Position numbers and translations under genes: made by a program. Below, piece by piece: positions 1 through 64,000 of a DNA stretch of 64,000 bases. Each line of letters begins with the position of its first letter. Positions within the stretch are counted from its first letter, which is position 1. Below the pieces are notes generated by a model. That model worked only from the letters and a program-made list of their open reading frames with translations, made no database searches and was not told where the DNA came from. Source of the stretch: Alphaproteobacteria bacterium (GTDB lineage: Bacteria > Pseudomonadota > Alphaproteobacteria > JACAEB01); assembly GCA_024236075.1 (NCBI GenBank), contig JACKLE010000006.1, positions 23,908 through 87,907 on the forward strand, written 5' to 3'.

Positions 1-702
1 GGGCGCGAAGAGACGCTCGACCGCGCCGCGGGCAGGGCCGTCCCCGACGATGGAAAGGCTCCAGGGCAGATCGGCGGCGGCATGCAGCGCCCGCGCGAGC
101 CGGGTATAGCTTTCGAGCTTGCGGCCCGCGCGCATCATGGCGACGGCGACAAGGCGGACGGGGCCGCCGGGCCGTCGCAGCGGCGGCTCCGGCCAATCGT
201 CCGTATCGAGAAAAGGCAGGAGGCGCAGCTTTTCCGTGCGCGGCGCGATGCGGTCGATCGCGGCCGCGTCGCGCGGACAGAGGCCGACGATGAGATCGGC
301 GCGGCGGATCGCGGCGAATGTCGCATGCGCGCCGGCGGCCCAGGGTCCCCGGCTTCGCCTGGGCGCGTGGGAGGCCTGCGCCACGACATAAGGAAGGCCG
401 AGCGCGTTCGCGAGGCCGGGGCCCACGAGGTCCGGCGCCTTGTAGTAGGGGTGATAGGCGAAGACGAGATCGGGCCGCCAGGACGATGCCGCGAGCCGCG
501 CTGCTTCCCGCGCGCCCGCTACCGCCGCGCGAGCCTGGAATTCAGGACGGCCGAGGCCGTCGAAGGTCCGGAGCCGCGAGGCGAGGCGCACCTCGTGGCC
601 GGCATGGCCGAGCGCGCGCATGAGAAGGCGCGCCATGGTGCGCTCGCCCGAGGGCCGGGGATCGTCGGGCGCCTTCATGGGCGAGAGGAACGCGACGCGC
701 AT
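1..702 (-). CDS. Glycosyltransferase family 1 (GT4-type), partial; C-terminus lies beyond window start
   Basis: Manual minus-strand translation from ATG at 702..700 gives MRVAFLSPMKAPDDPRPSGERTMARLLMRALGHAGHEVRLASRL...WRPDLVFAYHPYYKAPDLVGPGLANALGLPYVV...LVAVAMMRAGRKLESYTRLARAL...SIVGDGPARGAVERL with no stop down to nt 1. Not in the ORF track because it has no in-window stop. Its start overlaps the stop of the upstream GT gene (TGATG). Confidence 0.7.
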   Translation of the reverse strand, partial: MRVAFLSPMKAPDDPRPSGERTMARLLMRALGHAGHEVRLASRLRTFDGLGRPEFQARAAVAGAREAARLAASSWRPDLVFAYHPYYKAPDLVGPGLANALGLPYVVAQASHAPRRSRGPWAAGAHATFAAIRRADLIVGLCPRDAAAIDRIAPRTEKLRLLPFLDTDDWPEPPLRRPGGPVRLVAVAMMRAGRKLESYTRLARALHAAADLPWSLSIVGDGPARGAVERLFAP

Positions 703-1934
703 CACGCGGCCTCCCGCGCGCCGGGCGCTCCGATCGCCTCCGCGAGGAGCGCCGCGATGCGCTCGTGGCCGGCCTCGGGCCGGAACGCGGTCGCGACGCG
801 CGCCCGCCCGGCCGCCGCGAGCCGCGCGCGCAAGGCGGGATCGTCCGCGAGCCGAGCGATCGCCTGCGACAAGGCGAGCGGATCGGCCGGCGGCACGAGA
901 AGGCCCGTCTCGCCGTCCAGGACGAGCTCGGGGATCGCCGCATGGCGCGTCGCGAGGACGGGAAGGCCCATGGCCTGGGCTTCCAGGAGCACGTTCGGCA
1001 GCCCGTCGCGGTCGCCGTCGGCCGCGGTCTTCGCGGCGAGCACGAAGAGATCGGCATCGGCGAGGGCGGCGAGCACGGCGGGGCGCGCCTGCGCGCCGAG
1101 CCAGGACGTGCGGCCGGCGATGCCGAGCCGCTCGGCCTGGCGCTTCAGGCGCTGGAGCTGCGGCCCCCCGCCGATATGGGCGAACGACCAGGCGCGCGCG
1201 GGCTCGAGCCGTGCGAGCGCCGCGAGGAGATCCTCATAGCCCTTCTTCGGCACGGCGCGCCCGACGCTCACGATCCGAAGAGGCGCGCCGGGAGGCCTCG
1301 GAGGGCGCGCGGGCGCGTCGGGAAGCGCGAGCCCGTGATAGTGGCGCTCGAGCCTGGCCTGCGGCGCGAGCGCGGCGAGGCGCCGCGCGCCGTCCTGGGT
1401 GCAGGTCACGACGAAGCGCGCTTCGGCGAGCTTTTCGCGGGCCTCCCAGTCGGGAATCGTCCAGATGTCCTTGGCATGGGCGGAGACGGAGAAGGTCAGC
1501 CCACGCATGATCGCGGCATAGCGCGCGACGGATGTCGGCGTATGCAGGAAATGCGCGTGGAGATGCCTGGTGCCTGCGGGCAGCTCGGCCGCGAGCACCG
1601 CCGCCTGGCCGAAGCGGCGCACGCGATTGCGCGTCGGGTCGCGCGCAAGGTCTTCCAGGAACCGGCGCCATGCGTGCGAAAAGCCCGCAAGACGCGCGGC
1701 CGCCGCGAGGCCGGCCGCGACCCGGCGCGGCGCCTCGTGAAGATATTCCGGCAGATAGCGGACGGGCGCCGCGATCGCGTCGTGCACGGGGTGGGCGATC
1801 CTGTCCGTCGGGCGGCGCAGCGCGACGATCTCGAAGGCGAGCCCACGGGCCTCGAGCGCGGCGAGCTCGTCGGCGATGAAGGTCTCCGAAAGGCGCGGAT
1901 AGCCCTTGACGAGAATGACGAGGGCCGCGCTCAT
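702..1934 (-). CDS. Glycosyltransferase family 1 (GT4; WcaL/colanic-acid-type glycosyltransferase-like)
   Basis: ORF track 702..2237(-). The homology-bearing part starts at internal Met MSAALVILVKGYPRLSETFIADELAALEARGLAFEIVAL (ATG at 1934) and ends in a GT-B C-terminal region (GLPVLATRHAAIPELVLDGETGLLV). The start overlaps the stop of the upstream gene (ATGA at 1931-1934). Confidence 0.8.
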   Translation of the reverse strand: MSAALVILVKGYPRLSETFIADELAALEARGLAFEIVALRRPTDRIAHPVHDAIAAPVRYLPEYLHEAPRRVAAGLAAAARLAGFSHAWRRFLEDLARDPTRNRVRRFGQAAVLAAELPAGTRHLHAHFLHTPTSVARYAAIMRGLTFSVSAHAKDIWTIPDWEAREKLAEARFVVTCTQDGARRLAALAPQARLERHYHGLALPDAPARPPRPPGAPLRIVSVGRAVPKKGYEDLLAALARLEPARAWSFAHIGGGPQLQRLKRQAERLGIAGRTSWLGAQARPAVLAALADADLFVLAAKTAADGDRDGLPNVLLEAQAMGLPVLATRHAAIPELVLDGETGLLVPPADPLALSQAIARLADDPALRARLAAAGRARVATAFRPEAGHERIAALLAEAIGAPGAREAA

Positions 1935-3145
1935 GCGAAGGCCTCGGCCCGGCCCGTCGTTCGCGGGACCGCGCGCCCCGCCGCGAGGAGATCGCGCGCG
2001 CGCGCGACGACGACGGCGCTCCCGGTGAGAAGGTCCGGAAGGCCCGCGGCGGAAGGCGGAGGAGCGCTCGCGAGCCTCTCGATCGCCGCGAGCATGGCGC
2101 AGGTGTCGTCCGGCGGCGTCGCGAGGCGGTGCGCGAGCCCCAGGGCCTCGGCGCGGCGTGCACGGATGGTCTGCTCGGCGCGCGGGCCGGTGCGGGGCAC
2201 GAGCAGCGCCGGCCGGTCGTAGGTCAGGATCTCGCAAAAGGTGTTGTAGCCGCCCATGGCGAGGACGGCGGCCGCCTCGGCGACGAGGCGCTCGAGGCGG
2301 GGCTCGAAGCCGATGAAGGCGACGTCCGCCAGCCGCCGCGCGCGGGCCGAAAACGCCTTGGCGAGCGGCGCGGGGCAGAACGGCCCCGCCACGACGAGCG
2401 CGGGCCAGGGCAGGCGCGCGCCGCTCTCATAGGCCTTGAGCACGCCGTCGATGAGGGGCGCGCCGTCCGCGCCCCCGCCGGCGGTCACGAGCAGAAAGGG
2501 CCGCGCCCCGAAGGGACGCGCGACGGGCTCGGCGGCGGGCTGCCCGCGCCGGGGCAGATAGCCCGTGAAGACGGTGCGGGCCGCGACGTCCGGCGCGAGA
2601 GGGAGGCCCGCGAGGGGGTCGCAGACGGCGGCAAGGCCGTAGACCCAGATCTGGTCGTAGCGCGCGAGGGCCGGCAGCGCTCGCTTGCGCGCCCATTCGG
2701 CGGCGAGCGCGTCGGGCGCGTCGAGGACGTCGCGCAGACCGAGGACGCGCCGGGCGCCGCGCCGCTCGAGAAGATCGAGCGCCGGCTCCAGCTCGCCCTT
2801 GAGCCCGAGGGGCTCCTTGTCGACGACGAGCAGGTCCGGATCGAAGGCGCGCGCGGTCTCCGCGATGAGCGCCCGCCGCAGCTTCACGGTCTCGGCGAGC
2901 GGAATGGGCAGGCTCAGCGTCTGGTAGCTGCCGTCGCGCCGCTTGGTCACCCCCGGCAGGCGGACGAAATCGACATGCGCGCCGAAGGCGAAGCTGCCGG
3001 CGAAGGGCGAGCCGGTGACGATGAGCACCGAGGCGCGCGGCAGGCCGTCGACGAGGGCGTGGGCGAGGGCCCGGGCCCGGCGCAGGTGGCCGAGGCCCAG
3101 CGTGTCGTGGCTGTAGATGAGGATGCGCGTCTTCGCGGCCGTCAT
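1931..3145 (-). CDS. UDP-glycosyltransferase-like protein (GT-B fold, MurG/GT28-C-terminal-like family)
   Basis: ORF track 1931..3145(-). N-terminus TRILIYSHDTLGLGHLRRARALAHAL is typical of this glycosyltransferase family. First gene of a 3-gene GT operon. Confidence 0.7.
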   Translation of the reverse strand: MTAAKTRILIYSHDTLGLGHLRRARALAHALVDGLPRASVLIVTGSPFAGSFAFGAHVDFVRLPGVTKRRDGSYQTLSLPIPLAETVKLRRALIAETARAFDPDLLVVDKEPLGLKGELEPALDLLERRGARRVLGLRDVLDAPDALAAEWARKRALPALARYDQIWVYGLAAVCDPLAGLPLAPDVAARTVFTGYLPRRGQPAAEPVARPFGARPFLLVTAGGGADGAPLIDGVLKAYESGARLPWPALVVAGPFCPAPLAKAFSARARRLADVAFIGFEPRLERLVAEAAAVLAMGGYNTFCEILTYDRPALLVPRTGPRAEQTIRARRAEALGLAHRLATPPDDTCAMLAAIERLASAPPPSAAGLPDLLTGSAVVVARARDLLAAGRAVPRTTGRAEAFA

Positions 3146-3289
3146 GGCGCCTCGCCCCGAAAGTGGCCCCCTTATTCATAGGAAGCCCGCCGCCCCGCGT
3201 CATCAGGCGACGCGCACACGGTGTGACGGGCGCACGTCTCCCGGCCTTTCAAGCCCGCGCCATCTCACCTATCGTCCTGCCACGCGGCT

Positions 3290-6034
3290 TTGGGGGGCGA
3301 AGCGACGTTGGAACCCAACTTCTTCCGCTATGTCTGGCGCCACAGCACGCGCGAGCAGCTCGGCATTCTTGCGCTCGTCGTCCTGTCGCTGCCGTTCTAC
3401 TTCGCCTCGCTGAACCTTCCCAAGGCCATCGTGAACGGGCCCATCCAGGGCGAGGGCTTCGCGACGCCCGAGGCGACGGGCCGCTTCCTGACCGTCGCGC
3501 TGCCGGTGCCCGGCGGGGATGCGATCGAGCTCTTCTCGGGCTTCGACCTCACGCGCATGCCGATGCTCTTCGCGCTGAGCGGGCTCTTCCTCGCGCTCGT
3601 CTTCGTCAACGGCGCCTTCAAGCTTCAGGTCAACACGCGCAAGGGCGAGCTCGGCGAGCGCATGCTGCGCCGCCTGCGCTACGAGCTCGTCGACCGCGTG
3701 CTGCGCTTCCCGCCGCAGGAGTTTCGCCGCCGCAAGGCCTCCGAGATCGCGACCATGGTGAATGCCGAGGTCGAGCAGCTCGGCGGCTTCATCGGCGACG
3801 CCTTCGTTCAGCCCGCCTATCTCGGCGGCCTCGCCCTGACGGCGCTCGTCTTCATTCTGGCGCAGAGCTTCTGGCTCGGCGTCGTCGCGCTCCTCGTCGT
3901 CCTGGTGCAGGCCTTCCTCATTCCGCAGCTGAGGCGCCCGCTCCTCAAGCTCGGCCGCGCGCGCCAGCTCGCGGCCCGCGAGATGGCGGGGCGCGTCGGC
4001 GAGATCGTCGACGGCATCGTCGAGATCCACGCGAACGACACCTCGAACCTCGAGCGCGCCGACATCGCCGGCCGGCTGGGGCGCATCTTCCGCATCCGGC
4101 TCGAAATCTACGAGCGCAAATTCTTCGTGAAGTTCCTCAACAATTTTCTCGCCCAGCTGACGCCCTTCGTCTTCTACACGGCGGGCGGCTATCTCGCGAT
4201 CCGGGGCCAGCTCGACATCGGCCAGCTCGTCGCCGTCATCGCCGCGTACAAGGATCTTCCCGGACCCATCCGCGACCTCATCAACTGGGACCAGCAGCGC
4301 CTCGACGCCGAGCTGAAATTCGCGCAGGTCACGGAGCAGTTCGATCCGGAGGAGCTGCTCGCGCCCGAGCTCCAGCGTCCGGACGCGCCGGCGCCCGCCG
4401 CGCTCGCCGGAGGCCTCAAGGTGCAGAGCCTCGCCATCGCGGACGAGCGCGGGGCGCGCCTGCTGCAGGACGTCAGCCTGTCGGCGCGGCTCGACGAGCG
4501 CATCGCGCTGATCGGTCCTCCCGGCGGCGGCAAGGAGGCGCTCGCCTATGCGCTCGTCCGCCTTCTTCAGGCCGAGCCGGGCCGCATCGCCTACGGGGCG
4601 CACGATCTCGCCGCGCTTCCCGAGCGCGTCACGGGCCGGCGTATCGGGTTCGTCGGCCCGGATGTCTATCTGTGGCCCACGAGCGTGCGGGAGAATCTCC
4701 TCTACGCGCTGAAGCACGAGCCCCGGGGCGAGGCCGCGGCCGGCCTCAGCGCGGACGACATCCAGGAGGCGCGCCGCACGGGCAACATGCCCGCCGACGC
4801 TTCCGCCGACTGGGTCGACTACGAGGCGGCGGGCGCCACGGGTCCGGGCGACATAGAGGCGCGGCTGAAGGACGCGCTCACGCTCGTGGGGCTCGGCGAG
4901 ACCGCCTTCGAATGGGGCCTGCGGCTGCGGCTCGATCCGCAGCGCGAGCCCGCGCTCGCCGAGCGTCTCGTCGCCGCGGCCGAGGGCATCGCGGCGCGGC
5001 TTGCCGAGCCGGCCTATGCGAGCCTCATCGAGCTCTTCGACGAGGCCCGGTACAATCGCAATGCGACGGTCGCCGAGAACATCCTCTTCGGCAGCTCGTC
5101 CCATGCCGCGCAGTCCCTCGACGCCCTGCCGCGCAATCCCCATTTCCGCGCGGTCCTCGCGGCGGCGGGGATCGAGCGCGACGTCCTGGGCATGGGGCTC
5201 GCGATCGCCCGCACCATGGTCGAGCTCTTCGCCGATCTGCCGGCGGACCATCCCTATTTCGAGCAGTTCAGCTTCATCGCGAGCGCCGATCTCCCCGACT
5301 ACCGCGCCATCGTGCTGCGCCTCGGAGACGATCCCGGCGAGGCGGATCCGGAGACGCGCGAGCGCCTGCTCGCGCTTCCGCTGCGCTACATCGAAGCGCG
5401 CCACCGGCTCGGGCTCGTGGACGCGGCGATGGAGAAGCGCTTCGTCGCGGCCCGCGCCCTCTTCCGCGCCGATCTCCCTGCGGAGCTCAGGGGCGCCATC
5501 GAGTTCTTCGACCGCACCCGCTACAATTCCGCCGCGACGATCGAGGACAATCTCCTCACCGGCCGGGTCGCCTACGGCAAGGTCGATGCGGAGGCGCGCG
5601 TGCGCGCGCTCCTGCGCGAGGTCCTGGCGCGCGACGGGCTCGAGGACGAGATCCTGCGCGTCGGCCTCGACCATGCCGTGGGCACCGGCGGCCGGCGTCT
5701 CGGTCTTGCCGACCGCCAGCGGCTCGGCCTCGCGCGCGCGGTGCTGAAGCGTCCACAGCTTCTGGTCGTCGACCAGGCGCTCGCCGCGCTCGATCCGGTG
5801 AGCGAGGAGCGCGAGATGGGCCGCGTGCTGGCCTGGGCGCGCGCGCATGGCAGCGGCGTGGTGTGGGCGCTCTCGCGCCCGCACGGCGCGCGGGCCTTCG
5901 ACCGGGTGGTCCTTCTCGAAGGCGGACGCGTGACGGCGCAGGGAGGACCCGAGGTCGCCGATCGCTTTCTCGCCCGCGGCGCGGCCGAGGCGCCGCGGCC
6001 CGGTCCCGTCGCAGCCGCAGGAGCGCCATCATGA
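3290..6034 (+). CDS. ABC exporter, fused permease/ATPase, with a greatly expanded nucleotide-binding domain
   Basis: ORF track 3290..6034(+), TTG start (alternative TTG at 3308). N-terminal 6-TM exporter domain. Walker A-like IALIGPPGGGKE, Q-loop region GPDVYLWPTSVRENL, then ~300 aa inserted with two further Q-loop-like copies (RYNRNATVAENILFG, RYNSAATIEDNLLTG). Degenerate signature GTGGRRLGLADRQRL, Walker B LLVVDQALAALD, H-loop ALSRPHG. Confidence 0.75.
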   Translation: MGGEATLEPNFFRYVWRHSTREQLGILALVVLSLPFYFASLNLPKAIVNGPIQGEGFATPEATGRFLTVALPVPGGDAIELFSGFDLTRMPMLFALSGLFLALVFVNGAFKLQVNTRKGELGERMLRRLRYELVDRVLRFPPQEFRRRKASEIATMVNAEVEQLGGFIGDAFVQPAYLGGLALTALVFILAQSFWLGVVALLVVLVQAFLIPQLRRPLLKLGRARQLAAREMAGRVGEIVDGIVEIHANDTSNLERADIAGRLGRIFRIRLEIYERKFFVKFLNNFLAQLTPFVFYTAGGYLAIRGQLDIGQLVAVIAAYKDLPGPIRDLINWDQQRLDAELKFAQVTEQFDPEELLAPELQRPDAPAPAALAGGLKVQSLAIADERGARLLQDVSLSARLDERIALIGPPGGGKEALAYALVRLLQAEPGRIAYGAHDLAALPERVTGRRIGFVGPDVYLWPTSVRENLLYALKHEPRGEAAAGLSADDIQEARRTGNMPADASADWVDYEAAGATGPGDIEARLKDALTLVGLGETAFEWGLRLRLDPQREPALAERLVAAAEGIAARLAEPAYASLIELFDEARYNRNATVAENILFGSSSHAAQSLDALPRNPHFRAVLAAAGIERDVLGMGLAIARTMVELFADLPADHPYFEQFSFIASADLPDYRAIVLRLGDDPGEADPETRERLLALPLRYIEARHRLGLVDAAMEKRFVAARALFRADLPAELRGAIEFFDRTRYNSAATIEDNLLTGRVAYGKVDAEARVRALLREVLARDGLEDEILRVGLDHAVGTGGRRLGLADRQRLGLARAVLKRPQLLVVDQALAALDPVSEEREMGRVLAWARAHGSGVVWALSRPHGARAFDRVVLLEGGRVTAQGGPEVADRFLARGAAEAPRPGPVAAAGAPS

Positions 6035-6492
6035 CCAGCCTCGACGATGTCGTCCGCCGGCTTCAGACGCTGCCCTTCTTCGCGAACATGGATGCGGGCG
6101 TCCTGAAGCTCCTCGTCTTCACGAACGAGCGCCTGACCTACGAGCGCGGCGACGTGCTGTGCCGGCAGGGCGAGGTCGGCGACGCGGCCTATGTGCTGCT
6201 CGACGGGGAGGCGGAGGTGCTGGTCGCGACGGCCGAGGGTCCGGTCCGCGTCGCGGCGCTGAAAGGGGTGACGCTCGTCGGCGAGATCGCGATCCTCATC
6301 GACGTGCCGCGCACCGCGACCATCCGCGCCACGGGCCGGCTCGACGCCCTGAAGGTCACCAAGGAGCGCTTCTTCCAGCTCATGGAGGACTATCCGGGCA
6401 TCGCCATCGAGACCATGCGCGTGCTCGCGAGCCGGCTCGAGGCGACGACCGCCGAGCTCGCCAGGGCGCGCGCCGCGCTGCACGAGAAATGA
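6031..6492 (+). CDS. Standalone cyclic-nucleotide-binding (cNMP/Crp effector-type) domain protein
   Basis: In frame with the tail of track ORF 3163..6492. ATG at 6031 overlaps the ABC gene stop (ATGA). LPFFANMDAGVLKLL...GEIAILIDVPRTATIRATGRL is a canonical cNMP-binding signature. No DNA-binding HTH. Confidence 0.8.
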   Translation: MTSLDDVVRRLQTLPFFANMDAGVLKLLVFTNERLTYERGDVLCRQGEVGDAAYVLLDGEAEVLVATAEGPVRVAALKGVTLVGEIAILIDVPRTATIRATGRLDALKVTKERFFQLMEDYPGIAIETMRVLASRLEATTAELARARAALHEK

Positions 6493-6508
6493 GATTTGGA
6501 GGAATGCC

Positions 6509-6961
6509 ATGGCGCTGATCCGCACCGAGCCCGAAAAGGTCGAGGACTATCCGCCGAACATCCGCTCCATGATGAAGAAGCCCTCGCCGGCCGCCCGCAC
6601 GCTCGGGCTCAAGGTGGAGGCCTTCGACGTGGAGGGGGGCTATGCCGAGCTTTCCTTCGACGCCGGGGAGGGGCTTCTCAACAAATGGGGCGCCATCCAG
6701 GGCGGCATGGTCGCCGCGATGCTCGACGAGGCGCTCGCCCATGCCGCCGGCCTCACGCTTTCCTGGGGCGAGATCTGCCCCAATCTCGAGACCAAGGTGA
6801 GCTTCCTCTCGGTCGCCCGGCCCGGCCGCCTCCTCGCCAAGGGGCGCATGGTGAAGCGCGGCAAGCAGGTGGGCTTCGTCGAGGCCGAGCTGCGCGACGA
6901 GGCGGGCAAGCTGCTCGCCACGGCGACCGGCACCGTCGCCTTCATGGCCGCGAAGGGCTGA
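6509..6961 (+). CDS. PaaI-family hotdog-fold acyl-CoA thioesterase
   Basis: ORF track 6509..6961(+). ...WGAIQGGMVAAMLDEALAHAAG...GRMVKRGKQVGFVEAELRDEAGKLLATATGT is typical of PaaI/4HBT thioesterases. Confidence 0.85.
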   Translation: MALIRTEPEKVEDYPPNIRSMMKKPSPAARTLGLKVEAFDVEGGYAELSFDAGEGLLNKWGAIQGGMVAAMLDEALAHAAGLTLSWGEICPNLETKVSFLSVARPGRLLAKGRMVKRGKQVGFVEAELRDEAGKLLATATGTVAFMAAKG

Positions 6962-7638
6962 TGGGAACCCGCCTCCCATTCGAGTGGCCGCCTCGCCTCG
7001 AGGTCGGGGAGCGCATCCTGCACGTGCTGCCCGTCGTCGTGCCGCGAAAGGAGAGGCGCGGCCGTCTGTGGCTGCTTTGGGACATTCCTCGTTGGCTTGC
7101 CGGGGTTGGCCTTCTGCTTGGCGTTCTTGTCGTTCCTGGCGCCATCAAGTGGTTTGTCGAAGCTTGCGACGGGCGGCCGGTATCGCCGTCGAGCGTCGAG
7201 GCGTTCGTCTTGATCCTCGCCGCCATCCCTTCGGCCCTTGCGCTATTGGCCGGCGCCGGGGTGCTTGTCGCAATGGCGGTCGGCTTGGGCATTCATACCT
7301 ACCGAGCGCCCATTCGCTGGACTTTCGGCGGTCGCCGGGAGGATGAGCAGCGGAGCGCATGGCAGTTCGTCGTCACGACGCGGCGGCTGATCTACATAGA
7401 CGATTTCGAGGACGGCTCTTCTTGCGCCATTTCCTTTGCGTCTCTCGCCGGCTGCGTCCTCGGCATCGAGGGGGGGCGTCGAGGACGAAAGTTCCGCCTC
7501 GTAGCCAAGCGCAAGGAGCGGAATTGGCGTGGTCGAGAGCGCACCGAAGTCATCTTCGGGCCTCTTCCATCCGAGGACGACGCCCGCAGCCTGCTCGCTC
7601 ACATCGAGGCCGCCAGAAAGGCGTCCGCGGATGGCTGA
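6961..7638 (+). CDS. Membrane protein with bacterial PH (bPH_2/YdbS-like) domain; hypothetical
   Basis: Second half of track ORF 6496..7638. ATG 6961 overlaps the thioesterase stop (TGATG). Two TM helices followed by a PH-like beta domain (QFVVTTRRLIYIDDFEDGSS...RKFRLVAKRKE). Locally lower GC and T-rich third codon positions. Confidence 0.6.
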   Translation: MGTRLPFEWPPRLEVGERILHVLPVVVPRKERRGRLWLLWDIPRWLAGVGLLLGVLVVPGAIKWFVEACDGRPVSPSSVEAFVLILAAIPSALALLAGAGVLVAMAVGLGIHTYRAPIRWTFGGRREDEQRSAWQFVVTTRRLIYIDDFEDGSSCAISFASLAGCVLGIEGGRRGRKFRLVAKRKERNWRGRERTEVIFGPLPSEDDARSLLAHIEAARKASADG

Positions 7639-7641
7639 TCC

Positions 7642-8445
7642 TCAGCCCGCCTCCAGCTCCACCGTCACCGGGACGTGGTCGGAGGGGCGCTCCCAATTGC
7701 GCGCGGCCTTCAGGATCCGGAGACGCCCCGCAAAGTCCTTGAGCGGCGGGCTCACCCAGATGTGATCGAGCCGGCGGCCGCGATTGGAGGCCTCCCAGTC
7801 GCGCGCGCGGTAGCTCCACCAGGTGTAGAGCTTCTCGGGCTCCGGACGCTCCGCGCGCGCCACGTCGACGAAATCGAGCGTCTCGCGCAGGCGCGCCATG
7901 GCCTCGACCTCGACGGGCGTGTGGCTGACCACGTCGAGAAGCTGCTTGTGGCTCCATACGTCGTGCTCGAAGGGCGCGATGTTTAGATCGCCGACGAGGA
8001 CGATGCGGGCCTTCCGCCTGTCCTTGCGCCCCGCGAAATAGCCGCGCATCTCGTCCACGAAATGGAGCTTGTGGTCGAACTTCTCGTTGAGCGCGCGGTC
8101 CGGCACGTCGCCGCCGGCGGGAACGTAGAAATTATGGAGCTCGATGCCTCCGGGCAGGGCGACGGCGACGTGGCGCGCCTCGCCCCGCCGGCAGAATTTG
8201 GGGCGCGGGCCGGCCTCGAAGGGAACGCGCGAGAGAATCGCGACGCCGTGATAGCCCTTCTGGCCCGCGATCGCGGAATGGACGTAGCCGCGCTCGGAAA
8301 ACGGCGCCAGCGGGAACAAAGAATCCTCCGTCTTGGTTTCCTGGAGGCAGAGCACGTCGGGGGCCTCCTCCTCCAGGAAGCGCCCGACGAGGTCCGCCCG
8401 CAGGCGGACGGAATTGATGTTCCAGGTGGCGAGCTTGAGGCGCAT
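7642..8445 (-). CDS. xthA: Exodeoxyribonuclease III
   Basis: ORF track 7642..8445(-). MRLKLATWNINSVRLR...CLQETK...LVGDLNIAPFEHDVW...DHVPV is the EEP-family AP endonuclease signature. Confidence 0.92.
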   Translation of the reverse strand: MRLKLATWNINSVRLRADLVGRFLEEEAPDVLCLQETKTEDSLFPLAPFSERGYVHSAIAGQKGYHGVAILSRVPFEAGPRPKFCRRGEARHVAVALPGGIELHNFYVPAGGDVPDRALNEKFDHKLHFVDEMRGYFAGRKDRRKARIVLVGDLNIAPFEHDVWSHKQLLDVVSHTPVEVEAMARLRETLDFVDVARAERPEPEKLYTWWSYRARDWEASNRGRRLDHIWVSPPLKDFAGRLRILKAARNWERPSDHVPVTVELEAG

Positions 8446-8534
8446 GGCGGATCTGGCGGCGGCGGGGCGAGACCTCGCGCTTTAGCGAGGCGGCCGGACG
8501 CCTGTCCAGTCCTGCGCTCGCGAGGCGGCCGGCC

Positions 8535-8562
8535 GGGCTGTGTCACAGTTTCGACACAGCCC
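8535..8562. repeat. Perfect 10-bp inverted repeat hairpin GGGCTGTGTC-acagtttc-GACACAGCCC in a non-coding region
   Basis: Read directly from the sequence. Lies in the ~800-bp ORF-free region upstream of xthA. Confidence 0.6.
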
Positions 8563-8692
8563 TGTCCGTTCGCGCGATGCGTTCACGCCCAATTCACTGC
8601 CCGCCGTCGTGGATAGCGCCTGAAATGTCTTGACTTCCGTCCAGTCACGTGATCGTGGTGCGGCGAATCCGTGGCCTGGGCCCAAATAAAGT

Positions 8693-8721
8693 GCGCCCGG
8701 CCAGAGGGGCTGGCCGGGCGC
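8693..8721. repeat. Perfect 12-bp inverted repeat hairpin GCGCCCGGCCAG-agggg-CTGGCCGGGCGC
   Basis: Read directly from the sequence. Same non-coding region 8446..9240. Confidence 0.6.
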
Positions 8722-9240
8722 AACATTGCGCGGTGTACGCGCGCGCCGGGAGGGGATAGACCGGCGCTTCCAGACGGACACCGGATCCTGCAAGCGGGGG
8801 GGGCAACGCCGATCCGGCGTGTGGCTCCGTCTGTCTGCTTCCAGGAAATAGGCTAAGGGCGCCCGGTTTTCAATGGTTTTTTGTGGACGCTCCGGTCGCG
8901 GCGACGCGATGCAGCTATGCCTTTGCGCCCGCGCTCGTGGCGCTTGTGGCTCGTCTCACTGCCGCATCTATCCGGAATTCATGGATGCATCGATGTGACG
9001 GCATCACACGGGGAGACAAGACCCCGTCCAGATCTGTGGCAGAAAAGTCGCCAAATCCGGGGCGTCCGACAGGTCCGCCGCCTGCCCGCCGTCCCGTGGT
9101 ATCGACGCCACAGCGGGCCGGAAAGTTGCGGGACATCCGATGCGGAAAACCCGTCGGCCGCGCGCAAATACCCGCTCGGCGGGTACAAAAGCAGCCCAAA
9201 AAAAATGGTTAACAGACCGTTGACGGACGCGCCGGGGGGG

Positions 9241-10170
9241 TCAGCTCGAGGCCCGAACGGACATCGGCAGGTACGATTCGACGGGCGCGCCGCCCGCCAC
9301 GACCGCCGCCTTCAGCGTGTTCGCGAGAAGGCATGCGACCGTCATCGGCCCGACGCCCTTCGGCACGGGCGTGATCGCGCCCGCCACCTGGGCCGCCTCG
9401 TCGAAGGCGACGTCGCCGACGAGGCGCGTCTTGCCCGGCGTTTCGGACGGCACGCGGTTGATGCCGACATCGACGACCGTCGCGCCGGGCTTGATCCACG
9501 AGCCGCGCACGAAGCCGGGTCGCCCGACCGCGGCGACGAGAATATCGGCGGAGCGCGCCAGGCCTTCGAGGTCGCCGGTGCGCGAATGGGCCATCGTGAC
9601 CGTCGCGTCGCTCTGGAGGAGAAGCGCGCCGAGCGGCCGGCCGACGAGGATCGAGCGCCCGAGGACGACGGCTCTGAGGCCCGCGAGGCTTTGCCCCCGG
9701 ATGCCGGCGATGAGGATTCGGCAGCCGAGCGGCGTGCAGGGAACGAATCCCGGGCGCCCGAGGAAGAGCCGTCCGGCCGAGGCGGGCGTAAGCCCGTCGA
9801 CGTCCTTCTCCGGCGCGAGCGCATCGAGAACCCGCGCCGGGTCGATATGGGCGGGCAGGGGCATCTGCACGAGAATGCCGTGCACGGCGGGATCGGCCGA
9901 GAGGCGCGCGACCTCGCCGACGACCTCGGCCTCGCTGGCGGTCGCCGGCAGCCTCACCGCCGCCGAGGCCATGCCCGCCTCGCCGGTCTCCCGCACCTTC
10001 GAGCGCACATAGACCTCGCTCGCGGGGTCCTCGCCCACGAGGACGACCGCGAGTCCGGGAACGAGTCCCCGGTCCGCCTTCAGCCGGGCGACGCCTTCCT
10101 TGACCTCGCGGCGAAGCTCCGCCGCGACCGCCGCGCCGTCGATGAGCCGTGCCGGAGGCGTTCCGCTCAT
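9241..10170 (-). CDS. folD: Bifunctional methylenetetrahydrofolate dehydrogenase/methenyl-THF cyclohydrolase
   Basis: ORF track 9241..10170(-). ...[21 protein letters not shown]...[18 protein letters not shown]...[13 protein letters not shown]...[14 protein letters not shown]... is classic FolD. Confidence 0.95.
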
Positions 10171-10499
10171 GCCCTGTCCTCCTTCGCCGTCAGGATGCGG
10201 CCGAGAGCCGCTTCGAGCGCCGCGGCGTCGCCGCGCACGCGCAAGGTCTTGAGCCGGGCGCCGGCGCCCCCCGTGAGCTCGACCGCCGAGCGCGGCACCG
10301 CGAGCGCCTTCGCGACCAGGGCGACGAGCGCCGCATTGGCCTTGCCGTCCTCGGGCACGGCGCGCACGCGGGCCTTGAGATGCGCCCGGCCGTCGCTCGC
10401 GGTCTCGATTCCCTCGAGCGCGTCGCGCGAGGAGCGAGGCGTCAGCCGTATACGGACCTCGAGCCCGCCCTCGACCGCGCGGGCCGCCGCCCGGCTCAT
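10167..10499 (-). CDS. DUF167 (YggU/UPF0235) family protein
   Basis: Internal Met of track ORF 10167..10739 ([31 protein letters not shown]...[27 protein letters not shown]). ATG at 10499 overlaps the yggT stop and the gene's stop overlaps the folD start (two ATGA couplings). Confidence 0.8.
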
Positions 10500-10786
10500 T
10501 GCAGGTATTTCGCGTCCGCCCACTGGAGGGTGTACTGCAGCACGGAAATGAGGATGAGCGCGATGAGCGGCGAGAGGTCGAGCCCGCCCACGGGCGGCAC
10601 GACGCGGCGGATCGGCGCCAGAATCGGGCGCGTGATCTGGCCGAGAACGAATTGGACCCGCGCGACGAGCGGATTTCGAATATTGAGCACGTTGAAGCCG
10701 ACGAGCCAGCTCATGACGACATCGATCACGATGACCCATGTCACGATGCCGAGGACCGTGACCAAGAGATAGGTGATCGGGTTCAT
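10496..10786 (-). CDS. yggT: YggT-family membrane protein
   Basis: ORF track 10496..10786(-), 96 aa, two TM segments. The conserved yggT-yggU-folD gene order supports the call. Confidence 0.8.
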
Positions 10787-10916
10787 ATGGATGCCTCCCG
10801 TCCGCGGAATTCAGGCGGGGCGGGCCTTCGTGAGCGGCCCCGTGCCCGGCCCGTTCAGCCTATGCCTATAAGCGTTTCGCGCCGCCTCGCAAAGACCGCA
10901 GGACCCCCGGGCGCGC

Positions 10917-10946
10917 TTGACAGCCCGGGAGGCGGGTTTCTAGATA
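10917..10946 (+). promoter_or_regulatory. Sigma70-type promoter for tRNA-Ala (TTGACA - 17 nt - CTAGAT/TAGATA)
   Basis: Consensus -35 TTGACA at 10917-10922, 17-nt spacer, -10-like hexamer at 10940-10946. The tRNA 5' end lies ~12 nt downstream. Confidence 0.5.
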
Positions 10947-10957
10947 CCGCGCACCTC

Positions 10958-11033
10958 GGGGCAGTAGCTCAGTTGGGAGAGCGCGACGTTCGCAATGTCG
11001 AGGTCAGGGGTTCGATCCCCCTCTGCTCCACCA
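10958..11033 (+). tRNA. tRNA-Ala (anticodon CGC)
   Basis: Manual cloverleaf. Acceptor GGGGCAG/CTGCTCC with the G3:U70 Ala identity pair. D-arm GCTC/GAGC, anticodon stem CGACG/TGTCG, loop TTCGCAA (CGC), T-arm AGGGG-TTCGATC-CCCCT, discriminator A, encoded CCA. 76 nt. Confidence 0.9.
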
Positions 11034-11067
11034 TCCCGATCCTTCGACCGGCGCCGGGCCTAGCCCG

Positions 11068-12942
11068 TCACGGCGCGAGCACATAGCTGCCCGGCGCGTC
11101 GGCGAGCGCGGGATAGCCGGCCGCGCCGATCGGCGGGGGCGCCACGCGAGCGCCCGAATGGCGCGCGAGCCAGTCGGCCCATTCGGGCCACCAGGAACCC
11201 TCCTTGAGGACGGCGCGCTGGAGCCAGCGGTCGGGGTCGAGATAGAGCTCGTCCTCGCTTTTGGTCAGCACGCGGAAATGGCGGCCGGGATGTCCCGGCT
11301 CGGACACGATGCCGACATTGTGGCCGCCGTTCGTGAGGAGAAACGTCACTTCCGTGTCGGCCAGGAGGTGAATCTTGAAGGCCGAGCGCCAGGGCACGAC
11401 ATGGTCCCATTCGGTGCCCACCGCGAAGACGGGCGCCGAGATGTCGGAGAGCGTGATGGGCCTGCCCGCAACCTCGTAGCGGCCTTCCGCGAGGTCGTTC
11501 TGCAGGAAGAGGCGGTGCAGATATTCGGTGTGCATGCGATAGGGCAGCCGCGTCGCGTCGGCGTTCCAGGCCATGAGGTCGCTCATGGGCCGGCGCTCGC
11601 CCATGAGGTAGTCGCGGACGATGCGCGACCAGACGAGGTCGTTCGAGCGCAGGATCTGGAAGGCCCCGGCCATCTGCTTGGTATCGAGGAAGCCCTGCTC
11701 CCACATGAGATCCTGCAGGAAGGAGAGCTGGGCCTCGTCGATGAAGAGCATGAGCTCTCCGGCTTCGGTGAAGTCGGTCTCGGAAGCGAGCAGCGTGACG
11801 GTCTTGAGCCGCTCGTCGCCGTCGCGCGCCATGGCCGAGGCGGCGATCGACAGGAGCGTGCCGCCGAGGCAGTAGCCGGCCGCATGGACCTGCGTGTCGG
11901 GCACGATCGCCCCGATCGCATCGAGAGCCGCCATGACGCCGAGCTTCAGGTAGTCCTCCATGCCCTTCTCGCGATCCTCCGGGGCCGGATTTTTCCACGA
12001 GACGATGAAGACGGTATGGCCCTTGTCGAGGAGATAGCGCACGAGCGAATTTCCCGGGCTCAGATCGAGGATGTAGTATTTCATGATCCAGGCCGGAACG
12101 ATGAGGACGGGCTCCTTCGTCACCGTGTCGGTCCTCGGCTCGTATTGGATGAGCTCGATGAGATCGTTCGCGAGGACCACCTTTCCGGGCGTGACGGCCA
12201 CCTCGTGGCCTGGCCTGTAGGCCTCGGCGCCGACCGGCGGCTTCGCCGAGATCGCCCGCTCGCGATCCTCGATGAAGTTGAGGAGGCCCTTGACGAGGTT
12301 CATGCCGCCCTGGCGCAGCGTGTGGGCGAGAAGCTCGGGATTGGTGAGCAGGAAGTTCGTCGGCGCGAACATGTCGAGGATCTGGCGCGCCGCGAAGGAC
12401 ACGGACTTTTCGTGGCGGCGCGAAACGCCGGGCACGTCCGTCGTCGCGTTGTGCCACCATTGCTGCTGCAGAAGGAAGGCCTGCCGGATCTGGGCGAACG
12501 GCACCTGCTGCCAGGCCTTCCCGTCGAAGCGACGATCCTGCGGCAGAGGCTCGATACAGGGCTCCGCTGCGCCCCCGTGCAGCGCGTACCGGGTGAGCGC
12601 GGTCGCCAAGCGCGTCGATTTCTTGACGGCCTTCTCGACGAGCTGCAGCCGCTTGCCCGGCGCCATCGCGAGATGGAGCGCCCAGTCCGAATAGGCGAGC
12701 ATCATCGCGGCGGGCGAGATGCCGCCCGTGATGCGCGCAAGCCCCGCGTGAAGCGAGCGGTCGACGATCTCCGCGATCGCCGTCGAGGCGTAGGAATCGC
12801 GCTCGAAACGCTCCCAGCGGAGATGCGCGGCGGCTTCGGCCGGACGTGCCTCGGACGCGGAGGACCGGGGCAAAGCCGCGTTCGCCGTGCCGGAACGGGA
12901 CGCGGCGGAAGCCCGGTCGGCTCGTGCTTCGGCGCTGGGCAT
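11068..12942 (-). CDS. phaC: Class I poly(3-hydroxyalkanoate) synthase
   Basis: ORF track 11068..12942(-). Lipase-box GYCLGG. ...VLIVPAWIMKYYILDL...NPAPEDRE... is typical of PhaC. Confidence 0.9.
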   Translation of the reverse strand: MPSAEARADRASAASRSGTANAALPRSSASEARPAEAAAHLRWERFERDSYASTAIAEIVDRSLHAGLARITGGISPAAMMLAYSDWALHLAMAPGKRLQLVEKAVKKSTRLATALTRYALHGGAAEPCIEPLPQDRRFDGKAWQQVPFAQIRQAFLLQQQWWHNATTDVPGVSRRHEKSVSFAARQILDMFAPTNFLLTNPELLAHTLRQGGMNLVKGLLNFIEDRERAISAKPPVGAEAYRPGHEVAVTPGKVVLANDLIELIQYEPRTDTVTKEPVLIVPAWIMKYYILDLSPGNSLVRYLLDKGHTVFIVSWKNPAPEDREKGMEDYLKLGVMAALDAIGAIVPDTQVHAAGYCLGGTLLSIAASAMARDGDERLKTVTLLASETDFTEAGELMLFIDEAQLSFLQDLMWEQGFLDTKQMAGAFQILRSNDLVWSRIVRDYLMGERRPMSDLMAWNADATRLPYRMHTEYLHRLFLQNDLAEGRYEVAGRPITLSDISAPVFAVGTEWDHVVPWRSAFKIHLLADTEVTFLLTNGGHNVGIVSEPGHPGRHFRVLTKSEDELYLDPDRWLQRAVLKEGSWWPEWADWLARHSGARVAPPPIGAAGYPALADAPGSYVLAP

Positions 12943-13167
12943 GGCATCGCTCCGGCTCGCGAGGCGGGCAACGGGATATCGTCCGCCGGCGGGGCACAGT
13001 CAATCGGCAGATCGCCGCGCCGGCGTTGACCCATCGCAAGCCGTCGCCCCGGCGCGGCGGGGCGGTCGATTGCCGGCGTCACCCTTGCAATGGCCCATGC
13101 GAGAGACCAGTTTGGTCCCGCGAGGGCGCGGCCTGCGGCTCGTGCGGAAATCGAACGGAGCAGAGTC

Positions 13168-13863
13168 ATGGCCACGACACGCCGCCCGACCATCGTCGCG
13201 ATGGCGCTCCTGTGCCTCGCCTCGCCGGCGCTCGCCGCGGACGAGGCCTCGCTCGCGCCCGTCCCCCAGGAGACCGTCTACGCCTATCGCGTGACGACGC
13301 CCGATTTCGGCGAGATCGGCCATTACGTCAACCGCATCCGCGCGGACGGCGCGCGCACGATCGTCGACACCGAGATCGCGATCAGGGTCCGCGTGCTTCT
13401 CGTCACGGCGTTCTCGCTCAAGGCCGAGCGGCGCGAGACGTGGCAGGACGGCGCGTTCGTCGGCTTCGACGGCGAGACGCTGAAGAACGGGGCCACGATC
13501 TCGCTCGACGTGCACGCGGAGGATGGCGGCCTCCTGGTCGAGGGGCCGCATGGCGAGAGGCTCGTTCCCGGAAGCGTCATGCCGCTCAATCCGTGGTCGC
13601 CCCATATTCTCGCCATGACCGAGGCCATGTCGACCGAAAGCGGCCGGGTCTACGGGGTGACGATCCGCGACGAGGGGCCCGTCGAGCTCGAGGTCGAGGG
13701 CCGCGAGATCGAGGCGCAGCACTACCTCGTCGAGGGCGACGAAGGCGCCGAGGTGTGGTTCGACGAGGCGGGCAGGCCTGTCCGGTTCGCCATCAACGAG
13801 GACGGGCGCGTGCTCACCTTCACGCTCGCCTCGTCGCTGGCCGAGCTCGCGCGAGCGGACTAG
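13168..13863 (+). CDS. Secreted hypothetical protein (signal peptide; DUF3108-like size and composition)
   Basis: Internal ATG of track ORF 13090..13863 preceded by GGAG. MATTRRPTIVAMALLCLASPALAADE is a signal peptide. Confidence 0.55.
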   Translation: MATTRRPTIVAMALLCLASPALAADEASLAPVPQETVYAYRVTTPDFGEIGHYVNRIRADGARTIVDTEIAIRVRVLLVTAFSLKAERRETWQDGAFVGFDGETLKNGATISLDVHAEDGGLLVEGPHGERLVPGSVMPLNPWSPHILAMTEAMSTESGRVYGVTIRDEGPVELEVEGREIEAQHYLVEGDEGAEVWFDEAGRPVRFAINEDGRVLTFTLASSLAELARAD

Positions 13864-14122
13864 GTCACAGACCCACTAGCCTCCACCCCGTCATCCCGGA
13901 GCCTAGGCGAGCCCGGAAATGCTCGCATTTCCGGCCTTGCGAGCCTTGGCGTCCGGGACCTGCGGCCGGGCGATGCTCCGCAAGCGGCAGATCCCGGACA
14001 GCTCAATTTGCCGGCCAAATCAAACCCCGGCTTTCGCCGGGGCATGGATTTGTGGCAAATCTTGTCCCGGCGAAGGCCGGGATGGCTTCCGGGATGACGA
14101 CGTCATGAGTCGGTGACCTAGG
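13861..14122. mobile_element. MITE-/REP-like intergenic element with imperfect terminal inverted repeats (TAGGTCAC...GTCATCCCGGA // TCCGGGATGAC...GTGACCTA) and nested perfect palindromes
   Basis: The left end starts at the stop codon of the upstream gene. The reverse complement of the right end aligns to the left end (8/8 then 11/11 identical blocks plus a shared CCGGCCTT core). Internal palindrome CCGGAAATGC-tc-GCATTTCCGG and CCCCGGC-tttc-GCCGGGG. Fills the entire convergent intergenic gap. Confidence 0.45.
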
Positions 14123-14137
14123 CCGGCCCGCGCTTCC

Positions 14138-15391
14138 TCAGGGTCCGACATACCGCACGCGGAAGACCGTCTTCGACGTGTCGTCCGCGACGAGGAGGCT
14201 TCCGTCGTCGAGCACGAGGAGGCCCGCGGGCCGCCCCCAGACAGCGGCCTTGTCCGTGCCGCCGACCCGAAAGCCCGTCGCGAAATTGTCGTACCAGCCG
14301 GCCGGCCGGCCGTTCTCGAACTTCACGCGCACCACCTTGTAGCCCGTGGGCTCGGCCGCGTTCCACGAGCCGCGCAGGCTGACGAACGCGTCGCCGCGAT
14401 ACTCCTCGGGAAAGGCCGCCTTGTCGTAGAAGACGAGGCCGATCGGCGTCGAGTGGGCCTCGAAGAGCACGTCGGGCCGCTTCGCGGCCGCCACCATCTC
14501 GGGCGCCTTGTCGCCGAAATCGGGGTCCGGATGGCCGCCGATATAGGCATAGGGCCAGCCGAAGAAGTCGCCCGGCTCGATCCTGGTCAGATAGTCGGGC
14601 ACCAGGGCGTCGCCGAGACGGTCGCGCTCGTTCACGGTGACGTAGAGATCGTCCGTCCCGGGATAGAAGGCCATGCCCACGGGATTGCGAAGGCCCGAGG
14701 CGAGCGTTTCCTGGCCGCTTCCGTCGCGCGCGAAGCGCTGCACGGTCGCACGCGGCGGCGCCTCCTCGTCGACGTTCCGCCGGCTGCCGATCGCGACATA
14801 GAAATGTCCGCCGTCCGGCGCGAAGGCGAGGGCGCGCGTCCAGTAGCCGCCGGGCGGACTCAGGGCGCCGCGCTCGGTCACGGGGGCGCGCGCGCCGCCG
14901 CGCTCGGCGCCCGCGCGATAGGGGAACCGCCACACGGCGAGCTGATCGGCGATGTAGACCGCGTCCTTCTCGACCACGATGCCGTGCGGCCGGTTGAGCC
15001 CGACGGCGAAGGTCGCCCGCGTCTCGGCGCGGCCGTCATGGTCGCCGTCGCGCAGAAGGGTCACCTTGCCCGCGTCGCTTTCGGCGAGAAGGACGTCGCC
15101 ATTGGGCGCGAGGGCCATCGCCCGCGGGTGGTCGAGATCGTCGGCGAAGACGCTCGCCACGAATCCCGCCGGAACCACGGGGACCTCGTCGGTTCCCCGA
15201 GGCACCACCTGCGGCGGATTGAAGGGCGAGGATTGCTCACGAGGCGAGGGCAGCTCGTCGGCCGAGAACGAAAAGCGCTCGCCCGGATGCTCCTCGCGCG
15301 CCGTCGCGGGACCCGCCGCCGCCAGCAGGGCGAGAGCGCCTGCGGGCCAAAGGCGCGCGGCGAGGCGTCCCAATTCGGGCCGTCGCGTCAT
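14138..15391 (-). CDS. PQQ-dependent sugar dehydrogenase (soluble aldose/sorbosone dehydrogenase family, YliI-like)
   Basis: ORF track 14138..15415(-). Start placed at MTRRPELGRLAARLWPAGALALLAAAGPATA (signal peptide). Beta-propeller motifs ...LNRPHGIVV..., ...GLRNPVGMAF..., ...GDFFGWPY... Confidence 0.8.
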   Translation of the reverse strand: MTRRPELGRLAARLWPAGALALLAAAGPATAREEHPGERFSFSADELPSPREQSSPFNPPQVVPRGTDEVPVVPAGFVASVFADDLDHPRAMALAPNGDVLLAESDAGKVTLLRDGDHDGRAETRATFAVGLNRPHGIVVEKDAVYIADQLAVWRFPYRAGAERGGARAPVTERGALSPPGGYWTRALAFAPDGGHFYVAIGSRRNVDEEAPPRATVQRFARDGSGQETLASGLRNPVGMAFYPGTDDLYVTVNERDRLGDALVPDYLTRIEPGDFFGWPYAYIGGHPDPDFGDKAPEMVAAAKRPDVLFEAHSTPIGLVFYDKAAFPEEYRGDAFVSLRGSWNAAEPTGYKVVRVKFENGRPAGWYDNFATGFRVGGTDKAAVWGRPAGLLVLDDGSLLVADDTSKTVFRVRYVGP

Positions 15392-15628
15392 GTGATGGCA
15401 CTTCCCGTCCGCCATGAGGCGAGGACCCTAGATCCGAACGGTCGGGAAGGGAATCGGCCGCGCGCGGATTGCCGCGCGAAAACGACGAAAAGGGGGGCGG
15501 CGGGTGGTCGTCTTGGGGGGTCGTCATACCCGCCGCCCACGACGGCTTTCGCCGCCGATGGACAGGTCTCGCAAGCCCTGTGCCATGGCCGGCCGGCCCC
15601 GGGGAAAAGCCTCCCTTAACGCCTTGGC

Positions 15629-16105
15629 GTGTATGGACGCGTGATGGCCCCTTCCCGCCCGGCCCTGATCGTCTGCCTCGCCGTCGCGGCCGCGCTCGCG
15701 GCCTCGGCGCCATGCCGCGCGAGCGATCACGGGTCCGGCGGGGGACATGGCAGCCCGCAGGGCTCGGGCACCGCTTCGCGCAAGCCGACCTTCTCGGACA
15801 GCTATCTCGTCATCGAGCCCTTCGTCGTTTCCGTGATCCAGAACGGGCGCGTTCAGGGCTCGCTCCTCATCGAGCTCGGGCTCGACGTCAAGGACGGCGC
15901 GCTGCGCGACAAGGCCGACCACCTGATGCCCCGGCTGCGCGACGCCTATGTCACGGCCCTGAGCCGGTTCGCCGCGACGCGAATCGAGGTCGGCGTCGCC
16001 CCCAATGTCGAGGCGCTGAGCCGGCTGCTTCAGATGCGTACGGACGAGGCGCTGGGAGCCCCCGGCGCGCAGGTGCTCCTCGCGCAGGTCGTCCTTCACC
16101 GCTAG
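15629..16105 (+). CDS. FliL-like periplasmic protein (flagellar basal-body-associated FliL family fold), orphan
   Basis: ORF track 15629..16105(+), GTG start. Signal/TM segment then SYLVIEPFVVSVIQNGRVQGSLLIELGLDVKDGALRDKADHLMPRLRDAYVTALS matches the FliL family pattern. No flagellar genes nearby. Confidence 0.5.
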   Translation: MYGRVMAPSRPALIVCLAVAAALAASAPCRASDHGSGGGHGSPQGSGTASRKPTFSDSYLVIEPFVVSVIQNGRVQGSLLIELGLDVKDGALRDKADHLMPRLRDAYVTALSRFAATRIEVGVAPNVEALSRLLQMRTDEALGAPGAQVLLAQVVLHR

Positions 16106-16112
16106 AGCCCCG

Positions 16113-17039
16113 TCAGCCGAGGCACGAGGCGAGGTTGCGCGCGATGTCGCGCATCAGCTCGCCATAGAGCTCCGGTCCCGGAACATGATCCGTCCCCAGA
16201 GGATCGAGCGTGCCCGTGCGCACCGGAAGCCCGTCGGCGAGGATCGCCACGAAGCGCGGCTCGAACTGCGGCTCGACGAAGAGGCAGACCGCGCCGCTTC
16301 GGGCGATGAGCCCGCGCAGCTCCTCCAGGCGATGCGCGCTCGGCAGGCGCGAGGGGCTCACCGTCACGGCGGCGACGACGTTGAGGTCGTAAGCCTCCTC
16401 GAAATAGCGGTAGGCGTCGTGAAATACGACGATCGGCCGATGCGCGAGGCCGGCGAGCCGCGCCTTCAGCTCTCCGTCGAGCGCAGCGAGCGCCGTCGCG
16501 AGGCGGTCCGCATTGGCGCGGTAGGCCGGGCCGTTCTCGGGGTCGAGCGCGGCGAGCCGGTCGGCGAGCGCCCGCGCGAGGAGGGCGGCATTCGCGGCGT
16601 CGAGCCAGATATGCGGATCGCTCGGCCCGTGCCCGTCGTCCTCGTGCGCCGCCTCGAACGGTCCGGGCGGCCGCGCGGGCAGGAGGCGCAGGCCGCTCGT
16701 TTCCGAGAGCGTCAGCCGGTCGCCTCTGCCGGCGAGCGCGCGCAGCGGCTTGTCGAGAAAGCGCTCGAGGCCGGGCCCCACCCAGACGACGAGATCGGCG
16801 CCCGACAGGGCCTCGGCATCGGAGGGCCGCATCTGGTAGGTATGCGGCGAGGCGCCCACCGGCAGCAGGAGGCGCGGCTCGCCGAGCCCGCGCATGACTT
16901 CGGCCGTGAGCGAATGAATGGGGGCGATGCTGGCGACGACGCGCGGCGCGGCGCCGGCCGGCGCCGCGCATGCGAGCGCCGACGCCAGCCCGAAGAGGGC
17001 CGGCCACAAGCGCGCATGGCGGTGTCGACACGGGTTCAT
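16113..17039 (-). CDS. znuA: Zinc ABC transporter periplasmic substrate-binding protein
   Basis: ORF track 16113..17039(-). Signal peptide, His/Asp/Glu-rich loop (AAHEDDGHGPSDPH), cluster-9 SBP fold. Divergent from znuCB. Confidence 0.85.
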   Translation of the reverse strand: MNPCRHRHARLWPALFGLASALACAAPAGAAPRVVASIAPIHSLTAEVMRGLGEPRLLLPVGASPHTYQMRPSDAEALSGADLVVWVGPGLERFLDKPLRALAGRGDRLTLSETSGLRLLPARPPGPFEAAHEDDGHGPSDPHIWLDAANAALLARALADRLAALDPENGPAYRANADRLATALAALDGELKARLAGLAHRPIVVFHDAYRYFEEAYDLNVVAAVTVSPSRLPSAHRLEELRGLIARSGAVCLFVEPQFEPRFVAILADGLPVRTGTLDPLGTDHVPGPELYGELMRDIARNLASCLG

Positions 17040-17064
17040 CTGGCCCTTCTCCGGATAGGCGCAG

Positions 17065-17079
17065 TGTTATATAGTAACA
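17065..17079. promoter_or_regulatory. Zur-box-like AT-rich palindrome TGTTA-TATAG-TAACA in the znuA/znuC divergent intergenic region
   Basis: The only AT-rich palindrome in the 73-bp znuA-znuC spacer. Resembles alphaproteobacterial Zur operators (GTTAT/ATAAC half-sites). Confidence 0.5.
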
Positions 17080-17112
17080 TTTTGCCGGCGCAAGGACAGA
17101 GAGCGAGGCCGA

Positions 17113-17883
17113 ATGGACGGGGGCACCAACCGGCATGCGGTTCTCATCGCCGCCCGAGGTCTCGGCGTTCGGGCCGGCGGCCACACGCTCATCGAGCGCG
17201 TCGATCTGGAGCTCGTCCGCGGCGAGATCGTGACGCTCATCGGTCCCAACGGGGCGGGCAAGTCGACCCTCGTGAAGGCGCTGCTCGGCCTCGTGCCGCC
17301 CTCGCAGGGCTCGGTGTGGCGCAAGGAGGGGCTCCGGATCGGCTACACCCCGCAAAGCGTCCGGCGCGATCCGACGCTGCCGCTGACGGTCGAGCGCGTG
17401 CTGCGGCTCGGGCGGCGCGTGGACGCGGGCGAGGTCGCGCGCGCGCTCGCCGCCGTCGAGGCTCTCGAGGTCGCGCGCGAGCCCTTTCACGCCGTCTCGG
17501 GCGGCGAGCTGCAGCGCGTGCTGCTCGCCCGGGCGCTTCTTCAGGACCCGGAGCTTCTCGTGCTCGACGAGCCGGTCGCGGGCGTCGATCTCACGGGCCA
17601 GGCGCGCCTCTACGAGCTGGTCGCGCATCTGCGCGACGAGCGCGGCTTCGGCGTGCTGCTCGTCTCGCACGATCTCCATCTCGTCATGGCCCGGGCCGAT
17701 CGCGTGATCTGCCTCAACGGCCATGTGTGCTGCACGGGCGCGGCCAAGGACGTCGTGTCCGATCCGGCCTTTGTCGAGCTTTTCGGGCCGCGCATCGCGG
17801 GCGAGCTCGCCTTCTACGTCCATGCCCACGACCACGTGCACGACGTGCACGGCCATATCCTGCCGGCCGAGGAGGACCGCTGA
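17113..17883 (+). CDS. znuC: Zinc ABC transporter ATP-binding protein
   Basis: ORF track 17113..17883(+). Walker A GPNGAGKST, signature SGGELQR, Walker B LLVLDEP. His-rich C-terminal tail (HAHDHVHDVHGH). Confidence 0.9.
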   Translation: MDGGTNRHAVLIAARGLGVRAGGHTLIERVDLELVRGEIVTLIGPNGAGKSTLVKALLGLVPPSQGSVWRKEGLRIGYTPQSVRRDPTLPLTVERVLRLGRRVDAGEVARALAAVEALEVAREPFHAVSGGELQRVLLARALLQDPELLVLDEPVAGVDLTGQARLYELVAHLRDERGFGVLLVSHDLHLVMARADRVICLNGHVCCTGAAKDVVSDPAFVELFGPRIAGELAFYVHAHDHVHDVHGHILPAEEDR

Positions 17884-17885
17884 CA

Positions 17886-18677
17886 ATGCCGGACTTCCTC
17901 CTGCGCGCCCTCATGGGGGGCCTTGCCTTCTCGGTCATGTGCGCGCCGGTGGGCTGCGTCGTCGTCTGGCGGCGCCTCGCCTATTTCGGCAATGCGGTCT
18001 CCCACGCGGCGCTTCTCGGGCTCGCGCTCGGGCTTGCCTTCGAGGTCAACCTCATGGCCAGCGTCTTCGCGGTCTCGGTCGCGAGCGCGCTTCTTCTCCA
18101 CCGCCTCGATCGCAGCTCGAGCCTCTCGGAGGACACGGCGCTCGGCATCATCGCCCATGGCGCGCTCGCCGCGGGCTATATCGCGCTCGCCTTCCTCGGC
18201 CCGGTGCGCGTGGATCTCATGGCCTATCTTTTCGGCGACATATTGGCGCTCACATGGTTCGACGTCGGCCTCGCCTGCGCGGGCGCCGTCCTCACCGCGA
18301 TCGTCATGGGATTCATATGGCGCCCGCTGGTCTCGGTCGCCGTGGACGAGGAGGTGGCGATCGTCGAGGGCGTCGATGCGCGCGCGGTGCGGCTCGTCTT
18401 CATGACGACGCTCGCGCTCGTCGTCGCCGTGGGCCTTCAGATCGTCGGCGCGCTCCTCGTCGTCTCGCTGCTGATCATTCCGCCCGCCGCGGCGCGCAGC
18501 TTCGCGCGCTCGCCCGAGGAGATGGCGGCGGGCGCGGTCGTCGTCGGGTTCGCGTCGGTCGGGATCGGGCTTCAGGCCTCGCGGCTCGCGGACGTGCCCG
18601 CAGGCCCGGCCATCGTGGTCGCGGCGTGCGGGATTTTCGCGGCGAGCCTCGCAATGGGCCGCCTACGGCGTATCTGA
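17886..18677 (+). CDS. znuB: Zinc ABC transporter permease
   Basis: Last 263 codons of track ORF 16185..18677. ATG at 17886 lies 2 nt after the znuC stop. Multi-TM ABC-3 family permease. Confidence 0.85.
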   Translation: MPDFLLRALMGGLAFSVMCAPVGCVVVWRRLAYFGNAVSHAALLGLALGLAFEVNLMASVFAVSVASALLLHRLDRSSSLSEDTALGIIAHGALAAGYIALAFLGPVRVDLMAYLFGDILALTWFDVGLACAGAVLTAIVMGFIWRPLVSVAVDEEVAIVEGVDARAVRLVFMTTLALVVAVGLQIVGALLVVSLLIIPPAAARSFARSPEEMAAGAVVVGFASVGIGLQASRLADVPAGPAIVVAACGIFAASLAMGRLRRI

Positions 18678-19101
18678 CTTTTGCGTAACGATTCCCGCCG
18701 CGGATCGCCCGGAGGGATCCGGGCCGGAAAGCCTGTTGGGGTAGAGGGTGGGGACGGCTATCCGAGCCCGGATCCGCTTCCGCGGAAGACTTGGACGGTG
18801 TGGGTCACCGGATCTCGAAGAACGCCGAGGCGCAAAGCATGCGCTCCAAGTGTTGCGACACTGAGCGATTCGGCGCAGATGGCGCAAGCGGAAAAAGAAA
18901 TCTTCCGCTCCCCGGCGCGAAGGCGTTTGTGAATTCCCGAGATCGCCGCGGAACCGCGCCATTTCGTCCGCGGACGGCCTTCGATGCGAAGCGCCGGGCC
19001 GATCGTCCCCGCCGCATGCGTCGCGCGGGATGCGGCACGGCCCGGCCCCGGCTATCGTCGTCCGGACGCCGAGCGAGGCCGCGAAGGCCCCGCGCGCAGC
19101 C

Positions 19102-19656
19102 ATGGGAGAGACCGAAATGCCCAAAGCGCCCCGACTTGCGCCGCTGAAGCCCGAGGAATGGACGGACGAAATGCGGGCCCTGCTCGCTCCGGTCACCCGG
19201 CGCAACGGCTCCGTCTTCAACATCTTCGCGACCTTCGTGCGCAACCCGACCGCCTTCAAGGCCTTCCTGCCCTGGGCGACGCATGTCTTGAACCATTCCA
19301 GCCTGCCGCCGCGCGAGCGCGAGATTCTCATCCTGCGCACGGGGCATCTTTCGGGCTCGGACTACGAATGGCGCCAGCACGTGCGAATCGCGCGCCATGT
19401 CGGCATGAACGACGCGGACATCGCGCGCGTGAAGGAGGGCGCCGCGGCCGGGGGCTGGACGGCCGGGGAGCGCGCGCTTCTCGCGCTCGCCGACGAGCTT
19501 CACGCGCGACAGAAGGCGAGCGATGCGACCTGGGCGGAGCTCGCGCGCCATTTCCGGGAAGAGCAGGTCATGGACGCGATCTTCTGCGTCGGGCTCTACA
19601 CGGCGATCGCCATGGCCCTCAACAGCTTCGGCGTCGAGGTCGATGCGGGCCTCTGA
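19102..19656 (+). CDS. Carboxymuconolactone decarboxylase (CMD/AhpD-like) family protein
   Basis: Track ORF 19030..19656(+). Start set at MGETEMPKAPRL (alternative 19117). ...REREILILRTGHLSGSDYEWRQHVRIARHVG... is the CMD motif. Confidence 0.7.
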   Translation: MGETEMPKAPRLAPLKPEEWTDEMRALLAPVTRRNGSVFNIFATFVRNPTAFKAFLPWATHVLNHSSLPPREREILILRTGHLSGSDYEWRQHVRIARHVGMNDADIARVKEGAAAGGWTAGERALLALADELHARQKASDATWAELARHFREEQVMDAIFCVGLYTAIAMALNSFGVEVDAGL

Positions 19657-19662
19657 GGCTCC

Positions 19663-20778
19663 TCAGGCGCCGTCGAAGAGGGCGGCGAAGAAGCCCGCTT
19701 CCGAGAAGCGCCGTCCGGGCGACTGCGACGCGCGCCGGTCCTCGTCGGAGAGCGATTCGAGGTCGATCTGACGCACGATGACGAGGTCGAGCGAGGGGAT
19801 CACGTAGAGCCCGTTCCGGCCGGCGCCGAGCGCGCCCGCGAGATCGGTGTAACCGCCGTGATATTGAAAGCCGCCCTTCGCGCCCGGCGGCGGGGCCTGC
19901 ATGTCGGTCGTGCCGAAGCCGTTCTGGAAATTGAGCCACCAGGTGAGCCCGTATCCCGGATTGGCCGTGGACGGAGCGAAGCAGGCCGCGAGCAGGTCCC
20001 TCGGGACGATCTGCCGGCCTTCCCACTCGCCCTCGAGGCGCACGAGCTCGCCCAGTTTCAGCCAGTTGCGCGCCGTGATGAAGCAGCCGTTCGGGATGTG
20101 CGGATTGCCGGCGTCGTCGCGCACCCACTCGCCGTATTCGAGGCCGATGGGCCTCAGGATGCGCGCCTCGAGATAGGCGAGGGGATCCTGGCCGCGGGAT
20201 GCGAGCTTGCGCTTGAAGATTTCGCCGAGCGCGTAGAAATGGCTTGGGCCGTAGCGGAAGGTCGAGCCCGGCTCGCTCTCGCAGGGCAGCGTGATGGCGT
20301 AGGCGTATTTGTCGGGGGCCCAGGTCTCGCGCCGGCGGTTGCCCTGCAGCTTCGGGATGTCCTCCTTGAGGCCGCTCGAGAGATTGAGGAGGTGGCGCAG
20401 CGTGATGCGCGCCCGCACGGGATCGGCCTTCCATTCGGGCAGCGTCTGCGTCGCGGGCTCGTCGATCGCGAGAAGGCCGTCCTCGACCATCGCCGCGGCG
20501 GCGACGCCCCAGAAGCTCTTGGTCGCGCTGTGCATATGCACGGGCTTCTGCGGATCGGTGCCGTTCTCGTAGCGCTCGAAGACCACCTCGCCGCCGATCG
20601 CGGCGAGCAGGCTCACGCCGCCGCGATCGCGGGAATAGGCGGCCGCGCGCTCGAAATCGGCCATGCCCGGCGTCGCCGCGAAAGCGCCTCGCGGGACGAG
20701 CCCGCCTGCCGCCGCTCCGGCCGCCGCACCCAGCATTGCCGTCCGCCGCGTGACGCGGACCGCGCGCGCCTTGACCAT
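19663..20778 (-). CDS. Serine hydrolase, beta-lactamase/esterase (class C-like) family, Tat/Sec-exported
   Basis: Track ORF 19663..20877(-). Start at MVKARAVRVTRRTAMLGAAAGAAAGG (twin-Arg signal-like). SATKSF is an S-x-x-K active-site motif. Confidence 0.75.
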   Translation of the reverse strand: MVKARAVRVTRRTAMLGAAAGAAAGGLVPRGAFAATPGMADFERAAAYSRDRGGVSLLAAIGGEVVFERYENGTDPQKPVHMHSATKSFWGVAAAAMVEDGLLAIDEPATQTLPEWKADPVRARITLRHLLNLSSGLKEDIPKLQGNRRRETWAPDKYAYAITLPCESEPGSTFRYGPSHFYALGEIFKRKLASRGQDPLAYLEARILRPIGLEYGEWVRDDAGNPHIPNGCFITARNWLKLGELVRLEGEWEGRQIVPRDLLAACFAPSTANPGYGLTWWLNFQNGFGTTDMQAPPPGAKGGFQYHGGYTDLAGALGAGRNGLYVIPSLDLVIVRQIDLESLSDEDRRASQSPGRRFSEAGFFAALFDGA

Positions 20779-20903
20779 GGCTGAAGAACCCTCCCTGTCG
20801 GCTTGTTCCCGCATCCTGCGACGCCCGAGAGGCAAGTCAAGCGGCGCCCGGCCCGTCGCACCGCGCGCGCCTGCCATGCGTCCGGCGAATTTGAGGCGCG
20901 CTT

Positions 20904-20924
20904 ATAATAAGCTTAACTTATTAT
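20904..20924. promoter_or_regulatory. AT-rich perfect inverted repeat ATAATAAG-cttaa-CTTATTAT (probable MarR operator) overlapping a perfect TATAAT hexamer (20903-20908)
   Basis: Read directly from the sequence. An island of ~20% GC inside 70% GC DNA immediately upstream of, and overlapping, the first ATG of the marR ORF. Confidence 0.5.
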
Positions 20925-21465
20925 GGGTAAAGCTCACTATAGCCGCGACCCACTACCTGGAGGCTCCCCCGTGGCCGAACCGATCGCTTCCCCCGAGCGC
21001 AGCGTGCTCTTTCTCCTGAGCGACACGGCGCGTCTCATTCGCCGCGATTTCGACCGTCGCGCGCGCGATCTCGGCCTCACGCGCGCGCAATGGCAGGTCC
21101 TCGCCTATCTCTCGATCTACGAGGGCATCAACCAGGCGGGGCTCGCCGAGCGGCTCGACATCGAGCCCATCACGCTGGTGCGCCATCTCGACCGCCTCGA
21201 GGCCCAGGACCTGATCGAGCGCCGCCCCGATCCCGCCGACCGTCGCGCGCGCACGCTCTATCTCAGGCCCGCGGCCGAGAAGGTGCTCGAGACCATTCGC
21301 GCGCTCGCGAACGAAATGCGCGCAGCGGTGCTGGAGGGCGTTTCCGCGCGCGACGAGGCGCGCCTTGTCGACGACCTCCTGCGCATCCGGGGCAATCTCG
21401 CCGCCAGCGCGGCCGGCACGGCGCCGGGACCTCGCCCGGCGAGCGCCGCGGGGGCCAAGCGATGA
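20923..21465 (+). CDS. MarR-family transcriptional regulator
   Basis: ORF track 20923..21465(+). wHTH LTRAQWQVLAYLSIYEGINQAGLAERLDIEPITLVRHLDRLEAQDLIER. The true start may be the in-frame GTG at ~20971 because the ATG lies inside the operator palindrome. Confidence 0.8.
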   Translation: MGKAHYSRDPLPGGSPVAEPIASPERSVLFLLSDTARLIRRDFDRRARDLGLTRAQWQVLAYLSIYEGINQAGLAERLDIEPITLVRHLDRLEAQDLIERRPDPADRRARTLYLRPAAEKVLETIRALANEMRAAVLEGVSARDEARLVDDLLRIRGNLAASAAGTAPGPRPASAAGAKR

Positions 21466-22556
21466 GCGAGCCCGCCTCTTTCCGCCTGCCCCGTCTCAGC
21501 GCGAAGCTCGTGCGGCGCGCTCTCCTTGTCCTCGGGCCGGTCGCGCTCGGCATCGCGATCGTTGCGATCTTCTTCTGGCCGCGCGGCACCGTGACGAGCG
21601 ACAACGCCTATCTGCAGGCGGGCAAGGTCGCGGTCAGCGCCAATGTGTCGGGGCGCGTCGACGACGTGCTCGTCCACGAGAACGCCCATGTCGCGGCGGG
21701 GGACGTCCTTTTCCGTATCGAGAGCGCCCGCTTCGAGGTCGCGAAGGACCAGGCGGCGGCGGCCCTCGCCGAGGCGCGCGCCGAGATCGCGGCCATGAAG
21801 GCGCGCTACCGCCAGCAGGAGGCGGGCCTGCGCGAGGCGCAGGCCGAGCTCGCCTTCGCGTCGCGCGAATTCGAGCGGCAGACGCGGCTCGGCAAGACGC
21901 ATGTCGTCTCGGCCTCGCAGATCGACGAGGTGGGCCTCGCGCGCGACAAGGCGGCCGCGAGCGTCGCCGCGCTGACCGAGGAGCTCGCCTCGCTTGCCGC
22001 CGAGCTCGGCGGGGACCCTTCGGCTCCCGTCGAGAGCCATCCGCGCTATCTCGGGGCCAAGGCCGCGCTCGCGCGCGCCGAGCTCGATCTCGCCGACACC
22101 GTCGTGCGCGCGCCCGTGAGCGGCATCGTCACGCAGTCGGACGATTTCCTCAAGGGCGACCACGTCGAGCCCGGCCGGCCGCTTTTCGTCCTTGTCGAGA
22201 CGGACCGCATCTGGGTCGAGGCCAATCTCAAGGAAACGCACATCACGGATCTGAGGCCGGGCCAGAAGGCGCGCGTGACGGTCGACGCCTATCCCGGGCG
22301 CTCCTGGAACGCCGTCGTGGTGAGCCTCTCGCCCGGCACCGGCTCCGAGTTCGGCATCCTGCCTCCGCAGAACGCCCTCGGGAACTGGGTGAAGGTCACC
22401 CAGCGCGTGCCCGTGCGCCTCGCGCTCGAGCGGCGCGAGGGCGATCCGCCCTTGCGCGTCGGCATGAGCGCCGGCGTGGAGATCGAAACGCACGGCACGG
22501 CCGGCGCGGACGACGGCCTCGCCTTCGCTTCCGGAGGCGGCAGGCCCGCGCCATGA
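21462..22556 (+). CDS. emrA: HlyD/EmrA-family membrane fusion protein of an MFS efflux pump
   Basis: Last 364 codons of track ORF 21090..22556. ATG 21462 overlaps the marR stop (ATGA). N-terminal TM, coiled coil, biotinyl-lipoyl-like motifs (VVRAPVSGIV). Confidence 0.8.
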   Translation: MSEPASFRLPRLSAKLVRRALLVLGPVALGIAIVAIFFWPRGTVTSDNAYLQAGKVAVSANVSGRVDDVLVHENAHVAAGDVLFRIESARFEVAKDQAAAALAEARAEIAAMKARYRQQEAGLREAQAELAFASREFERQTRLGKTHVVSASQIDEVGLARDKAAASVAALTEELASLAAELGGDPSAPVESHPRYLGAKAALARAELDLADTVVRAPVSGIVTQSDDFLKGDHVEPGRPLFVLVETDRIWVEANLKETHITDLRPGQKARVTVDAYPGRSWNAVVVSLSPGTGSEFGILPPQNALGNWVKVTQRVPVRLALERREGDPPLRVGMSAGVEIETHGTAGADDGLAFASGGGRPAP

Positions 22557-24172
22557 ACGTGCCTCTCACCGGCGCCGCGATCGAGCTGCCGCCCTGGCGG
22601 CGGCGGATCGTCATCGCCGCCGTGATGCTCGCGACGACGCTCATGGCGCTCGACTCGACGATCGCCAATGTCGCCCTGCCGCATATGCGCGGCAGCCTCT
22701 CGGCGACGACCGACCAGATCGCCTGGGTCGTCACCGGCTACATCGTCGCGAGCGCCATCGCGACGCCGCTCATCGGCGCGGTCGCCGCGCGCATCGGGCG
22801 CAAGACCATCTTCCTTACCGCGATCATCGCCTTTTCGGCGACATCGGCCATGTGCGGCCTTTCGACCTCGCTCGGCGAGCTCGTGTTCTTCCGTGTGCTG
22901 CAGGGCATGTCGGGCGCGGCCTTCGTGCCGCTCTCGCAATCGATCCTCTTCGACATCACCCCGCGCGAGCGCTACGGGCAGGGCATGGCGGTGTTCGGCC
23001 TCGGCGTCATGGGCGGGCCGGTTCTGGGGCCCGTGCTCGGCGGCCTGCTCACCGACCAGTTCTCCTGGCGCTGGGTCTTCTTCATCAACCTGCCCATCAC
23101 CGCGGCGGCCTTCACGCTGTGCTTCATCTTCCTTCCCGGGCTGCCGCGCGACCGCTCGCGGCGCTTCGACTTCTTCGGCTTCGCCCTCCTGAGCACCGCG
23201 CTGGCCGCGATCCAGCTCATGCTCGACCGCGGGCAGAGCGCCGACTGGCTCGAATCGCGCGAGATCGTCCTCGAGCTCGTGATCGGCGTCGTCGCCTTCT
23301 ACATGTTCCTCGTGCACATGTTCACGAGCAAGTCGCCCTATGTGAGCCCCGAGATATTCCGGGACCGGAATTTCTCCAACGGCCTGATGGTCTCGGTGGC
23401 GGTGGGGCTCGTCCTCTATTCGGGGTCGACCATGATGGCGACCTTTCTCCAGGAGCTTCGCGGGTTCGACGTCTACGAGGCGGGCATGCTGCTCGCGCCG
23501 CGCGGCGTCGGCACGGGGATCGCCATGTTCACCGTCGGACGCCTCATCGCGCGGACCGATCCGCGGCTCTTGCTGTTCGGCGGCATCCTGGTCATGGCGG
23601 CTTCGCTGCACCAGATGAGCACCTTCACGGCGCAGACGCCGGCCATCGACATCATCGTCGCGGGCACCTGCCAGGGCCTCGGCATGGGATTCGTCTTCGT
23701 GCCGATCTCGAGCATGGGCTTCGCGACGCTCCCCGCCGCGCTCCGCACGGAAGCGACCGGCATTCACACGCTCTCGCGCAGCCTCGGCGGCTCAATCGGC
23801 GTCGCCGTCGCGGCTGCCCTCCTCGCCTCGAAGAGCGAGGAGAGCTTCGCGCTCTCGCTCGGCGACGTCTCGCTCTACAGCGAGGCCTGGCGGCGGCTCG
23901 GCGACGGCCTCTTCTCGCTCACCGATCCGAGGGGGCTCGCGGTTCTGCGAATGATGATCGCGCACAACGCGCTCGAGAGCGCCTACCAGGCGACCTTCTT
24001 CGTCATGGCTGTCGCCGTGCTCGCGGCCGCGCCGCTCGTCTTCCTCCTGAAGCGCCCCCCGCCGCTCGGCGCGGCTGCGCCCGCTTCCTCGGCGCCGGCA
24101 AAGGCGGAATCGCCCGAGCCTCGAACGCCCGAGCCCGTCTCCCCGCGGGTCGCCCCGGTTCCGGCGCGCTGA
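22553..24172 (+). CDS. emrB: MFS drug efflux transporter, EmrB/QacA (14-TM) family
   Basis: Last 539 codons of track ORF 21365..24172. ATG 22553 overlaps the emrA stop (ATGA). MALDSTIANVALPHM...GRKTIFL... are typical DHA2 motifs. Confidence 0.85.
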   Translation: MNVPLTGAAIELPPWRRRIVIAAVMLATTLMALDSTIANVALPHMRGSLSATTDQIAWVVTGYIVASAIATPLIGAVAARIGRKTIFLTAIIAFSATSAMCGLSTSLGELVFFRVLQGMSGAAFVPLSQSILFDITPRERYGQGMAVFGLGVMGGPVLGPVLGGLLTDQFSWRWVFFINLPITAAAFTLCFIFLPGLPRDRSRRFDFFGFALLSTALAAIQLMLDRGQSADWLESREIVLELVIGVVAFYMFLVHMFTSKSPYVSPEIFRDRNFSNGLMVSVAVGLVLYSGSTMMATFLQELRGFDVYEAGMLLAPRGVGTGIAMFTVGRLIARTDPRLLLFGGILVMAASLHQMSTFTAQTPAIDIIVAGTCQGLGMGFVFVPISSMGFATLPAALRTEATGIHTLSRSLGGSIGVAVAAALLASKSEESFALSLGDVSLYSEAWRRLGDGLFSLTDPRGLAVLRMMIAHNALESAYQATFFVMAVAVLAAAPLVFLLKRPPPLGAAAPASSAPAKAESPEPRTPEPVSPRVAPVPAR

Positions 24173-24258
24173 AGCCCCGGCGCCCCTTTCCGCCTGCCGC
24201 CCAACCTGTTAGATAACCCCCCTTCCCAGGCCGGGGCCCACGGGGCCCCCGGCGCGGC

Positions 24259-24333
<75 letters not shown>

Positions 24334-24363
24334 GAATCGGGCTGCGCCCATCGGGCATGCGCT

Positions 24364-25734
24364 TCACGGACCGGGCTTGGGCGCCGCGACCGAAGCCGGC
24401 GCGAAGACCTTGGAGAAGTCCACCTCGGTGAGGTCGATCGGCGGCCACGGGAAAGGCTCCGCGCCTTCGTCGAGCGGCATGAGGCCGGCCTCCTGCCCGC
24501 GCGACACGCGGCCGTCGAGATATTCCTTGATGAGGACGATTTTGCCGTCGGCGACGCGGCCGAGCGCGACCGTGCCGGCGACGCTGCGCCGGCCCGTGTC
24601 CTTTCGCGTGGTGGCGAACTGATATTCGGCGGCGAAGGCGTCGCCCTCGACCAGGATGCGGCGGATGTAGACCTTGGTGTCCTCGTACTCGGCGCTCCAT
24701 TTGTCGAAGACCGCGAGCGCGCCGGCGAGGTCGGTGCGTCGGCCGGGAAACGCGAAGACGAGGTCCTCGTGCGCCGTGGCGCGAAACTGGTCGCGGTCGC
24801 GGGTCTCCCAGCTCTCGAGCGAAGCCGTCACGAGCGCCGCGATCTCGTCGCGCGGCGCGGGCGCGGGATCGGGCGCGGCGCGCCGCCCGGCCATGTGGCG
24901 CATATAGGCGAGAATGCCGTCGAGCGCGGCGTCCGGGAGAATGTCGGTGCCGAAGGGACCCATGGGCGTGTTCGGGTTCGCCCGCACGCTCTGGCTGTCG
25001 CGGATGAATTGGCGCGCCACGCCCTCGGCGAAATAGTCGAGCGGGCTCATCGGGACGTTGAGATCGGGGCCGACCCGTCCCGGCCCCTGCCCGTTCATGG
25101 TATGGCAGGCGAGGCAGTTCTTCGCGAAGGCGGCGAAGCCCGCGCGGATCGGATCCCCGTCCGGAACATCCGCAGCCGGAACGATCGCCGGATAGAGGGT
25201 CTCGAGCGAGCTCTTGACCTCGATGCGGTCGATCATGAAGGGCCACTCCTCCCGGCCGATTCCCGAAAGCTCGGGATGGATCCAGACGAGATAGAAGGGG
25301 CCCGGCGAGACCTCCCGCCTTGGCAGCGGCGGCCATTTGCGCGCCGGATCCTCGACGGCGAGATAGGCGATCGCTCCGCCGGGCGCCGTGTTGGCGAGGA
25401 TGTCCGGCGCGAGGCTCGTCGCGAATCCGTCGCGCGCGAGGAACTCGACGCTCGCATCCCGCGGCATCGGCACGCCCTCGAGGAGCCGCGCCATCGTCAC
25501 GGCACGGAATGTCATTTCCTGGCCGGGATAGGCGCCGACATCGGCGATCGCGATCTCCTCGACATCGGGTCGCGCGAGCAGCTCGCGGGCACTGTAGGTC
25601 CGCGCGCCGCCGTCGTGGCGGATGAGCAGAATGGGATCGGCCTGGGCTTCCGCCGCGGGAGCGGGGGGCGCCGAGAGCCCGGCGAGAACGGCCAGCGCGA
25701 GCGCAGCGCGCCCGCCGAGATTCATGAGGCGCAT
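24364..25734 (-). CDS. Secreted three-domain protein: unknown N-domain + mono-haem cytochrome c (CLACH) + C-terminal NTF2/SnoaL-like domain
   Basis: Track ORF 24364..25905(-). Start at MRLMNLGGRAALALAVLAGLSAPPAPA (signal). CxxCH haem-binding motif. C-terminal ~120 aa with the SnoaL/NTF2-like pattern. Confidence 0.6.
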   Translation of the reverse strand: MRLMNLGGRAALALAVLAGLSAPPAPAAEAQADPILLIRHDGGARTYSARELLARPDVEEIAIADVGAYPGQEMTFRAVTMARLLEGVPMPRDASVEFLARDGFATSLAPDILANTAPGGAIAYLAVEDPARKWPPLPRREVSPGPFYLVWIHPELSGIGREEWPFMIDRIEVKSSLETLYPAIVPAADVPDGDPIRAGFAAFAKNCLACHTMNGQGPGRVGPDLNVPMSPLDYFAEGVARQFIRDSQSVRANPNTPMGPFGTDILPDAALDGILAYMRHMAGRRAAPDPAPAPRDEIAALVTASLESWETRDRDQFRATAHEDLVFAFPGRRTDLAGALAVFDKWSAEYEDTKVYIRRILVEGDAFAAEYQFATTRKDTGRRSVAGTVALGRVADGKIVLIKEYLDGRVSRGQEAGLMPLDEGAEPFPWPPIDLTEVDFSKVFAPASVAAPKPGP

Positions 25735-25771
25735 GTCGAAACCTCCGGCCGGACCGGCCTTTTTCATCCAA

Positions 25772-26755
25772 CTACGGAGCATTGCCGCGCTGCGACACCT
25801 CTTCGGCGAAGGCGCGGATGCGCTCGGCGAGCGTCGCGCTCTCCCATCGGGTACGGAACACCGGAATGGTGGCGAGCGAATGGCCCGCGCCGTCGAGGCG
25901 GGCATAGAGATGGGTCACGCCCCGGCCCGCAAGGGCGGCCGCGAGGCGGTCGCTGGCGGCGACGCCGACGTAAGGGTCCCCGATCGCATGAACGAGAAGG
26001 GCGGGGGGATCGTCCGCGTCGACGAGCCGCTCGAGCCCCGCGAGCCCGCCCGAGATGGAAACGACGCCCGCGGGCCGCGGCGCAGGCGGTTCGACGAGAT
26101 CGTCCGCCGCATAGGCGAGGAGGTTCGCCGTCACCGCGCCCGCCGAGGCGCCGAGGAGCACGACGCGCTCCGCGTCGAGCCCGCGGGCGCGGCCTTCCGC
26201 ATGCACCCAGTTCAGGACGGCTGCCGCATCCTCGACGGCCGAGGCCATGGCGGCGGCGAACCGACCGGAGAGCATGCCGTCGCGGTATTCGTCGAGGCCG
26301 ATGCGCGTTGGGCCCGGCGAATAGGCGCCCGCGCCGTCGAGGCAGGCCCGAGGCGGCGGGCGCTCCGATCCCTCCGCGCATGCGCACTCGGAGCAGAACT
26401 GCGCCGACAGCGCATCGGCGAGCGCGGACCGCAGGCGCGCGACGGCGGCGCCTGCCACCGGCGCGTCGCGCGTCGTGCGGTAATTTGCCGCGAGAACGGC
26501 GAAGCCGGCCGATGCGAGGTCGATCATCAGCTTTTCGGAGGCGCCGCCATAGTCGCCATATTTGTCGCCGCCCTGAAAGCCGCCGCCATGGAGGTAGAGA
26601 ATGACGGGGCGCGGCGGACGCCCGATGTCCGGCGACCAGTAGAGATCGAGCGCGAGGGGAACCGGGCCGGCCTCCCCCATGCCCTGCCCGTAGACGATGT
26701 CCCGTTCGAGGCGCACCTCGAAAGGCGCCCCCCGGGCGTGCGGCCAAGGGCCCAT
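25772..26755 (-). CDS. Alpha/beta-hydrolase fold esterase/lipase (HGGGF oxyanion hole, GASAG nucleophile elbow)
   Basis: Track ORF 25772..27127(-). Its 5' part overlaps the TonB-receptor gene region and is likely artefact. Start ambiguous: ATG 26755 (MGPWPHARGAP...) or GTG 26824 (which would add a signal peptide but abut the divergent receptor ATG). Confidence 0.65.
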   Translation of the reverse strand: MGPWPHARGAPFEVRLERDIVYGQGMGEAGPVPLALDLYWSPDIGRPPRPVILYLHGGGFQGGDKYGDYGGASEKLMIDLASAGFAVLAANYRTTRDAPVAGAAVARLRSALADALSAQFCSECACAEGSERPPPRACLDGAGAYSPGPTRIGLDEYRDGMLSGRFAAAMASAVEDAAAVLNWVHAEGRARGLDAERVVLLGASAGAVTANLLAYAADDLVEPPAPRPAGVVSISGGLAGLERLVDADDPPALLVHAIGDPYVGVAASDRLAAALAGRGVTHLYARLDGAGHSLATIPVFRTRWESATLAERIRAFAEEVSQRGNAP

Positions 26756-26825
26756 CGCGACGGCGAGCGCGAGCGCCGCGCAGCGGCTGACCCGGCGGAC
26801 CGTCCTGTGATAACGAGGGGGCACG

Positions 26826-29003
26826 ATGGGGAACCCGAAAAAGATTGCAGCATGGGCGGTGCTCGGGCTCGGCGCGCTCGCCGCGGCCGGGCCGGCGCAA
26901 GCCATAGACCAGATCGTCGTCACCGCGCAAAAGCGTGCCGAGGCCCTGAGCGAGGTTCCGCTGGCGGTCACCGCCCTCTCGGGCGAAGAGGCCGACCGGC
27001 TCGGCCTCGACAGCACGCTGGGGCTCGCGGGCCACGTGCCCGGAGTGGCGATCGGCCAGAACTCGGGCGAGGGCGATTTTCCGTTCATCTCGATCCGCGG
27101 CGTCACCATGCGCGACTTCGCGGACACGAACGAGAGCCCGTCGGCCGTCTATCTCGACGAGTTCTACAAAGCCAATCTCATGGGGCTCGACAGCCAGATC
27201 TTCGATGTGGAGCGCATCGAGGTTCTGCGCGGGCCGCAGGGCACGCTCTACGGCCGCAACGCGACGGGCGGCGTCGTCAAATATGTGACGCGGAAGCCGG
27301 GCGAGGCCTTCGAGGGCCATGCCTCCGCCTCGGTCGGCGAGTACGGCCGCGTCAAGCTCGAGGGTGCCGCCGGCGGGCCCCTGGCGCCGGGCCTCGCCGG
27401 CCGCCTCTCGATCCTGCACCATCGGCACGACGGCTACACGAGGAACATCTATCCCGGTGCGGACGACGGCAACGCGCTCGACGTGACGGCCGTGCGCGGC
27501 CAGCTCGCCTACCGCCCTTCGGCGGACCTCAAGGTCTCGCTCCTCGTGCAGAACTATCTCAACGACAACGATGCGGGAAACATGTTCTCGCACCGCGTGG
27601 TCGGGGTCGATCCGGTCACGGGCCTCGCCGTGCCGGCCGCGAGCGCGCTCGCGACGGATTCGTTCGGCTATCGCGATCCGACGCCGGGCGATGCGCGCGA
27701 CACCAACTCGAACCGCGACATCTATCTCGATGTGAAGCAGCTCACGGCCGTCGGCACGGTCGAGTGGACCCTCGGCGAGATCGCGCTCACATCCGTGACC
27801 GGCTACGAGAAGACGAGCAAGGACGCGCTCTTCGACAGCGATTCGAGCCCCAATCCGCGCGGCACGGAGACCCATCCCGACGGAGTCGAGTTCGCCGAGG
27901 AGCTGCGCCTCGCGGGCCGCCTCGGCACCGTCGACTGGCTCGCCGGCATCTATTATTTCAACTACGACATTTCCGGATATCAGCGCCGCCAGACCTCGGC
28001 GGCCGGACCGCGCCCGCCCGTCTTCTTCGGGCTCCAGACCGAAAGCTGGGCGGCCTTCGCCAGCCTCGACGTGCCGATCACGGACAGATGGAGCTTTTCG
28101 GGCGGGCTGCGCTACACCGCCGACGACAAGGACTATGCGCTCTTCAACAGCGACTTCGGCGTCGTCTTCAACAAGTCGACCGCGGGCGAGGCCGCGACGC
28201 GAAGCGACGACAATCTGAGCTTCGACGCCCGCCTCGCCTACAGGCCCGCGCCGGGGCATCTCGTCTACGCCGGCATTGCGCGCGGCTTCAAGGGCGGGAC
28301 CTTCAATGTCGGCTTCACGCCGATAAGCGCCGACGCGATTCCGGTCGAGCCGGAGCGGCTCACGAGCTACGAGGTCGGACTCAAATCCGCGTTCTTCGAC
28401 GAAAGGCTCCGCCTCGACCTTTCGGGCTTCCGCTACGACTATGCCGACTCGCAGGCCTTCCAGTTCGACGGGCGCACCTTGAGCGCGACCACGTTCAACC
28501 GCGACGCGGAAATCTGGGGCGCCGAGCTGGAGGCCTCCGCCGCCCCCGCCGAGGGCCTCGATTTGCGACTCGTCGGAGCCTGGCTCGACGCGACCTTGAA
28601 GGACGTCGAGCTGCCCGGTCCCTCCTTCCTCGGCGGCATCGTGGTGGACCGGCGCATGCCGCTCGCCCCGCGATGGAGCTGGACCGGCCTCGTGCGTTAC
28701 GCCTTTCCGCTCTCCTGGGGCGGGTCGATCGCGTTGCAGGGCGACGTCGCCTACAAGTCCGAGCAATATTTCGACGCCTTCAACAGCCCGAGCCATCGTG
28801 AGGACGCCTATGCGGTCGGGAATGCCCGCGTGTCGTGGCTGAGCCCGGACAAGAAGCTCGAGCTCGCGGTCTGGGCGGAGAATATTTGGGACACGGAGTA
28901 CCGGACCTACGCCTTCGACCTTTCCTTCCTCGGCCTCGCGACGGATGTCTGGGGCAAGCCGCGATGGGTCGGCGCGACGGCGACCTATCGCTTCGGAGGC
29001 TGA
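26826..29003 (+). CDS. TonB-dependent outer-membrane receptor
   Basis: ORF track 26826..29003(+). Signal peptide MGNPKKIAAWAVLGLGALAAAGPAQA, TonB-box-like IDQIVVTAQKR, plug motifs (RGPQGTLYGRNATGG), 22-strand barrel-length C-terminal region. Confidence 0.85.
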   Translation: MGNPKKIAAWAVLGLGALAAAGPAQAIDQIVVTAQKRAEALSEVPLAVTALSGEEADRLGLDSTLGLAGHVPGVAIGQNSGEGDFPFISIRGVTMRDFADTNESPSAVYLDEFYKANLMGLDSQIFDVERIEVLRGPQGTLYGRNATGGVVKYVTRKPGEAFEGHASASVGEYGRVKLEGAAGGPLAPGLAGRLSILHHRHDGYTRNIYPGADDGNALDVTAVRGQLAYRPSADLKVSLLVQNYLNDNDAGNMFSHRVVGVDPVTGLAVPAASALATDSFGYRDPTPGDARDTNSNRDIYLDVKQLTAVGTVEWTLGEIALTSVTGYEKTSKDALFDSDSSPNPRGTETHPDGVEFAEELRLAGRLGTVDWLAGIYYFNYDISGYQRRQTSAAGPRPPVFFGLQTESWAAFASLDVPITDRWSFSGGLRYTADDKDYALFNSDFGVVFNKSTAGEAATRSDDNLSFDARLAYRPAPGHLVYAGIARGFKGGTFNVGFTPISADAIPVEPERLTSYEVGLKSAFFDERLRLDLSGFRYDYADSQAFQFDGRTLSATTFNRDAEIWGAELEASAAPAEGLDLRLVGAWLDATLKDVELPGPSFLGGIVVDRRMPLAPRWSWTGLVRYAFPLSWGGSIALQGDVAYKSEQYFDAFNSPSHREDAYAVGNARVSWLSPDKKLELAVWAENIWDTEYRTYAFDLSFLGLATDVWGKPRWVGATATYRFGG

Positions 29004-29152
29004 GCGGGGGCGGGACGGGCGCGGCCGGCGACGGGTTGCGCGGCATCGCCCGATGCCGGAGCATCGCGAGGCGTTCGCCCGCCCGGGCCGGCTACCCGGC
29101 GCCGGCGGCGCGAGCGCAGGGGTCCACCCGCCCGAACCGACGATGGAGCGAC

Positions 29153-32100
29153 ATGCCGACCGTTCTCAGCCCGGCCGAGGCCCTCGGCCTTTCCGGGGCC
29201 GCATTGGACGGGCGCGTTCAGCGCGCCGTGCATCATATCGGCGACGCCACCTTCCGCCGGCTCGCGGAGCGCATGCAGGCGGACGCGCTCGCGAGCGACA
29301 TGATCTATGAGCGCGACGGTGCGCGCGAGCCGATCCGCATCCTTCTGCGCCCGCTGCTCGCCATGCCCGAGCAGCTCAGCTATGTGCACCATGTCTGCTT
29401 CACGCTGACGGAAGCGCTGAAGCGCCTGCCCCAGCTCTGGTTCGACGATCCCGACGCGCGCCGATGCCTCGCGCTCGGCGCGGACGAGGAGGCATGGTTC
29501 CGCGACGCCTGGACGCCGGCGCATCAGCGCAACAATCCGATCTATGGGCGCCTGGACGCCGTCTGCGACTTCACGGGCGCGGCCTGGCAGGATTCCTTGC
29601 GCTTCATGGAGGCCAATCTCTCCGGGGTCGGCGGAATTCACTACTCGCCCCTCGCCGAGCAGCTCGTCATGCGCGACATCGTGCCGACGCTGCGCGCCCA
29701 CGATCCCGGGCTCGATCTGGAGCTGCCGCGCGACCAGCGCGAGCTGTTCCTCCAGGTCCTCATCGACCATGCCCGCGCCATCGGCCGGGGCGCCTGCAAT
29801 GTCTGCTTCGTCGAGCCCATCTATGTGCACGACGGGCCGGACGAGCAGTCCGTCCTTAGCAGATATCTCGAGGAGCGCCATGCGCTCACCACCGCCCATG
29901 CCGATCCGCGCGATCTCACGGTCAGGGGCGACGACGTCTTCCACAAGGACGTGCGCGTCGATCTCGCCTACCGCGACTACGAGCTGCGCGATCTCGTCGC
30001 GCTCGAGCGCGAGCTCGGCCGGCGGCTCGACGGCATGCGGCTGCTCTTCCGGCAGAACCGGGTCGTCTCCTCGCTCGTCGGGGATTTCGACCACAAGAGC
30101 TGCCTCGAGATCCTCACCGACCCCGTGCTCGCCGAGCGCCATTTCGGCATGGAGGAGGCACGCGTCTTCCGGCGCCACGTGCTCTGGACACGGATCGTCT
30201 CCGAGCGGCGGACGAGCCTGCCGCATCGCGAGGAGGGCGACCTCGTCGACTTCGCGAGGCGCCATCGGGAGGAGCTCGTCCTGAAGCCCAATCGGGGCTA
30301 TGGCGGCAGGGGCGTCGTCTTCGGCGCGGCGATCGGCCAGGGGGAATGGGAGCGCCTCATCGGCGAGGCCGCGGCGGCGGCCGACGATCCCGAGCGCTCA
30401 TGGGTCGTGCAGTCGGCGACGCGCCTGCCCGTGCACGAATTTCCCGTGCTCGGAGAGGACGGGCGCGTGTTCGGCGAGCCCTTCTACGCGGTCATGGGAT
30501 TCACGGCGACCGACAGCGGGCTCGGCGTCGTCTGCCGCGTGTCGCAGAAGCAGGTCGTGAACATCGCCCAGCGCGGTGGGATGGCCGCCGTTCTCGTGGC
30601 GCGCGCGCCGGGCGAGCTGCGCATCCCCAAGCGCCCCGTCAAGGCCGGGGCCGAAGCGACGCCCGGCGTGCGCGCCGAGATCGGCGAGCTGCGGCGGCTC
30701 GACCAGACGATCGCGCTCCTGGGATGGGACGAGGAGACCATGCTGCCGGCCGCGGCGCGCGCCGAGCGCGGCGACCAGCTCGCCTCGCTCGAGGCGCTGC
30801 GGCACAATCTTCTGACCTCGGATCGTCTCGGCGACCTCATGGAGGAGGCAGCGCTCGAGACGGAGGGCGATCCGCGCTGGACGCGGGAGCTCGCGCTCCT
30901 GCGCCGATCCCGGCGCCAGGCCCTCGCCTTGCCCGAGGAGCTGATCCGCGCGTTCGCGCAGGCGAAATCGCGCGCGCTCGGGGCCTGGGAGGAGGCGCGG
31001 GCTCAGGACGACTTCGCCGTGTTCGCGCCCGCGTTCGAGACGGTCCTCGGTCAGGCGCGCGAGCGGGCGCAGGCGCTCGCTCCGGGCGAGGAGCTCTACG
31101 ACGCCGCGCTCGAGGATTTCGAGCCCGGCATGACCCGCGCGCGGCTCGATCCCGTGCTCGGCGAGCTGCGCGACCGGCTCGCGCCGCTCGTTCGCTCGTC
31201 CGCGGAGCAAAGCGCGTCGTCGGCGCCTTCGCCCGAAGGCCGGATGGTTCCCGAGGCGGCGCAGTGGGAGCTCTGCCGGGACCTTCTGGCCGCGATCGGC
31301 TTCGACTTCGCGCGCGGGCGCCTCGACCGGTCGACGCATCCCTTCACGCTGCTCGCCGGCGCGAACGATGTGCGGCTGACGATCCGTGTGCACGAGGACA
31401 ATGTGGCGTCGACGATTCTCACCACGCTGCACGAAGGGGGACACGCCCTCTACGATCAGGGACTGACGCAGGGCGATCGCGACTGCCTCCTGAGCGACGC
31501 GCCGAGCATGGGGCTGCACGAGTGCCAGGCCCGCCTGTGGGAGAACCATGTCGGTCGGCTCGGCGCCTTCTGGGCGCATTTGCTGCCGGCGCTGCGCGCG
31601 CGGTCCGGGGCCGCGATGGACGGGCTCGACGCCGACGCCTTCCGCCGCGCCGTCAATCGCATTCGTCCCTCGCTCATCCGCGTCGACGCCGACCCGGTCT
31701 CCTATCATCTGCACATCTTCATGCGCTACGAGCTTGAGATCGCGCTCTTCTCCGGCGCTCTCGCCGTTCGGGATCTGCCCGCCGCCTGGCGGGAGCGGAG
31801 CGCGGCGCTCATCGGCGCCGCGCCGGCCTGCGACCGCGAGGGCGTGCTGCAGGACGTCCACTGGGCGCAGGGGCTTTTCGGCTACTTCCCGTCCTACACC
31901 CTAGGGAGCCTCTATGCGGCGCAGCTCGTGGAGGCCTATGAGCGCGATCATGCGCTTGCGGACGAGATCGGGCGCGGCGATTTCGCGAGCCTGCGCGGCT
32001 GGCTGGCCGAGCGCGTCTACGCCCACGGGCAGCTATACTCGGCCGAGGAGGTCGTCTTGCGGGCGACCGGCAAGGGCCTCGACGCCGGCGCCTTTCTGCG

Positions 32101-32176
32101 CCACATCGAGAGGACCGCCGACGGGCCGTCCGGGGCGGGTCAGACGGCGTCGCGCAGAGGCTCGCCGCGCAGATAG
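29153..32176 (+). CDS. Fusion protein: N-terminal circularly permuted ATP-grasp amidoligase domain + C-terminal M32 (Taq-type) zinc carboxypeptidase
   Basis: In-frame ATG inside track ORF 28835..32176 (no stop for 1007 codons). N-terminal half carries CP-ATP-grasp-like blocks (NPIYGRLDAVCDF...FMEANLSGVGG; LVLKPNRGYGGRGVVFG; SWVVQSATRLPVHEFPVLGEDG). C-terminal half carries M32 motifs (LLGWDEETMLP, HPF, HEGGHALY, DVHWAQG, GYFPSYTLG). Confidence 0.7.
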   Translation: MPTVLSPAEALGLSGAALDGRVQRAVHHIGDATFRRLAERMQADALASDMIYERDGAREPIRILLRPLLAMPEQLSYVHHVCFTLTEALKRLPQLWFDDPDARRCLALGADEEAWFRDAWTPAHQRNNPIYGRLDAVCDFTGAAWQDSLRFMEANLSGVGGIHYSPLAEQLVMRDIVPTLRAHDPGLDLELPRDQRELFLQVLIDHARAIGRGACNVCFVEPIYVHDGPDEQSVLSRYLEERHALTTAHADPRDLTVRGDDVFHKDVRVDLAYRDYELRDLVALERELGRRLDGMRLLFRQNRVVSSLVGDFDHKSCLEILTDPVLAERHFGMEEARVFRRHVLWTRIVSERRTSLPHREEGDLVDFARRHREELVLKPNRGYGGRGVVFGAAIGQGEWERLIGEAAAAADDPERSWVVQSATRLPVHEFPVLGEDGRVFGEPFYAVMGFTATDSGLGVVCRVSQKQVVNIAQRGGMAAVLVARAPGELRIPKRPVKAGAEATPGVRAEIGELRRLDQTIALLGWDEETMLPAAARAERGDQLASLEALRHNLLTSDRLGDLMEEAALETEGDPRWTRELALLRRSRRQALALPEELIRAFAQAKSRALGAWEEARAQDDFAVFAPAFETVLGQARERAQALAPGEELYDAALEDFEPGMTRARLDPVLGELRDRLAPLVRSSAEQSASSAPSPEGRMVPEAAQWELCRDLLAAIGFDFARGRLDRSTHPFTLLAGANDVRLTIRVHEDNVASTILTTLHEGGHALYDQGLTQGDRDCLLSDAPSMGLHECQARLWENHVGRLGAFWAHLLPALRARSGAAMDGLDADAFRRAVNRIRPSLIRVDADPVSYHLHIFMRYELEIALFSGALAVRDLPAAWRERSAALIGAAPACDREGVLQDVHWAQGLFGYFPSYTLGSLYAAQLVEAYERDHALADEIGRGDFASLRGWLAERVYAHGQLYSAEEVVLRATGKGLDAGAFLRHIERTADGPSGAGQTASRRGSPRR

Positions 32177-33093
32177 GCGCGCACATTGTCGTAGACGTGG
32201 TCGGCCATGGCGCGACGCGATTCGATCGTCGCGCTCCCCACATGCGGCACCATGACGAGATTGGGCACGCCGAGGAGCCGCGGATCGGGATCGGGCTCGT
32301 CGCGGAAGACGTCGAGCGCGGCCCCGCCGAGGCGGCCTTCGGAGAGCGCGGCGATGAGGGCGTCCTCGTCGACGAGCGAGCCCCTCGCGATATTGACGAG
32401 CAGGCCCTCGGGCCCGAGCGCGTCGAGAACGCGCGCATCGACGATGCCCTCCGTCTCGGCGGTCGCCGGAGCGCAGATCATGAGGACGTCGCTCCAGGCG
32501 GCGAGCGCCGCGAGGTCCTCGAGCCGGGGATAGAGCACGGACGGCCGCGCCGGCGAGCGCGAGGCATAGGCGACCGGCATGCCGAACGCCTCGGCGCGCC
32601 GCGCGATGGCGCGCCCGATCCGGCCGAAGCCGAAAATGCCGAGCCGGCTCGCGGACACGCTACGCACGAGCGGATAGCGCCCGTCCGCCCAGCGCCCCGC
32701 CCGCACGAAGGCGTCGCCGTCGCAGATGCGCCGGACGCCCGCGAGAAGGAGCGCGAAAGCGAGGTCCGCCACGTCCTCGGTGAGGGCGTTGGCCGTCGCC
32801 GTCAGCTGCACGCCCCGCGCGGCGACGTCCGCAAGATCGTAGCGGTCGAGCCCCACGCCGAAATTGGCGATGAGGCGGAGCGCCGGCATCGCGTCGAGGA
32901 GCTCGCGCGTCGCCCCGAAGAAGGAGCTCGAGACGAGAACCTCGACCTCCCCGCCGTGCTCCGCGAGCCAGGCCTGCGGGTCGGGCAGGCGCCAGAGATC
33001 GACAATGTCGAGTGGATGGGCGTAGGCGTAGCCGGCGTCGACCGGGAACGCGGCGGCCTGGATGATGGTGGTGCCGCGGGTGGGCGGGGTCAT
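32140..33093 (-). CDS. D-isomer-specific 2-hydroxyacid dehydrogenase (glyoxylate/hydroxypyruvate reductase-like)
   Basis: Track ORF 32140..33273(-). Start at MTPPTRGTTIIQAAAFPVD (ATG 33093). NAD-binding GIFGFGRIGRAIARRA. 3' end overlaps the convergent fusion gene by ~37 bp. Confidence 0.8.
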   Translation of the reverse strand: MTPPTRGTTIIQAAAFPVDAGYAYAHPLDIVDLWRLPDPQAWLAEHGGEVEVLVSSSFFGATRELLDAMPALRLIANFGVGLDRYDLADVAARGVQLTATANALTEDVADLAFALLLAGVRRICDGDAFVRAGRWADGRYPLVRSVSASRLGIFGFGRIGRAIARRAEAFGMPVAYASRSPARPSVLYPRLEDLAALAAWSDVLMICAPATAETEGIVDARVLDALGPEGLLVNIARGSLVDEDALIAALSEGRLGGAALDVFRDEPDPDPRLLGVPNLVMVPHVGSATIESRRAMADHVYDNVRAYLRGEPLRDAV

Positions 33094-33248
33094 AGCGGGG
33101 CCTCGTCGGGCGGTGCGGGACGCATGGGTCCTCGCTTGTGCGCTAGAATGGGGTCGGCGCCGTTGTATCATGGTGGCGGCGGAAATAGCGCCGCTCGGCG
33201 GTCTGAATTTGCCGACGGGCGCACAAATCCATCCGGGAGCAGGCTGCG

Positions 33249-33929
33249 ATGATCGATCTCTACACTTCGGCAACGCCCAACGGGCACAAGGCTTCGGTCA
33301 CGCTGGAGGAGCTCGCGATCCCCTATGAGGTCTATCCCGTCAACCTGACGGCGGGCGAGCAGAAGACGCCCGCCTTCCTCAAGATCAATCCCAATGGGCG
33401 CATCCCGGCCATCGTCGATCGCGGCAACGACGATTTTCCGATCTTCGAGTCGGGCGCGATCATGATCTACCTCGCCGAGCTTGCGGGCATGCTCCTGCCG
33501 GCCGATGTGAAGGGCCGCTCGCGCGTGATCCAATGGCTCATGTTCCAGATGGGCGGCATCGGCCCCATGATGGGGCAGGCCAATGTCTTCTTCCGCTACT
33601 TCCCCGAGAAGATTCAGCCGGCCATCGACCGCTACCAGAAGGAGTCGAAGCGCCTTTTCGCCGTGCTCGACGGTCAGCTCAAGGACAATCAATTCCTTGC
33701 GGGCGACTATTCGATCGCCGACATCGCCAATTTCTGCTGGGTCCGCACGCACAAATGGTCCGGCGTCGAGATCGACGACCTTCCGCATCTCGAGCGCTGG
33801 CTCAAGGAGATCCGCGCCCGGCCCGCCGTGGATCGCGGTCTCAAGGTTCCCCAGGAGGTGAAGGTCGAGGCGGGGACCAAGGAAGCGGAGACCTTCATCA
33901 AGGGCGCGCAGACGATCGTCGTGCGCTGA
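33249..33929 (+). CDS. Glutathione S-transferase (Nu-class YfcG/YghU-like)
   Basis: ORF track 33249..33929(+). [28 protein letters not shown]...[13 protein letters not shown]...[12 protein letters not shown] is a GST N-terminal domain with a thioredoxin fold. Confidence 0.85.
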
Positions 33930-34062
33930 GGGCGCGCCGGCCGCCTCTTTTCGCCGTCCGGTAGGCGGGACCGCGTGCCACAACCTGCGCGCGACATTAA
34001 GCCAGCATTAACCCTAATATTGAGACCTAGGGCGATAGCCGAAGCCACGCACGGGTATCGCC

Positions 34063-36126
34063 ATGCTCGATCCGATTCCGTCCCGTCAGGGTAAATGGCC
34101 GCGCGCGCTCGCCTTTTCGTTCGCGACGGTCGTCGGGGCTCTTCTCGCCGCCGCAGCGGCCGACAAGGCCGGCGCGGTCGCGACGCACGAGGCCGACGCG
34201 CTCGCGGATATGAGCATCGAGGACCTTCTCAAGGTCGAGATCACCATCGCCTCGAAGAAGTCCGAGCAGCTCGCCTCGGTGCCCGCCGCGATCTACGTGA
34301 TCACCGCCGACGAGATCGCCCGCTCGAGCGCAACCACCCTCGCCGATCTCCTGCGCATGGTTCCGGGCCTCGAGGTGGCGTCCCTCGACGGAAACAAGTG
34401 GGCCGTGAGCGCGCGGGGCTCGAACGAGCGCTTCGCGCGACGCCTTCTCGTCCTTCAGGACGGCCGCACCCTCTACTCGCCGCTCTATTCGGGAGTCTTC
34501 TGGGATTCCTCCGATCTCGTCCTCGACAACATTTCGCGCATCGAGGTGATCCGTGGCCCGGGGGCCAGCATCTGGGGCGCGAATGCGGTCAACGGCGTCG
34601 TCAACGTCATCACGAAATCGGCGGCCGAGACGAAGGGCGTCTATGCCAAGGCCGAGGCGAGCGACCACGGCGACCAGATCTATTCCGCCCGCTATGGCGC
34701 CGCGCATGGCGACCTCGTGGACTACAACCTCTCCATGAAGTTCCGCACCCATCCCGATTCCGACGCGACGGCCAATGCGAACGATGCCTGGCAGGCGTTC
34801 CGCTTCTCCGCGCGGACGGACTGGAAGCTGCCGGACGGCGGCAAGCTGACGGTTTCCGGCGGCTTCCTCGACGGCACGGTCGAGACGCGCCGGCCGGTCG
34901 TGCTCCTCGCGCCTCCATATGCCTCGGTGGTGAATTCCGAGGACAACGTTCTCGGCGGCCATCTTCTCGCCCGCTGGGAGGCGCCGAAATCCGACCGGAT
35001 GGGCTGGTCGGTCCAGGGATTCTGGGAAAAGACCTCGCGCGAATATCTCGACGGCGAGCTGAACTACGACGTCTTCGACGTGGAGCTACAATCGGCATTT
35101 CGCCTGACGGACTCCACGCAGGCCGTTATGGGCGCCGGCTACCGGATCGTTTTCGACGAGGTCGCCGGGTCGAGCTCGCTCATGATTCGCGACTACAACG
35201 CCGAGCGAGATCTCATCAGCGCCTTCGTGCAGATCGACCAGGGTCTCTTCTCGAACGGAACGAGGCTCATCCTCGGCACCAAGATCGAAAACAACGACTT
35301 CACCGGCACGGAGATTCAGCCTACGGCGCGCCTCATGGTTCCCGTCGGCCGCTTCAATCTTTGGGCGGGCGTCTCGCGCGCCGTCCGCACGCCCTCGCGC
35401 GGCGAGCTTGACGCGATCACGCCGCTCGCGGTGGTACCTCCGGGCACGCCCCAAAACCCCGGATTCCTGCCGCTGCTCGTCGAGTTCGAGGGCGCTGCCG
35501 CGCTGGATTCCGAGGTTCTGACCGCCTACGAGGCGGGCGTGCGCGGACGGCTCACGGACGAGATCTGGATCGACGCCACCGCATTCCTCAACGAGTACAA
35601 CGATACGGTCGACGGACAGCTCGGCGCGAACCGCGTCGATCTCCTCGCGGCGATTCCGCACGTGGTGCAGCCGATCAATCTCACCAATTCCGGCGGCCTC
35701 GAGGTCAAGGGCTTCGAGGTGGTGCTCGATTGGGAGCCGACGAGCGCGCTCGGTCTTCGCGGCTTCTACGGCTATCTCGACGAAAACCGCGACACGGCCA
35801 GCCTGGCGATTCTCCAGGGAGCCGCGCGGGGCGGCAACGACGCGCCCATCCACCAGGCCGGGCTGCGCGTCAGCGCCCGGCTCGCCGACGGCGTCGACTT
35901 CACCGCGATGTCGAAATATGTCGGCGAAATCGAGGGCCAAAATCTCAAGGACTATGTCGACCTCGACCTTAAGCTCGCCTGGCGCGTTTGCGAGAGGGCG
36001 ACCGTCTCGATCACGGGCAACAATCTCATCGACGCGCCGCGCACCGAGTTCCGCAGCTCCGATTTGCCGCTCTTCGAGACGGAGGTCGAACGGTCGGTAT
36101 TCGGCGGAATCGAAGTCCGGTTCTAG
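34063..36126 (+). CDS. TonB-dependent outer-membrane receptor
   Basis: ORF track 34063..36126(+). Signal peptide, plug domain (DLLRMVPGLEV...IEVIRGPGASIWGANAVNGVVNV), barrel, C-terminal aromatic residue (…IEVRF). Confidence 0.85.
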   Translation: MLDPIPSRQGKWPRALAFSFATVVGALLAAAAADKAGAVATHEADALADMSIEDLLKVEITIASKKSEQLASVPAAIYVITADEIARSSATTLADLLRMVPGLEVASLDGNKWAVSARGSNERFARRLLVLQDGRTLYSPLYSGVFWDSSDLVLDNISRIEVIRGPGASIWGANAVNGVVNVITKSAAETKGVYAKAEASDHGDQIYSARYGAAHGDLVDYNLSMKFRTHPDSDATANANDAWQAFRFSARTDWKLPDGGKLTVSGGFLDGTVETRRPVVLLAPPYASVVNSEDNVLGGHLLARWEAPKSDRMGWSVQGFWEKTSREYLDGELNYDVFDVELQSAFRLTDSTQAVMGAGYRIVFDEVAGSSSLMIRDYNAERDLISAFVQIDQGLFSNGTRLILGTKIENNDFTGTEIQPTARLMVPVGRFNLWAGVSRAVRTPSRGELDAITPLAVVPPGTPQNPGFLPLLVEFEGAAALDSEVLTAYEAGVRGRLTDEIWIDATAFLNEYNDTVDGQLGANRVDLLAAIPHVVQPINLTNSGGLEVKGFEVVLDWEPTSALGLRGFYGYLDENRDTASLAILQGAARGGNDAPIHQAGLRVSARLADGVDFTAMSKYVGEIEGQNLKDYVDLDLKLAWRVCERATVSITGNNLIDAPRTEFRSSDLPLFETEVERSVFGGIEVRF

Positions 36127-36129
36127 CCC

Positions 36130-36714
36130 TTGCACGGCGCTGCCGGACATAAGCGCCTTGCCCCGGGGCTATCGGCCCTGGCTTGCCTCATGGCTTGCGC
36201 GTATCTCAGCCTCCTGCCGGCGCTCCTGTGCCGGCCGGCCGCGGCGGCGACGGACGAGTCGGTCGAGGAATATGCGCTCAAGGCCGCGTTCGCCTACAAG
36301 TTCACGAGCTTCGTCACCTGGCCGAAAAGCGCTGCGGCAAGCCCGAGCTTCGTCTTTTGCGTGCTTGGGGACGGGGTCCCGATCGAAGCCTTCCGCGCGC
36401 TCGAAGGACGCGAGGTCAAGGGGCGTGTCGTCCGCGTCCTGCCTGTGACGGCGAGCTCGGTCGGCGATTCGGGCTGCGCCTTGCTCTTCGCCGCGGGATC
36501 GAAATCGGAGGCCTGGCCAAGCCTCCTCGCGCATCTTGCCGGCAGAGGCATACTGACGGTCGGAGAAGATGAATCCTTCGTTGCAGCAGGGGGCATGATT
36601 GCCCTGCTCCCGGTAGGCAATAAGTTACGCTTTGAAGTTAATCTTAGAGTTGCACAGGCAGAGGGGTTCGAGGTCAGCTCGCAATTGCTCGGGCTCGCAC
36701 AGGCAGTTTACTAG
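36130..36714 (+). CDS. YfiR-like periplasmic protein (DUF4154)
   Basis: ORF track 36130..36714(+), starts 4 nt after the receptor stop. Signal peptide. ...EEYALKAAFAYKFTSFVTWP... is the DUF4154/YfiR hallmark. Confidence 0.7.
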   Translation: MHGAAGHKRLAPGLSALACLMACAYLSLLPALLCRPAAAATDESVEEYALKAAFAYKFTSFVTWPKSAAASPSFVFCVLGDGVPIEAFRALEGREVKGRVVRVLPVTASSVGDSGCALLFAAGSKSEAWPSLLAHLAGRGILTVGEDESFVAAGGMIALLPVGNKLRFEVNLRVAQAEGFEVSSQLLGLAQAVY

Positions 36715-36732
36715 CCGGCTGGGGACGGCCCA

Positions 36733-38706
36733 ATGCTCGCGAGACTAGCCAAGCTCCCGTTTCGGCTGAAGATTTTTCTGACCGTGGCGTCCGTGATCGT
36801 GCTGGCGCTCACCGCCACGGCGAGCGCCATGCTCATCCGCGAGAACGCCTCCTATCGCAACGCCAAGTACAAGGAGCTTCAGGCGGTGGCCGACGTGCTC
36901 GCCGCCAACACCGCCGCCGCGGTGGTGTTCGAGGACGTGCAGGCGGCCGAGCAGACGCTGGCCGGCATCAGGTCCGTCGCCGACCTCGCCCACGGGGAAA
37001 TTCGTCTCGCGAATGGCCGGACCTTCGTTCGCTTCGAGACGGCGCTGGCGAGCGACAAGAAGGACGGGCGCATGCATGTCAGCGCGCCGATCCGCGTCGA
37101 CGGCCGGCCTATCGGCGCGGTCATTCTCGAGGCCGTCGACGACGACCTCGACAAGATGCGCCTGGAAGGGGTCGTCATAGGCGGGTTCATCAGCCTCGTC
37201 GCGCTGATTCTTTCGCTCGTCCTGTCCTCCGTCTCGATCCGGATCGTCACCAAGCCCCTTAACGATGTCGCGACCGCCATGGTTCATGCGGGCCGCGAGA
37301 AGGACTACACGGCGCGCCTCGCGCGCACCACGAACGACGAGATCGGCCTGCTCGTCGACAGCTTCAACTCCATGCTTGCCGAGGTCAAGGATCGCGACGA
37401 GGAGCTTCGCCTCCACAAGATCAATCTGGAGCACACCGTCGAGCAGCGCACCAAGGAGCTGCGCGAAGCGGTCGATGCGCTCGTCCTCGCCAAGGACAAG
37501 GCCGAGGCCGCAAGCATCGCGAAGTCGCAGTTCCTGGCGAGCATGAGCCACGAGATCCGTACACCGATGAACGGCGTGATGGGGATGGCCGAGCTCCTCC
37601 TGCGCATGCCGCTCGAGCCGGACGTGAAGCGCCAGGTCGGCACGATTCACGAATGCGCGGTCACGCTCATCACGATCATCAACGAGATCATGGATTTCTC
37701 GAAGATCGAGGCGGGCCAGCTCGAGCTCGAGCGCATCGCCTTCAGCCTGCGCGCCACCTGCGACTATGTCTACAGCCTCTTCCACGAGACCGCGAAAGGC
37801 AAGGGCCTCGATCTCACGGTCGAAGTGGCCGCCGACGCCTACGACGATCTCATCGGCGATCCGACGCGGCTCCGCCAGATCATGATCAACCTCACCCAGA
37901 ACGCGATCAAGTTCACGAACGAAGGCGCCGTGACGATCCGCGTCTGGGACGAAGCTCCGGAGAAGGACGGCGCGCGCGGGCGGCGGCACACGAGCGAGCT
38001 GCGCATCGCGATTTGCGACACGGGCATCGGCATTCCGCAAGCCAAGCTCTCGGAGATCTTCAGCGCCTTCACGCAGGTCGACCAGTCGACGACGCGCAAA
38101 TTTGGCGGCACCGGGCTCGGCCTCACCATCGTGCGCCGCCTGGCCCAGGCGATGGGCGGCGATGTGAGCGTCGAAAGCGAGGAGGGCGTGGGCAGCACCT
38201 TTACGGTGGCCATTCCCTTCGCGCGCGGCGTGAAGCGGCAGGCGAGCGAGGAGCGCGCCTCCGCGCCCACGATCGGAGGCATACGCCGCGAATTCGTCGG
38301 AACGAAGGTGCTCGTCGTCGAGGACAACGCGATCAACTATTCCTACGTCAGCGCCTGCCTCACCGAGTTCGGCTGCACGTTCGAATGGGCGAAGAACGGT
38401 CAGATCGCGCTCGATATGCTTGAGGCGGACGAGTTCGATATCGTGCTCATGGATGGCAGCATGCCGGTCATGGACGGCTATGAGGCCAGCCGCGCGCTGC
38501 GCGAGCGCGGCGATCTCGGCCGCGACGGCGAGCGCCTCGTCATCGTCGCCCTGACCGCTCACGCGACGGGCGCCGATGCGCTGAAGAGCATCGAGGTCGG
38601 AATGGACGACTACATTTCCAAGCCCTTCACGGTGGAGCTGCTCGCCGGCGTCTTGCGCAAATGGGCGAAGGCCAAGAGCGAAGACCAGGCGCGCGCGGCG
38701 AGCTGA
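36733..38706 (+). CDS. Hybrid sensor histidine kinase/response regulator (2 TM, periplasmic sensor, HAMP, HisKA, HATPase_c, REC)
   Basis: ORF track 36733..38706(+). H-box SMSHEIRTPMNGVMG, G-box GTGLGLTIVRRL, receiver VLVVEDN...DIVLMDGSMPVMDG. Confidence 0.9.
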   Translation: MLARLAKLPFRLKIFLTVASVIVLALTATASAMLIRENASYRNAKYKELQAVADVLAANTAAAVVFEDVQAAEQTLAGIRSVADLAHGEIRLANGRTFVRFETALASDKKDGRMHVSAPIRVDGRPIGAVILEAVDDDLDKMRLEGVVIGGFISLVALILSLVLSSVSIRIVTKPLNDVATAMVHAGREKDYTARLARTTNDEIGLLVDSFNSMLAEVKDRDEELRLHKINLEHTVEQRTKELREAVDALVLAKDKAEAASIAKSQFLASMSHEIRTPMNGVMGMAELLLRMPLEPDVKRQVGTIHECAVTLITIINEIMDFSKIEAGQLELERIAFSLRATCDYVYSLFHETAKGKGLDLTVEVAADAYDDLIGDPTRLRQIMINLTQNAIKFTNEGAVTIRVWDEAPEKDGARGRRHTSELRIAICDTGIGIPQAKLSEIFSAFTQVDQSTTRKFGGTGLGLTIVRRLAQAMGGDVSVESEEGVGSTFTVAIPFARGVKRQASEERASAPTIGGIRREFVGTKVLVVEDNAINYSYVSACLTEFGCTFEWAKNGQIALDMLEADEFDIVLMDGSMPVMDGYEASRALRERGDLGRDGERLVIVALTAHATGADALKSIEVGMDDYISKPFTVELLAGVLRKWAKAKSEDQARAAS

Positions 38707-38717
38707 GTCTCGTTCGA

Positions 38718-41700
38718 CTACTCGTCGCCGAGCGCGAGAAGGTCCCTGCTGCCGCCCAGCGCCATGAGATTTTCGCTCAGTACACGCTCCACGGCGAAGC
38801 GGGTCAGGTAGTGCGGCCCGCCCGCCTTGGGGCCGGTGCCCGATAGCCCCTCGCCCCCGAAGGGCTGGCTTCCGACGGCTGCGCCGACCATGTGGCGGTT
38901 CACGTAGGCATTGCCCGCGCGCACGCCGGCCAGAGCCTCCTCGACGGCGGCACCGATGCGGCTCTGCAGACCGAAGGTGAGCCCGAATCCCAATGCGTTC
39001 AGCTCGTCGACCGCGGCGGCGAAGCCTTCCGCCCGAATGCGCCGCACGTGCAGGATGGGCCCGAAGACCTCGCCGCCGATCTCGGAGAGCCTGTCGATCT
39101 CGACGAGGTGCGGGGCGAAGAAATGCCCTTGGTCAGGCACGCCGATGCGAGCGGCGCGCACGCGATGGCCGCTCTCCTGCATACGGATGATATGCGCCTC
39201 GAGCCGTCCGCGCGCCGCCGCGTCGATGATCGGACCGATGTCGCTGTCGCAGGCGCGGGGATCGCAGAGCACGAGCGCGTCCATCGCGCCGCCTAGGAGC
39301 GCTAGGAGATCGTTCGCGATCTCCTCCTGGACCATCAGGACACGCAGCGAGGAGCAGCGCTGGCCCGCCGAGAGGAAGGCGGAGCGCACCACGTCGTCGA
39401 CGACCTGCTCGGGCACGGCGGTCGAATCGACGAGCATGGCGTTGAGCCCGCCCGTCTCTGCGATGAACGGCACGATCGGGCCGTCGCGCGCTGCGAGCGC
39501 CCGGTTGATGGCTCGCGCGGTCTCGGTCGAGCCCGTGAACGCGACGCCGGCGATGCGCGGCTCGGCGACGAGGCGCGCGCCGACGCTCTCCCCGCGTCCG
39601 GGAAGGAAGGCAAGCGCGTCGCGCGGCACGCCCGCCGCGTGGAAATGCGCGACCGCTTCGGCCGCGACGAAGGGCGTTTCTTCCGCCGGCTTGGCGAGGA
39701 CGCAATTCCCGGCGGCGAGCGCCGCCGCGACCTGGCCCGTGAAGATCGCGAGCGGAAAGTTCCAGGGGCTGATGCAGGCAAAGACGCCGCGGCCGTGAAG
39801 GCCGAGGCGGTTCGCCTCGCCGCTCGGACCGGGAAGACGGGCCGGCGCCGCGAAATCGGCGCGCGCGCGCGCCGCGTAGTACCGGCAGAAGTCGACGGCC
39901 TCGCGGACTTCGCTCTCGGCATCGCCGATCGTCCGCCCGCCCTCGCGTATGATGAGGGCCATGAGGGGCAGCTTGTCGGCCTCGAGCCGCGCGGCGACGG
40001 CCTCGAGCAGACCCGCGCGGCGCTCGCCGCCGAGCCTGTCCCAGGCCGGCTGCGCGGCGGCGGCTGCGGCGAGAGCCGACGCGATCTCCTCCCCGCCCGG
40101 CTCGGCGAGGACGCCGAGCACATCGTCCGGGCGCGCCGGGTTTCGGCTCTCGATCGAGGCTCCCTTGCCGGCGGCGCCGCCCCGCACGCGGCCCGCCTCG
40201 GCGTCGCAGGCCGCCGCTATCCTCGCCAGGACGCGGCGGTCGGCGAGATCGAGGCCGGAGGAATTCTCGCGCTCCTCGCCGTAGAGGGCGGACGGCGCGC
40301 GGATCGCGGGATGCGGGAAGGGCCGCAGCGCCGCGAGCGCGGTTGCCGGGTCGCGCGCGAGCAGCTCGGGCGGCGCCTCGGCATCGAGGAAGCGGTTGAC
40401 GAAGGAGGTGTTCGCGCCGTTCTCGAGCAGCCGGCGCACCAGATAGGCGAGGAGGTCGCGATGGCCGCCTACCGGCGCGTAGACGCGCGTCGCAGGCATG
40501 GAGGCAACGAGCTCGTGCGCGGCGGCGTGGACGCGCTCTCCCATGCCGTAGAGGCGCTGGAACTCGAAGTCGCGGCGCGGTCCCGCGAGCGCCATGACGG
40601 CGGCGATCGTATGGGCGTTGTGCGTCGCGAACTGGGGAAAGAGGGCCGAGCCGGCCCGGAACATGTCGCGTGCACAGACGAGATAGCTGAGATCGGTGGC
40701 CGCCTTCCGCGTGAAGACGGGAAATCCCGGAAGTCCGCGCTCCTGCGCGCGCTTGATTTCGCTGTCCCAGTAGGCGCCCTTGACGAGGCGAACGCCGAAC
40801 CGGCGCCCGCCGGCGCGCGCGAGCTCGCCGGTCCATGCGACGACGGCGCGCGCGCGCTTGCCATAGGCCTGCACCGCGAGGCCGAGTCCCTCCCAGGAGC
40901 CGAGGCCGGGCTCGCCGGCAAGGCGCCTGAAGAGGCTGAGCGAGAGCTCCAGCCGGTCGGCTTCCTCCGCGTCGACGGTGAGGGCGAGCCCGCGCGTCGC
41001 GGCGCCCTCGCAAAGGGCGAGCAGGCGGGGATAGAGCTCGGCATGAACCAGCTCCGCATGCGCGACGTCGTAGCGCGGATGGAGCGCGGAGAGCTTCACC
41101 GAGATGCCGTTGCCCTCGGCCGTCTCGCCGACATGCCCGTCGCCGAGAGCGGCGATGGCATGCTCGTAGGCCGCCGCATAGCGCTCGGCGCTCGCCCGGT
41201 CGCGGGCCCCTTCGCCGAGCATGTCGAACGAGAAGCGCGCGCCGGCGGGAGCGTTCCGCGCCCGGCTCAGCGCCTCCTCGATGGTGCGGCCCATGACGAA
41301 TTCGCCTGCGAGAATGCGCATCGCGGAAACGAGCGCCGCGCGCACGAGAGGCTCGCCGCCGCGCGCGGCCACGCGGCGCAGGAGCCCGAGCGGCTCGGAG
41401 CCGGAATCCTCGCCCAGCTCGACGATGCGTCCCGTGAGCATCAGCCCGTAGGTCGCCGCGTTGACGAGAAGCGAGTGCGAGCGCCCCAGATGCTCCTCCC
41501 ACGCGCCGTGCGCGACCTTGTCGGCTATGAGCGCGTCGGCGGTCGCGGCGTCGGGCACGCGCAGCAGCGCTTCCGCGAGGCACATGAGCGCCACGCCTTC
41601 CGCGTCGGTGAGGCCGAATGCGCCGAGAAAGGCATCGAGGAGGCTGTGCTCGCCCGCACGGGCGCGCGCCGCCCCGATGAGGCGAGCGGCCTCGGCCGTC

Positions 41701-41855
41701 GCCCTCTCGCCCAGCTCGCCGGCGAGCGGCGCCTCGGCGAGAAGGCGCGGCACCAGGCTTTCCTCGCTCTCGAACGCGTCCGCGTCCAGCTTCGGCCAGG
41801 ACGCGTCCACGAGCGCGGCAAGCTCGGCCGCGGATGGGGATCTCCGGCGAGCCAT
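38718..41855 (-). CDS. putA: Bifunctional proline dehydrogenase / L-glutamate-gamma-semialdehyde (P5C) dehydrogenase
   Basis: Track ORF 38718..41942(-). Start at MARRRSPSAAELAAL (ATG 41855). PRODH barrel and ALDH catalytic motifs (FTGSTETARAI; EAG GKNA-like GGLNAMLV; catalytic Cys region SAFLSAGQRCSSLRVL). No N-terminal RHH DNA-binding domain. Confidence 0.9.
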   Translation of the reverse strand: MARRRSPSAAELAALVDASWPKLDADAFESEESLVPRLLAEAPLAGELGERATAEAARLIGAARARAGEHSLLDAFLGAFGLTDAEGVALMCLAEALLRVPDAATADALIADKVAHGAWEEHLGRSHSLLVNAATYGLMLTGRIVELGEDSGSEPLGLLRRVAARGGEPLVRAALVSAMRILAGEFVMGRTIEEALSRARNAPAGARFSFDMLGEGARDRASAERYAAAYEHAIAALGDGHVGETAEGNGISVKLSALHPRYDVAHAELVHAELYPRLLALCEGAATRGLALTVDAEEADRLELSLSLFRRLAGEPGLGSWEGLGLAVQAYGKRARAVVAWTGELARAGGRRFGVRLVKGAYWDSEIKRAQERGLPGFPVFTRKAATDLSYLVCARDMFRAGSALFPQFATHNAHTIAAVMALAGPRRDFEFQRLYGMGERVHAAAHELVASMPATRVYAPVGGHRDLLAYLVRRLLENGANTSFVNRFLDAEAPPELLARDPATALAALRPFPHPAIRAPSALYGEERENSSGLDLADRRVLARIAAACDAEAGRVRGGAAGKGASIESRNPARPDDVLGVLAEPGGEEIASALAAAAAAQPAWDRLGGERRAGLLEAVAARLEADKLPLMALIIREGGRTIGDAESEVREAVDFCRYYAARARADFAAPARLPGPSGEANRLGLHGRGVFACISPWNFPLAIFTGQVAAALAAGNCVLAKPAEETPFVAAEAVAHFHAAGVPRDALAFLPGRGESVGARLVAEPRIAGVAFTGSTETARAINRALAARDGPIVPFIAETGGLNAMLVDSTAVPEQVVDDVVRSAFLSAGQRCSSLRVLMVQEEIANDLLALLGGAMDALVLCDPRACDSDIGPIIDAAARGRLEAHIIRMQESGHRVRAARIGVPDQGHFFAPHLVEIDRLSEIGGEVFGPILHVRRIRAEGFAAAVDELNALGFGLTFGLQSRIGAAVEEALAGVRAGNAYVNRHMVGAAVGSQPFGGEGLSGTGPKAGGPHYLTRFAVERVLSENLMALGGSRDLLALGDE

Positions 41856-42019
41856 GCCCTCACCTTCCTCGCGCGAGACGGAATTCGGGAATCGACCCCG
41901 ATCGCGCGGCATTCGAGCAGAGAATGGGATCGCGCGCCGCAATTTCCATGCTTGTCCTAAACCCGAAACACACGATCTTTCGTCAAGGCTTTCGTCTGCG
42001 CACAGCTAGAGGAGATGGG

Positions 42020-42925
42020 ATGGCACACGCTCGACCGTCGGAACGCCCTTCGGGCCGTGCACCGCTCTTTCTCATGGCGAGCCCGCGCCATTTCGAGGTC
42101 GCCTACGCGATCAATCCCTGGATGCGGCCGGACATTTGGGCGGACGACAAGGCGGGCCACGGGCGCGCCGCGGGCGCCGCCTTCGGCGCGCTCGAGGAAG
42201 GCCTCCTCGCCGCCGGCGGCGAGGTGCGGCTTGTCGACGGCGCGGCGGGCCTGCCCGATATGGTGTTCACGGCCAATGCGGCCGTCGTGCTCGACGGCCG
42301 CGCGCTCCTCGCGCGCTTTCGCCATCCCGAGCGGCGCGGCGAGGAGGCGGAGTTCGCGCGCCTGTTCGAGGGCTTCCGGCGGGAGGGGCTCTTGAGCGCC
42401 GTCGAGAGCCTTCCCGAAGGACTCTTTCAGGAGGGCGCGGGCGACTGCGTGTGGGACGAGGCGCGCCAGCTCTTCTGGGGCGGATACGGCCCGCGATCGA
42501 GCCTCCAGTCCCATCGCGCCGTGGCGGGCTTCTTCGACCGCGAGGTCGTTTCGCTCGAGCTCGCGACGCAGCGCTACTACCATCTCGACGTCGCCCTGTC
42601 GGCCTTGCCGGGCGGCGAGGTTCTCTACTACCCGGCGGCCTTCGCGCCGGCCGCGCGCCATGCCATTGCCGATCGCGTTCCTCCGGACAGCCTTGTCGCG
42701 GTGGGCGAGCCGGAGGCCGCGGCCTTCGGGCTCAATATCGTCTGTGTGGGTCGCGATCTCGTCATGGCGCGCACGACGCCCCGGCTTCGGGCGATCCTCG
42801 CCGAGAGGGGCTACGCCGTGCGCGAGGTCGATCTCGATCCCTTCCTCCTTGCCGGCGGCGCGGCTTTTTGCCTGACCTTGCGCCTCGACCGGCGCTCCGG
42901 AGACGGAGAAAGGACGCCCGCATGA
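42020..42925 (+). CDS. Amidinotransferase-superfamily enzyme (DDAH/arginine-deiminase-like, Cys nucleophile in GGAAFCLT)
   Basis: Internal ATG (GGAG RBS) of track ORF 41834..42925. [24 protein letters not shown] and C-terminal GG...C.T fit the guanidino-group-modifying enzyme fold. Divergent from putA. Confidence 0.65.
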
Positions 42926-44163
42926 GCCCCATCGCCACGCCGCCTTCGCCGGCGGCCGAGCTCATCGCCACGGAGCACGAGCTCGGCGCCCACAACTACA
43001 AGCCGCTCGACGTCATGCTGACCCGCGGCGAGGGCGTGTGGCTCTGGGACATCGACGGCAATCGCTATCTCGATTGCCTGGCCGGATATTCGGCCGTCAA
43101 TCAGGGGCACTGCCATCCGCGCATCCTCAAGGCTCTGGTCGAGCAGGCCGGACGCCTGACGCTGACCTCGCGCGCCTTCCGCAACGATCGCCTGGCGCCC
43201 TTCTACGAGAAGCTCTCGGAGCTCACCGGCAGCCACAAGATCCTGCCCATGAACTCGGGCGCCGAAGCCGTCGAAAGCGCGATCAAATCCGTGCGCAAAT
43301 GGGGCTACGAGGTGAAGGGCGTGCCGGAGGACGAAGCCGAAATCGTCGTCTGCGCCGACAATTTTCACGGCCGCACGATCGCCATCGTCGGCTTCTCGAC
43401 CGATCCGTCCGCGCGGCGCCATTTCGGGCCGTTCGCGCCGGGATTCCGCGTCGTGCCCTTCGGCGACATCGCGGCGCTCGAGGCGGCGATCACGCCCAAG
43501 ACCGTCGCCTTTCTCGTCGAGCCGATCCAGGGCGAGGCCGGCGTCATCATTCCGCCGGCGGGCTATTTCGCCGCCGTGCGCGAGCTCTGCACGCGGAAGG
43601 GCGTCACGCTCATCCTCGACGAGATCCAGACCGGCCTCGGGCGAACGGGCGAAATGCTGGCCGAGGAGCACGAGGGCATCGAGGCCGACGTGACGCTCGT
43701 GGGCAAGGCCCTGTCCGGCGGCTTCTATCCGATCTCGGCGGTGCTCTCGAACAGCGAGGTTCTCGGCGTGCTGCGGCCCGGCGAGCACGGCTCGACCTTC
43801 GGCGGCAATCCGCTCGCCTGCGCCATCGCGGTCGCCGCGCTCGACGTGCTCGTGGAGGAGGATCTCATCGGCAATGCGGCCCGCCTCGGGCCCTACGTCC
43901 TGGAGGCGCTCAAGGCGCTCCCAAAATCTGTCGTGAACCGGGTGCGCGGGCGGGGGCTGATGATTGCGCTCGACATCGAGCCCGCGGCCGGCTCGGCCCG
44001 CCAATATGCCGTGGCCCTGGCGCGCGAGGGCCTGCTCTGCAAGGAAACGCACGGGCAGACGCTGCGCATCTCGCCGCCTCTCGTCATCACCAAGGACCAG
44101 GCCGATTGGGCCATCGAGCGTCTCGGGAAGGTCCTGTCGCGCGAGGCGGCCGCCGGCGCCTGA
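42922..44163 (+). CDS. rocD: Ornithine--oxo-acid aminotransferase
   Basis: Last 413 codons of track ORF 42136..44163. ATG 42922 overlaps the upstream stop (ATGA). [49 protein letters not shown] is near-diagnostic for OAT. PLP lysine region [11 protein letters not shown]. Confidence 0.9.
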
Positions 44164-44170
44164 AGCGAGC

Positions 44171-44200
44171 GGCCCCGGTGCGCGGGCGCGCACCGGGGCC
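44171..44200. terminator. Perfect 14-bp palindrome GGCCCCGGTGCGCG-gg-CGCGCACCGGGGCC, a candidate bidirectional terminator between convergent genes
   Basis: Begins 8 nt after the rocD stop. GC-rich stem. No obvious U-tract, as is common in high-GC genomes. Confidence 0.4.
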
Positions 44201-44502
44201 CATGTCACCTTGGAGCTTTCGTCAGTCTACGTGCCAGGCGGGCTTCACCGAGACGCTCGATGGCCCGTCGGCGTCGGCGGCAGCGATGCCGCCGGAACGC
44301 GATCGGCGCATGACTATTCCTCCCCGACGGCAGGCACGGTCCCCCGTGCGCGCACAGGTCGGCCCGCCATTCGATTGTTTGTATAGGAACCGACGCCAGA
44401 CGTGATCGCAGCCTATCGACGCGACCTGGCCGCGCCGAATTGGGCTATATCCGCGAATTGACCCCAGTCAAGGGAGGCTTCAGTCCTAGGCGGCCGGTTC
44501 GT

Positions 44503-45666
44503 CTATTGTACGGCGGCGTTGACCGCGCCGCCCGTTCCGCGTTCGGAGGAAATGCCCCAGAGCAGGCGGCCGCCCTGATCCACGTCGAGCGTGGCGCGCT
44601 TCAGGGCCGCGCTTTCCTTCAATGCCGCATAGGCCTCCGGCAGATCGAGGAAGCGCTCGGGGATCGCGCGCGTGCCCCAGTTCACGGCCTTGTGCTCGAA
44701 CTCGTTCGTCGCGAAGCGAGTCCAGGTGAGGTTGAGGCCGGCGAAATCCTGTGGGCTGACGAAATCGCCGCGGATGTCGAAGTCGTTGTATTTGTTGCGC
44801 TCGATCTGAAGGCGCACGAGGATCGCGTCTTCGCGCCAGCTCGCGCGCGTATCCTTGACCATCTCGCCGACGACGGCCGGCACGTCCTTCGGGAGCCGCG
44901 GCCCGGAATCCGTCAGCGCAAAGAGCGGCTGCTGGTGCACGCGCGTCCAGACGGTGCGCCCGAGCCGGCCCTCGAAGACGAGCGTGTCGTGGTCGGGCCG
45001 CGAGAACACGCCTTCGTCTTCGAAGATGTTGGTGCGCGACTTCAGCGTGTAGTGGCGCCCGGTAAAGGTCATCCTGCCGGCATGTCCGTACACGGCATCG
45101 TGGATCGTGTAGGTGCCGTCGTCGCGGATCTCAAGGACCTGCCTCCAGGTGCCGGTCGGCGGCCCCAGATTGAGGAAGATCTCCCAGAGGCCATAGGCGC
45201 CCTCGCTCGCGGCGAGGTCCTCGTCCTGGGCGGCGGGCTTCTCCTCGGTGAAGCGGTCGACGACGCGGTCGCTCTCCGCCGGCCCCGCCTTTTGGGTAGG
45301 CGCCGGGCCCGCGGGCGTCGGCGCGGAGGGCCAGAGGAAGATCGCGAGGAGCGCGACGAGAAGCGCGCCGAGCGCCGAAGGCAGCGCCCAGGCGGGCAGG
45401 CCGAGCCGCTCGAAGGCTTCGAGCAGGCCCCGCATCGGGTTGGGCCGTGGGGGAACGGGCTCCGGCCGCCTGGCGCCCTTGTCGGCGAGGTCGTCCTTCG
45501 CGGCGCTGCCGCCGTCGGGGGGCGTATCCGATTTTTGCGGCGCCCAGGCCTTGGCGCCGCCGCCGGCCGCCGGCGAGCCGCATTGCGGGCAGCGCTCGGA
45601 GCTGGCGAGGTCGAAAATATGGCCCTCCTCGCAAAATTTGAGGTTCTGCGCTCCGCCCTCCGCCAT
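44503..45666 (-). CDS. Zinc-ribbon / single-TM / Pro-rich / periplasmic-domain protein; hypothetical
   Basis: Track ORF 44503..45729(-). Start at MAEGGAQNLKFCEEGHIFDLASSERCPQCGS (C..H...CxxC ribbon). Pro-rich linkers flank one TM (LPAWALPSALGALLVALLAIFLW). ~250-aa C-terminal domain of unknown family. Confidence 0.55.
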   Translation of the reverse strand: MAEGGAQNLKFCEEGHIFDLASSERCPQCGSPAAGGGAKAWAPQKSDTPPDGGSAAKDDLADKGARRPEPVPPRPNPMRGLLEAFERLGLPAWALPSALGALLVALLAIFLWPSAPTPAGPAPTQKAGPAESDRVVDRFTEEKPAAQDEDLAASEGAYGLWEIFLNLGPPTGTWRQVLEIRDDGTYTIHDAVYGHAGRMTFTGRHYTLKSRTNIFEDEGVFSRPDHDTLVFEGRLGRTVWTRVHQQPLFALTDSGPRLPKDVPAVVGEMVKDTRASWREDAILVRLQIERNKYNDFDIRGDFVSPQDFAGLNLTWTRFATNEFEHKAVNWGTRAIPERFLDLPEAYAALKESAALKRATLDVDQGGRLLWGISSERGTGGAVNAAVQ

Positions 45667-45694
45667 GCCGTGGTCCCCCTCCTGGACGGCTCCG

Positions 45695-46552
45695 TCAGCG
45701 CTTGCGCCGCGAGCGCGGGCCGGAACCATAGTCGCCGAACGGCGCGTCGCGGCGGCGCACGGCCTCGCGGAAACCGACTTCGCGCGCCAGCGTCACGAAG
45801 TCGTCCCCTTCCTGCGTGTGCCGGGCGACGCCGTCAAGAAAGATGCCAACCGTGCGGGTCGACTGCACGCCCATATTCTCCGCCATCTGGTTGCAATAGA
45901 GCTTGATCATCTGAAGCTGATTGAGCGGCACCAGCGCCATGCGCTTCGCGAGCGCCGTCGCCTCGTCGAGGAGGCGCTCAGGCGGCACGATTTCGTGCAC
46001 GAGGCCGATCTCCTTCGCCTTGGGCGCGGAAATCTCGTCGCCCGTCAGGAGATAGCGCTTGGCGTTCTCGAAACCGACGCGGAACACCCACATCGGCGTC
46101 GTCGGCACGCCCCACAGGCGCGAGGTCGGATAGCCGAACACGGAGTCCTCCGCCGCGACGATGAGGTCGGACCAGAGCACGAGATCCGTGCCCCCGCAGA
46201 TGCACCAGCCCTGCACGGCGGCGACAGTGGGCTTGGAGGCGTACCAGAGCTTCTGATAGACCGAGACGAAGCCCGACATCATGCGGTAGTCGGCCATCGA
46301 GTCCCATTTGCGCGTGCGCCCTTCCTTCTCGGACTGCGCCTCGGTCGACCAGTCCAGTCCGTACCCGGCGCAAAAGGCGGGCCCCTCCGAGCGCAGCAGG
46401 ATGACCTTGACGCCCTTGGCGGCGTCGGCCTCGTCGATCGCCTGTCCGAGCTCGCTCGCCAATTCATGCGTGATCGTGTTGTAGGCCTCGGGCCGCGTCA
46501 GCACGATCGTGCGCACGCCGTCCGCCGTCTCCGTCCGCAAGGTCGTTCCCAT
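45695..46552 (-). CDS. Enoyl-CoA hydratase/isomerase (crotonase) family protein
   Basis: ORF track 45695..46552(-). ...VILLRSEGPAFCAGYGLD... is the oxyanion-hole segment. ...AAVQGWCICGGTDLVLWSDLIVAAEDSVFGYP... Confidence 0.8.
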   Translation of the reverse strand: MGTTLRTETADGVRTIVLTRPEAYNTITHELASELGQAIDEADAAKGVKVILLRSEGPAFCAGYGLDWSTEAQSEKEGRTRKWDSMADYRMMSGFVSVYQKLWYASKPTVAAVQGWCICGGTDLVLWSDLIVAAEDSVFGYPTSRLWGVPTTPMWVFRVGFENAKRYLLTGDEISAPKAKEIGLVHEIVPPERLLDEATALAKRMALVPLNQLQMIKLYCNQMAENMGVQSTRTVGIFLDGVARHTQEGDDFVTLAREVGFREAVRRRDAPFGDYGSGPRSRRKR

Positions 46553-46576
46553 CGCGTCGTCTCCTTCCCTCTGGGC

Positions 46577-47401
46577 TCACCCGCCCGCCGTGTTTATCGC
46601 GCTCTTCTCGGCGGCGACATCGGCCGCGCTCGGATCCTCGATCGTGAAGTCGGCACCATCGTCCGTCGTCGTCTGAACGACCCGCGAGACATATTGCCAG
46701 GGGTTCGCCGCGCTCAGCGTGCTGACGTAGCGCCGGCCGGACTTGGCGTGCAGGACGTTCGTGACGACCTGGCAGCTCCCGATCGCGTCCGCGTTCAGGA
46801 GCTTGACGTAGACCTTGTACTGCGTCTGCGCGACCGAGCTCGTCACGATCCACATCTCGGGCGGGCCGTCGTCCCACTCGGCACGCAGGTCGCCGGCCCA
46901 CTTCGAATTCTGCTCGCGGCGCGGGTCCATGGGCTCGGGCAGCGATCCGTCGACGCCCTTCTGCGTGTCCCAGAGGTAGAGATCGATATCGGCGCCGGGG
47001 CAGGCCCAGTTGACGCTCACGGCGAAGGCGCGCCGCTGCAGCAGCGATTTCTGCTGTTCCTTCAGGCGCTCGATCTCCTGCTCCGCCTGGTCGAGCTGCT
47101 CGCGCAGCTTGTCGAGGTCGCTCTCGGCCTTCTTGACCTCCCGGCCGGCCTCGCTCACCGCGCGCGTGATGTCGCTCGACTCGATCCCGGCACGGCGGAA
47201 CGAGCTCTCGATCTCCTTGAGGCGCGCCTGCACCGATTGAAGCTCGGCCTTGATCGCCTCGACGTTCTCCTTGTTGCCGGGGTCGGAATTGTAGTAGCGC
47301 GCGAGCACGATCATGATGATGAGGAAAGCCCCCATCGCGCCCGAGATGACGTCCATCATCGAGAGATTGAAGATGTTGATCTCGCGGCTCTTGCGGCGCA
47401 T
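46577..47401 (-). CDS. Atypical ExbD/TolR-family protein: N-terminal TM with conserved Asp, long coiled coil, ~140-aa beta-rich C-terminal domain
   Basis: Last 274 codons of track ORF 46577..48409. REINIFNLSMMDVISGAMGAFLIIMIVL matches the ExbD/TolR TM (conserved D). Then heptad-rich NKENVEAIKAELQSVQARLKEIE...ERLKEQQKSL, then a Cys/Trp-containing domain. Confidence 0.65.
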   Translation of the reverse strand: MRRKSREINIFNLSMMDVISGAMGAFLIIMIVLARYYNSDPGNKENVEAIKAELQSVQARLKEIESSFRRAGIESSDITRAVSEAGREVKKAESDLDKLREQLDQAEQEIERLKEQQKSLLQRRAFAVSVNWACPGADIDLYLWDTQKGVDGSLPEPMDPRREQNSKWAGDLRAEWDDGPPEMWIVTSSVAQTQYKVYVKLLNADAIGSCQVVTNVLHAKSGRRYVSTLSAANPWQYVSRVVQTTTDDGADFTIEDPSAADVAAEKSAINTAGG

Positions 47402-47406
47402 GCGCG

Positions 47407-48270
47407 CTATCCGAGATAGACGCGGTTGATGAGATTCTTCAGGCAGTAGTGCCCTGCCTGATTGAGCGCCATCTCCTCCTCCTTCTGCACGATGTGCTGG
47501 ATGAGGACGAGGATCGCCGACCACAGGAGCGCGATGACCGTGGTGTCGAAGGCGACGGCGAGGCTTCCCGTGATCGCCTTCAGATCCATCGAGTCCGGAT
47601 TGACGAAGGCGAGGGCGCCCGCGATGCCCACCACCGTGCCGATGAAGCCGACGGTCGGAATGACCCAGATGAGGTAGCGGATGAGCTGATAGCGCAGGTC
47701 GAGGCGCTGTCCGATGAGCTCGAGGCTCGCATTGACGACGTTGACCGCCTGGTCGACGGAACGGCTGGTCTGCAGGCGGAGGATGGCGAGATCGATGAGC
47801 GAGGGCAGGAAGCCGTTGTCGCCGTCGAAGCTCTTCGCCACGCGCCGGCGGATGGCGCCGAGATCCTTGATCTGAAGCACCGTCTCCTCGTCCTCGGGCA
47901 GGAAGCCCTGGCCGATGAAGGCGCGCTCGAAGCGCGCCACGCGAGAGCGGACGTAGAGCTCGGCGAGCCCCAGCGCGAAGAGGACGTGCATGAGGTTCTG
48001 GATCGACAGGGGATAGCCGAAGACGGGACTGCCGCGCCCGAACCAGAACGCGCCCGCGCGCCCCGTGCCCGCGACGAGCCCGAGGACGAGCACGAGGAGA
48101 ACGGCCCCGGCCGCGACGGCGACGAGGATCGCCATGCGGGGCGGGAGCCCCTGCGCCTTCAGGGCCAGCGTATGCTCGGCGAAGAGGACGCGCTTCAGGC
48201 CCGCCGCCGCGCGGCTCTTCGGCCCCGCGGCCTCTATCGGGGCCTCGCCCTCTGCCGGTGTCGTCTCCAT
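47407..48270 (-). CDS. MotA/TolQ/ExbB proton-channel family protein
   Basis: Last 287 codons of track ORF 47407..48957. Three TM segments with the TolQ/ExbB C-terminal pattern ...IPTVGFIGTVVGIAGALAFV...SLAVAFDTTVIALLWSAILVLI... Stops 5 nt before the ExbD-like start. Confidence 0.75.
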   Translation of the reverse strand: METTPAEGEAPIEAAGPKSRAAAGLKRVLFAEHTLALKAQGLPPRMAILVAVAAGAVLLVLVLGLVAGTGRAGAFWFGRGSPVFGYPLSIQNLMHVLFALGLAELYVRSRVARFERAFIGQGFLPEDEETVLQIKDLGAIRRRVAKSFDGDNGFLPSLIDLAILRLQTSRSVDQAVNVVNASLELIGQRLDLRYQLIRYLIWVIPTVGFIGTVVGIAGALAFVNPDSMDLKAITGSLAVAFDTTVIALLWSAILVLIQHIVQKEEEMALNQAGHYCLKNLINRVYLG

Positions 48271-48438
48271 GGCCGCCCCCGTTTGGAAGTGCTTCGGCGC
48301 GAAGTATAGCCGCTTCGCCGCGTTTGCCAGCGTTTCCGGGGCGGCGGGCTTCCCGCCTTCGGCGCATTGCCACCGGGCATGACCCGAGTCCATACTCCCG
48401 CCCCGACAAAGGCCCTCACCGGGAGGCACGGCCGCGCG

Positions 48439-48972
48439 ATGACCACGACAGAATATTCCGTGAAGGCGAGCGCCATTCTCGACGAGCTCGGTAGGCTCGG
48501 CGTCACCGACATCGTGACCGTGCCGGACTACGTGATGATGTCCGTGCACCACAAGGTCGAGGACGGCTATTTGAAGGGTGTGCGGAACATCAACTGCGCG
48601 ACCGAGGACGAGGTCTTCTGCGTCTGCATGGGCCTCTGGATCGGCGGGCGGGTGCCAGTGGCGCTGATGCAGAACCAGGGGCTCTTCGCGGGCTCGAACG
48701 CGCTGCGCTCGGCGGGCCTCCATGTCGGCCTGCCGCTCCTCATCCTCGCCGGCCAATGGGGGCGCGAGCTCGCCAATCTGGGCAAGGACCCGGGCGGCTC
48801 GGCGCGCCGCGAGGTGCGCATGACCGAGCCCCTGCTCGACGCCATGGAGGTGCCGCGCTACCGCCTCGAGCATCCGCGCGACATCGGCGTCATCGGCGAG
48901 GCCTTCAGGCGCGCGCAGAAGGAATCGAAGCCGGTGTGCGTCCTCGTCGGCGCGCATACGGCCTATGCGTGA
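48439..48972 (+). CDS. TPP-dependent decarboxylase alpha subunit (sulfopyruvate/phosphonopyruvate decarboxylase ComD-like; TPP_enzyme_N)
   Basis: Internal ATG of track ORF 48367..48972. ...TDIVTVPDYVMMSVHHKV...CATEDEVFCVCMGLWIGG... is a pyrimidine-binding half-domain of split TPP enzymes. Confidence 0.65.
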   Translation: MTTTEYSVKASAILDELGRLGVTDIVTVPDYVMMSVHHKVEDGYLKGVRNINCATEDEVFCVCMGLWIGGRVPVALMQNQGLFAGSNALRSAGLHVGLPLLILAGQWGRELANLGKDPGGSARREVRMTEPLLDAMEVPRYRLEHPRDIGVIGEAFRRAQKESKPVCVLVGAHTAYA

Positions 48973-48989
48973 GAGATGAGGATTTCACG

Positions 48990-49595
48990 ATGAGCATGCT
49001 CAACCGCGAGGCCGTCGGCCTCATCGCCGCCCGCCGCGAGGGCGCGGTCGTCGTCACGACCATGTCCTCGATCTTCTCGGTGATGGATCTCTCGCCCTCG
49101 CCGCTCAATGTGCGGGTGGCTCCGCTCATGGGCGGCGCGTCCTCCATCGGCCTCGGCATCGCCCTCGCGCGTCCCGATCGCAAGGTCATCGTGCTCGACG
49201 GCGACGGCTCGCTCGCCATGCAGCTCGGCACGCTCCTCACCGTCGCCGAAGCGGCGCCCGCGAACTACTACCATTTCGTCTTCCACAACGGGCTTCTCTA
49301 CGAGGGCGGCGGGCGCGTGCACATCGCGGGCGCGCAGAAGCCGGACTTCTGCGGCCTCGCGCGCTCGGCCGGCTATCGCTCCGTGCACGATTTCTCGACG
49401 AAGGAGTCGCTGGAGAAAGGTCTGCCCGGCCTTCTCGCCGAACGGGGGCCGGTCTTCGCGCGCCTGGAGATCGCGCTGCCCGCGACGCCCCGCTGGTCGG
49501 AGAACAATCCGCAAGGGGAGCTTCCCGACTGGTGGTTCGCGCAGATGCCGGACGATGCCCGCGCCTGCAAGGAGGCGCTCGCGCGGGCGCGCTGA
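48990..49595 (+). CDS. TPP-dependent decarboxylase beta subunit (ComE-like; TPP_enzyme_C)
   Basis: In frame within track ORF 48756..49595. MSMLNREAVG start with RBS. GDGS TPP-diphosphate-binding motif (...KVIVLDGDGSLAMQLGTL...). Confidence 0.65.
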   Translation: MSMLNREAVGLIAARREGAVVVTTMSSIFSVMDLSPSPLNVRVAPLMGGASSIGLGIALARPDRKVIVLDGDGSLAMQLGTLLTVAEAAPANYYHFVFHNGLLYEGGGRVHIAGAQKPDFCGLARSAGYRSVHDFSTKESLEKGLPGLLAERGPVFARLEIALPATPRWSENNPQGELPDWWFAQMPDDARACKEALARAR

Positions 49596-49600
49596 CGGGC

Positions 49601-50164
49601 CTACTCCACGGCCTCGTCCGGATAGACGCCGTAGATCATGCTCCGCTCGATCCAGCCGTCGTAGCGCTCGGTCGAGATGCGGCACCAGGCGCCCTCGCAG
49701 CGCTCGAGGCGCGCGAGCACGCCCGCCTCGAGCCGCGCCACGGGCACGGCTTCGGGCTCAGGCCGGCGCATGAGGAGGGCATATTCCGTCGTCACCGCCA
49801 TGCGCCGGCCCTGCAGGAGGTCCTTGTGGATCCATCCCTCCTCGCCGTCCCTGTCGCGCACCTTGCGCCAGTGCTCGAACTCGGCGGTGATCTCGACGGG
49901 CCAGCCGCGGCGCTGATAGGTCCACGAGATCGGATAGTCCGTCCCCGGACCGGAGCGCATGTTGACGCTCGAGGATTTGAGGCTCACGAAGCGCGGCAGG
50001 GGCAGCCCGCTCGGACCGGTCGCCTGCACCGCGGGGGCCGCCTCCGCGTCCTGCGCGACGGCGGGCGCGGAGCCGAGAAGCGCGAGCGCCACGAGCGGGG
50101 CCGCAAGGGCCGAGAACGGCGAAAGCCGCGCGCGGTTCGGAACGGTCGGGCATCGCCGGGTCAT
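49601..50164 (-). CDS. Secreted SH3b-like domain protein
   Basis: Track ORF 49601..50200(-). Start at MTRRCPTVPNRARLSPFSALAAPLVALALLGSAPAVA (signal). ...PRFVSLKSSSVNMRSGPGTDYPISWTYQRRGWPVEI... is SH3b-like. Confidence 0.6.
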   Translation of the reverse strand: MTRRCPTVPNRARLSPFSALAAPLVALALLGSAPAVAQDAEAAPAVQATGPSGLPLPRFVSLKSSSVNMRSGPGTDYPISWTYQRRGWPVEITAEFEHWRKVRDRDGEEGWIHKDLLQGRRMAVTTEYALLMRRPEPEAVPVARLEAGVLARLERCEGAWCRISTERYDGWIERSMIYGVYPDEAVE

Positions 50165-50316
50165 GAGGCATGGGTACGCCGAAGCGCGCCGGGGGATCAA
50201 GGCCTTCGGGCCGCCGGGCCCGCCCGCCTTGTGGATTTTGCGCGCCCCGCCGGGCCGAATCGGGACGCCGGCCGGGGTTTGTGTCGCCGCGCTCTTGTTG
50301 CTAAACCACGCTCGCC

Positions 50317-51303
50317 ATGACCCGCAAAAAGCCGCTCGTCGTCGTCACGCGCAAGCTTCCGGAAGCCACCGAGACGCGGATGCGCGAGCTTTTCGACGCG
50401 CGCCTCAATGTCGGCGACGCGGCGATGGACCGGGCGGCCCTCGCCGCCGCCATGGCCGAGGCCGACGTCCTCGTTCCGACGGTCACGGACCGCATCGACG
50501 CCTCCCTCATCGCCGAGGCGGGCGGGCGCCTCAAGCTCATCGCCAATTTTGGCAACGGCGTCGACAATATCGACGTGGTCGCGGCGCATCGGCGCGGCAT
50601 CATGGTGACGAACACGCCGGGCGTCCTCACCGAGGATACGGCGGACATGACCATGGGGCTCATCCTCGCCGTGCCGCGCCGGCTCGTCGAAGGGGCCAAG
50701 ACCGTCGAGGCCGGGGAGTGGCGCGGCTGGTCGCCGACCTGGATGCTCGGCCACCGGCTGGGGGGCAAGCGGCTCGGCATCATCGGCATGGGACGCATCG
50801 GCTCGGCCGTCGCGCGCCGCGCGCGCGCCTTCGGGCTGCAGATCCACTACCACAACCGGCACCGGGCGAACGCGCTCCTCGAGGAGGAGCTCGAGGCGAC
50901 CTTCTGGGAGAGCCTCGACCAGATGCTCGTCCGCATGGACATCGTCTCGGTGAACTGCCCCCACACGCCCGCAACCTTCCACCTCCTCTCGGCGCGCCGG
51001 CTGAAGCTGATGAAGCCCTCGGCCTATATCGTCAACACCGCGCGCGGCGAGGTGATCGACGAGGCCGCGCTCGCCAACATGCTCGAGGAGGGCCTTCTCG
51101 CGGGGGCCGGCCTCGACGTCTTCGAGCACGAGCCGGCCGTCAATCCGAAGCTCCTGAAGCATCCGGGCGTCGTGCTGCTGCCCCATCTCGGCTCCGCGAC
51201 CCTCGAGGGCCGCATCGAGATGGGCGAGCGCGTCATCATCAACATCAAGGTCTTCACCGACGGCGAGCGGCCCCCGAACCGCGTCCTGCCGACGGACATC
51301 TGA
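50317..51303 (+). CDS. Glyoxylate/hydroxypyruvate reductase (D-2-hydroxyacid dehydrogenase family)
   Basis: ORF track 50317..51303(+). NAD-binding GIIGMGRIGSAVARRA. Catalytic R/E/H triad context. Confidence 0.85.
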   Translation: MTRKKPLVVVTRKLPEATETRMRELFDARLNVGDAAMDRAALAAAMAEADVLVPTVTDRIDASLIAEAGGRLKLIANFGNGVDNIDVVAAHRRGIMVTNTPGVLTEDTADMTMGLILAVPRRLVEGAKTVEAGEWRGWSPTWMLGHRLGGKRLGIIGMGRIGSAVARRARAFGLQIHYHNRHRANALLEEELEATFWESLDQMLVRMDIVSVNCPHTPATFHLLSARRLKLMKPSAYIVNTARGEVIDEAALANMLEEGLLAGAGLDVFEHEPAVNPKLLKHPGVVLLPHLGSATLEGRIEMGERVIINIKVFTDGERPPNRVLPTDI

Positions 51304-51322
51304 GGCGCGCCGGCCTCGTGGC

Positions 51323-51400
51323 CGGCACGGCCGCATGAAGGCCCCCGCGGCCGTCAGGGCCGCATGAAAGCCCCTGCGACCGTCAGGGCCGCATGAAAGC
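51323..51400. repeat. Tandem direct repeat, 29-bp unit x ~2.7 (CGTCAGGGCCGCATGAAAGCCCCTGCGAC), each copy able to form a short hairpin
   Basis: Read directly from the sequence. Occupies the gap between convergent genes. The last copy encodes the C-terminus (AFMRP) of the small ORF 51383..51601. Confidence 0.6.
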
Positions 51401-51601
51401 ATAGTCCGTATCGGGGTCGACATTGTCGGCGGCGGCAAGGATTTCCGCGCGCACATCCGCGACCGGGCGCTCCTTGAGCCAGGTCTCGACGACGAGCGAG
51501 AGCATGGCGCGCGCGAGCGTGTCGGGCGCGTGGCTCGCCGCTCCGCCTTCCGCGAGGGCGGCCTCGAAATGGCGCCGGGCGATCTCGGATGCGGTGGACA
51601 T
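51383..51601 (-). CDS. Small hypothetical protein (72 aa)
   Basis: ORF track 51383..51601(-). Strong Shine-Dalgarno (AGGAGGAGG) 5-8 nt upstream of the ATG. Acidic alpha-helical composition. Confidence 0.45.
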   Translation of the reverse strand: MSTASEIARRHFEAALAEGGAASHAPDTLARAMLSLVVETWLKERPVADVRAEILAAADNVDPDTDYAFMRP

Positions 51602-51679
51602 GGCCTCCTCCTTTCCTCGCGACAGCGCGATGTGAGCCGGCGGAGGGGCGTCGGTCCTTGATCGGGATCAAGGTGCGGG

Positions 51680-53497
51680 TCAGGCCTGGATGAAGCCGCC
51701 GACCTGGGTGCGCCAGAGGCGGGCATAGGCGCCTTCGCGCGCGAGGAGCTCGGCGTGGCTCCCTTCCTCGACGATCTCGCCACGGTCGAGCACGACGATG
51801 CGGTCCATGCCGACGAGGGTCGACAGGCGGTGCGCGATGGCGATGACCGTGCGCCCTTTCATGAGATCGAAGAGGGCGGCCTGGATGCGGTGCTCGCTCT
51901 CCGAGTCGAGCGCCGAGGTCGCCTCGTCGAGGACGAGGATGGGCGCGTCCTTGATGAAGGCGCGCGCGATGGCGATGCGCTGCCTCTCGCCGCCCGAGAG
52001 CTTGATGCCCTGCTCGCCGACGATGGTCTGATAGCCTTCCCTCCGTGCCGTGATGAAATCGTGGGCATGGGCGGCGCGCGCCGCCTCCTCGATTTCCTCG
52101 CGCGCCGCCTCGAGGCGCGCGTAGCGGATATTCTCGCCGACGGGGCGGTGGAAGACGCCGGTCGCCTGCGGCACCTCCGCGATCGCCTCGTTGACGCTGT
52201 CCCAATTGACCTTGGTGATGTCCTGGCCGTCGATGAGGATGCGGCCCCCCTGCGGCTCGAACTGCCGGCGCAGGAGCTTCACCAGCGTCGACTTGCCGGC
52301 GCCCGAGCGCCCGACCAGTCCCACCTTCTCGCCGCCGGCGATGGCGAGGGTGAGGTCGCAAAAGACCGCCGAGCCGTCGGGGTGACGGAAGGAGACGTGA
52401 TCGAAGAGGATCGCGCCCTCGCGCACGACGAGCCGCGCCGCTCCCTCCTCGTCCTTGATCTCGTGGGGCTCGCTCACGAGCTCGAGCGCCTCGGCGAGCG
52501 TTCCGAGCTGTTCGAAGAAGTCGAGCATGCGATAAGAGAGCTCCTGGATCGAGCGCGCGATGAGGTTCGCGAGCAGGAAGACCATGGCGAAGCTGCCGAC
52601 CGAGAGCGCGCCCGCGAGCGTGTCGCGCGCCGCGAGCGCGATGAGCGAAAGCTGCATGAGGATGGTCGCCGTGCTCATGAAGGCGCGCATGCCGATCAGG
52701 AAGCCGCGCAGCGCGTGGCTCGCATCGCGTTCGCGGTCGAGGAAGCCCGCGAGGAAGCGCCGCTCGAACGCCGATTTGGCGAAGGCGCGGATGAGGTCGG
52801 CATTGGTGATGGCGTCGATGAGGCGGCCCGTCGAGGTCGAGACCTCGTCGGAGAGCGTCTTCGAGTGGCGCACGCAGGCGCGCGCGAGGCGCTGCACCAC
52901 CGCGAGATAGACGGCGCACCAAAGGACGAGAAGCGCCGCATACTGCCAATGCTCGAGCGCGAGCATGACGCTGCCCGCCGCAATGAGCGTCACGACGCGC
53001 ACCGCCTCGAAGGCGAGGATCGAGAGGATCGCGATGGTGCTCTGGCCCGCCTGCTTCACCTTCTGGCCGAGCTTGCCCGCGAAGGTGTCCTGGAAGTATC
53101 GCGGGCTGTGGCCGAGGAGGTAGCTGAAGAGGTAGCCCTGCGCGAGCAGGCGCAGCTCGGGCCCCGTGCGCAGATCGGCATATTCGAAGGCGCGGTAGAG
53201 GGCGGAGCCGGCCCCCCAGACGAGGGCGAGCGTCGCGAGCCAGGGCAGGATCAGCGCGAAGCTCGTGCCGCCGCTCTCGACGGCGCGCGTCATGGCGTTG
53301 ATGACCCCGCGCAGGACGTAGGGCCCGTAGGCGTCGAAGAGGCTCGCAAGCCCGGCGAGCGCGACCATCGCCGCGACGCGCGCCGGCGCGTGGGTGCGAA
53401 TGAGAAACCACAGAAAGGCGAACGGCCCGCGCGGCAGGGCCGTCACGGGCGCGTCGGCAAGAAGCGGGTTGGCGGGCCTTTCGGCGGGGGCACTCAT
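51680..53497 (-). CDS. ABC exporter, fused permease/ATPase (MsbA/type-I exporter family)
   Basis: Track ORF 51680..53560(-, TTG). Conservative start at ATG 53497 (MSAPAERPANPLL). 6-TM domain. Walker A GRSGAGKST, signature LSGGERQR, Walker B ILVLDEATSALD. Confidence 0.85.
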   Translation of the reverse strand: MSAPAERPANPLLADAPVTALPRGPFAFLWFLIRTHAPARVAAMVALAGLASLFDAYGPYVLRGVINAMTRAVESGGTSFALILPWLATLALVWGAGSALYRAFEYADLRTGPELRLLAQGYLFSYLLGHSPRYFQDTFAGKLGQKVKQAGQSTIAILSILAFEAVRVVTLIAAGSVMLALEHWQYAALLVLWCAVYLAVVQRLARACVRHSKTLSDEVSTSTGRLIDAITNADLIRAFAKSAFERRFLAGFLDRERDASHALRGFLIGMRAFMSTATILMQLSLIALAARDTLAGALSVGSFAMVFLLANLIARSIQELSYRMLDFFEQLGTLAEALELVSEPHEIKDEEGAARLVVREGAILFDHVSFRHPDGSAVFCDLTLAIAGGEKVGLVGRSGAGKSTLVKLLRRQFEPQGGRILIDGQDITKVNWDSVNEAIAEVPQATGVFHRPVGENIRYARLEAAREEIEEAARAAHAHDFITARREGYQTIVGEQGIKLSGGERQRIAIARAFIKDAPILVLDEATSALDSESEHRIQAALFDLMKGRTVIAIAHRLSTLVGMDRIVVLDRGEIVEEGSHAELLAREGAYARLWRTQVGGFIQA

Positions 53498-53500
53498 CGT

Positions 53501-53520
53501 CGTTTTCGTTTTCGTTTTCG
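53501..53520. repeat. Hexanucleotide SSR (CGTTTT)3 immediately 5' of the ABC exporter ATG (encodes KTKTKT if the TTG start at 53560 is used)
   Basis: Read directly from the sequence. Confidence 0.6.
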
Positions 53521-53627
53521 CTCGCGCGGCGGATCTTGCGTGTGCGGGGCCGTTCGGCAAGCGAAAATTCTTGCCCGGGCGCCTTGGGGCCCTGCCGCAG
53601 ACATCGTTTGGACTGGCCCGGGCGCGC

Positions 53628-54383
53628 TCAGCTTCGGGCCGCGCCGCCGCAGGCGGGGCAGTCCGGGTCGGGCGGCAGCGTCAGCATGCGGACGTGAAGT
53701 CCCGCCGCCTCGACGAGGAGCAGCTTGCCGGCGAGGCTCTCGCCGAGCTCCAGAAGCTCCGCAAGCGCCGCATTGGCCTGCATCGTGCCGAGAAGGCCCG
53801 TGACCGTGCCGAGAATGCCTTGCGTCGCGCAGACCTCGTCCTCGCCCGGCGGCTCGGGGTAGAGGCAGCGATAGCAGGGCCGTCCCTTGAAGACGGCGAG
53901 CTGCCCGTCGAAGCGCCCCACCGCCGCGGAGACGAGCGTGATCCCGGCGCGCACGCAGGCATCGCTCACGGCGGCGCGCGTGAGGAAATTGTCCGAGCCG
54001 TCGCAGACGAGATCGCAGCCCGCGACGAGGCCTTCCGCATTCTCCGGCGCGAGGCGCACCGCACGGGCCTCGACCCTGACATGTGGGTTCAGGGCCGCGA
54101 GCCGTTCCGTCGCCGCCTCCACCTTTGGCCGGCCCAGATCCTCGACCGTGTAGAGCACCTGGCGCTGGAGGTTGGAGAGCGCGACCTTGTCGTCGTCGAC
54201 GATGCGCAGGGCGCCCACCCCCGCCGCCGCGAGATAGAGAAGGAGCGGGCTCCCGAGGCCGCCCGCGCCGATCACGGCGACGCGCGCGCCCTTCAGTCGC
54301 TGCTGTCCCGCGCCGCCCACCTCCTTCAAAAGGATGTGGCGCTGATAGCGCTTCAGCTCGTCGTCGGTGAGGGGAAGGACCAT
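53628..54383 (-). CDS. moeB: Molybdopterin-synthase adenylyltransferase (ThiF/MoeB E1-like)
   Basis: Track ORF 53628..54419(-). Start at MVLPLTDDELKRYQRHIL. GAGGLGSP nucleotide loop. CxxC...CxxC zinc motif (CYRC...CPAC). Confidence 0.8.
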   Translation of the reverse strand: MVLPLTDDELKRYQRHILLKEVGGAGQQRLKGARVAVIGAGGLGSPLLLYLAAAGVGALRIVDDDKVALSNLQRQVLYTVEDLGRPKVEAATERLAALNPHVRVEARAVRLAPENAEGLVAGCDLVCDGSDNFLTRAAVSDACVRAGITLVSAAVGRFDGQLAVFKGRPCYRCLYPEPPGEDEVCATQGILGTVTGLLGTMQANAALAELLELGESLAGKLLLVEAAGLHVRMLTLPPDPDCPACGGAARS

Positions 54384-54437
54384 GCGCGCACTATGGCGCG
54401 CATGGTTTGCGGGCGGCAAGCGCGCCGCCTGCTCTCC

Positions 54438-55988
54438 TTACGGGGTCGGTACGACCTTCGTGTCGCGAATCTCCTGCACGAAGCCCGCCTCGCCCGCGCC
54501 CGTCTTGATGTAGCGCAGCGCCATCAGCACGCCGGGCGCCCCGCTCGTCGCGTTCTCGAGATAGGAGCACGAGGCCGGACCCTGCGGCACCGGGATCGGG
54601 TTGTTCGACCCGTCATAGCCCTCGTTCCACGGCGGGCCGGATTCGTAGTCCGCGACGATGTAGTCGCGCACGACCGGCTTGTAGGGCCAGGTTCCCTGGC
54701 GGACGAAGTCGGGATAGTCCGATCCGTCGCGCTCGAGCGTGTCGACCTCGAGCACCATGCAGCCGAGATGGATCGCGCGGCCCGTGACGTCGTAGACTTG
54801 GCCGTTCTCGTCGAAAGTTACGCCCCCGTCGAAATTCCACCATTGCGGCGTGACGATCGCGAGAAGGGCGCCGTCATGGGTCGCGAACTCGATCTGCGTG
54901 AGGTCCGTCGCATCGCTGCCGGTCAGCAGCTCCGCATCGATCGACGAGCCGAGCGGACCTTCATAGTACCATTCCCAGTCCTTCGCATCGAGCGAGACTT
55001 CGTCCTCCTCGTCGAGCATGTCCGTCGAAAAGACGTAGAGGTGGCTCTTGGAGCTGTCGTATTCGCCTTCCTCCGTATACGCCCAGCAATGGGCGGCCAG
55101 GAAGAGCTTCTCGCTCGTCGCGTCGTAGTGGAGCGCCGGCTCGTTCCACCAGTGGCAGAGATCGATGATGCTTTGGTGCGCGGGCGGAATGGACGGTAGC
55201 TGCGTCAGATCGTAGTCCATGCCCCAGACATAGCCATAGCCGTCGATGTTCGCGCCGGCCGCGACGAGCACCTGGGCATTCTCCATGCCATTGCCCTCGT
55301 CGTCGGTGGCGAGACCGGTCAGCGTGGTCGCGGCCGTCACAAGCAGCTTCTGGCTCGGCGTGAACTGGTTCTTGTGCTTGAAACCGCCCCAGCCGCAGGG
55401 ATAGCCCTCGGCCAGAAAATGCTCCGGCGAAAAATGCGTCTGACGCGTGCCGACCCAGAAGCTCTGCCCGTCCTTCGTCACCTTCACGAGGTTCGCCGTT
55501 TCCATGCCCCAGGTGCCAGCCACGCTCTCCGAGGTCTCGGGGTCGATATAGGGCGCGGGCGCCACATCCGGGTAGGTGTCCCACAATATGCCGCCATAGG
55601 GCGAATTGCGGTTCCAGGAGACGCCGTTGGAGCTCGTCGCATAGTCGATGCGCACGTCCCAGTCGCCGCCCTCGCCGCGACAGCCGGGGTTGGCGTCGGG
55701 ATTGTCGTTGTCGTAGAGGTGCGAATAGAGGACCACGTAGCCGGTCACTCCGGACACGGTGTGCTTGCGGATCGCCGGATCGGCGAATCCGCGGAACCAG
55801 GACGTTCCGCCGTTTTCGCCGGCCATGCCCGGGTCGATCGTCGCGCCGCTGATCGAGAGCAAGGGGCAGTGGTTCGCCCCGCTCGACGCGTCCGGATCGC
55901 AAGTCTTCGTCACCGTCTGCGCCGAGGCCGGCGCGGCTATCACCAAGCCGGCGCCCGCAGCGAGCGCCAGCTTCCAAAGAAGCTTCAT
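54438..55988 (-). CDS. Secreted hypothetical protein, W/Y/D/G/T-rich (possible beta-propeller glycosidase-like fold)
   Basis: ORF track 54438..55988(-). Signal peptide MKLLWKLALAAGAGLVIAAPASA. Strong SD (GGGAGGA) upstream. No family motif recognised. Confidence 0.6.
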   Translation of the reverse strand: MKLLWKLALAAGAGLVIAAPASAQTVTKTCDPDASSGANHCPLLSISGATIDPGMAGENGGTSWFRGFADPAIRKHTVSGVTGYVVLYSHLYDNDNPDANPGCRGEGGDWDVRIDYATSSNGVSWNRNSPYGGILWDTYPDVAPAPYIDPETSESVAGTWGMETANLVKVTKDGQSFWVGTRQTHFSPEHFLAEGYPCGWGGFKHKNQFTPSQKLLVTAATTLTGLATDDEGNGMENAQVLVAAGANIDGYGYVWGMDYDLTQLPSIPPAHQSIIDLCHWWNEPALHYDATSEKLFLAAHCWAYTEEGEYDSSKSHLYVFSTDMLDEEDEVSLDAKDWEWYYEGPLGSSIDAELLTGSDATDLTQIEFATHDGALLAIVTPQWWNFDGGVTFDENGQVYDVTGRAIHLGCMVLEVDTLERDGSDYPDFVRQGTWPYKPVVRDYIVADYESGPPWNEGYDGSNNPIPVPQGPASCSYLENATSGAPGVLMALRYIKTGAGEAGFVQEIRDTKVVPTP

Positions 55989-56242
55989 GCTGAGTCCTCC
56001 CGATTCTTCTCCACACGCTTTGTACGGAGCATTGTGGGGCCGGTGATCCGGCCACGGTCATGATTTCCGGTCGCGGCGGGAGCGTCCAATGGCAATTGGG
56101 CCGCCACGCATAACCGTCGGGAATGAAACGGGGGGCTCTTTCGCTCGATGTATTATTGCCGCCCGCCCGAGGCCGGGAGAGCCTGTCGCCGCGCCCGGCG
56201 CGGACGGGCACGACGCAGACCTGTCGCCGAAGCGAAAAAGTC

Positions 56243-56818
56243 CTAGTCCGGATATTTGTATTGCGGCTGCCAGCCCTTCGCCCCTTCGGGGAAGAGGTCG
56301 AAGAGATGCCAGACGGCGCAGAGATCGTCATAGGGGCCGGCGCCGAGATCGCTCACGCGCACGAGGCGTCCGTCCTTGCGCTGGAAGGCGCAGATTCCGG
56401 GCTGCGGCGCGCCGGTCTGCGATGTGTACCCCATATCGGCGGCAAAGCTCGTGCCGCGATGGCTCACCATCGGAAAGCGCCAGCCGCGCGAGGCGGCGAA
56501 GCGGGCCTGGGCGTCCGGCGGATCGGGGCTCGCGACGACGAAGGCCGCGCGGCTCGCGAGATGCGGATAGACGCCGTTGAATCCGTCCGCCCACAAAGTG
56601 CAGTAGCGGCACCCCGCGCCCATGTTGAGGACGAGGATGAGGTCCTCGTGCCCGCCGAAAAGCTCGGAGAGGCGCACCGGGCCGTCGCGCCCCTGCAGGA
56701 CATAGTCCTCGACGGCTTCCGGCTCGATCTCGGCCTGGACCTTGCGCATGTCCGCCCGGATCGCGCCGATCTGGCGGCGGTAGTCGGCGAGCTTGACGAC
56801 GCTGTCGCGATATTTCAT
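56243..56818 (-). CDS. DUF899 thioredoxin-like family protein
   Basis: ORF track 56243..56818(-). ...LILVLNMGAGCRYCTLWADGFNG... is a thioredoxin-like CxxC region typical of DUF899. ATG overlaps the arsR stop (ATGA). Confidence 0.6.
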   Translation of the reverse strand: MKYRDSVVKLADYRRQIGAIRADMRKVQAEIEPEAVEDYVLQGRDGPVRLSELFGGHEDLILVLNMGAGCRYCTLWADGFNGVYPHLASRAAFVVASPDPPDAQARFAASRGWRFPMVSHRGTSFAADMGYTSQTGAPQPGICAFQRKDGRLVRVSDLGAGPYDDLCAVWHLFDLFPEGAKGWQPQYKYPD

Positions 56819-57231
56819 TCCGGCTCATCTCCCTTGCGCCTGGGCTTGGCCCGCTGCGCGGCACGCTCGTCCATGTCGGCGAGGAAGCCCTTGAGGGTGT
56901 CGAACTGCGCCTGCCAGTAGCGGCTGTAGCGGTTCATCCACACGGCCGCCTGGTAGATCGGGCCCGCATCGAGGTGGCAGCGGCTGATGCGGCCGGAGCG
57001 CTCCTGCGTGACGAGGCCCGCGCGCGCCAGCACCTGGATGTGGCGCGAGATAGCCTGCAGCGAGATGGGGAAGGGCGCGGCGATCTCGGAGACGGTGAGC
57101 GCGCCCTCGCTCACGCGCTCGAGAATGGCGCGGCGGACGGGATCGCTCAGCGCGAAGAAGACGAGGTCCAGTGTCTCCTCGTCCGGCTCTCGCTCGGGGT
57201 CGGGCAGGGCGGGTGCGGGTCCGGCGGTCAT
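56815..57231 (-). CDS. ArsR/SmtB-family transcriptional regulator
   Basis: Track ORF 56815..57381(-). Start at MTAGPAPALPDPER (ATG 57231). HTH ...FALSDPVRRAILERVSEGALTVSEIAAPFPISLQAISRHIQVLARAGLV... Confidence 0.8.
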   Translation of the reverse strand: MTAGPAPALPDPEREPDEETLDLVFFALSDPVRRAILERVSEGALTVSEIAAPFPISLQAISRHIQVLARAGLVTQERSGRISRCHLDAGPIYQAAVWMNRYSRYWQAQFDTLKGFLADMDERAAQRAKPRRKGDEPE

Positions 57232-57243
57232 GAGGGCGATATA

Positions 57244-57280
57244 ATCAACCGATATATTGAATGTCAACAATGACGTTGAT
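57244..57280. promoter_or_regulatory. AT-rich operator-like region with TCAAC/GTTGA half-sites (ATCAAC...TCAAC-aatgac-GTTGAT) in the arsR/lrp divergent promoter
   Basis: Read directly from the sequence. Only AT-rich stretch in the 150-bp divergent intergenic region. Confidence 0.35.
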
Positions 57281-57380
57281 CGGCAGCGCCTCGGGACAGT
57301 CCTAGCCGCGACGCTTGCCCTACGCGGCGGCAGGAGAGAAAATCTCTCGCGATGACGCAGACAATCGCGACGGCATTGCA

Positions 57381-57872
57381 ATGATGGACAGCCCGCTCGC
57401 GCTCGACCGCTTCGAGATCGCGATCCTGGCGCGGCTTCAGACGGATGCCCGTCTCGCCCTCAACGATCTCGCGGCCGAGCTCGGCCTTTCGCATTCCGCC
57501 TGCTGGCGGCGCGTCCGCCGCCTGGAAGAGGAAGGCGTCATCCGCGCGCGCGTCGCGCTCCTCGACCGCGCCCGGCTCGGGCTCGACTTCCTCGTCCTCG
57601 CCTCGGTGAAGCTGGCCCAGCCGAACCGCGCCAATATGGACGCCTTCGAGGCCGCGGTGCGCCGCTGGCCGGAGGTGCTCGACTGCTACACCGTGACCGG
57701 CGCCGTCGACTACATGCTCCGCATCGTCACGACCGACATCAAGGCCTACGACGCATTCCTGCGCTCCGCCCTCCTCGAGGAGCCGCATGTCCAGGACGTC
57801 GAATCGCGCATCGTCGTCCACGCCGTGAAGGAGACGACCGCGCTGCCGCTCCCGCCCCTCCGGGTGGACTAG
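57381..57872 (+). CDS. Lrp/AsnC-family transcriptional regulator
   Basis: Track ORF 57315..57872(+). Start at MMDSPLALDRFEIAILARLQTDARL. HTH_AsnC + RAM domain (…VLASVKLAQPNRANMDAFEAAVRRWPEVLDCYTVTGAVDYMLRIV). Confidence 0.85.
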   Translation: MMDSPLALDRFEIAILARLQTDARLALNDLAAELGLSHSACWRRVRRLEEEGVIRARVALLDRARLGLDFLVLASVKLAQPNRANMDAFEAAVRRWPEVLDCYTVTGAVDYMLRIVTTDIKAYDAFLRSALLEEPHVQDVESRIVVHAVKETTALPLPPLRVD

Positions 57873-58025
57873 CGCTGTGAAACACGATTGCGGGAAAGCC
57901 GCTAGTTCGCGCGATGTAGTCTCGAAAGGCCTGCCTAGACTCCGGTCATCGGTGGTGAGATTTCACCAATGAAGGCGCATAGTCGGTGCGAGCCCACATT
58001 CCACGGCTCCGGGAGGACTGGCCCC

Positions 58026-61000
58026 ATGAAGCCGATCGCGATCTCCCTCGACGACAAGTATGAGGCCCGGCAAGGCACGGTCTTCCTGACCGGCATCCAG
58101 GCCCTGGTGCGCGCGCTCATGGACCAGAGCCGCGCGGACCGCCTGGCGGGGCGAACGACGGGCGGCTTCGTCTCGGGCTATCGCGGCTCGCCGGTCGGCG
58201 GGCTCGACCAGCAGCTCTGGCGCGCCGAGCGCTTCCTCGAGGCCCACGACATCCGCTTCACGCCCGGCGTCAACGAGGACACGGCGGCCACCGCCGTCTG
58301 GGGCTCCCAGCAGCTCGACATCCTGCGCAACGGGCGCGTCGAGGGCGTGTTCGGCATGTGGTACGGCAAGGCGCCGGGCGTCGACCGCTCGGCCGACGCG
58401 CTGCGCCACGCCAATTTCGACGGAACCTCCGTGCACGGCGGCGTCCTCGCGGTGGCCGGCGACGACCATGACTGCAAGTCCTCGACCCTGCCGAGCCAGA
58501 GCGAGATGAGCCTCGCGAGCGTCGAGATCCCCTTCCTCAATCCCGCCGGCGTGCAGGAGGTGCTCGACTACGCGCTGATGGGCTGGGCGCTCTCGCGCGT
58601 GTCGAGCCTCTGGATCGGCCTCATCGCGATCGCCGATACGATGGACAGCGGCGCGAGCGTCCTCGTCGATCCCGCGCGCCACCGCATCCGCTTTCCCGAA
58701 GGCTGGGAGAAGCGGCGCCGCGCCATGGACTTCACCATCGTCGAAGCCGCGCTCGACAAGGAGAAGCGCATCCGCCGGTTCGGCATCCCGGCGGCCCATG
58801 AGATGGTTCGCCTCAACGGGCTCGACCGCAGGCTTTGGCCGTCGCACGATCGCCGCCTCGGCATCGTGACGACCGGCAAGGCCTATCTCGACGTCCTCGA
58901 GACGCTCGCCTTTCTGGGGCTCGACGAGCGCAGCGCGGGCGCGCTCGGCCTCGAGATCTACAAGGTGGCGATGCCCTGGCCGCTCGAGCGCGAGGGCGCG
59001 CGCGCCTTCGCGGGCGGCCTTCAGAAGGTGCTCGTCGTCGAGCACAAGCGCCCGCTTCTCGAGCCGCAGCTTCGCGACGCGCTCTACGACCTGCCGGACG
59101 GCCGGCGGCCCCAGATCGAGGGAAAGCGCACGCAGGGCGGCGCGCCGCTGCTCGCCGACACGGCGAGCCTCACCATGGTCGAGATCGCCCGCGCGATCGC
59201 CTCCTGGCTGCCCGAAGGACCGCATACAGACGAGATCGCCGAGCGCGTGCGCCGGCTGGAGCGCCTGGAGGCGCGCCTGCCCGAGCTGCTCGGCGCCCCG
59301 ACGCGCGCGCCCGTCTTCTGCTCGGGCTGTCCGCACAACACCTCGACCAACGTGCCCGAGGGCTCGCAGGCCTATGGCGGGATCGGCTGCCATTCCATGG
59401 CGCTGATGTCCAAGGAGCGCACCGCGACCTTCACCCATATGGGAGCGGAGGGCACGAGCTGGATCGGCCAGGCGCCCTTCGCGAAGACGAGCCATGTCTT
59501 CGTCAATATCGGCGACGGCACCTACTACCATTCCGGCATCCTCGCGATCCGCGCTTCCATCTCGGCGGGCGTCAACGTCACCTACAAGCTCCTCTATAAC
59601 GACGCGGTGGCAATGACGGGCGGCCAGCCGATCGAGGGCGGCCTCAGCGTCGCCGCCGCCGCGCGGCAGATCGCGGCGGAAGGGGCGAAGAGGATCGTCA
59701 TCGTCAGCGATACGCCGGACATCTACCGCGCGGATGCGAGCCTCGGGTCCGCCGGCATCGCGGTCGAGCATCGCGATCGTCTCGATGCGGTTCAAAGGGA
59801 GCTGCGCGAGATTCCGGGCGTCACCGTCCTGATCTACGCGCAGGTCTGCGCCGCCGAGAAGCGCCGCAGGCGCAAGCGCGGCCTCATGGAGGACCCGCCG
59901 AAGCGCCTGTTCATCAACGAAGAGGTGTGCGAGGGCTGCGGCGATTGCACCGTCCAGTCGAACTGCATCTCCGTCGAGCCGCTGGAGACGGCCTTCGGGC
60001 GCAAGCGCCGCATCAACCAGTCCGCCTGCAACAAGGACTATTCCTGCGCCAAGGGCTTCTGCCCGAGCTTCGTCGAGCTCGAAGGCGCGAGCCTGAAGGC
60101 CGCGGATGCGGACGGGTGGGAAGCGCTCCGGGAGCGGATCGAAGCGCTGCCGGAGCCCGCGCGCGCTGCCGGGAGCGAGACGGCGAACATCCTCATCGCC
60201 GGCATCGGCGGCACCGGCGTCACGACCTTGAGCGCCATTCTGGGCTTCGCCGCCCATCTCGACGGGCGCAAGGCCGCGACGCTCGACATGACGGGCCTTG
60301 CGCAGAAGGGCGGGGCGGTGCTTTCGCATGTGCGCCTCTTCGCCGAGGGCGCCGCGCCCGCGGGCGCCCGTCTGCCGCCCCACGGCGCCGACCTACTCCT
60401 GGCCGCGGACGGGCTCGTCGCCGCCAGCGAGGCGGGGCTCGGCCTTCTCGATCCCGAGCGCACGGTGACGCTCCTCAACGGGCACATCGCTCCGACGGCG
60501 GATTTTCTCCTCGACAATGCGCACGCCGCGGACGCCGAGGACGTCGCCCGCAGGCTCGCCGCGGCCTCGCGCAGCCTTGCCCGGCTCGACGCGGCGCGCC
60601 TCGCCGAGCTCGCCTTCGGCGACGAGCTCTACACGAACATGATCCTTCTCGGACATGCCTTCGAGATGGGGCTCGTGCCGCTCGGCTCCGACGCGATCGC
60701 GAGCGCTATCCGCCTCAACGGCGTCGCGGTGGAGGCAAATCTCGGGGCCTTCGGCCTCGGACGCCTCGCGGCCGCCGATCCTGCCGCGCTCGAGGCTTTC
60801 CGCGCGCGCGGCGAGGACGGTGCGCGCATCGCGCCGCGCGGCCTCGAGGCCATTCTCGCGCACCGGTCGCGCCACCTCGCCGCCTACCGGGACGAAGCCT
60901 ATGCCGCGCGCTATCGTGCCCTCGTCGCGCGCGTCGCCGCCCGGGAGGCCGAGATCGCGCCGGGCTCGACGCAGCTCGCCGAGGCCGCGGCGAGATCCTA

Positions 61001-61508
61001 TGCGAAGCTCCTCGCCTACAAGGACGAGTACGAGGTCGCCCGTCTCTATACGGATGAGCAATTCCGGCGCCGCCTCGCCGCGCAGTTCGACGAGACGGGC
61101 GTCAAGCGCGTGCTCCTCGCGCCGCCGCTCCTCGCGCGCCGGGACAAGGCGACGGGCCGGCCGCAGAAGAGGGCCTTCGGGCCGTGGATTTTCTCGTTCT
61201 TTGGGGTCCTCGCGCGTCTCAAGGGCCTGCGCGGCACGCCGTTCGATCCGTTCGGCCGCACGGCCGAACGGCGCCTCGAGCGCGCGCTCATCGCGCAGTA
61301 TGAGGCCGATATTGCCCGCCTCCTCGCCGAGCTGACGCCGGAGCGCCTTGGCCTTGCCGCGGCCATCGCCGGGCTGCCCGAGCGCATTCGCGGATTCGGC
61401 CCGGTGAAGGAGGCGAGCGCCGCGCGCGCGGCGGCCGAGCGCGAACGGCTCTGGACGGAGCTTGCGGCCGTCTCGCGGCCTCCTTCAGCGCGCGCGGCGG
61501 CCGAATAA
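58026..61508 (+). CDS. Indolepyruvate:ferredoxin oxidoreductase family protein (fused IorA/IorB, ~1160 aa)
   Basis: Track ORF 57969..61508(+). Start at MKPIAISLDDKYEARQGTVFLTGIQALVRAL. TPP-binding GDGTYYHSG. 4Fe-4S CxxCxxCxxxC (CEGCGDCTVQSNC). Confidence 0.85.
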   Translation: MKPIAISLDDKYEARQGTVFLTGIQALVRALMDQSRADRLAGRTTGGFVSGYRGSPVGGLDQQLWRAERFLEAHDIRFTPGVNEDTAATAVWGSQQLDILRNGRVEGVFGMWYGKAPGVDRSADALRHANFDGTSVHGGVLAVAGDDHDCKSSTLPSQSEMSLASVEIPFLNPAGVQEVLDYALMGWALSRVSSLWIGLIAIADTMDSGASVLVDPARHRIRFPEGWEKRRRAMDFTIVEAALDKEKRIRRFGIPAAHEMVRLNGLDRRLWPSHDRRLGIVTTGKAYLDVLETLAFLGLDERSAGALGLEIYKVAMPWPLEREGARAFAGGLQKVLVVEHKRPLLEPQLRDALYDLPDGRRPQIEGKRTQGGAPLLADTASLTMVEIARAIASWLPEGPHTDEIAERVRRLERLEARLPELLGAPTRAPVFCSGCPHNTSTNVPEGSQAYGGIGCHSMALMSKERTATFTHMGAEGTSWIGQAPFAKTSHVFVNIGDGTYYHSGILAIRASISAGVNVTYKLLYNDAVAMTGGQPIEGGLSVAAAARQIAAEGAKRIVIVSDTPDIYRADASLGSAGIAVEHRDRLDAVQRELREIPGVTVLIYAQVCAAEKRRRRKRGLMEDPPKRLFINEEVCEGCGDCTVQSNCISVEPLETAFGRKRRINQSACNKDYSCAKGFCPSFVELEGASLKAADADGWEALRERIEALPEPARAAGSETANILIAGIGGTGVTTLSAILGFAAHLDGRKAATLDMTGLAQKGGAVLSHVRLFAEGAAPAGARLPPHGADLLLAADGLVAASEAGLGLLDPERTVTLLNGHIAPTADFLLDNAHAADAEDVARRLAAASRSLARLDAARLAELAFGDELYTNMILLGHAFEMGLVPLGSDAIASAIRLNGVAVEANLGAFGLGRLAAADPAALEAFRARGEDGARIAPRGLEAILAHRSRHLAAYRDEAYAARYRALVARVAAREAEIAPGSTQLAEAAARSYAKLLAYKDEYEVARLYTDEQFRRRLAAQFDETGVKRVLLAPPLLARRDKATGRPQKRAFGPWIFSFFGVLARLKGLRGTPFDPFGRTAERRLERALIAQYEADIARLLAELTPERLGLAAAIAGLPERIRGFGPVKEASAARAAAERERLWTELAAVSRPPSARAAAE

Positions 61509-61592
61509 GGGGCTACTCGCGCCTGCGCGCGCGCTGGGCTATGAGTCGGGCGTCAGATCAAAGATCGCTCATCGCTCCGAGGGAGACGCCCG

Positions 61593-62801
61593 ATGCAGAT
61601 TTCCCCCATTCCCGGCCTCGCCGACGACATCAACGAGATCCGCCTCAAGACTGCGGCCATCGTCAACGAGGAGATCATCCCGAACGAGCCCGTTCTCGGC
61701 CAGGGCGGAGAGGATGCTCACAAGATCCGTGAGCGGATCCGCGCGCGCGTGCGCCGCGAGGGCCTCTGGGCGCCCCATCTGCCGAAGGAATATGGCGGCA
61801 TGGGCATCGGCTTCCTCAAGCACGCCTATATGAACGAGGTGATGGCCTTTTCGCCCTTCTCGGCCCGGCTCTTCGGCGTCGAGGCGCCGAACGCGGGCAA
61901 TGCGAAGATCCTCGTCAAATATGGCAGCCCCGAGCAGAAGAGGGACTGGCTCGAGCCGCTGGTGCGCGGCGAGATGGAGAGCTGCTTCTCCATGACCGAG
62001 CCGAACTCGTCGGGCTCCGACCCGCGCTCGCTGAAGACCACGGCCGTGCGCGACGGCAACGAGTGGGTCATCAACGGGCACAAATGGTTCACCTCGAACG
62101 GCCGGCGCGCCGATTTCGCCATCGTCATGTGCCGCACCGAGGACGAGGGCGGGCGCAACGACAAGATGACCCAGATCATCGTGCCGATGAAAAGCGAGGG
62201 CGTGAACATCGTCCGTTCGGTGCCCGTCTGGGGCCATACCCACGGCGATCATTGCGAGATCAAATACGAGAACGTCCGTGTGCCGATCACGAATCAGCTC
62301 GGCGAGCGCGGCACCGGGCACAAGGCGGCGCAGGACCGCCTCGGCGCGGGGCGCGTCTTCCATTGCATGAACGCGGTCGGCGGCATGTGGCGCGCCTTCG
62401 ACCTCATGAACAGGCGCGCCCTGTCGCGCGAGGTCTTCGGCGGAAAGCTTGCCGAGAAGCAGTTCATCCAGGGCTTCATCGCCGAGAGCTACATGGACAT
62501 CCAGACCTCCCGGCTGCTCACCATCCACACGGCGAACGTCATAGAGAGCGGGGGCGATCCGCGTACCGACATCTCCGCGCTGAAGGTCTATGTGCCGAAC
62601 GCCTATCAGCGCGTCGTCGACCGCGCGATCCAGGTCTATGGCGGCATGGGCGTGTCGGGCGACCTGCCGCTCGCCGGCATGTTCACGGGCGCGCGCACGC
62701 TCAGGATCGCCGACGGCGCGGACGAGGTGCACAAGATCCTCATCGCGCGCAACGTGCTCAGGGTCTACAAGGAAGGCCGCACCTGGGATTTCGGCCTCTG
62801 A
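61593..62801 (+). CDS. Acyl-CoA dehydrogenase family protein
   Basis: ORF track 61593..62801(+). ...GSPEQKRDWLEPLVRGEMESCFSMTEPNSSGSDPRSL... and the C-terminal ...QVYGGMGVSGDLPLAGMF...RIADGADEVH... are ACAD N/M/C-domain motifs. Confidence 0.85.
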   Translation: MQISPIPGLADDINEIRLKTAAIVNEEIIPNEPVLGQGGEDAHKIRERIRARVRREGLWAPHLPKEYGGMGIGFLKHAYMNEVMAFSPFSARLFGVEAPNAGNAKILVKYGSPEQKRDWLEPLVRGEMESCFSMTEPNSSGSDPRSLKTTAVRDGNEWVINGHKWFTSNGRRADFAIVMCRTEDEGGRNDKMTQIIVPMKSEGVNIVRSVPVWGHTHGDHCEIKYENVRVPITNQLGERGTGHKAAQDRLGAGRVFHCMNAVGGMWRAFDLMNRRALSREVFGGKLAEKQFIQGFIAESYMDIQTSRLLTIHTANVIESGGDPRTDISALKVYVPNAYQRVVDRAIQVYGGMGVSGDLPLAGMFTGARTLRIADGADEVHKILIARNVLRVYKEGRTWDFGL

Positions 62802-62829
62802 CGGCCGAATCACCGGGCAAGGAGGACCC

Positions 62830-63621
62830 ATGCCGCTCGCCGACCGCTTCTCCATGTCGGGCCGCCGCGCGCTCGTCACCGGCGCGAGCATGAGCATGGG
62901 GCGCGAGATCGCGCTCGCCTTCGCCGAGGCCGGCGCCGACGTCGCGGTCCACTTCGCCTCGCGCATCGACGAGGCGCTGGGCCTCGGGAGCGCCGCGGGC
63001 GAGGTGGCGGCCGAGATCGAACGGCTCGGCAGGCGCGCGGTGCTCGTCGATGCCGATCTCGGCGAGACGGGGGCAGGCCGGCGCGCCGTCGAGGCGGCGA
63101 TCGCGGGCCTGGGCGCCGTCGACGTGCTCGTCGTCTGCGCTTCGGTTCAGCGCTGGGAGACCTTCGAGGAGGCGAGCGAGAAGGCGGTCGCCTTGCAGGT
63201 CCAGGTCGATTTCCTCGCGACCATCGAGCTCATGCAGGCCGCGCTGCCGGGCATGAAGGAGCGCCATTGGGGCCGCGTGCTGACGATCGGCTCCATCAAC
63301 GAGAAGCGGCCGCACGAGCACCTCGCCGTCTATGCGGCCTTGAAAAGCGCGCAGGCCAATCTCGCCATGGGGCTCGCGAAGCGCTATGCGGCGCACGGCG
63401 TCACCGTGAACAATATCGCGCCCGGCCTCGTCCACACCGTGCGCAATCGCTTTCGCCGCGAGGATCCGGACGGCTGGGCGCTCATCCAGCAGGGCGCGAA
63501 CCCCATGCACCGCGCCGGCCGGCCGGAAGAGATCGCGCCGGCCGCGCTCCTTCTCTGCTCGGAGGCCGGCAGCTTCATCACCGGCGCCAATCTCGACATC
63601 GGAGGCGGGGCGCATCTTTGA
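62830..63621 (+). CDS. Short-chain dehydrogenase/reductase (SDR) family oxidoreductase
   Basis: In frame in track ORF 62590..63621. ATG 62830 with RBS AAGGAGGA. Rossmann TGASMSMGREIA. Catalytic YxxxK (YAALK). Confidence 0.85.
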   Translation: MPLADRFSMSGRRALVTGASMSMGREIALAFAEAGADVAVHFASRIDEALGLGSAAGEVAAEIERLGRRAVLVDADLGETGAGRRAVEAAIAGLGAVDVLVVCASVQRWETFEEASEKAVALQVQVDFLATIELMQAALPGMKERHWGRVLTIGSINEKRPHEHLAVYAALKSAQANLAMGLAKRYAAHGVTVNNIAPGLVHTVRNRFRREDPDGWALIQQGANPMHRAGRPEEIAPAALLLCSEAGSFITGANLDIGGGAHL

Positions 63622-63660
63622 GGCGCCCCGCCGAATTGGGCCATCGGCCGTCTGCCCGGC

Positions 63661-64000
63661 CTATTCCTCGTCGGTCGGGCAGAGATCGACGCCCGAGGAG
63701 AGATTGCTGGGGATCCACTGGACGTGGTGGACGGCCTTGTCGTCGAGGCCGGTCACGTCGTAGCCGGGATGCTCGCCGGAGGGGTTCGTCTCCCAGGGAT
63801 TGACGATGCGCGCATGGGACTCCGCGTCGCATTCCTCGCAGTCCACGGCCCAAGACGAGTGGATCACGCAGGTGCCGCCGCCTTCCGACCACGAAGGAAT
63901 GCCGTGCAGCACGGTGTTCGTGCTGTCGCATTGGTCGTCGGACGGATCGGCGGACGAGAGATTGGCGTAGTAGGTATCGGGCGTCCAGCTCGCCCAATGG
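63661..64000 (-). CDS. Cys-rich secreted/unknown protein, C-terminal fragment (N-terminus lies beyond window end)
   Basis: Track ORF 63661..63912(-). Manual extension shows the same frame stays open to nt 64000 (...HWASWTPDTYYANLSSADPSDDQCDSTNTVLHGIPSW...). Confidence 0.4.
   Translation of the reverse strand, partial: HWASWTPDTYYANLSSADPSDDQCDSTNTVLHGIPSWSEGGGTCVIHSSWAVDCEECDAESHARIVNPWETNPSGEHPGYDVTGLDDKAVHHVQWIPSNLSSGVDLCPTDEE

Follow-up and report, generated by a model that had tools for sequence, protein, structure and literature searches.

What does an ABC exporter do when its nucleotide-binding domain (NBD) is enlarged and its gene overlaps that of a cyclic-nucleotide-binding (CNB) protein? 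The question is raised by a locus of an Alphaproteobacteria bacterium (assembly GCA_024236075.1, contig JACKLE010000006.1, positions 23,908–87,907, forward strand); the whole 64,000-nt stretch is referred to here as the window. We lean towards an ABC exporter or conduit that is regulated by a cyclic nucleotide (cNMP) and impaired as an ATPase, with a glycoconjugate as its probable cargo. The ABC protein belongs to a family that spans more than 593 species genomes and forms 1182 clusters at 50% identity (E ≤ 1e-3). It scores far below the cut-offs of all NCBIfam exporter models, for example MsbA (137 versus 602 bits). A literature search found no paper on the ABC family, which is widespread in bacteria and apparently uncurated and undescribed.

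Organization and conservation of the locus

The ABC gene occupies positions 3308–6034 of the plus strand and encodes 908 aa from TTG 3308, or 914 aa from TTG 3290. TTG 3308 is most likely the start codon, because the N-terminus that it predicts, MEPNFFRYVW, fits the family N-terminus MExNLFKYIW; the NCBI call is also 908 aa. Residues are numbered here in the 914-aa frame. The stop codon overlaps the start of the CNB gene (ATGA, 6031–6034). The CNB protein (6031–6492, plus strand; 153 aa) contains PF00027 (2e-16) as its sole domain and no HTH, as the earlier note had stated. After a 16-nt spacer follows a hotdog-fold thioesterase of the PaaI family (6509–6961, plus strand; 150 aa; PF03061), which passes the TIGR00369 domain model (59.6 bits versus a 36.6-bit cut-off). 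Its naming as a PaaI thioesterase is thus correct at the family level and fails at the PaaI equivalog model (42 versus 119 bits). The next ORF (6961–7638, plus strand), whose ATG at 6961 overlaps the end of the thioesterase gene (TGATG), encodes a 225-aa protein with two hydrophobic segments by hydropathy, named 'hypothetical protein' by NCBI. It has no match in Pfam, NCBIfam, PADLOC or PDB sequence searches, and the bPH_2 (PH) domain once proposed for it is unsupported by Pfam, NCBIfam and the PDB sequences. The unit ends at a convergent, syntenic XthA-like gene of the exo/endonuclease/phosphatase family (7642–8445, minus strand; PF03372 at 7e-28); many related loci likewise have this gene downstream and in the opposite orientation. 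Every motif, overlap and spacer coordinate of the earlier note was confirmed on re-checking.

A glycosyltransferase (GT) operon diverges from the ABC gene. Its first gene (1931–3145, minus strand) encodes a 404-aa GT28-C/MJ1255-like glycosyltransferase with weak matches to Glyco_tran_28_C and TIGR00661; the orthologue in locus L081 passes the Glyco_tran_28_C cut-off. The second (702–1934, minus strand) shares 4 bp at its start with the stop of the GT gene upstream and encodes an EpsE/WcaL-like GT4 enzyme of ~410 aa (Pfam Glycos_transf_1 6e-32; NCBIfam EpsE 4.6e-46, below cut-off). It is followed by the 3' part of a second GT4 gene of the 382-aa type (4–702, minus strand), truncated where the window begins; the 382-aa GT4 of L081, used as a tblastn query, matches positions 702–4 at 46% identity. 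Inspection of the divergent intergenic (promoter) region (3146–3307) revealed no sigma-70-like site, inverted repeat or Rfam match.

The four genes of the ABC unit differ in their conservation. The CNB gene is directly downstream of the ABC gene in 78 of 80 related loci, with a median spacer of ~27 nt, and the other two loci stop at a contig edge. The thioesterase is present in 6/81 alphaproteobacterial loci and in the closest relative (L168), the usual third gene being a small methyltransferase or a cyclase. The 225-aa protein is absent from all 80 related loci and is found only in the source genome. Of the proposed gene order, the ABC-CNB pair therefore stands, and the thioesterase and the 225-aa protein are lineage-specific additions outside the core. 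Since the thioesterase is confined to a small subclade and the four genes form no conserved unit, the suggestion of an acylated cargo has no basis.

A tandem triplication in the NBD

The ABC protein is an MsbA-type half exporter, which consists of PF00664 (ABC_membrane) and PF00005 (ABC_tran), the latter in two parts. The AF2 model (pLDDT 90.1, pTM 0.86) finds its best Foldseek matches in TmrAB, MsbA and TM287/288 (~1e-16) and PCAT1. The transmembrane domain (3290–4339, plus strand; Pfam ABC_membrane at aa 97–318) has the type IV exporter fold with six long helices (residues 11–52, 89–139, 150–192, 194–241, 252–304 and 327–350 in the model) and a small β-hairpin region between TM1 and TM2. It is strongly conserved in the family, with many invariant residues.

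Pfam, NCBIfam and PDB alignments each divide the NBD into residues ~376–497 and ~790–888. A canonical ABC exporter from the same window (51680–53560, minus strand) aligns without a break across this gap, and so ~290 residues are extra; they are located between the Q-loop and the signature motif. The N-terminal part of the NBD (4415–4630, plus strand), delineated by Pfam, PDB alignments and a motif census, includes the degenerate Walker A motif GPPGGGKE (aa 409–416, nt 4514–4537). Three blocks follow on the same strand. Repeat R1 (aa 448–577, nt 4631–5020) comprises the strand IGFV, a Pro at the Q-loop position, SVRENLLYA (SVRENLLYAL, nt 4682–4711) and helices resembling a helical subdomain. 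Repeat R2 (aa 578–734, nt 5021–5491) comprises IELFDEARYNRNATVAENILFG, with ATVAENILFG at nt 5063–5092, helices and TMVELFADLPxxHPFFEQFSFI, the best-conserved patch of the insertion. Repeat R3 (aa 735–840, nt 5492–5809) comprises IEFFDRTRYNSAATIEDNLLTG, with ATIEDNLLTG at nt 5534–5563, the degenerate signature LGLAD (GTGGRRLGLADRQRL, nt 5681–5725), Walker B LLVVDQ (nt 5759–5776) and the D-loop ALD. R3, where the NCBIfam and PDB alignments resume (aa 732–791), runs straight into the canonical C-terminal half of the NBD. The C-terminal part (5810–5959, plus strand), assigned from the PDB alignment, AF2 and the motif census, lacks His at the H-loop position (ALSRP) and is followed by a disordered tail up to the stop.

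The insertion represents two further copies of the block that contains the Q-loop strand and the helical subdomain, and R1–R3 are arranged in tandem. HHalign relates R2 to R3 with a probability of 97.5% (E 7.6e-12) and R1 to both R2 and R3 at E 3–5e-5, versus 0.09–0.5 for control comparisons with other parts of the NBD; an HMM built from the insertion only recovers R3 (HMMER, E 2.5e-10). R1 corresponds to ABC_tran profile positions 1–80 and R3 of the family member P0217 to positions 62–131, which indicates that both share canonical columns. The insertion is predicted to be folded rather than disordered (pLDDT 91–98), and it is conserved and alignable across 120 homologues, which argues against a frameshift artefact. 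R2 by itself has no match in Pfam, PDB or Foldseek, and the insertion by itself no structural match. The triplication between Q-loop and signature that the earlier note had read from the sequence is thus supported. The motif that it called a Q-loop motif is indeed repeated, but falls just past the Q-loop. A subfamily without any cNMP module also carries the insertion, and the insertion is therefore not solely a docking device for the CNB protein.

ATP-site decay, the cNMP module and the glycosyltransferase link

In the window protein, Gln stands in place of the catalytic Glu, and neither the Walker A Ser/Thr nor the signature glycines, the H-loop His or the Q-loop Gln is present; it keeps the Lys of Walker A, the D-loop Asp and the R-Q of the signature. 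In the motif census of 120 family members, the Walker A Lys is present in 80 and either Lys or Arg in 95, and Ala, Gly or Val replaces it in ~16%. The next position holds E/D in 111/120 (K-E/D in place of K-S/T), Asn replaces the Walker B Asp in 104/120, and the catalytic Glu and the H-loop His are kept in 74/120 and 20/120, respectively. Some members of the wider family have entirely lost Walker A or the signature and still carry the R2 and R3 motifs. Near-canonical members also exist (L089 with GPGGSGKG and LSGGQ; L103 with GQSGGGKS and the H-loop His). Conservation resides in the D-loop, the signature-helix R-Q, an invariant Trp and the repeat motifs rather than in the catalytic residues. 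This family-wide decay was overlooked by the earlier note, and we rate it more surprising than the insertion. The description of the NBD as asymmetric is misleading, since a single ABC gene is present and a homodimer would have two identical degenerate sites.

The CNB protein is tied to the ABC protein by more than adjacency. Each of the nine long members tested fuses ABC and CNB, with the CNB domain at the C-terminus, and two of them add a GGDEF domain; the window CNB protein shares 39% identity with the C-terminal domain of one fused member, P0140, in an ungapped alignment. The phosphate-binding cassette VGEIAIL..VPRTAT is conserved in 79 CNB orthologues. A class III cyclase gene overlaps the fused gene in L084, a Fer2-cyclase gene directly follows the CNB gene in L010, L021, L030, L033 and L071 and also in L107 and L131, and an Apyc1-like phosphodiesterase gene is immediately upstream in L086, L105 and L161. 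No cyclase gene is present within the 64-kb window.

Homologues of the GT genes occur in 56–68 of 83 related loci despite rearrangements (65/83 for the GT4 gene at 702–1934; 68/83 for the gene at 1931–3145). The co-conserved divergent operon encodes two GT28-like and two GT4 glycosyltransferases, a histidine phosphatase and a DUF2334-like protein. In the gammaproteobacterium Plasticicumulans, ABC, CNB, cyclase, GT4 and DUF2334-like genes lie in this order on a single strand. The GT operon is missing from fused members, L084 and L086 among them, and the cargo may therefore vary by branch or be no glycan. With the CNB tie and the GT linkage, the earlier proposal of a second-messenger-gated exporter of a glycosylated product is reasonable, its acylated variant excepted.

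A proposed mechanism and its alternatives

Because the family co-occurs or is fused with a CNB sensor, the protein is probably controlled by a second messenger, unlike a normal ATP pump. The CNB protein would be the exporter's regulatory domain, which in this lineage is a separate polypeptide, and would bind a cyclic mononucleotide, presumably made in many relatives by the class III cyclase encoded directly downstream. It would dock on the enlarged NBD, probably at the conserved R2 patch, and ligand binding would control NBD closure and thereby the opening of the transmembrane pathway. In canonical ABC proteins, an engineered E-to-Q change abolishes hydrolysis. Because the window protein has a natural Gln there and is missing the Walker A Ser/Thr, signature glycines, H-loop His and Q-loop Gln, any bound ATP would act as glue or co-ligand rather than fuel, with the cyclic nucleotide as the controlling input. 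The alphaproteobacterial cargo is most likely a glycoconjugate, for which the divergent GT operon is the candidate source. Several points count against this reading. The window has no cyclase gene, a cNMP-less subfamily keeps the insertion, and some fused members lack the GT operon. The Walker A Lys, D-loop Asp and signature R-Q are retained and the K-E/N pairing could form a compensated Mg2+ site at which ATP is still hydrolysed; a heterodimer partner is possibly encoded elsewhere in the genome.

With such a Mg2+ site, the protein would be an ordinary ATP-driven exporter that the insertion modules and the CNB protein only tune. The co-occurrence of Walker A E/D with Walker B Asn is compatible with a charge swap, the basic residue is mostly retained and L089 and L103 are near-canonical, but the catalytic Gln, the other motif losses of the window protein and the non-basic replacements of the Walker A Lys make this quite improbable. 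The opposite extreme, a pseudo-transporter that moves no substrate and, as a membrane-anchored switch like SUR or FtsEX, relays cNMP to partner proteins (glycosyltransferases or GGDEF outputs, for example), agrees with the members that have lost Walker A and the signature completely, with the C-terminal GGDEF outputs and with the non-catalytic pattern of conservation. We consider it unlikely, given the strongly conserved transmembrane domain, a fold that is that of substrate exporters and the partly intact P-loop of the window member and some relatives.

The cNMP itself might be the cargo, in which case the CNB protein would sense a cytoplasmic rise and open the exporter, a route of removal beside that of the phosphodiesterase. 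Eukaryotic ABCC4 and ABCC5 export cAMP and cGMP, cNMP enzymes recur as neighbours across distant branches (cyclases in L084, L107, L131, L010, L021, L030 and L071, besides the Apyc1-like phosphodiesterases), and the GT operon is missing beside fused members. Uphill export, however, needs an energy source and the ATP site is decayed, the GT linkage survives rearrangements in the alphaproteobacterial branch and a gammaproteobacterium, and the ABC-CNB-GGDEF fusions resemble signalling proteins rather than pumps; such an efflux valve appears improbable. A Pycsar-like anti-phage module, in which a cyclase and a CNB-controlled membrane effector kill the infected cell, is brought to mind by the recurrent combination of class III cyclase, CNB domain and membrane protein, by PADLOC matches (CNB to the PycTIR CNB region, 47 bits; cyclases to PycC, ~80 bits) and by a phosphodiesterase in the Apyc1 Pfam family. 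These PADLOC matches are limited to shared domains and the ABC part matches no defence model; the loci sit in stable core-genome synteny (xthA, lolA, ftsK, amtB) in hundreds of species rather than in a variable island, the linked genes are glycosyltransferases and the window lacks a cyclase, so we regard a defence role as highly improbable.

The regulated conduit that we prefer can be compared with several known systems. Like the type IV (ABCB-like) half exporters MsbA, TmrAB and TM287/288, its best matches in sequence as well as by Foldseek, the window protein has a six-helix ABC_membrane domain followed by one NBD; unlike them, it has ~290 extra residues and degenerate catalytic motifs. The importer ATPases MalK, MetN and ModC carry C-terminal regulatory domains with folds other than CNB, and share with the fused members a ligand-binding domain past the NBD, which controls NBD closure in the importers and would do so here. 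SMC/Rad50 and UvrA contain large insertions at the same hot-spot between Q-loop and signature, which are coiled coils or unrelated domains, whereas the insertion here consists of tandem helical-subdomain copies. Heterodimeric ABC exporters and CFTR combine one degenerate ATP site, in which the catalytic Glu, H-loop and signature are substituted as in the window protein and ATP is proposed to be held without hydrolysis as structural glue, with a consensus hydrolysing site on the second NBD (PMC7756269). CFTR is also a gated conduit regulated by the cAMP pathway. In contrast, a single NBD is seen in the locus, a homodimer of which would have two degenerate sites, and regulation would occur through cNMP bound directly instead of PKA phosphorylation. 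In HetC of Nostoc PCC 7120, an N-terminal CNB domain located beside a C39 peptidase binds ppGpp and is required for function, and the ATPase catalytic residue is essential (PMC10986499). HetC and the NHLP-bacteriocin exporters (TIGR03796, TIGR03797, TIGR03896), far below whose cut-offs the window protein scores, likewise join an exporter to a cNMP-binding-type domain, fused or encoded by a neighbouring gene; here the CNB protein is separate (C-terminal in the fusions), peptidase and HlyD partner are absent and the NBD is degenerate. Finally, Pycsar effectors, in which a CNB domain is joined to transmembrane helices or TIR, resemble the family in the pairing of a membrane protein with a CNB domain as its controller, here a putative one, and in the class III-type cyclase that adjoins it in some relatives, and differ from it in the core-genome synteny, the GT-operon neighbourhood, the ABC-fold membrane part and the cyclase-free window.

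Organisation of the locus and the enlarged nucleotide-binding domain

The ABC gene lies on the plus strand from 3290 or 3308 to 6034. TTG 3308 is the likelier start, because the resulting MEPNFFRYVW matches the family N-terminus MExNLFKYIW; residues are numbered here in the 914-aa frame. Its end overlaps (ATGA) the gene of a 153-aa cyclic-nucleotide-binding (CNB) protein (6031–6492, plus), which is followed on the same strand by a 150-aa hotdog thioesterase (6509–6961) and, through a TGATG overlap with the thioesterase gene, by a 225-aa ORF (6961–7638). An XthA-like gene (7642–8445) is convergent to this unit. On the minus strand lie the 3′ end of a GT4 glycosyltransferase (GT) gene (4–702), a second GT4 gene (702–1934) and the gene of a 404-aa GT28-C/MJ1255-like GT (1931–3145). 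The gene starts agree with the NCBI annotation, in which the ABC protein has 908 aa, the CNB protein is a 'cyclic nucleotide-binding domain-containing protein', the thioesterase is a 'PaaI family thioesterase', and the 225-aa and 404-aa proteins are 'hypothetical'. No riboswitch, promoter, terminator or operator was found within 3000–8600, and the only Rfam matches in the whole window are tRNA-Ala(CGC) (10958–11033) and tRNA-Thr(CGT) (24259–24333).

Five other window genes (26826–29003, 34063–36126, 36733–38706, 38718–41942 and 57969–61508) encode two TonB-dependent receptors, a CHASE8-HAMP hybrid histidine kinase, a PutA-type proline dehydrogenase/aldehyde dehydrogenase and a POR/TPP/DUF6537 oxidoreductase; there is no nucleotide cyclase among them, and none bears on the ABC-CNB finding. 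A 1113-aa ORF on the plus strand (28835–32176) matches the M32 carboxypeptidase domain at residues 614–1093 only. It shares its first ~170 nt with the end of the TonB-receptor ORF, and Pfam matches nothing in its N-terminal ~600 residues at E ≤ 1e-5; judged from the sequence, its true start is probably much further downstream than 28835.

The ABC protein contains an N-terminal six-helix ABC_membrane domain (residues 97–318; PF00664, 1.7e-16, 61 bits against a 28-bit cut-off). The AlphaFold2 model built on the family alignment has an exporter fold (pLDDT 90.1, pTM 0.86), and Foldseek matches the whole protein to TmrAB, MsbA and TM287/288 (~1e-16) and also to PCAT1. Within the transmembrane domain, conservation peaks at EVEPLGGFIGDAFVQP (window 3769–3814, residues 160–175), which has several invariant residues and coincides with the sole low-confidence break in TM3 of the model (pLDDT <50, residues 172–177).

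Unlike that of a consensus type IV exporter, the nucleotide-binding domain (NBD) is not contiguous. Pfam ABC_tran covers residues 392–497 only, corresponding to profile positions 1–80 of 137, and the NBD resumes at residues ~732–791 and extends to ~888 in the NCBIfam and PDB alignments. A canonical 626-aa exporter encoded in the same window (51680–53560, minus), in which Walker A, signature, Walker B and H-loop are fully consensus (GRSGAGKST, LSGGERQR, ILVLDEATSALD, IAHRL) and ABC_tran is the sole Pfam report at E ≤ 1e-5, served as the comparator. Its residues 396–509 align with residues 388–498 of the ABC protein and its residues 507–600 with 790–885; because the comparator aligns on both sides of the gap, ~290 residues are extra in the ABC protein. 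A frameshift or sequencing artefact is ruled out: among thousands of ~905-aa homologues, 120 align across the insertion at 50–60% identity, with invariant residues inside it. The insertion is also neither of low complexity nor disordered, being modelled as defined helices and strands at pLDDT 91–98.

To compare the parts of the NBD, the family alignment was cut into an N-terminal part (376–447), three putative repeats, R1 (448–577), R2 (578–734) and R3 (735–840), and a C-terminal part (841–890). HHalign relates R2 to R3 with a probability of 97.5% (E 7.6e-12), R1 to R2 at E 3.2e-5 and R1 to R3 at E 4.8e-5, against controls at E 0.09–0.5. Under relaxed settings the R2–R3 alignment reaches the signature-helix equivalent, pairing R2 ~687–694 with R3 ~806–813. 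An HMM of residues 476–736 alone matches the ABC protein twice, with profile positions 110–169 (R2) recurring at residues 737–795 (R3; 26 bits, E 2.5e-10), and most family members give the same two stretches in the library-wide insertion-profile search. The same Pfam profile columns also serve R1 (positions 1–80) and the R3 of the family protein P0217 (62–131). In the model, each repeat opens with a short strand (452–455, 580–582, 737–739), followed by a short helix bearing [ST]-h-x-[ED]-N-h-L-x-G and then by helices ending in a G-L motif. The earlier note had listed the NBD motifs and proposed an internal triplication between Q-loop and signature; every motif was found at its position, and the HHalign comparisons and the second HMM match support that proposal.

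Decay of the ATP site

ABC exporters are textbook ATP-driven pumps. Their consensus NBD combines a GxxGxGK[ST] Walker A with a Q-loop Gln, LSGGQ, an hhhhDE Walker B and an H-loop His. The ABC protein has GPPGGGKE, LGLAD, LLVVDQ and ALSRP at the corresponding sites, with Pro replacing the Q-loop Gln, and is a natural 'E-to-Q' variant. The decay of the ATP site is family-wide, which the earlier note overlooked. In a motif census of 120 family members, the Walker A Lys is kept in 80 (Arg in 15, Ala in 12, Gly in 5, Val in 2), and the following residue is Glu/Asp in 111 and Ser/Thr in only 5. The Walker B Asp has become Asn in 104 members, the catalytic Glu is kept in 74, the Q-loop Gln in 59 and the H-loop His in 20, and the family signature reads L-[STN]-[AGS]-[AVT]-Q with both glycines lost. 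Conservation falls on the repeat motifs, the D-loop Asp, an invariant Trp and an R-Q pair of the signature helix, none of them catalytic. In the wider family, a few members are near canonical in their ATP motifs. In some members fused to a C-terminal CNB domain, Walker A ('APSEEDRR', 'TSNQTERV') or the signature ('LPAVF') can no longer be recognised; the motifs of R2 and R3 (xSVAENLLFG, xSIQDNILFG) persist there.

Heterodimeric and full-length exporters with a degenerate site are well documented; in these, the other site stays active (PMC7756269). Here, no second ABC_membrane gene that could supply a consensus site as a half-transporter was found within ~10 kb in the window or at the related loci L081, L083 and L084, and the sole other exporter in the window lies 46 kb from the ABC gene; a partner might still be encoded elsewhere in the genome. 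With one ABC gene per locus, a homodimer would therefore carry two identical degenerate sites.

The CNB partner and the gene neighbourhood

The only domain of the CNB protein is PF00027 (2e-16; 60 bits, cut-off 27.5), and a single C-terminal helix follows it. Its phosphate-binding cassette, VGEIAIL..VPRTAT (G-E-x-A...R-[ST]-A), is conserved in 79 orthologues, and its closest solved relatives in the PDB are the PKG/PKA CNB domains and SthK. Neither Pfam nor NCBIfam detects the HTH of a CRP/FNR transcription factor in it, and the models for CRP and FtrB extend over no more than the CNB part, with scores far below their cut-offs. In a tblastn census of 80 related genome loci, 78 have a CNB orthologue (147–156 aa) as the next gene downstream of ABC, and the two exceptions stop at a contig edge; the spacer has a median of ~27 nt, and the genes overlap in the window's genome only. 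This supports the earlier description of a CNB protein free of an HTH and tied to the ABC gene.

The insertion profile, searched against 1.84 billion representatives, matched 1182 clusters at E ≤ 1e-3, 433 of them at E ≤ 1e-30. About 17 of the top 150 matches have 1026–1206 aa, and all nine such long members tested are fusions of ABC_membrane, a split ABC_tran and a C-terminal cNMP_binding domain. The window CNB protein shares 39% identity with the fused domain of one family protein, P0140 (no gaps, E 2e-31), a divergence similar to that of the ABC parts. Fusion in some members and adjacency in others argue for a physical partnership, and by this sequence evidence the stand-alone CNB protein is the detached C-terminal regulatory domain of the ABC protein.

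Two of the nine long members, P0217 (locus L085, 1798–5418) and P0248, add a C-terminal GGDEF (diguanylate cyclase) domain, an architecture that suggests cross-talk from cyclic nucleotides (cNMPs) to c-di-GMP on an ABC-fold membrane protein. A subfamily of ~880–930 aa (L114, L115, L120–L122, L129, L130, L132, L134 and L164) keeps the insertion and has no adjoining CNB gene on contigs that reach several kb downstream. In seven metagenomic loci (L088, L092, L095, L098, L109, L116 and L160) the CNB ORF is in the ABC reading frame with one stop between; on inspection each gap proved to be a normal short spacer containing a Shine-Dalgarno sequence and an ATG, and nothing points to programmed readthrough.

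Enzymes of cNMP metabolism recur nearby. A class III cyclase gene overlaps the fused ABC-CNB gene in L084, a second CNB protein is present in L087, and an Apyc1-like metallo-beta-lactamase-fold cNMP phosphodiesterase (PF23023, 1e-29) is encoded directly upstream of fused ABC-CNB genes in L086 (5192–5971), L105 (7006–7911) and L161 (7082–7891). A cyclase lies nearby in 13 of 84 metagenomic loci, in six of them immediately after the CNB module, and the cyclase HMM finds 26 ORFs in ~22 alphaproteobacterial loci and none in the 64-kb window. Immediately 3′ of the CNB gene in L010 (13173–14996), L021, L030 (6495–8759), L033 and L071 (13207–14931), and directly after CNB in L131 (11209–12981), the class III cyclase has a 2Fe-2S ferredoxin (Fer2) domain before its catalytic domain (Guanylate_cyc); it may be a redox-sensing cyclase that feeds the ABC-CNB system. 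Taken together, the neighbourhoods point to cyclic-nucleotide signalling.

The divergent operon of the relatives, with 4-bp gene overlaps, encodes in order a GT28-like protein (407 aa), two GT4 proteins (424 and 382 aa), His_Phos_1, GT28_C (410 aa), a DUF2334-like protein (273 aa), a small membrane protein (181 aa), an oligo_HPY double ABC ATPase and SBP_bac_5. In L081 (1–3494) and L083 (1–3346) it runs on into the fused double ATPase and SBP_bac_5, which correspond to the region beyond the left edge of the window; from the 4-bp overlaps, a Dpp/Opp-type importer appears to be co-transcribed with the GTs there. Homologues of the GT genes occur in 56–68 of 83 loci. The linkage outlasts rearrangement: Mesorhizobium-type loci carry the GTs upstream in the same orientation, and the gammaproteobacterium Plasticicumulans has the arrangement ABC-CNB-cyclase-GT4-DUF2334-like. 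This persistence favours a glycoconjugate cargo in the alphaproteobacterial branch; fused members elsewhere have no GT operon, so cargo is the least secure part of the reading.

The thioesterase and the 225-aa protein, by contrast with their earlier placement in the unit, are ruled out as core parts by synteny. A thioesterase gene comes after CNB in no more than 6 of 81 loci, and also in the closest relative (60% identity), whose fourth gene encodes a Na/Ca exchanger; the usual third gene encodes a 162-aa Methyltransf_17 protein (46 of 83) or a cyclase. The thioesterase scores 59.6 bits with the hotdog model TIGR00369 (cut-off 36.6) and 42 bits with the PaaI equivalog TIGR02286 (cut-off 119), and no paa genes lie near it. 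The 225-aa ORF, previously described as a bPH_2 protein with two transmembrane segments, does show two hydrophobic segments; bPH_2 (PF03703) was detected neither by Pfam at E ≤ 1 (whole protein or C-terminal 125 aa) nor in the PDB search. No domain of any kind was detected in the ORF, and none of the related loci encodes a homologue.

Possible function and comparison with known systems

On balance, we favour the ABC protein as a cNMP-regulated exporter or conduit with an ABC fold. The CNB module, probably dimeric through its C-terminal helix, would dock on the enlarged NBD, and cyclic-nucleotide binding would control NBD closure; ATP, if bound at all, would act as a non-hydrolysed glue, and the transmembrane pathway would then open for a product of the GT operon. 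Docking, gating, loss of hydrolysis and cargo are all four steps that we infer. A bolder version, which we advance tentatively as the less probable of the two, makes the members of the whole family bacterial counterparts of CFTR: conduits with an ABC exporter fold that are gated by cNMPs and independent of ATP hydrolysis. The NBDs would then close, and the pore open, on direct cNMP binding to the C-terminal or detached CNB domain and not through ATP turnover; transmission and docking would fall to the triplicated helical subdomain, and the lineages that lack Walker A would work with no ATP at all.

Other roles can be set beside the same observations. The ABC protein could be a valve for cNMP efflux, which we regard as unlikely; we think no better of a non-transporting signalling scaffold. 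A compensated but active ATPase is less likely still. Very improbable is a Pycsar-like defence effector: a Pycsar system joins an adjacent pyrimidine cyclase to a CNB effector and sits in a variable defence island, but the window holds no cyclase, the PADLOC matches are at the domain level only, and the ABC-CNB locus lies in conserved core synteny.

To our knowledge, degenerate ATP sites are known only beside a working second site; the widespread single-gene family is thus a natural experiment on an engine-less ABC fold. If gated by cNMPs, the family would be a class of direct membrane effectors new to bacterial cAMP/cGMP signalling, in addition to channels and CRP-type regulators, and would connect this signalling with the export of a putative glycoconjugate in many Alphaproteobacteria, Mesorhizobium among them. 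The idea can be tested directly, since some relatives are cultured strains, and it should interest specialists in ABC transporters and in bacterial second messengers.

Neither the family nor its insertion is covered by a curated NCBIfam or Pfam model, and our literature searches found no published description of this family. The locus differs from NHLP/bacteriocin export systems: the ABC protein scores 143 bits with TIGR03796 (cut-off 853) and 121 with TIGR03797 (709), the CNB protein scores 37 with TIGR03896 (161), and there is neither a C39 peptidase domain nor an adjoining HlyD gene. The nearest published analogue found is HetC, and because its N-terminal CNB domain binds ppGpp, the identity of the CNB ligand here is not a given; HetC is a peptidase-containing ABC exporter whose ATPase is required (PMC10986499).

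Follow-up and report, generated by a model that had tools for sequence, protein, structure and literature searches.

The 5:2 ion-driven membrane motors form a superfamily that is taken here to span MotAB, ExbBD, TolQR, AglRQS, GldLM and ZorAB. In Myxococcus xanthus the AglRQS motor, which is of the TolQR/ExbBD type, works with two bitopic inner-membrane partners, GltJ (zinc ribbon, GYF, TM helix and periplasmic part) and GltG (FHA, TM helix and periplasmic part); in both, a long disordered linker connects the cytoplasmic head to the single TM helix, beyond which lies the periplasmic part (PMC11761067). TolQ-like motors associated with vWA proteins have been found by synteny and have no known function (PMC12204202).

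The window, by which we mean the whole 64,000-nucleotide stretch of DNA analysed, contains four co-oriented genes that we call A (47407-48270, 287 aa), B (46577-47401, 274 aa), C (45695-46552, 285 aa) and D (44503-45666, 387 aa). All four, and every feature located within them below, lie on the minus strand. The sequence-only reading had described this layout, with gaps of 5, 24 and 28 bp, as an uncharacterised module of the envelope with a MotA/ExbB-type channel at its core; the ORF reading bears out the layout, the gaps and the motifs described, and cross-phyla co-conservation upholds the module for A, B and D. A sigma-70-like promoter match lies upstream of A (48303-48330, minus strand; a consensus match only, with 9 of 12 positions in a consensus scan), and an AGGAGG-type ribosome-binding site precedes D. 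The GC3 of the four genes (0.88-0.92) equals that of the adjoining genes, which indicates a native codon bias in all of them; the genes around the cluster are housekeeping genes with the same codon bias, and the setting is not a defence island.

We found no description of an A-B-zinc-ribbon module in the searchable literature. The reading that we favour, and hold to be about an even prospect, is that A, B and D make up a variant of the 5:2 motors that had not been described before, with a zinc-ribbon adaptor on the cytoplasmic face. By analogy of design, the closest analogue of the module is AglRQS with GltJ and GltG: the same two types of head occur in the module family, a zinc ribbon in the window and a zinc ribbon with FHA in a sister clade. 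However, the module lacks the GYF domain, the TonB-C-like domain and nearby glt genes, and B is one coiled-coil and beta-sandwich protein where the Myxococcus motor has the AglQ/AglS pair. The zinc ribbon of D is also not detectably homologous by sequence; the likeness is one of design and does not amount to shown homology of the partners.

The channel subunit and its putative axle protein

Judged by its sequence, A is a member of the MotA/ExbB/TolQ superfamily that retains the pore-lining Pro and both Thr of TolQ, and it is the putative pentameric part of a 5:2 motor. It matches Pfam MotA_ExbB (PF01618; 3e-11, 43.5 bits against a cut-off of 22.9), and TolQ (E = 0.007) and PomA lead its sequence matches in the PDB, with MotA also among the best solved relatives. 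An alignment of 32 sequences (mean column identity 49%) shows P205, T212, T243 and T244 to be invariant, and the hhalign comparison with E. coli TolQ (E = 1.4e-4) places P205, T212 and T244 opposite P138, T145 and T178. As in ExbB-ExbD-TonB and TolQ-TolR-TolA, the gene order is channel subunit, Asp-bearing TM protein and bitopic partner with a Pro-rich linker, and the pore Thr and Pro are kept in A and the Asp in B. Nevertheless, A scores only 14.8 bits against NCBIfam tolQ, far under the equivalog cut-off of 221, and, by hydropathy alone, may resemble MotA in having four TM helices.

B begins 5 bp past A, as in motor operons, and is the candidate axle. Its TM helix (residues 11-36, 47294-47371; AF2 and alignment) carries the MMDVISG motif with an invariant Asp17 (codon 47351-47353), and R6, F11, S14, D17 and Y37 are invariant among 60 sequences. 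Directly before this helix, an REINIF motif resembles TolR SEINIV; hhalign pairs REINIFNLSMMDV of B with TolR SEINIV--PLLDV and D17 with TolR D23, although not significantly (E = 0.68). B gives no significant sequence match to the ExbD, TolR or MotB models, it lacks the periplasmic domain of ExbD and TolR, and none of its 181 homologues contains a significant Pfam domain. The sequence-only reading had taken A and B for a bona fide Tol/Exb/Mot-type pair with an ExbD-like B. For B this claims too much: the Asp-bearing TM helix does resemble that of ExbD/TolR, but the likeness is limited to the helix. Together with the low tolQ score of A, this sets the pair apart from canonical ExbBD/TolQR.

The AF2 model of B (pLDDT 87) shows, after the TM helix, two helices (43-70 and 76-121), then a beta-sandwich (126-255) and a last helix at the C-terminus, in agreement with the atypical coiled coil and C-terminal domain proposed from the sequence. 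Helices 43-70 and 76-121 make up a stalk (residues 43-121, 47039-47275) in which coiled-coil families are the sole matches. Among the homologues the stalk is between 39 and 126 residues long, and its length recurs in a series with steps of seven (60, 67, 74, 88, 95, 102, 109), which fits a coiled coil. The periplasmic beta-sandwich (residues 126-255, 46637-47026) is remotely DUF2135/YfaP-like: it has the pattern W...D[IV]DL[HY]V...GPG.E[VI]W...Y.[IV]Y, and hhalign aligns it to E. coli YfaP over 70 columns (probability 88%, E = 3e-6). However, the Pfam DUF2135 model falls below its cut-off on B (E = 0.01-0.035), and YfaP, which belongs to the alpha-2-macroglobulin operon of E. coli, is not motor-linked. 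The AF2 fold of the beta-sandwich has no match in the PDB at E <= 0.001. Cys134 and Cys210 are both present in 38 of 60 sequences, both missing from 22 and never found singly, a covariation that fits a periplasmic disulfide. The homologues are collinear across 98-100% of the length of B, which answers the doubt whether this long ORF might be two genes: it is one.

In the vWA motors, too, the partner of the TolQ-like pentamer is not an ExbD but a protein that brings its own transpore helix, with an Asp, and a periplasmic domain of a novel kind (PMC12204202). They differ from the module in that the periplasmic part of B is a coiled coil with a DUF2135-like beta-sandwich rather than a vWA domain, and in that the module has a third, zinc-ribbon component; PMC12204202 mentions neither zinc nor coiled coils.

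The zinc-ribbon partner and its conservation

D has the architecture described in the sequence-only reading, namely a cytoplasmic zinc ribbon, a linker, one TM helix, a Pro-rich linker and a periplasmic region, without a TonB match. No family in Pfam, NCBIfam or PADLOC matches it. The zinc ribbon (residues 8-33, 45568-45645; motif conservation) has C12, H16, C26 and C29 invariant among the relatives of D, and the motif C-x2-G-H-x-[FY]-D-x6-C-P-x-C is kept in 30 distinct partner proteins from both types of locus. Against PDB sequences it finds only generic zinc knuckles and no detectable relation to any solved zinc ribbon. The TM helix (~92-113, 45328-45393; hydropathy, with an AF2 helix at 92-110) is predicted N-in by the positive-inside rule, and the periplasmic region of ~230 residues (44506-45204) is read as an all-beta domain (~155-245) and an alpha/beta domain (~255-387) in a protein whose AF2 model is of low confidence (pLDDT 45.6). 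A profile search with the periplasmic region returned 239 cluster representatives at E <= 0.001. Many of these relatives are secreted stand-alone proteins, and a few are fusions with TIR, caspase, CHAT or Sel1 domains.

The order A-B-zinc-ribbon protein is conserved among ~46 related loci, nearly all of them in metagenome-assembled genomes. It spans many phyla, being present in Alpha-, Beta-, Gamma- and Deltaproteobacteria, Bdellovibrionales, Phycisphaerae, Acidobacteriota, Acidimicrobiia, Balneolales and Myxococcota. Of 46 loci, 35 have a zinc-ribbon protein after B, and five apparently untruncated ones have no such ORF. D is 46% identical to the gene directly after B in locus L001, and its counterpart in L005 is related. 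In at least 17 loci the partner lacks a TM helix and has an FHA domain at its C-terminal end; this sister clade, in which the zinc ribbon is the same but is joined to cytoplasmic FHA domains, has it within a Ser/Thr kinase, PP2C and vWA cluster. Because the sister-clade partner is cytoplasmic, FHA-fused and without a TM helix, it is the zinc ribbon, and not the periplasmic part, that is the conserved partner of A and B. The zinc ribbon had been overlooked in the sequence-only reading as the conserved element that ties the module to the FHA/kinase/PP2C/vWA cluster elsewhere.

A proposed mechanism and a sensor alternative

We propose that a pentamer of A surrounds a dimer of B, and that ion flow through the Asp/Thr site would rotate A relative to B. 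B would be anchored in the periplasm by its disulfide-stabilised, DUF2135-like beta-sandwich, held out on the coiled-coil spacer. On the cytoplasmic side, the zinc ribbon of D may engage the strongly conserved cytoplasmic domain of A. The two periplasmic domains of the bitopic D would bind a target in the periplasm, and its TM helix and Pro-rich linker would tie that target to the motor. With such a linkage, a conformational or mechanical change in D would be coupled to motor activity. Sister-clade partners would use the same zinc ribbon to couple the motor to FHA/Ser-Thr-kinase/PP2C signalling instead.

Alternatively, the module could be a Zorya-like sensor and not a generator of force, a reading that we consider doubtful yet credible. 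The head of B and the periplasmic domains of D would then monitor the envelope or a ligand, and ion flow or rotation of A-B would be read out in the cytoplasm through the zinc ribbon; in the sister clade, FHA, kinase and PP2C proteins would receive the signal. The periplasmic domains of D also occur behind cytoplasmic TIR, on TIR-TM proteins, and on secreted caspase, CHAT or Sel1 proteins, a distribution that is typical of sensor modules and would suit either a sensor or a receiver of force, and the sister clade is located in a Ser/Thr phospho-signalling cluster. ZorA-ZorB is likewise a MotAB-like 5:2 motor outside motility for which envelope-to-cytoplasm signalling is plausible logic, and PADLOC reports weak matches to ZorA2 (7e-5) and ZorB1 (3e-5, spanning the TM and coil region of B). 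However, these matches are confined to the common channel and TM regions; the long tail of ZorA has no counterpart in A, the peptidoglycan-binding domain of ZorB is missing, and there are no ZorC/D/E-like genes. The housekeeping neighbourhood also argues against this reading, as do the mobile-element searches, in which phages gave no match and the sole plasmid match was a 1.3 Mb chromid.

Energiser, gliding and four-gene readings

The module is not a TonB system, and an alternative Ton/Tol-type energiser, in which a TonB- or TolA-like D drives outer-membrane targets, is improbable. The sequence-only reading had suggested that the cluster might power the two TonB-dependent receptors in the window (26814-29003 and 34039-36126), which lie 15.5 and 8.4 kb from it, and had noted no tonB, pal, mot/fli or sigma-factor gene nearby; the receptors are present, and the window ORFs scanned include none of those genes and no exbD. 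D does have a TonB-like topology (N-in, one TM helix, Pro-rich linker, periplasmic domain), a haem-receptor cluster directly follows it in L001, and non-TonB force transducers of vWA type have recently been proposed (PMC12204202). Against this, a TonB_C or TolA_C domain is not found in D even at E <= 1, the TM helix of D contains neither an SHLS motif nor a conserved Ser or His, and, unlike TonB and TolA, D has a zinc ribbon on the cytoplasmic side. A TonB-dependent receptor lies within 7 kb of the module in just 4 of ~46 loci, with no fixed arrangement, and the conserved element of the partner is cytoplasmic, with many lineages having a partner without any TM helix. The suggestion that the module powers the receptors is thus unsupported.

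It is more improbable still that the module belongs to a gliding or surface-motility machine homologous to Agl-Glt. A TolQR-like motor is paired with zinc-ribbon and FHA partners, as AglRQS is with GltJ and GltG, and the module is present in one Bdellovibrionales and one Myxococcota genome; however, the Agl-Glt differences set out above (no conserved glt-like genes nearby, no GYF or TonB-C-like domain in D, and a zinc ribbon unrelated by sequence to any solved one) weigh against it, and most carrier lineages are not known to glide.

Scarcely credible is a single unit of all four genes, coupling for example acyl-CoA metabolism to an envelope process: the common strand and the gaps of 24 and 28 bp suggest co-transcription, but C, a crotonase of the enoyl-CoA hydratase family, is an ordinary NCBIfam PRK08272 member (308 bits against a cut-off of 257; PF00378, 2e-38), and a crotonase accompanies the module in 1 of ~48 loci, the window's own (ORFs of 46 distinct loci scanned). 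Of the four-gene co-conservation, the A-B-D order is kept across phyla, whereas the crotonase is not, and in the closest relatives (L001, L006, L051 and L052; 46-56% identity in B and D) A-B-D is contiguous without it. Its presence at the window locus alone marks it as a local insertion, and C is a lineage-specific and probably co-transcribed passenger gene outside the module.

Layout and co-conservation of the locus

The four genes share the minus strand in one orientation: A (47407-48270, 287 aa) encodes a MotA/ExbB-type channel, B (46577-47401, 274 aa) the Asp-bearing axle protein, C (45695-46552, 285 aa) a crotonase and D (44503-45666, 387 aa) a zinc-ribbon membrane protein, and the ORF coordinates bear out the tight spacing first described, with gaps of 5, 24 and 28 bp. 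All four have a GC3 of about 0.9, matching that of neighbouring genes, and are by this measure native genes. A sigma-70-like site lies upstream of A, and a search of 43500-49500 with Rfam returned no RNA family. B and D are identical to the hypothetical proteins H6923_07720 and H6923_07710 of an alphaproteobacterial metagenome-assembled genome.

The protein collection holds 181 homologues of B, all without annotation. On the contigs carrying them, a MotA_ExbB gene lies directly 5' of B and a protein without Pfam match directly 3'; the latter is a homologue of D, with 46% identity on contig L001 and similarity in the zinc ribbon and C-domain on contig L005. Two B peptide patterns, searched against 185,579 species-representative genomes, picked out 44 loci, and iterative profile searches were run on all ORFs of 46 distinct loci. 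In these searches A was present in 37 of the 46, the loci lacking it being mostly contig-end losses or cases where A lies elsewhere in the cluster, and a zinc-ribbon protein followed B in 35. The genes upstream of A on L001, L051 and L052 bear no relationship to one another. Carriers are found among Alpha-, Beta-, Gamma- and Deltaproteobacteria, Bdellovibrionales, Phycisphaerae, Acidobacteriota, Acidimicrobiia, Balneolales, Spirochaetota and Myxococcota, nearly all of them as metagenome-assembled genomes. The module is phylogenetically broad but rare, at about 44 of 185,579 species representatives in a pattern-limited scan. The searchable literature, outside which most subscription journals fall, yielded no account of it.

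C is a true crotonase (PF00378, 132.5 bits; NCBIfam PRK08272, 308 against a cut-off of 257), yet it is not co-conserved with the module. Because the nearest relatives (46-56% identity) keep A, B and D contiguous and the crotonase occurs in the window only among the ORFs of the 46 loci, it is a lineage-specific insertion, and we reject it as a module member. The sequence-only reading had joined all four genes in one energised envelope module, which could conceivably power the two TonB-dependent receptors of the window or a separate envelope process; its A-B-D core is upheld by the co-conservation across genomes, whereas crotonase membership and a TonB-like role are not supported.

The channel subunit and the axle protein

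A matches the MotA_ExbB family (Pfam PF01618) over residues 167-263 at 43.5 bits against a cut-off of 22.9, and is very strongly conserved, with a mean column identity of 49% in 32 sequences from many phyla. In all 32, P205, T212 and T244 are invariant, and hhalign places them opposite P138, T145 and T178 of Escherichia coli TolQ (E = 1.4e-4). In the MotA/ExbB/TolQ superfamily the two threonines, which line the pore on the last two transmembrane (TM) helices, the proline preceding the first of these, form a ring that coordinates the partner's Asp (PMC12204202). On its Pfam score and its pore proline and threonines, A is a member of this proton-channel superfamily, and its hydropathy suggests a MotA-like arrangement of four TM helices. 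The longest conserved stretches fall within the last two of these helices and within the predicted cytoplasmic domain (LPEDD.TVLQ..DLGPIR and GFLP.LID..ILQFQASRSVDQTVSVLNSSLELI.HRVDLRY). By sequence, the closest proteins of solved structure are TolQ, PomA and MotA, each only weakly similar. We reject A as TolQ or ExbB proper, since it scores far under the NCBIfam equivalog cut-offs (tolQ, 14.8 bits against 221; PomA, 22 against 341).

The N-terminal 40 residues of B are nearly invariant (consensus MK.RNREINIFNLSMMDVISGAMGAFLIIM..L.RYY), with R6, F11, S14, D17 and Y37 present in 60 of 60 sequences. D17 lies inside the single TM helix (residues 11-36), which follows a basic N-terminus, as expected of the N-in helix of ExbD and TolR, with its essential Asp close to the cytoplasmic end. 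Aligned to TolR by hhalign, REINIF..MMDV falls on SEINIV..LLDV and D17 stands opposite D23, although this match is not significant (E = 0.68). A PDB search with a profile of the N-terminal region retrieved no chain of ExbD, TolR or MotB, and no ExbD family appears among the best 25 of 89 Pfam or the best 25 of 57 NCBIfam matches, all of which are of coiled-coil type. PADLOC gives a weak ZorB1 match over the TM and coil region. The likeness of B to ExbD, as first claimed, therefore holds for its Asp-bearing TM helix but not for sequence or domain matches to ExbD or TolR. With A so far below the tolQ cut-off and B without an ExbD match, the pair is not a canonical ExbBD or TolQR.

The remainder of B departs further from known partners. 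In an AlphaFold2 (AF2) model (pLDDT 87), the TM helix leads into a pair of long helices, then a beta-sandwich and, at the C terminus, a short helix, which agrees with the atypical coiled coil and C-domain first noted from the sequence. The Pfam matches listed include no OmpA or ExbD family, and with a coiled coil and beta-sandwich in the model we reject both an ExbD-type alpha/beta domain and an OmpA-like peptidoglycan-binding domain. A split of B into two genes is likewise rejected. The stalk is 39-126 residues long, and its lengths recur in steps of seven. The beta-sandwich has no solved relative, Foldseek giving no PDB match at E <= 0.001. A profile comparison aligns it with the DUF2135 protein YfaP (hhalign probability 88%, E = 3e-6), and DUF2135 itself (Pfam PF09906) is matched at 14.6-16.3 bits, under the cut-off of 22, by members of the sister clade only. 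Two cysteines of the sandwich, Cys134 and Cys210, are both present in 38 sequences and both absent in 22, with neither ever found alone; because they come and go together, the pattern fits a periplasmic disulfide. One B-like protein, in a Hyphomicrobiaceae genome (L042:7001-8578), is 526 aa long, about twice the usual length.

The zinc-ribbon partners and two types of locus

From its N terminus, D comprises a zinc ribbon on the cytoplasmic side (C12, H16, C26, C29), a linker of low complexity, a TM helix, a second, Pro-rich linker and two domains in the periplasm. Its single hydrophobic helix (residues 95-111) is preceded by an Arg-rich stretch and followed by a Pro-rich one, as in an N-in bitopic protein with a Pro-rich periplasmic linker, a topology that TonB and TolA also have. 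Searches of Pfam at E <= 1, NCBIfam and PADLOC gave no family for D besides NCBIfam noise, and an AF2 model built from six sequences (pLDDT 45.6) was too poor for use. Word-indexed homology searches, with the low-complexity part removed or kept, recovered only five or six close relatives; the more distant ones derive from the ORFs of the loci and from a profile search. Across loci, the zinc ribbon is the only constant part of the D relatives, with the motif C-x2-G-H-x-[FY]-D-x6-C-P-x-C. No Pfam zinc-ribbon family matches it above cut-off, and its profile finds only generic CPxCG knuckles in the PDB. Four to six tandem copies of the motif (RCENGHFYD......CPYC) occur in P0170, P0186, P0222 and P0242, proteins from the profile search, so that repeat arrays of it also occur away from the motor.

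The loci fall into two types by the form of this partner. In type I, to which the window belongs together with loci of other Alpha- and Gammaproteobacteria, Bdellovibrionales and Phycisphaerae, the zinc ribbon and TM helix lead into periplasmic domains. The partner is sometimes duplicated, as two tandem zinc-ribbon-TM paralogues 3' of B (L003:6993-8524, L008:8017-9575 and L021:7885-10280), and once carries nine periplasmic Sel1 repeats in place of the domains of D (L042:8663-10525).

In type II, the sister clade, the partner lacks a TM helix and has an FHA domain at its C terminus, and A and B sit within a conserved cluster. Its members are an FHA protein whose zinc ribbon is C-terminal, A, B, the zinc-ribbon-FHA partner, PP2C phosphatases, a trypsin-like protease that also has a TM helix and an FHA domain, a vWA-TM-FHA protein, and a Ser/Thr kinase that bears a zinc ribbon at its N terminus and, in many cases, an FGE-sulfatase domain. 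This cluster, for which we found no description in the searchable literature, occurs at L025, L028, L029, L035, L039 (5789-13400), L040 and L044. A variant on the 1.33-Mb replicon pRlBT01d of Rhizobium leguminosarum BT01 (L056, positions 158158-170484 of the record) combines a large Ser/Thr kinase, encoded on the opposite strand, with PP2C, FHA, A and B, beyond which lie genes for a secreted protein of 180 aa and a low-complexity protein of 1610 aa (ORFs within L056 at 265-3807(-), 3945-4769, 4742-5128, 5128-5949, 6001-6738 and 7280-12112); no zinc ribbon was seen beside A and B there.

A profile search of 1.84 billion representatives placed the periplasmic domains of D in 239 clusters. Most of these proteins are secreted and stand-alone, and a few carry a fused TIR, caspase, CHAT or Sel1 domain; in some, a TIR domain is followed by a TM helix and then by D-type domains (P0223 and P0240). 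P0264 and P0268 are secreted and join a caspase to domain 1, and P0239, P0213 and P0199 join domain 2 to Sel1. The genomic context of one stand-alone relative was uninformative. Since the two domains of D recur separately and with such varied companions, we suggest that they serve as portable binding or sensor modules outside the cytoplasm.

A proposed ion-driven motor and its parallels

In this module the pore signature of the MotA/ExbB/TolQ-type channel is intact, the TM Asp of its partner is invariant, and both genes are tightly linked to one type of zinc ribbon, which is necessarily cytoplasmic. Because of these three features, we propose that A and B would form a 5:2 motor, a pentamer of the channel around a dimer of the axle protein, that engages the zinc ribbon on its cytoplasmic face, with the beta-sandwich of B serving as a putative periplasmic anchor on its coiled-coil spacer. 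More tentatively, at somewhat under an even chance, the module may represent a separate class of 5:2 ion-driven motors, in which a dedicated zinc-ribbon adaptor reads the cytoplasmic face of the pentamer and would wire one motor core either to a bitopic periplasmic protein, as in the window, or to a phospho-signalling network of FHA, Ser/Thr kinase, PP2C and vWA proteins, as in the sister clade. The chances are about balanced that the motor acts on D by coupling force or conformation. In an alternative version, which we consider unlikely, D and B would sense something that the motor reports. If the proposed motor class is real, the module would tie the energised state of the membrane, or the condition of the envelope, to signalling by protein phosphorylation.

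5:2 ion-driven motors are a general means of converting an ion gradient to work in bacteria, used in flagella, the Ton and Tol systems, gliding and type 9 secretion, and Zorya defence, and to our knowledge each new family has revealed a new use. The present module adds a very strongly conserved channel subunit (49%), an axle protein of new periplasmic design and a zinc ribbon as constant partner. That one A-B core appears with two very different outputs makes it a testable question what the cytoplasmic face of such a motor drives, and the FHA/kinase/PP2C link would be the first hint of such a motor feeding into, or being controlled by, Ser/Thr phosphorylation. Two cultured hosts, R. leguminosarum BT01 and Lamprocystis purpurea DSM 4197, permit experiments.

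The nearest design parallel is the Agl-Glt machinery of Myxococcus, in which the partners of a TolQR-like motor are GltJ (zinc ribbon, GYF, TM, periplasmic part) and GltG (FHA, TM, periplasmic part) (PMC11761067). D shares with GltJ the zinc ribbon, linker, TM helix and periplasmic part, but has neither a GYF domain nor a TonB_C family match, and no glt-like genes are conserved nearby; between its ribbon and the GltJ/GltG partners or solved ribbons we found no sequence homology beyond generic matches. A second parallel is offered by recently proposed vWA proteins with their own transpore helix (PMC12204202).

Unlike Ton and Tol systems, B has no ExbD/TolR domain and D no TonB_C or TolA_C domain (Pfam at E <= 1, NCBIfam). 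In the TM region of D, the only residues invariant in six relatives are one Ala and one Leu; no Ser or His is among them, and the region has neither a conserved His nor the SHLS motif given for TonB/TolA-type helices (PMC12204202). Only 4 of about 46 loci have a TonB-dependent receptor within 7 kb. We therefore reject a TonB-like reading, and the earlier suggestion that the module powers the receptors of the window finds no support. Membership in Zorya is also rejected: A ends 27 residues past its last TM helix and lacks the long ZorA tail, ZorC/ZorD (type I) and ZorE (type II) genes are absent, the genes are native with housekeeping neighbours, and PADLOC matches the channel region only, with none for C or D. 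A search for a phage match to A gave none.

Several other ORFs of the window deserve mention. Divergent from A lie two adjacent 201-aa ORFs, 48367-48972(+), without Pfam match at E <= 1e-4, and 48990-49595(+), with a TPP_enzyme_C domain, which may be the halves of a split TPP-dependent decarboxylase. A 301-aa ORF between putA and a class-III aminotransferase (42022-42925(+)) has no Pfam match at E <= 1e-4, and a 539-aa ORF of coding-type GC3 (54438-56057(-)) no Pfam family at E <= 1e-5. In 28802-32176(+), an M32 carboxypeptidase match is confined to residues 625-1104 and the 5' part overlaps the end of a TonB-dependent receptor gene (26814-29003); for both reasons the true start is probably far downstream, the extended ORF being a likely artefact of high GC content.
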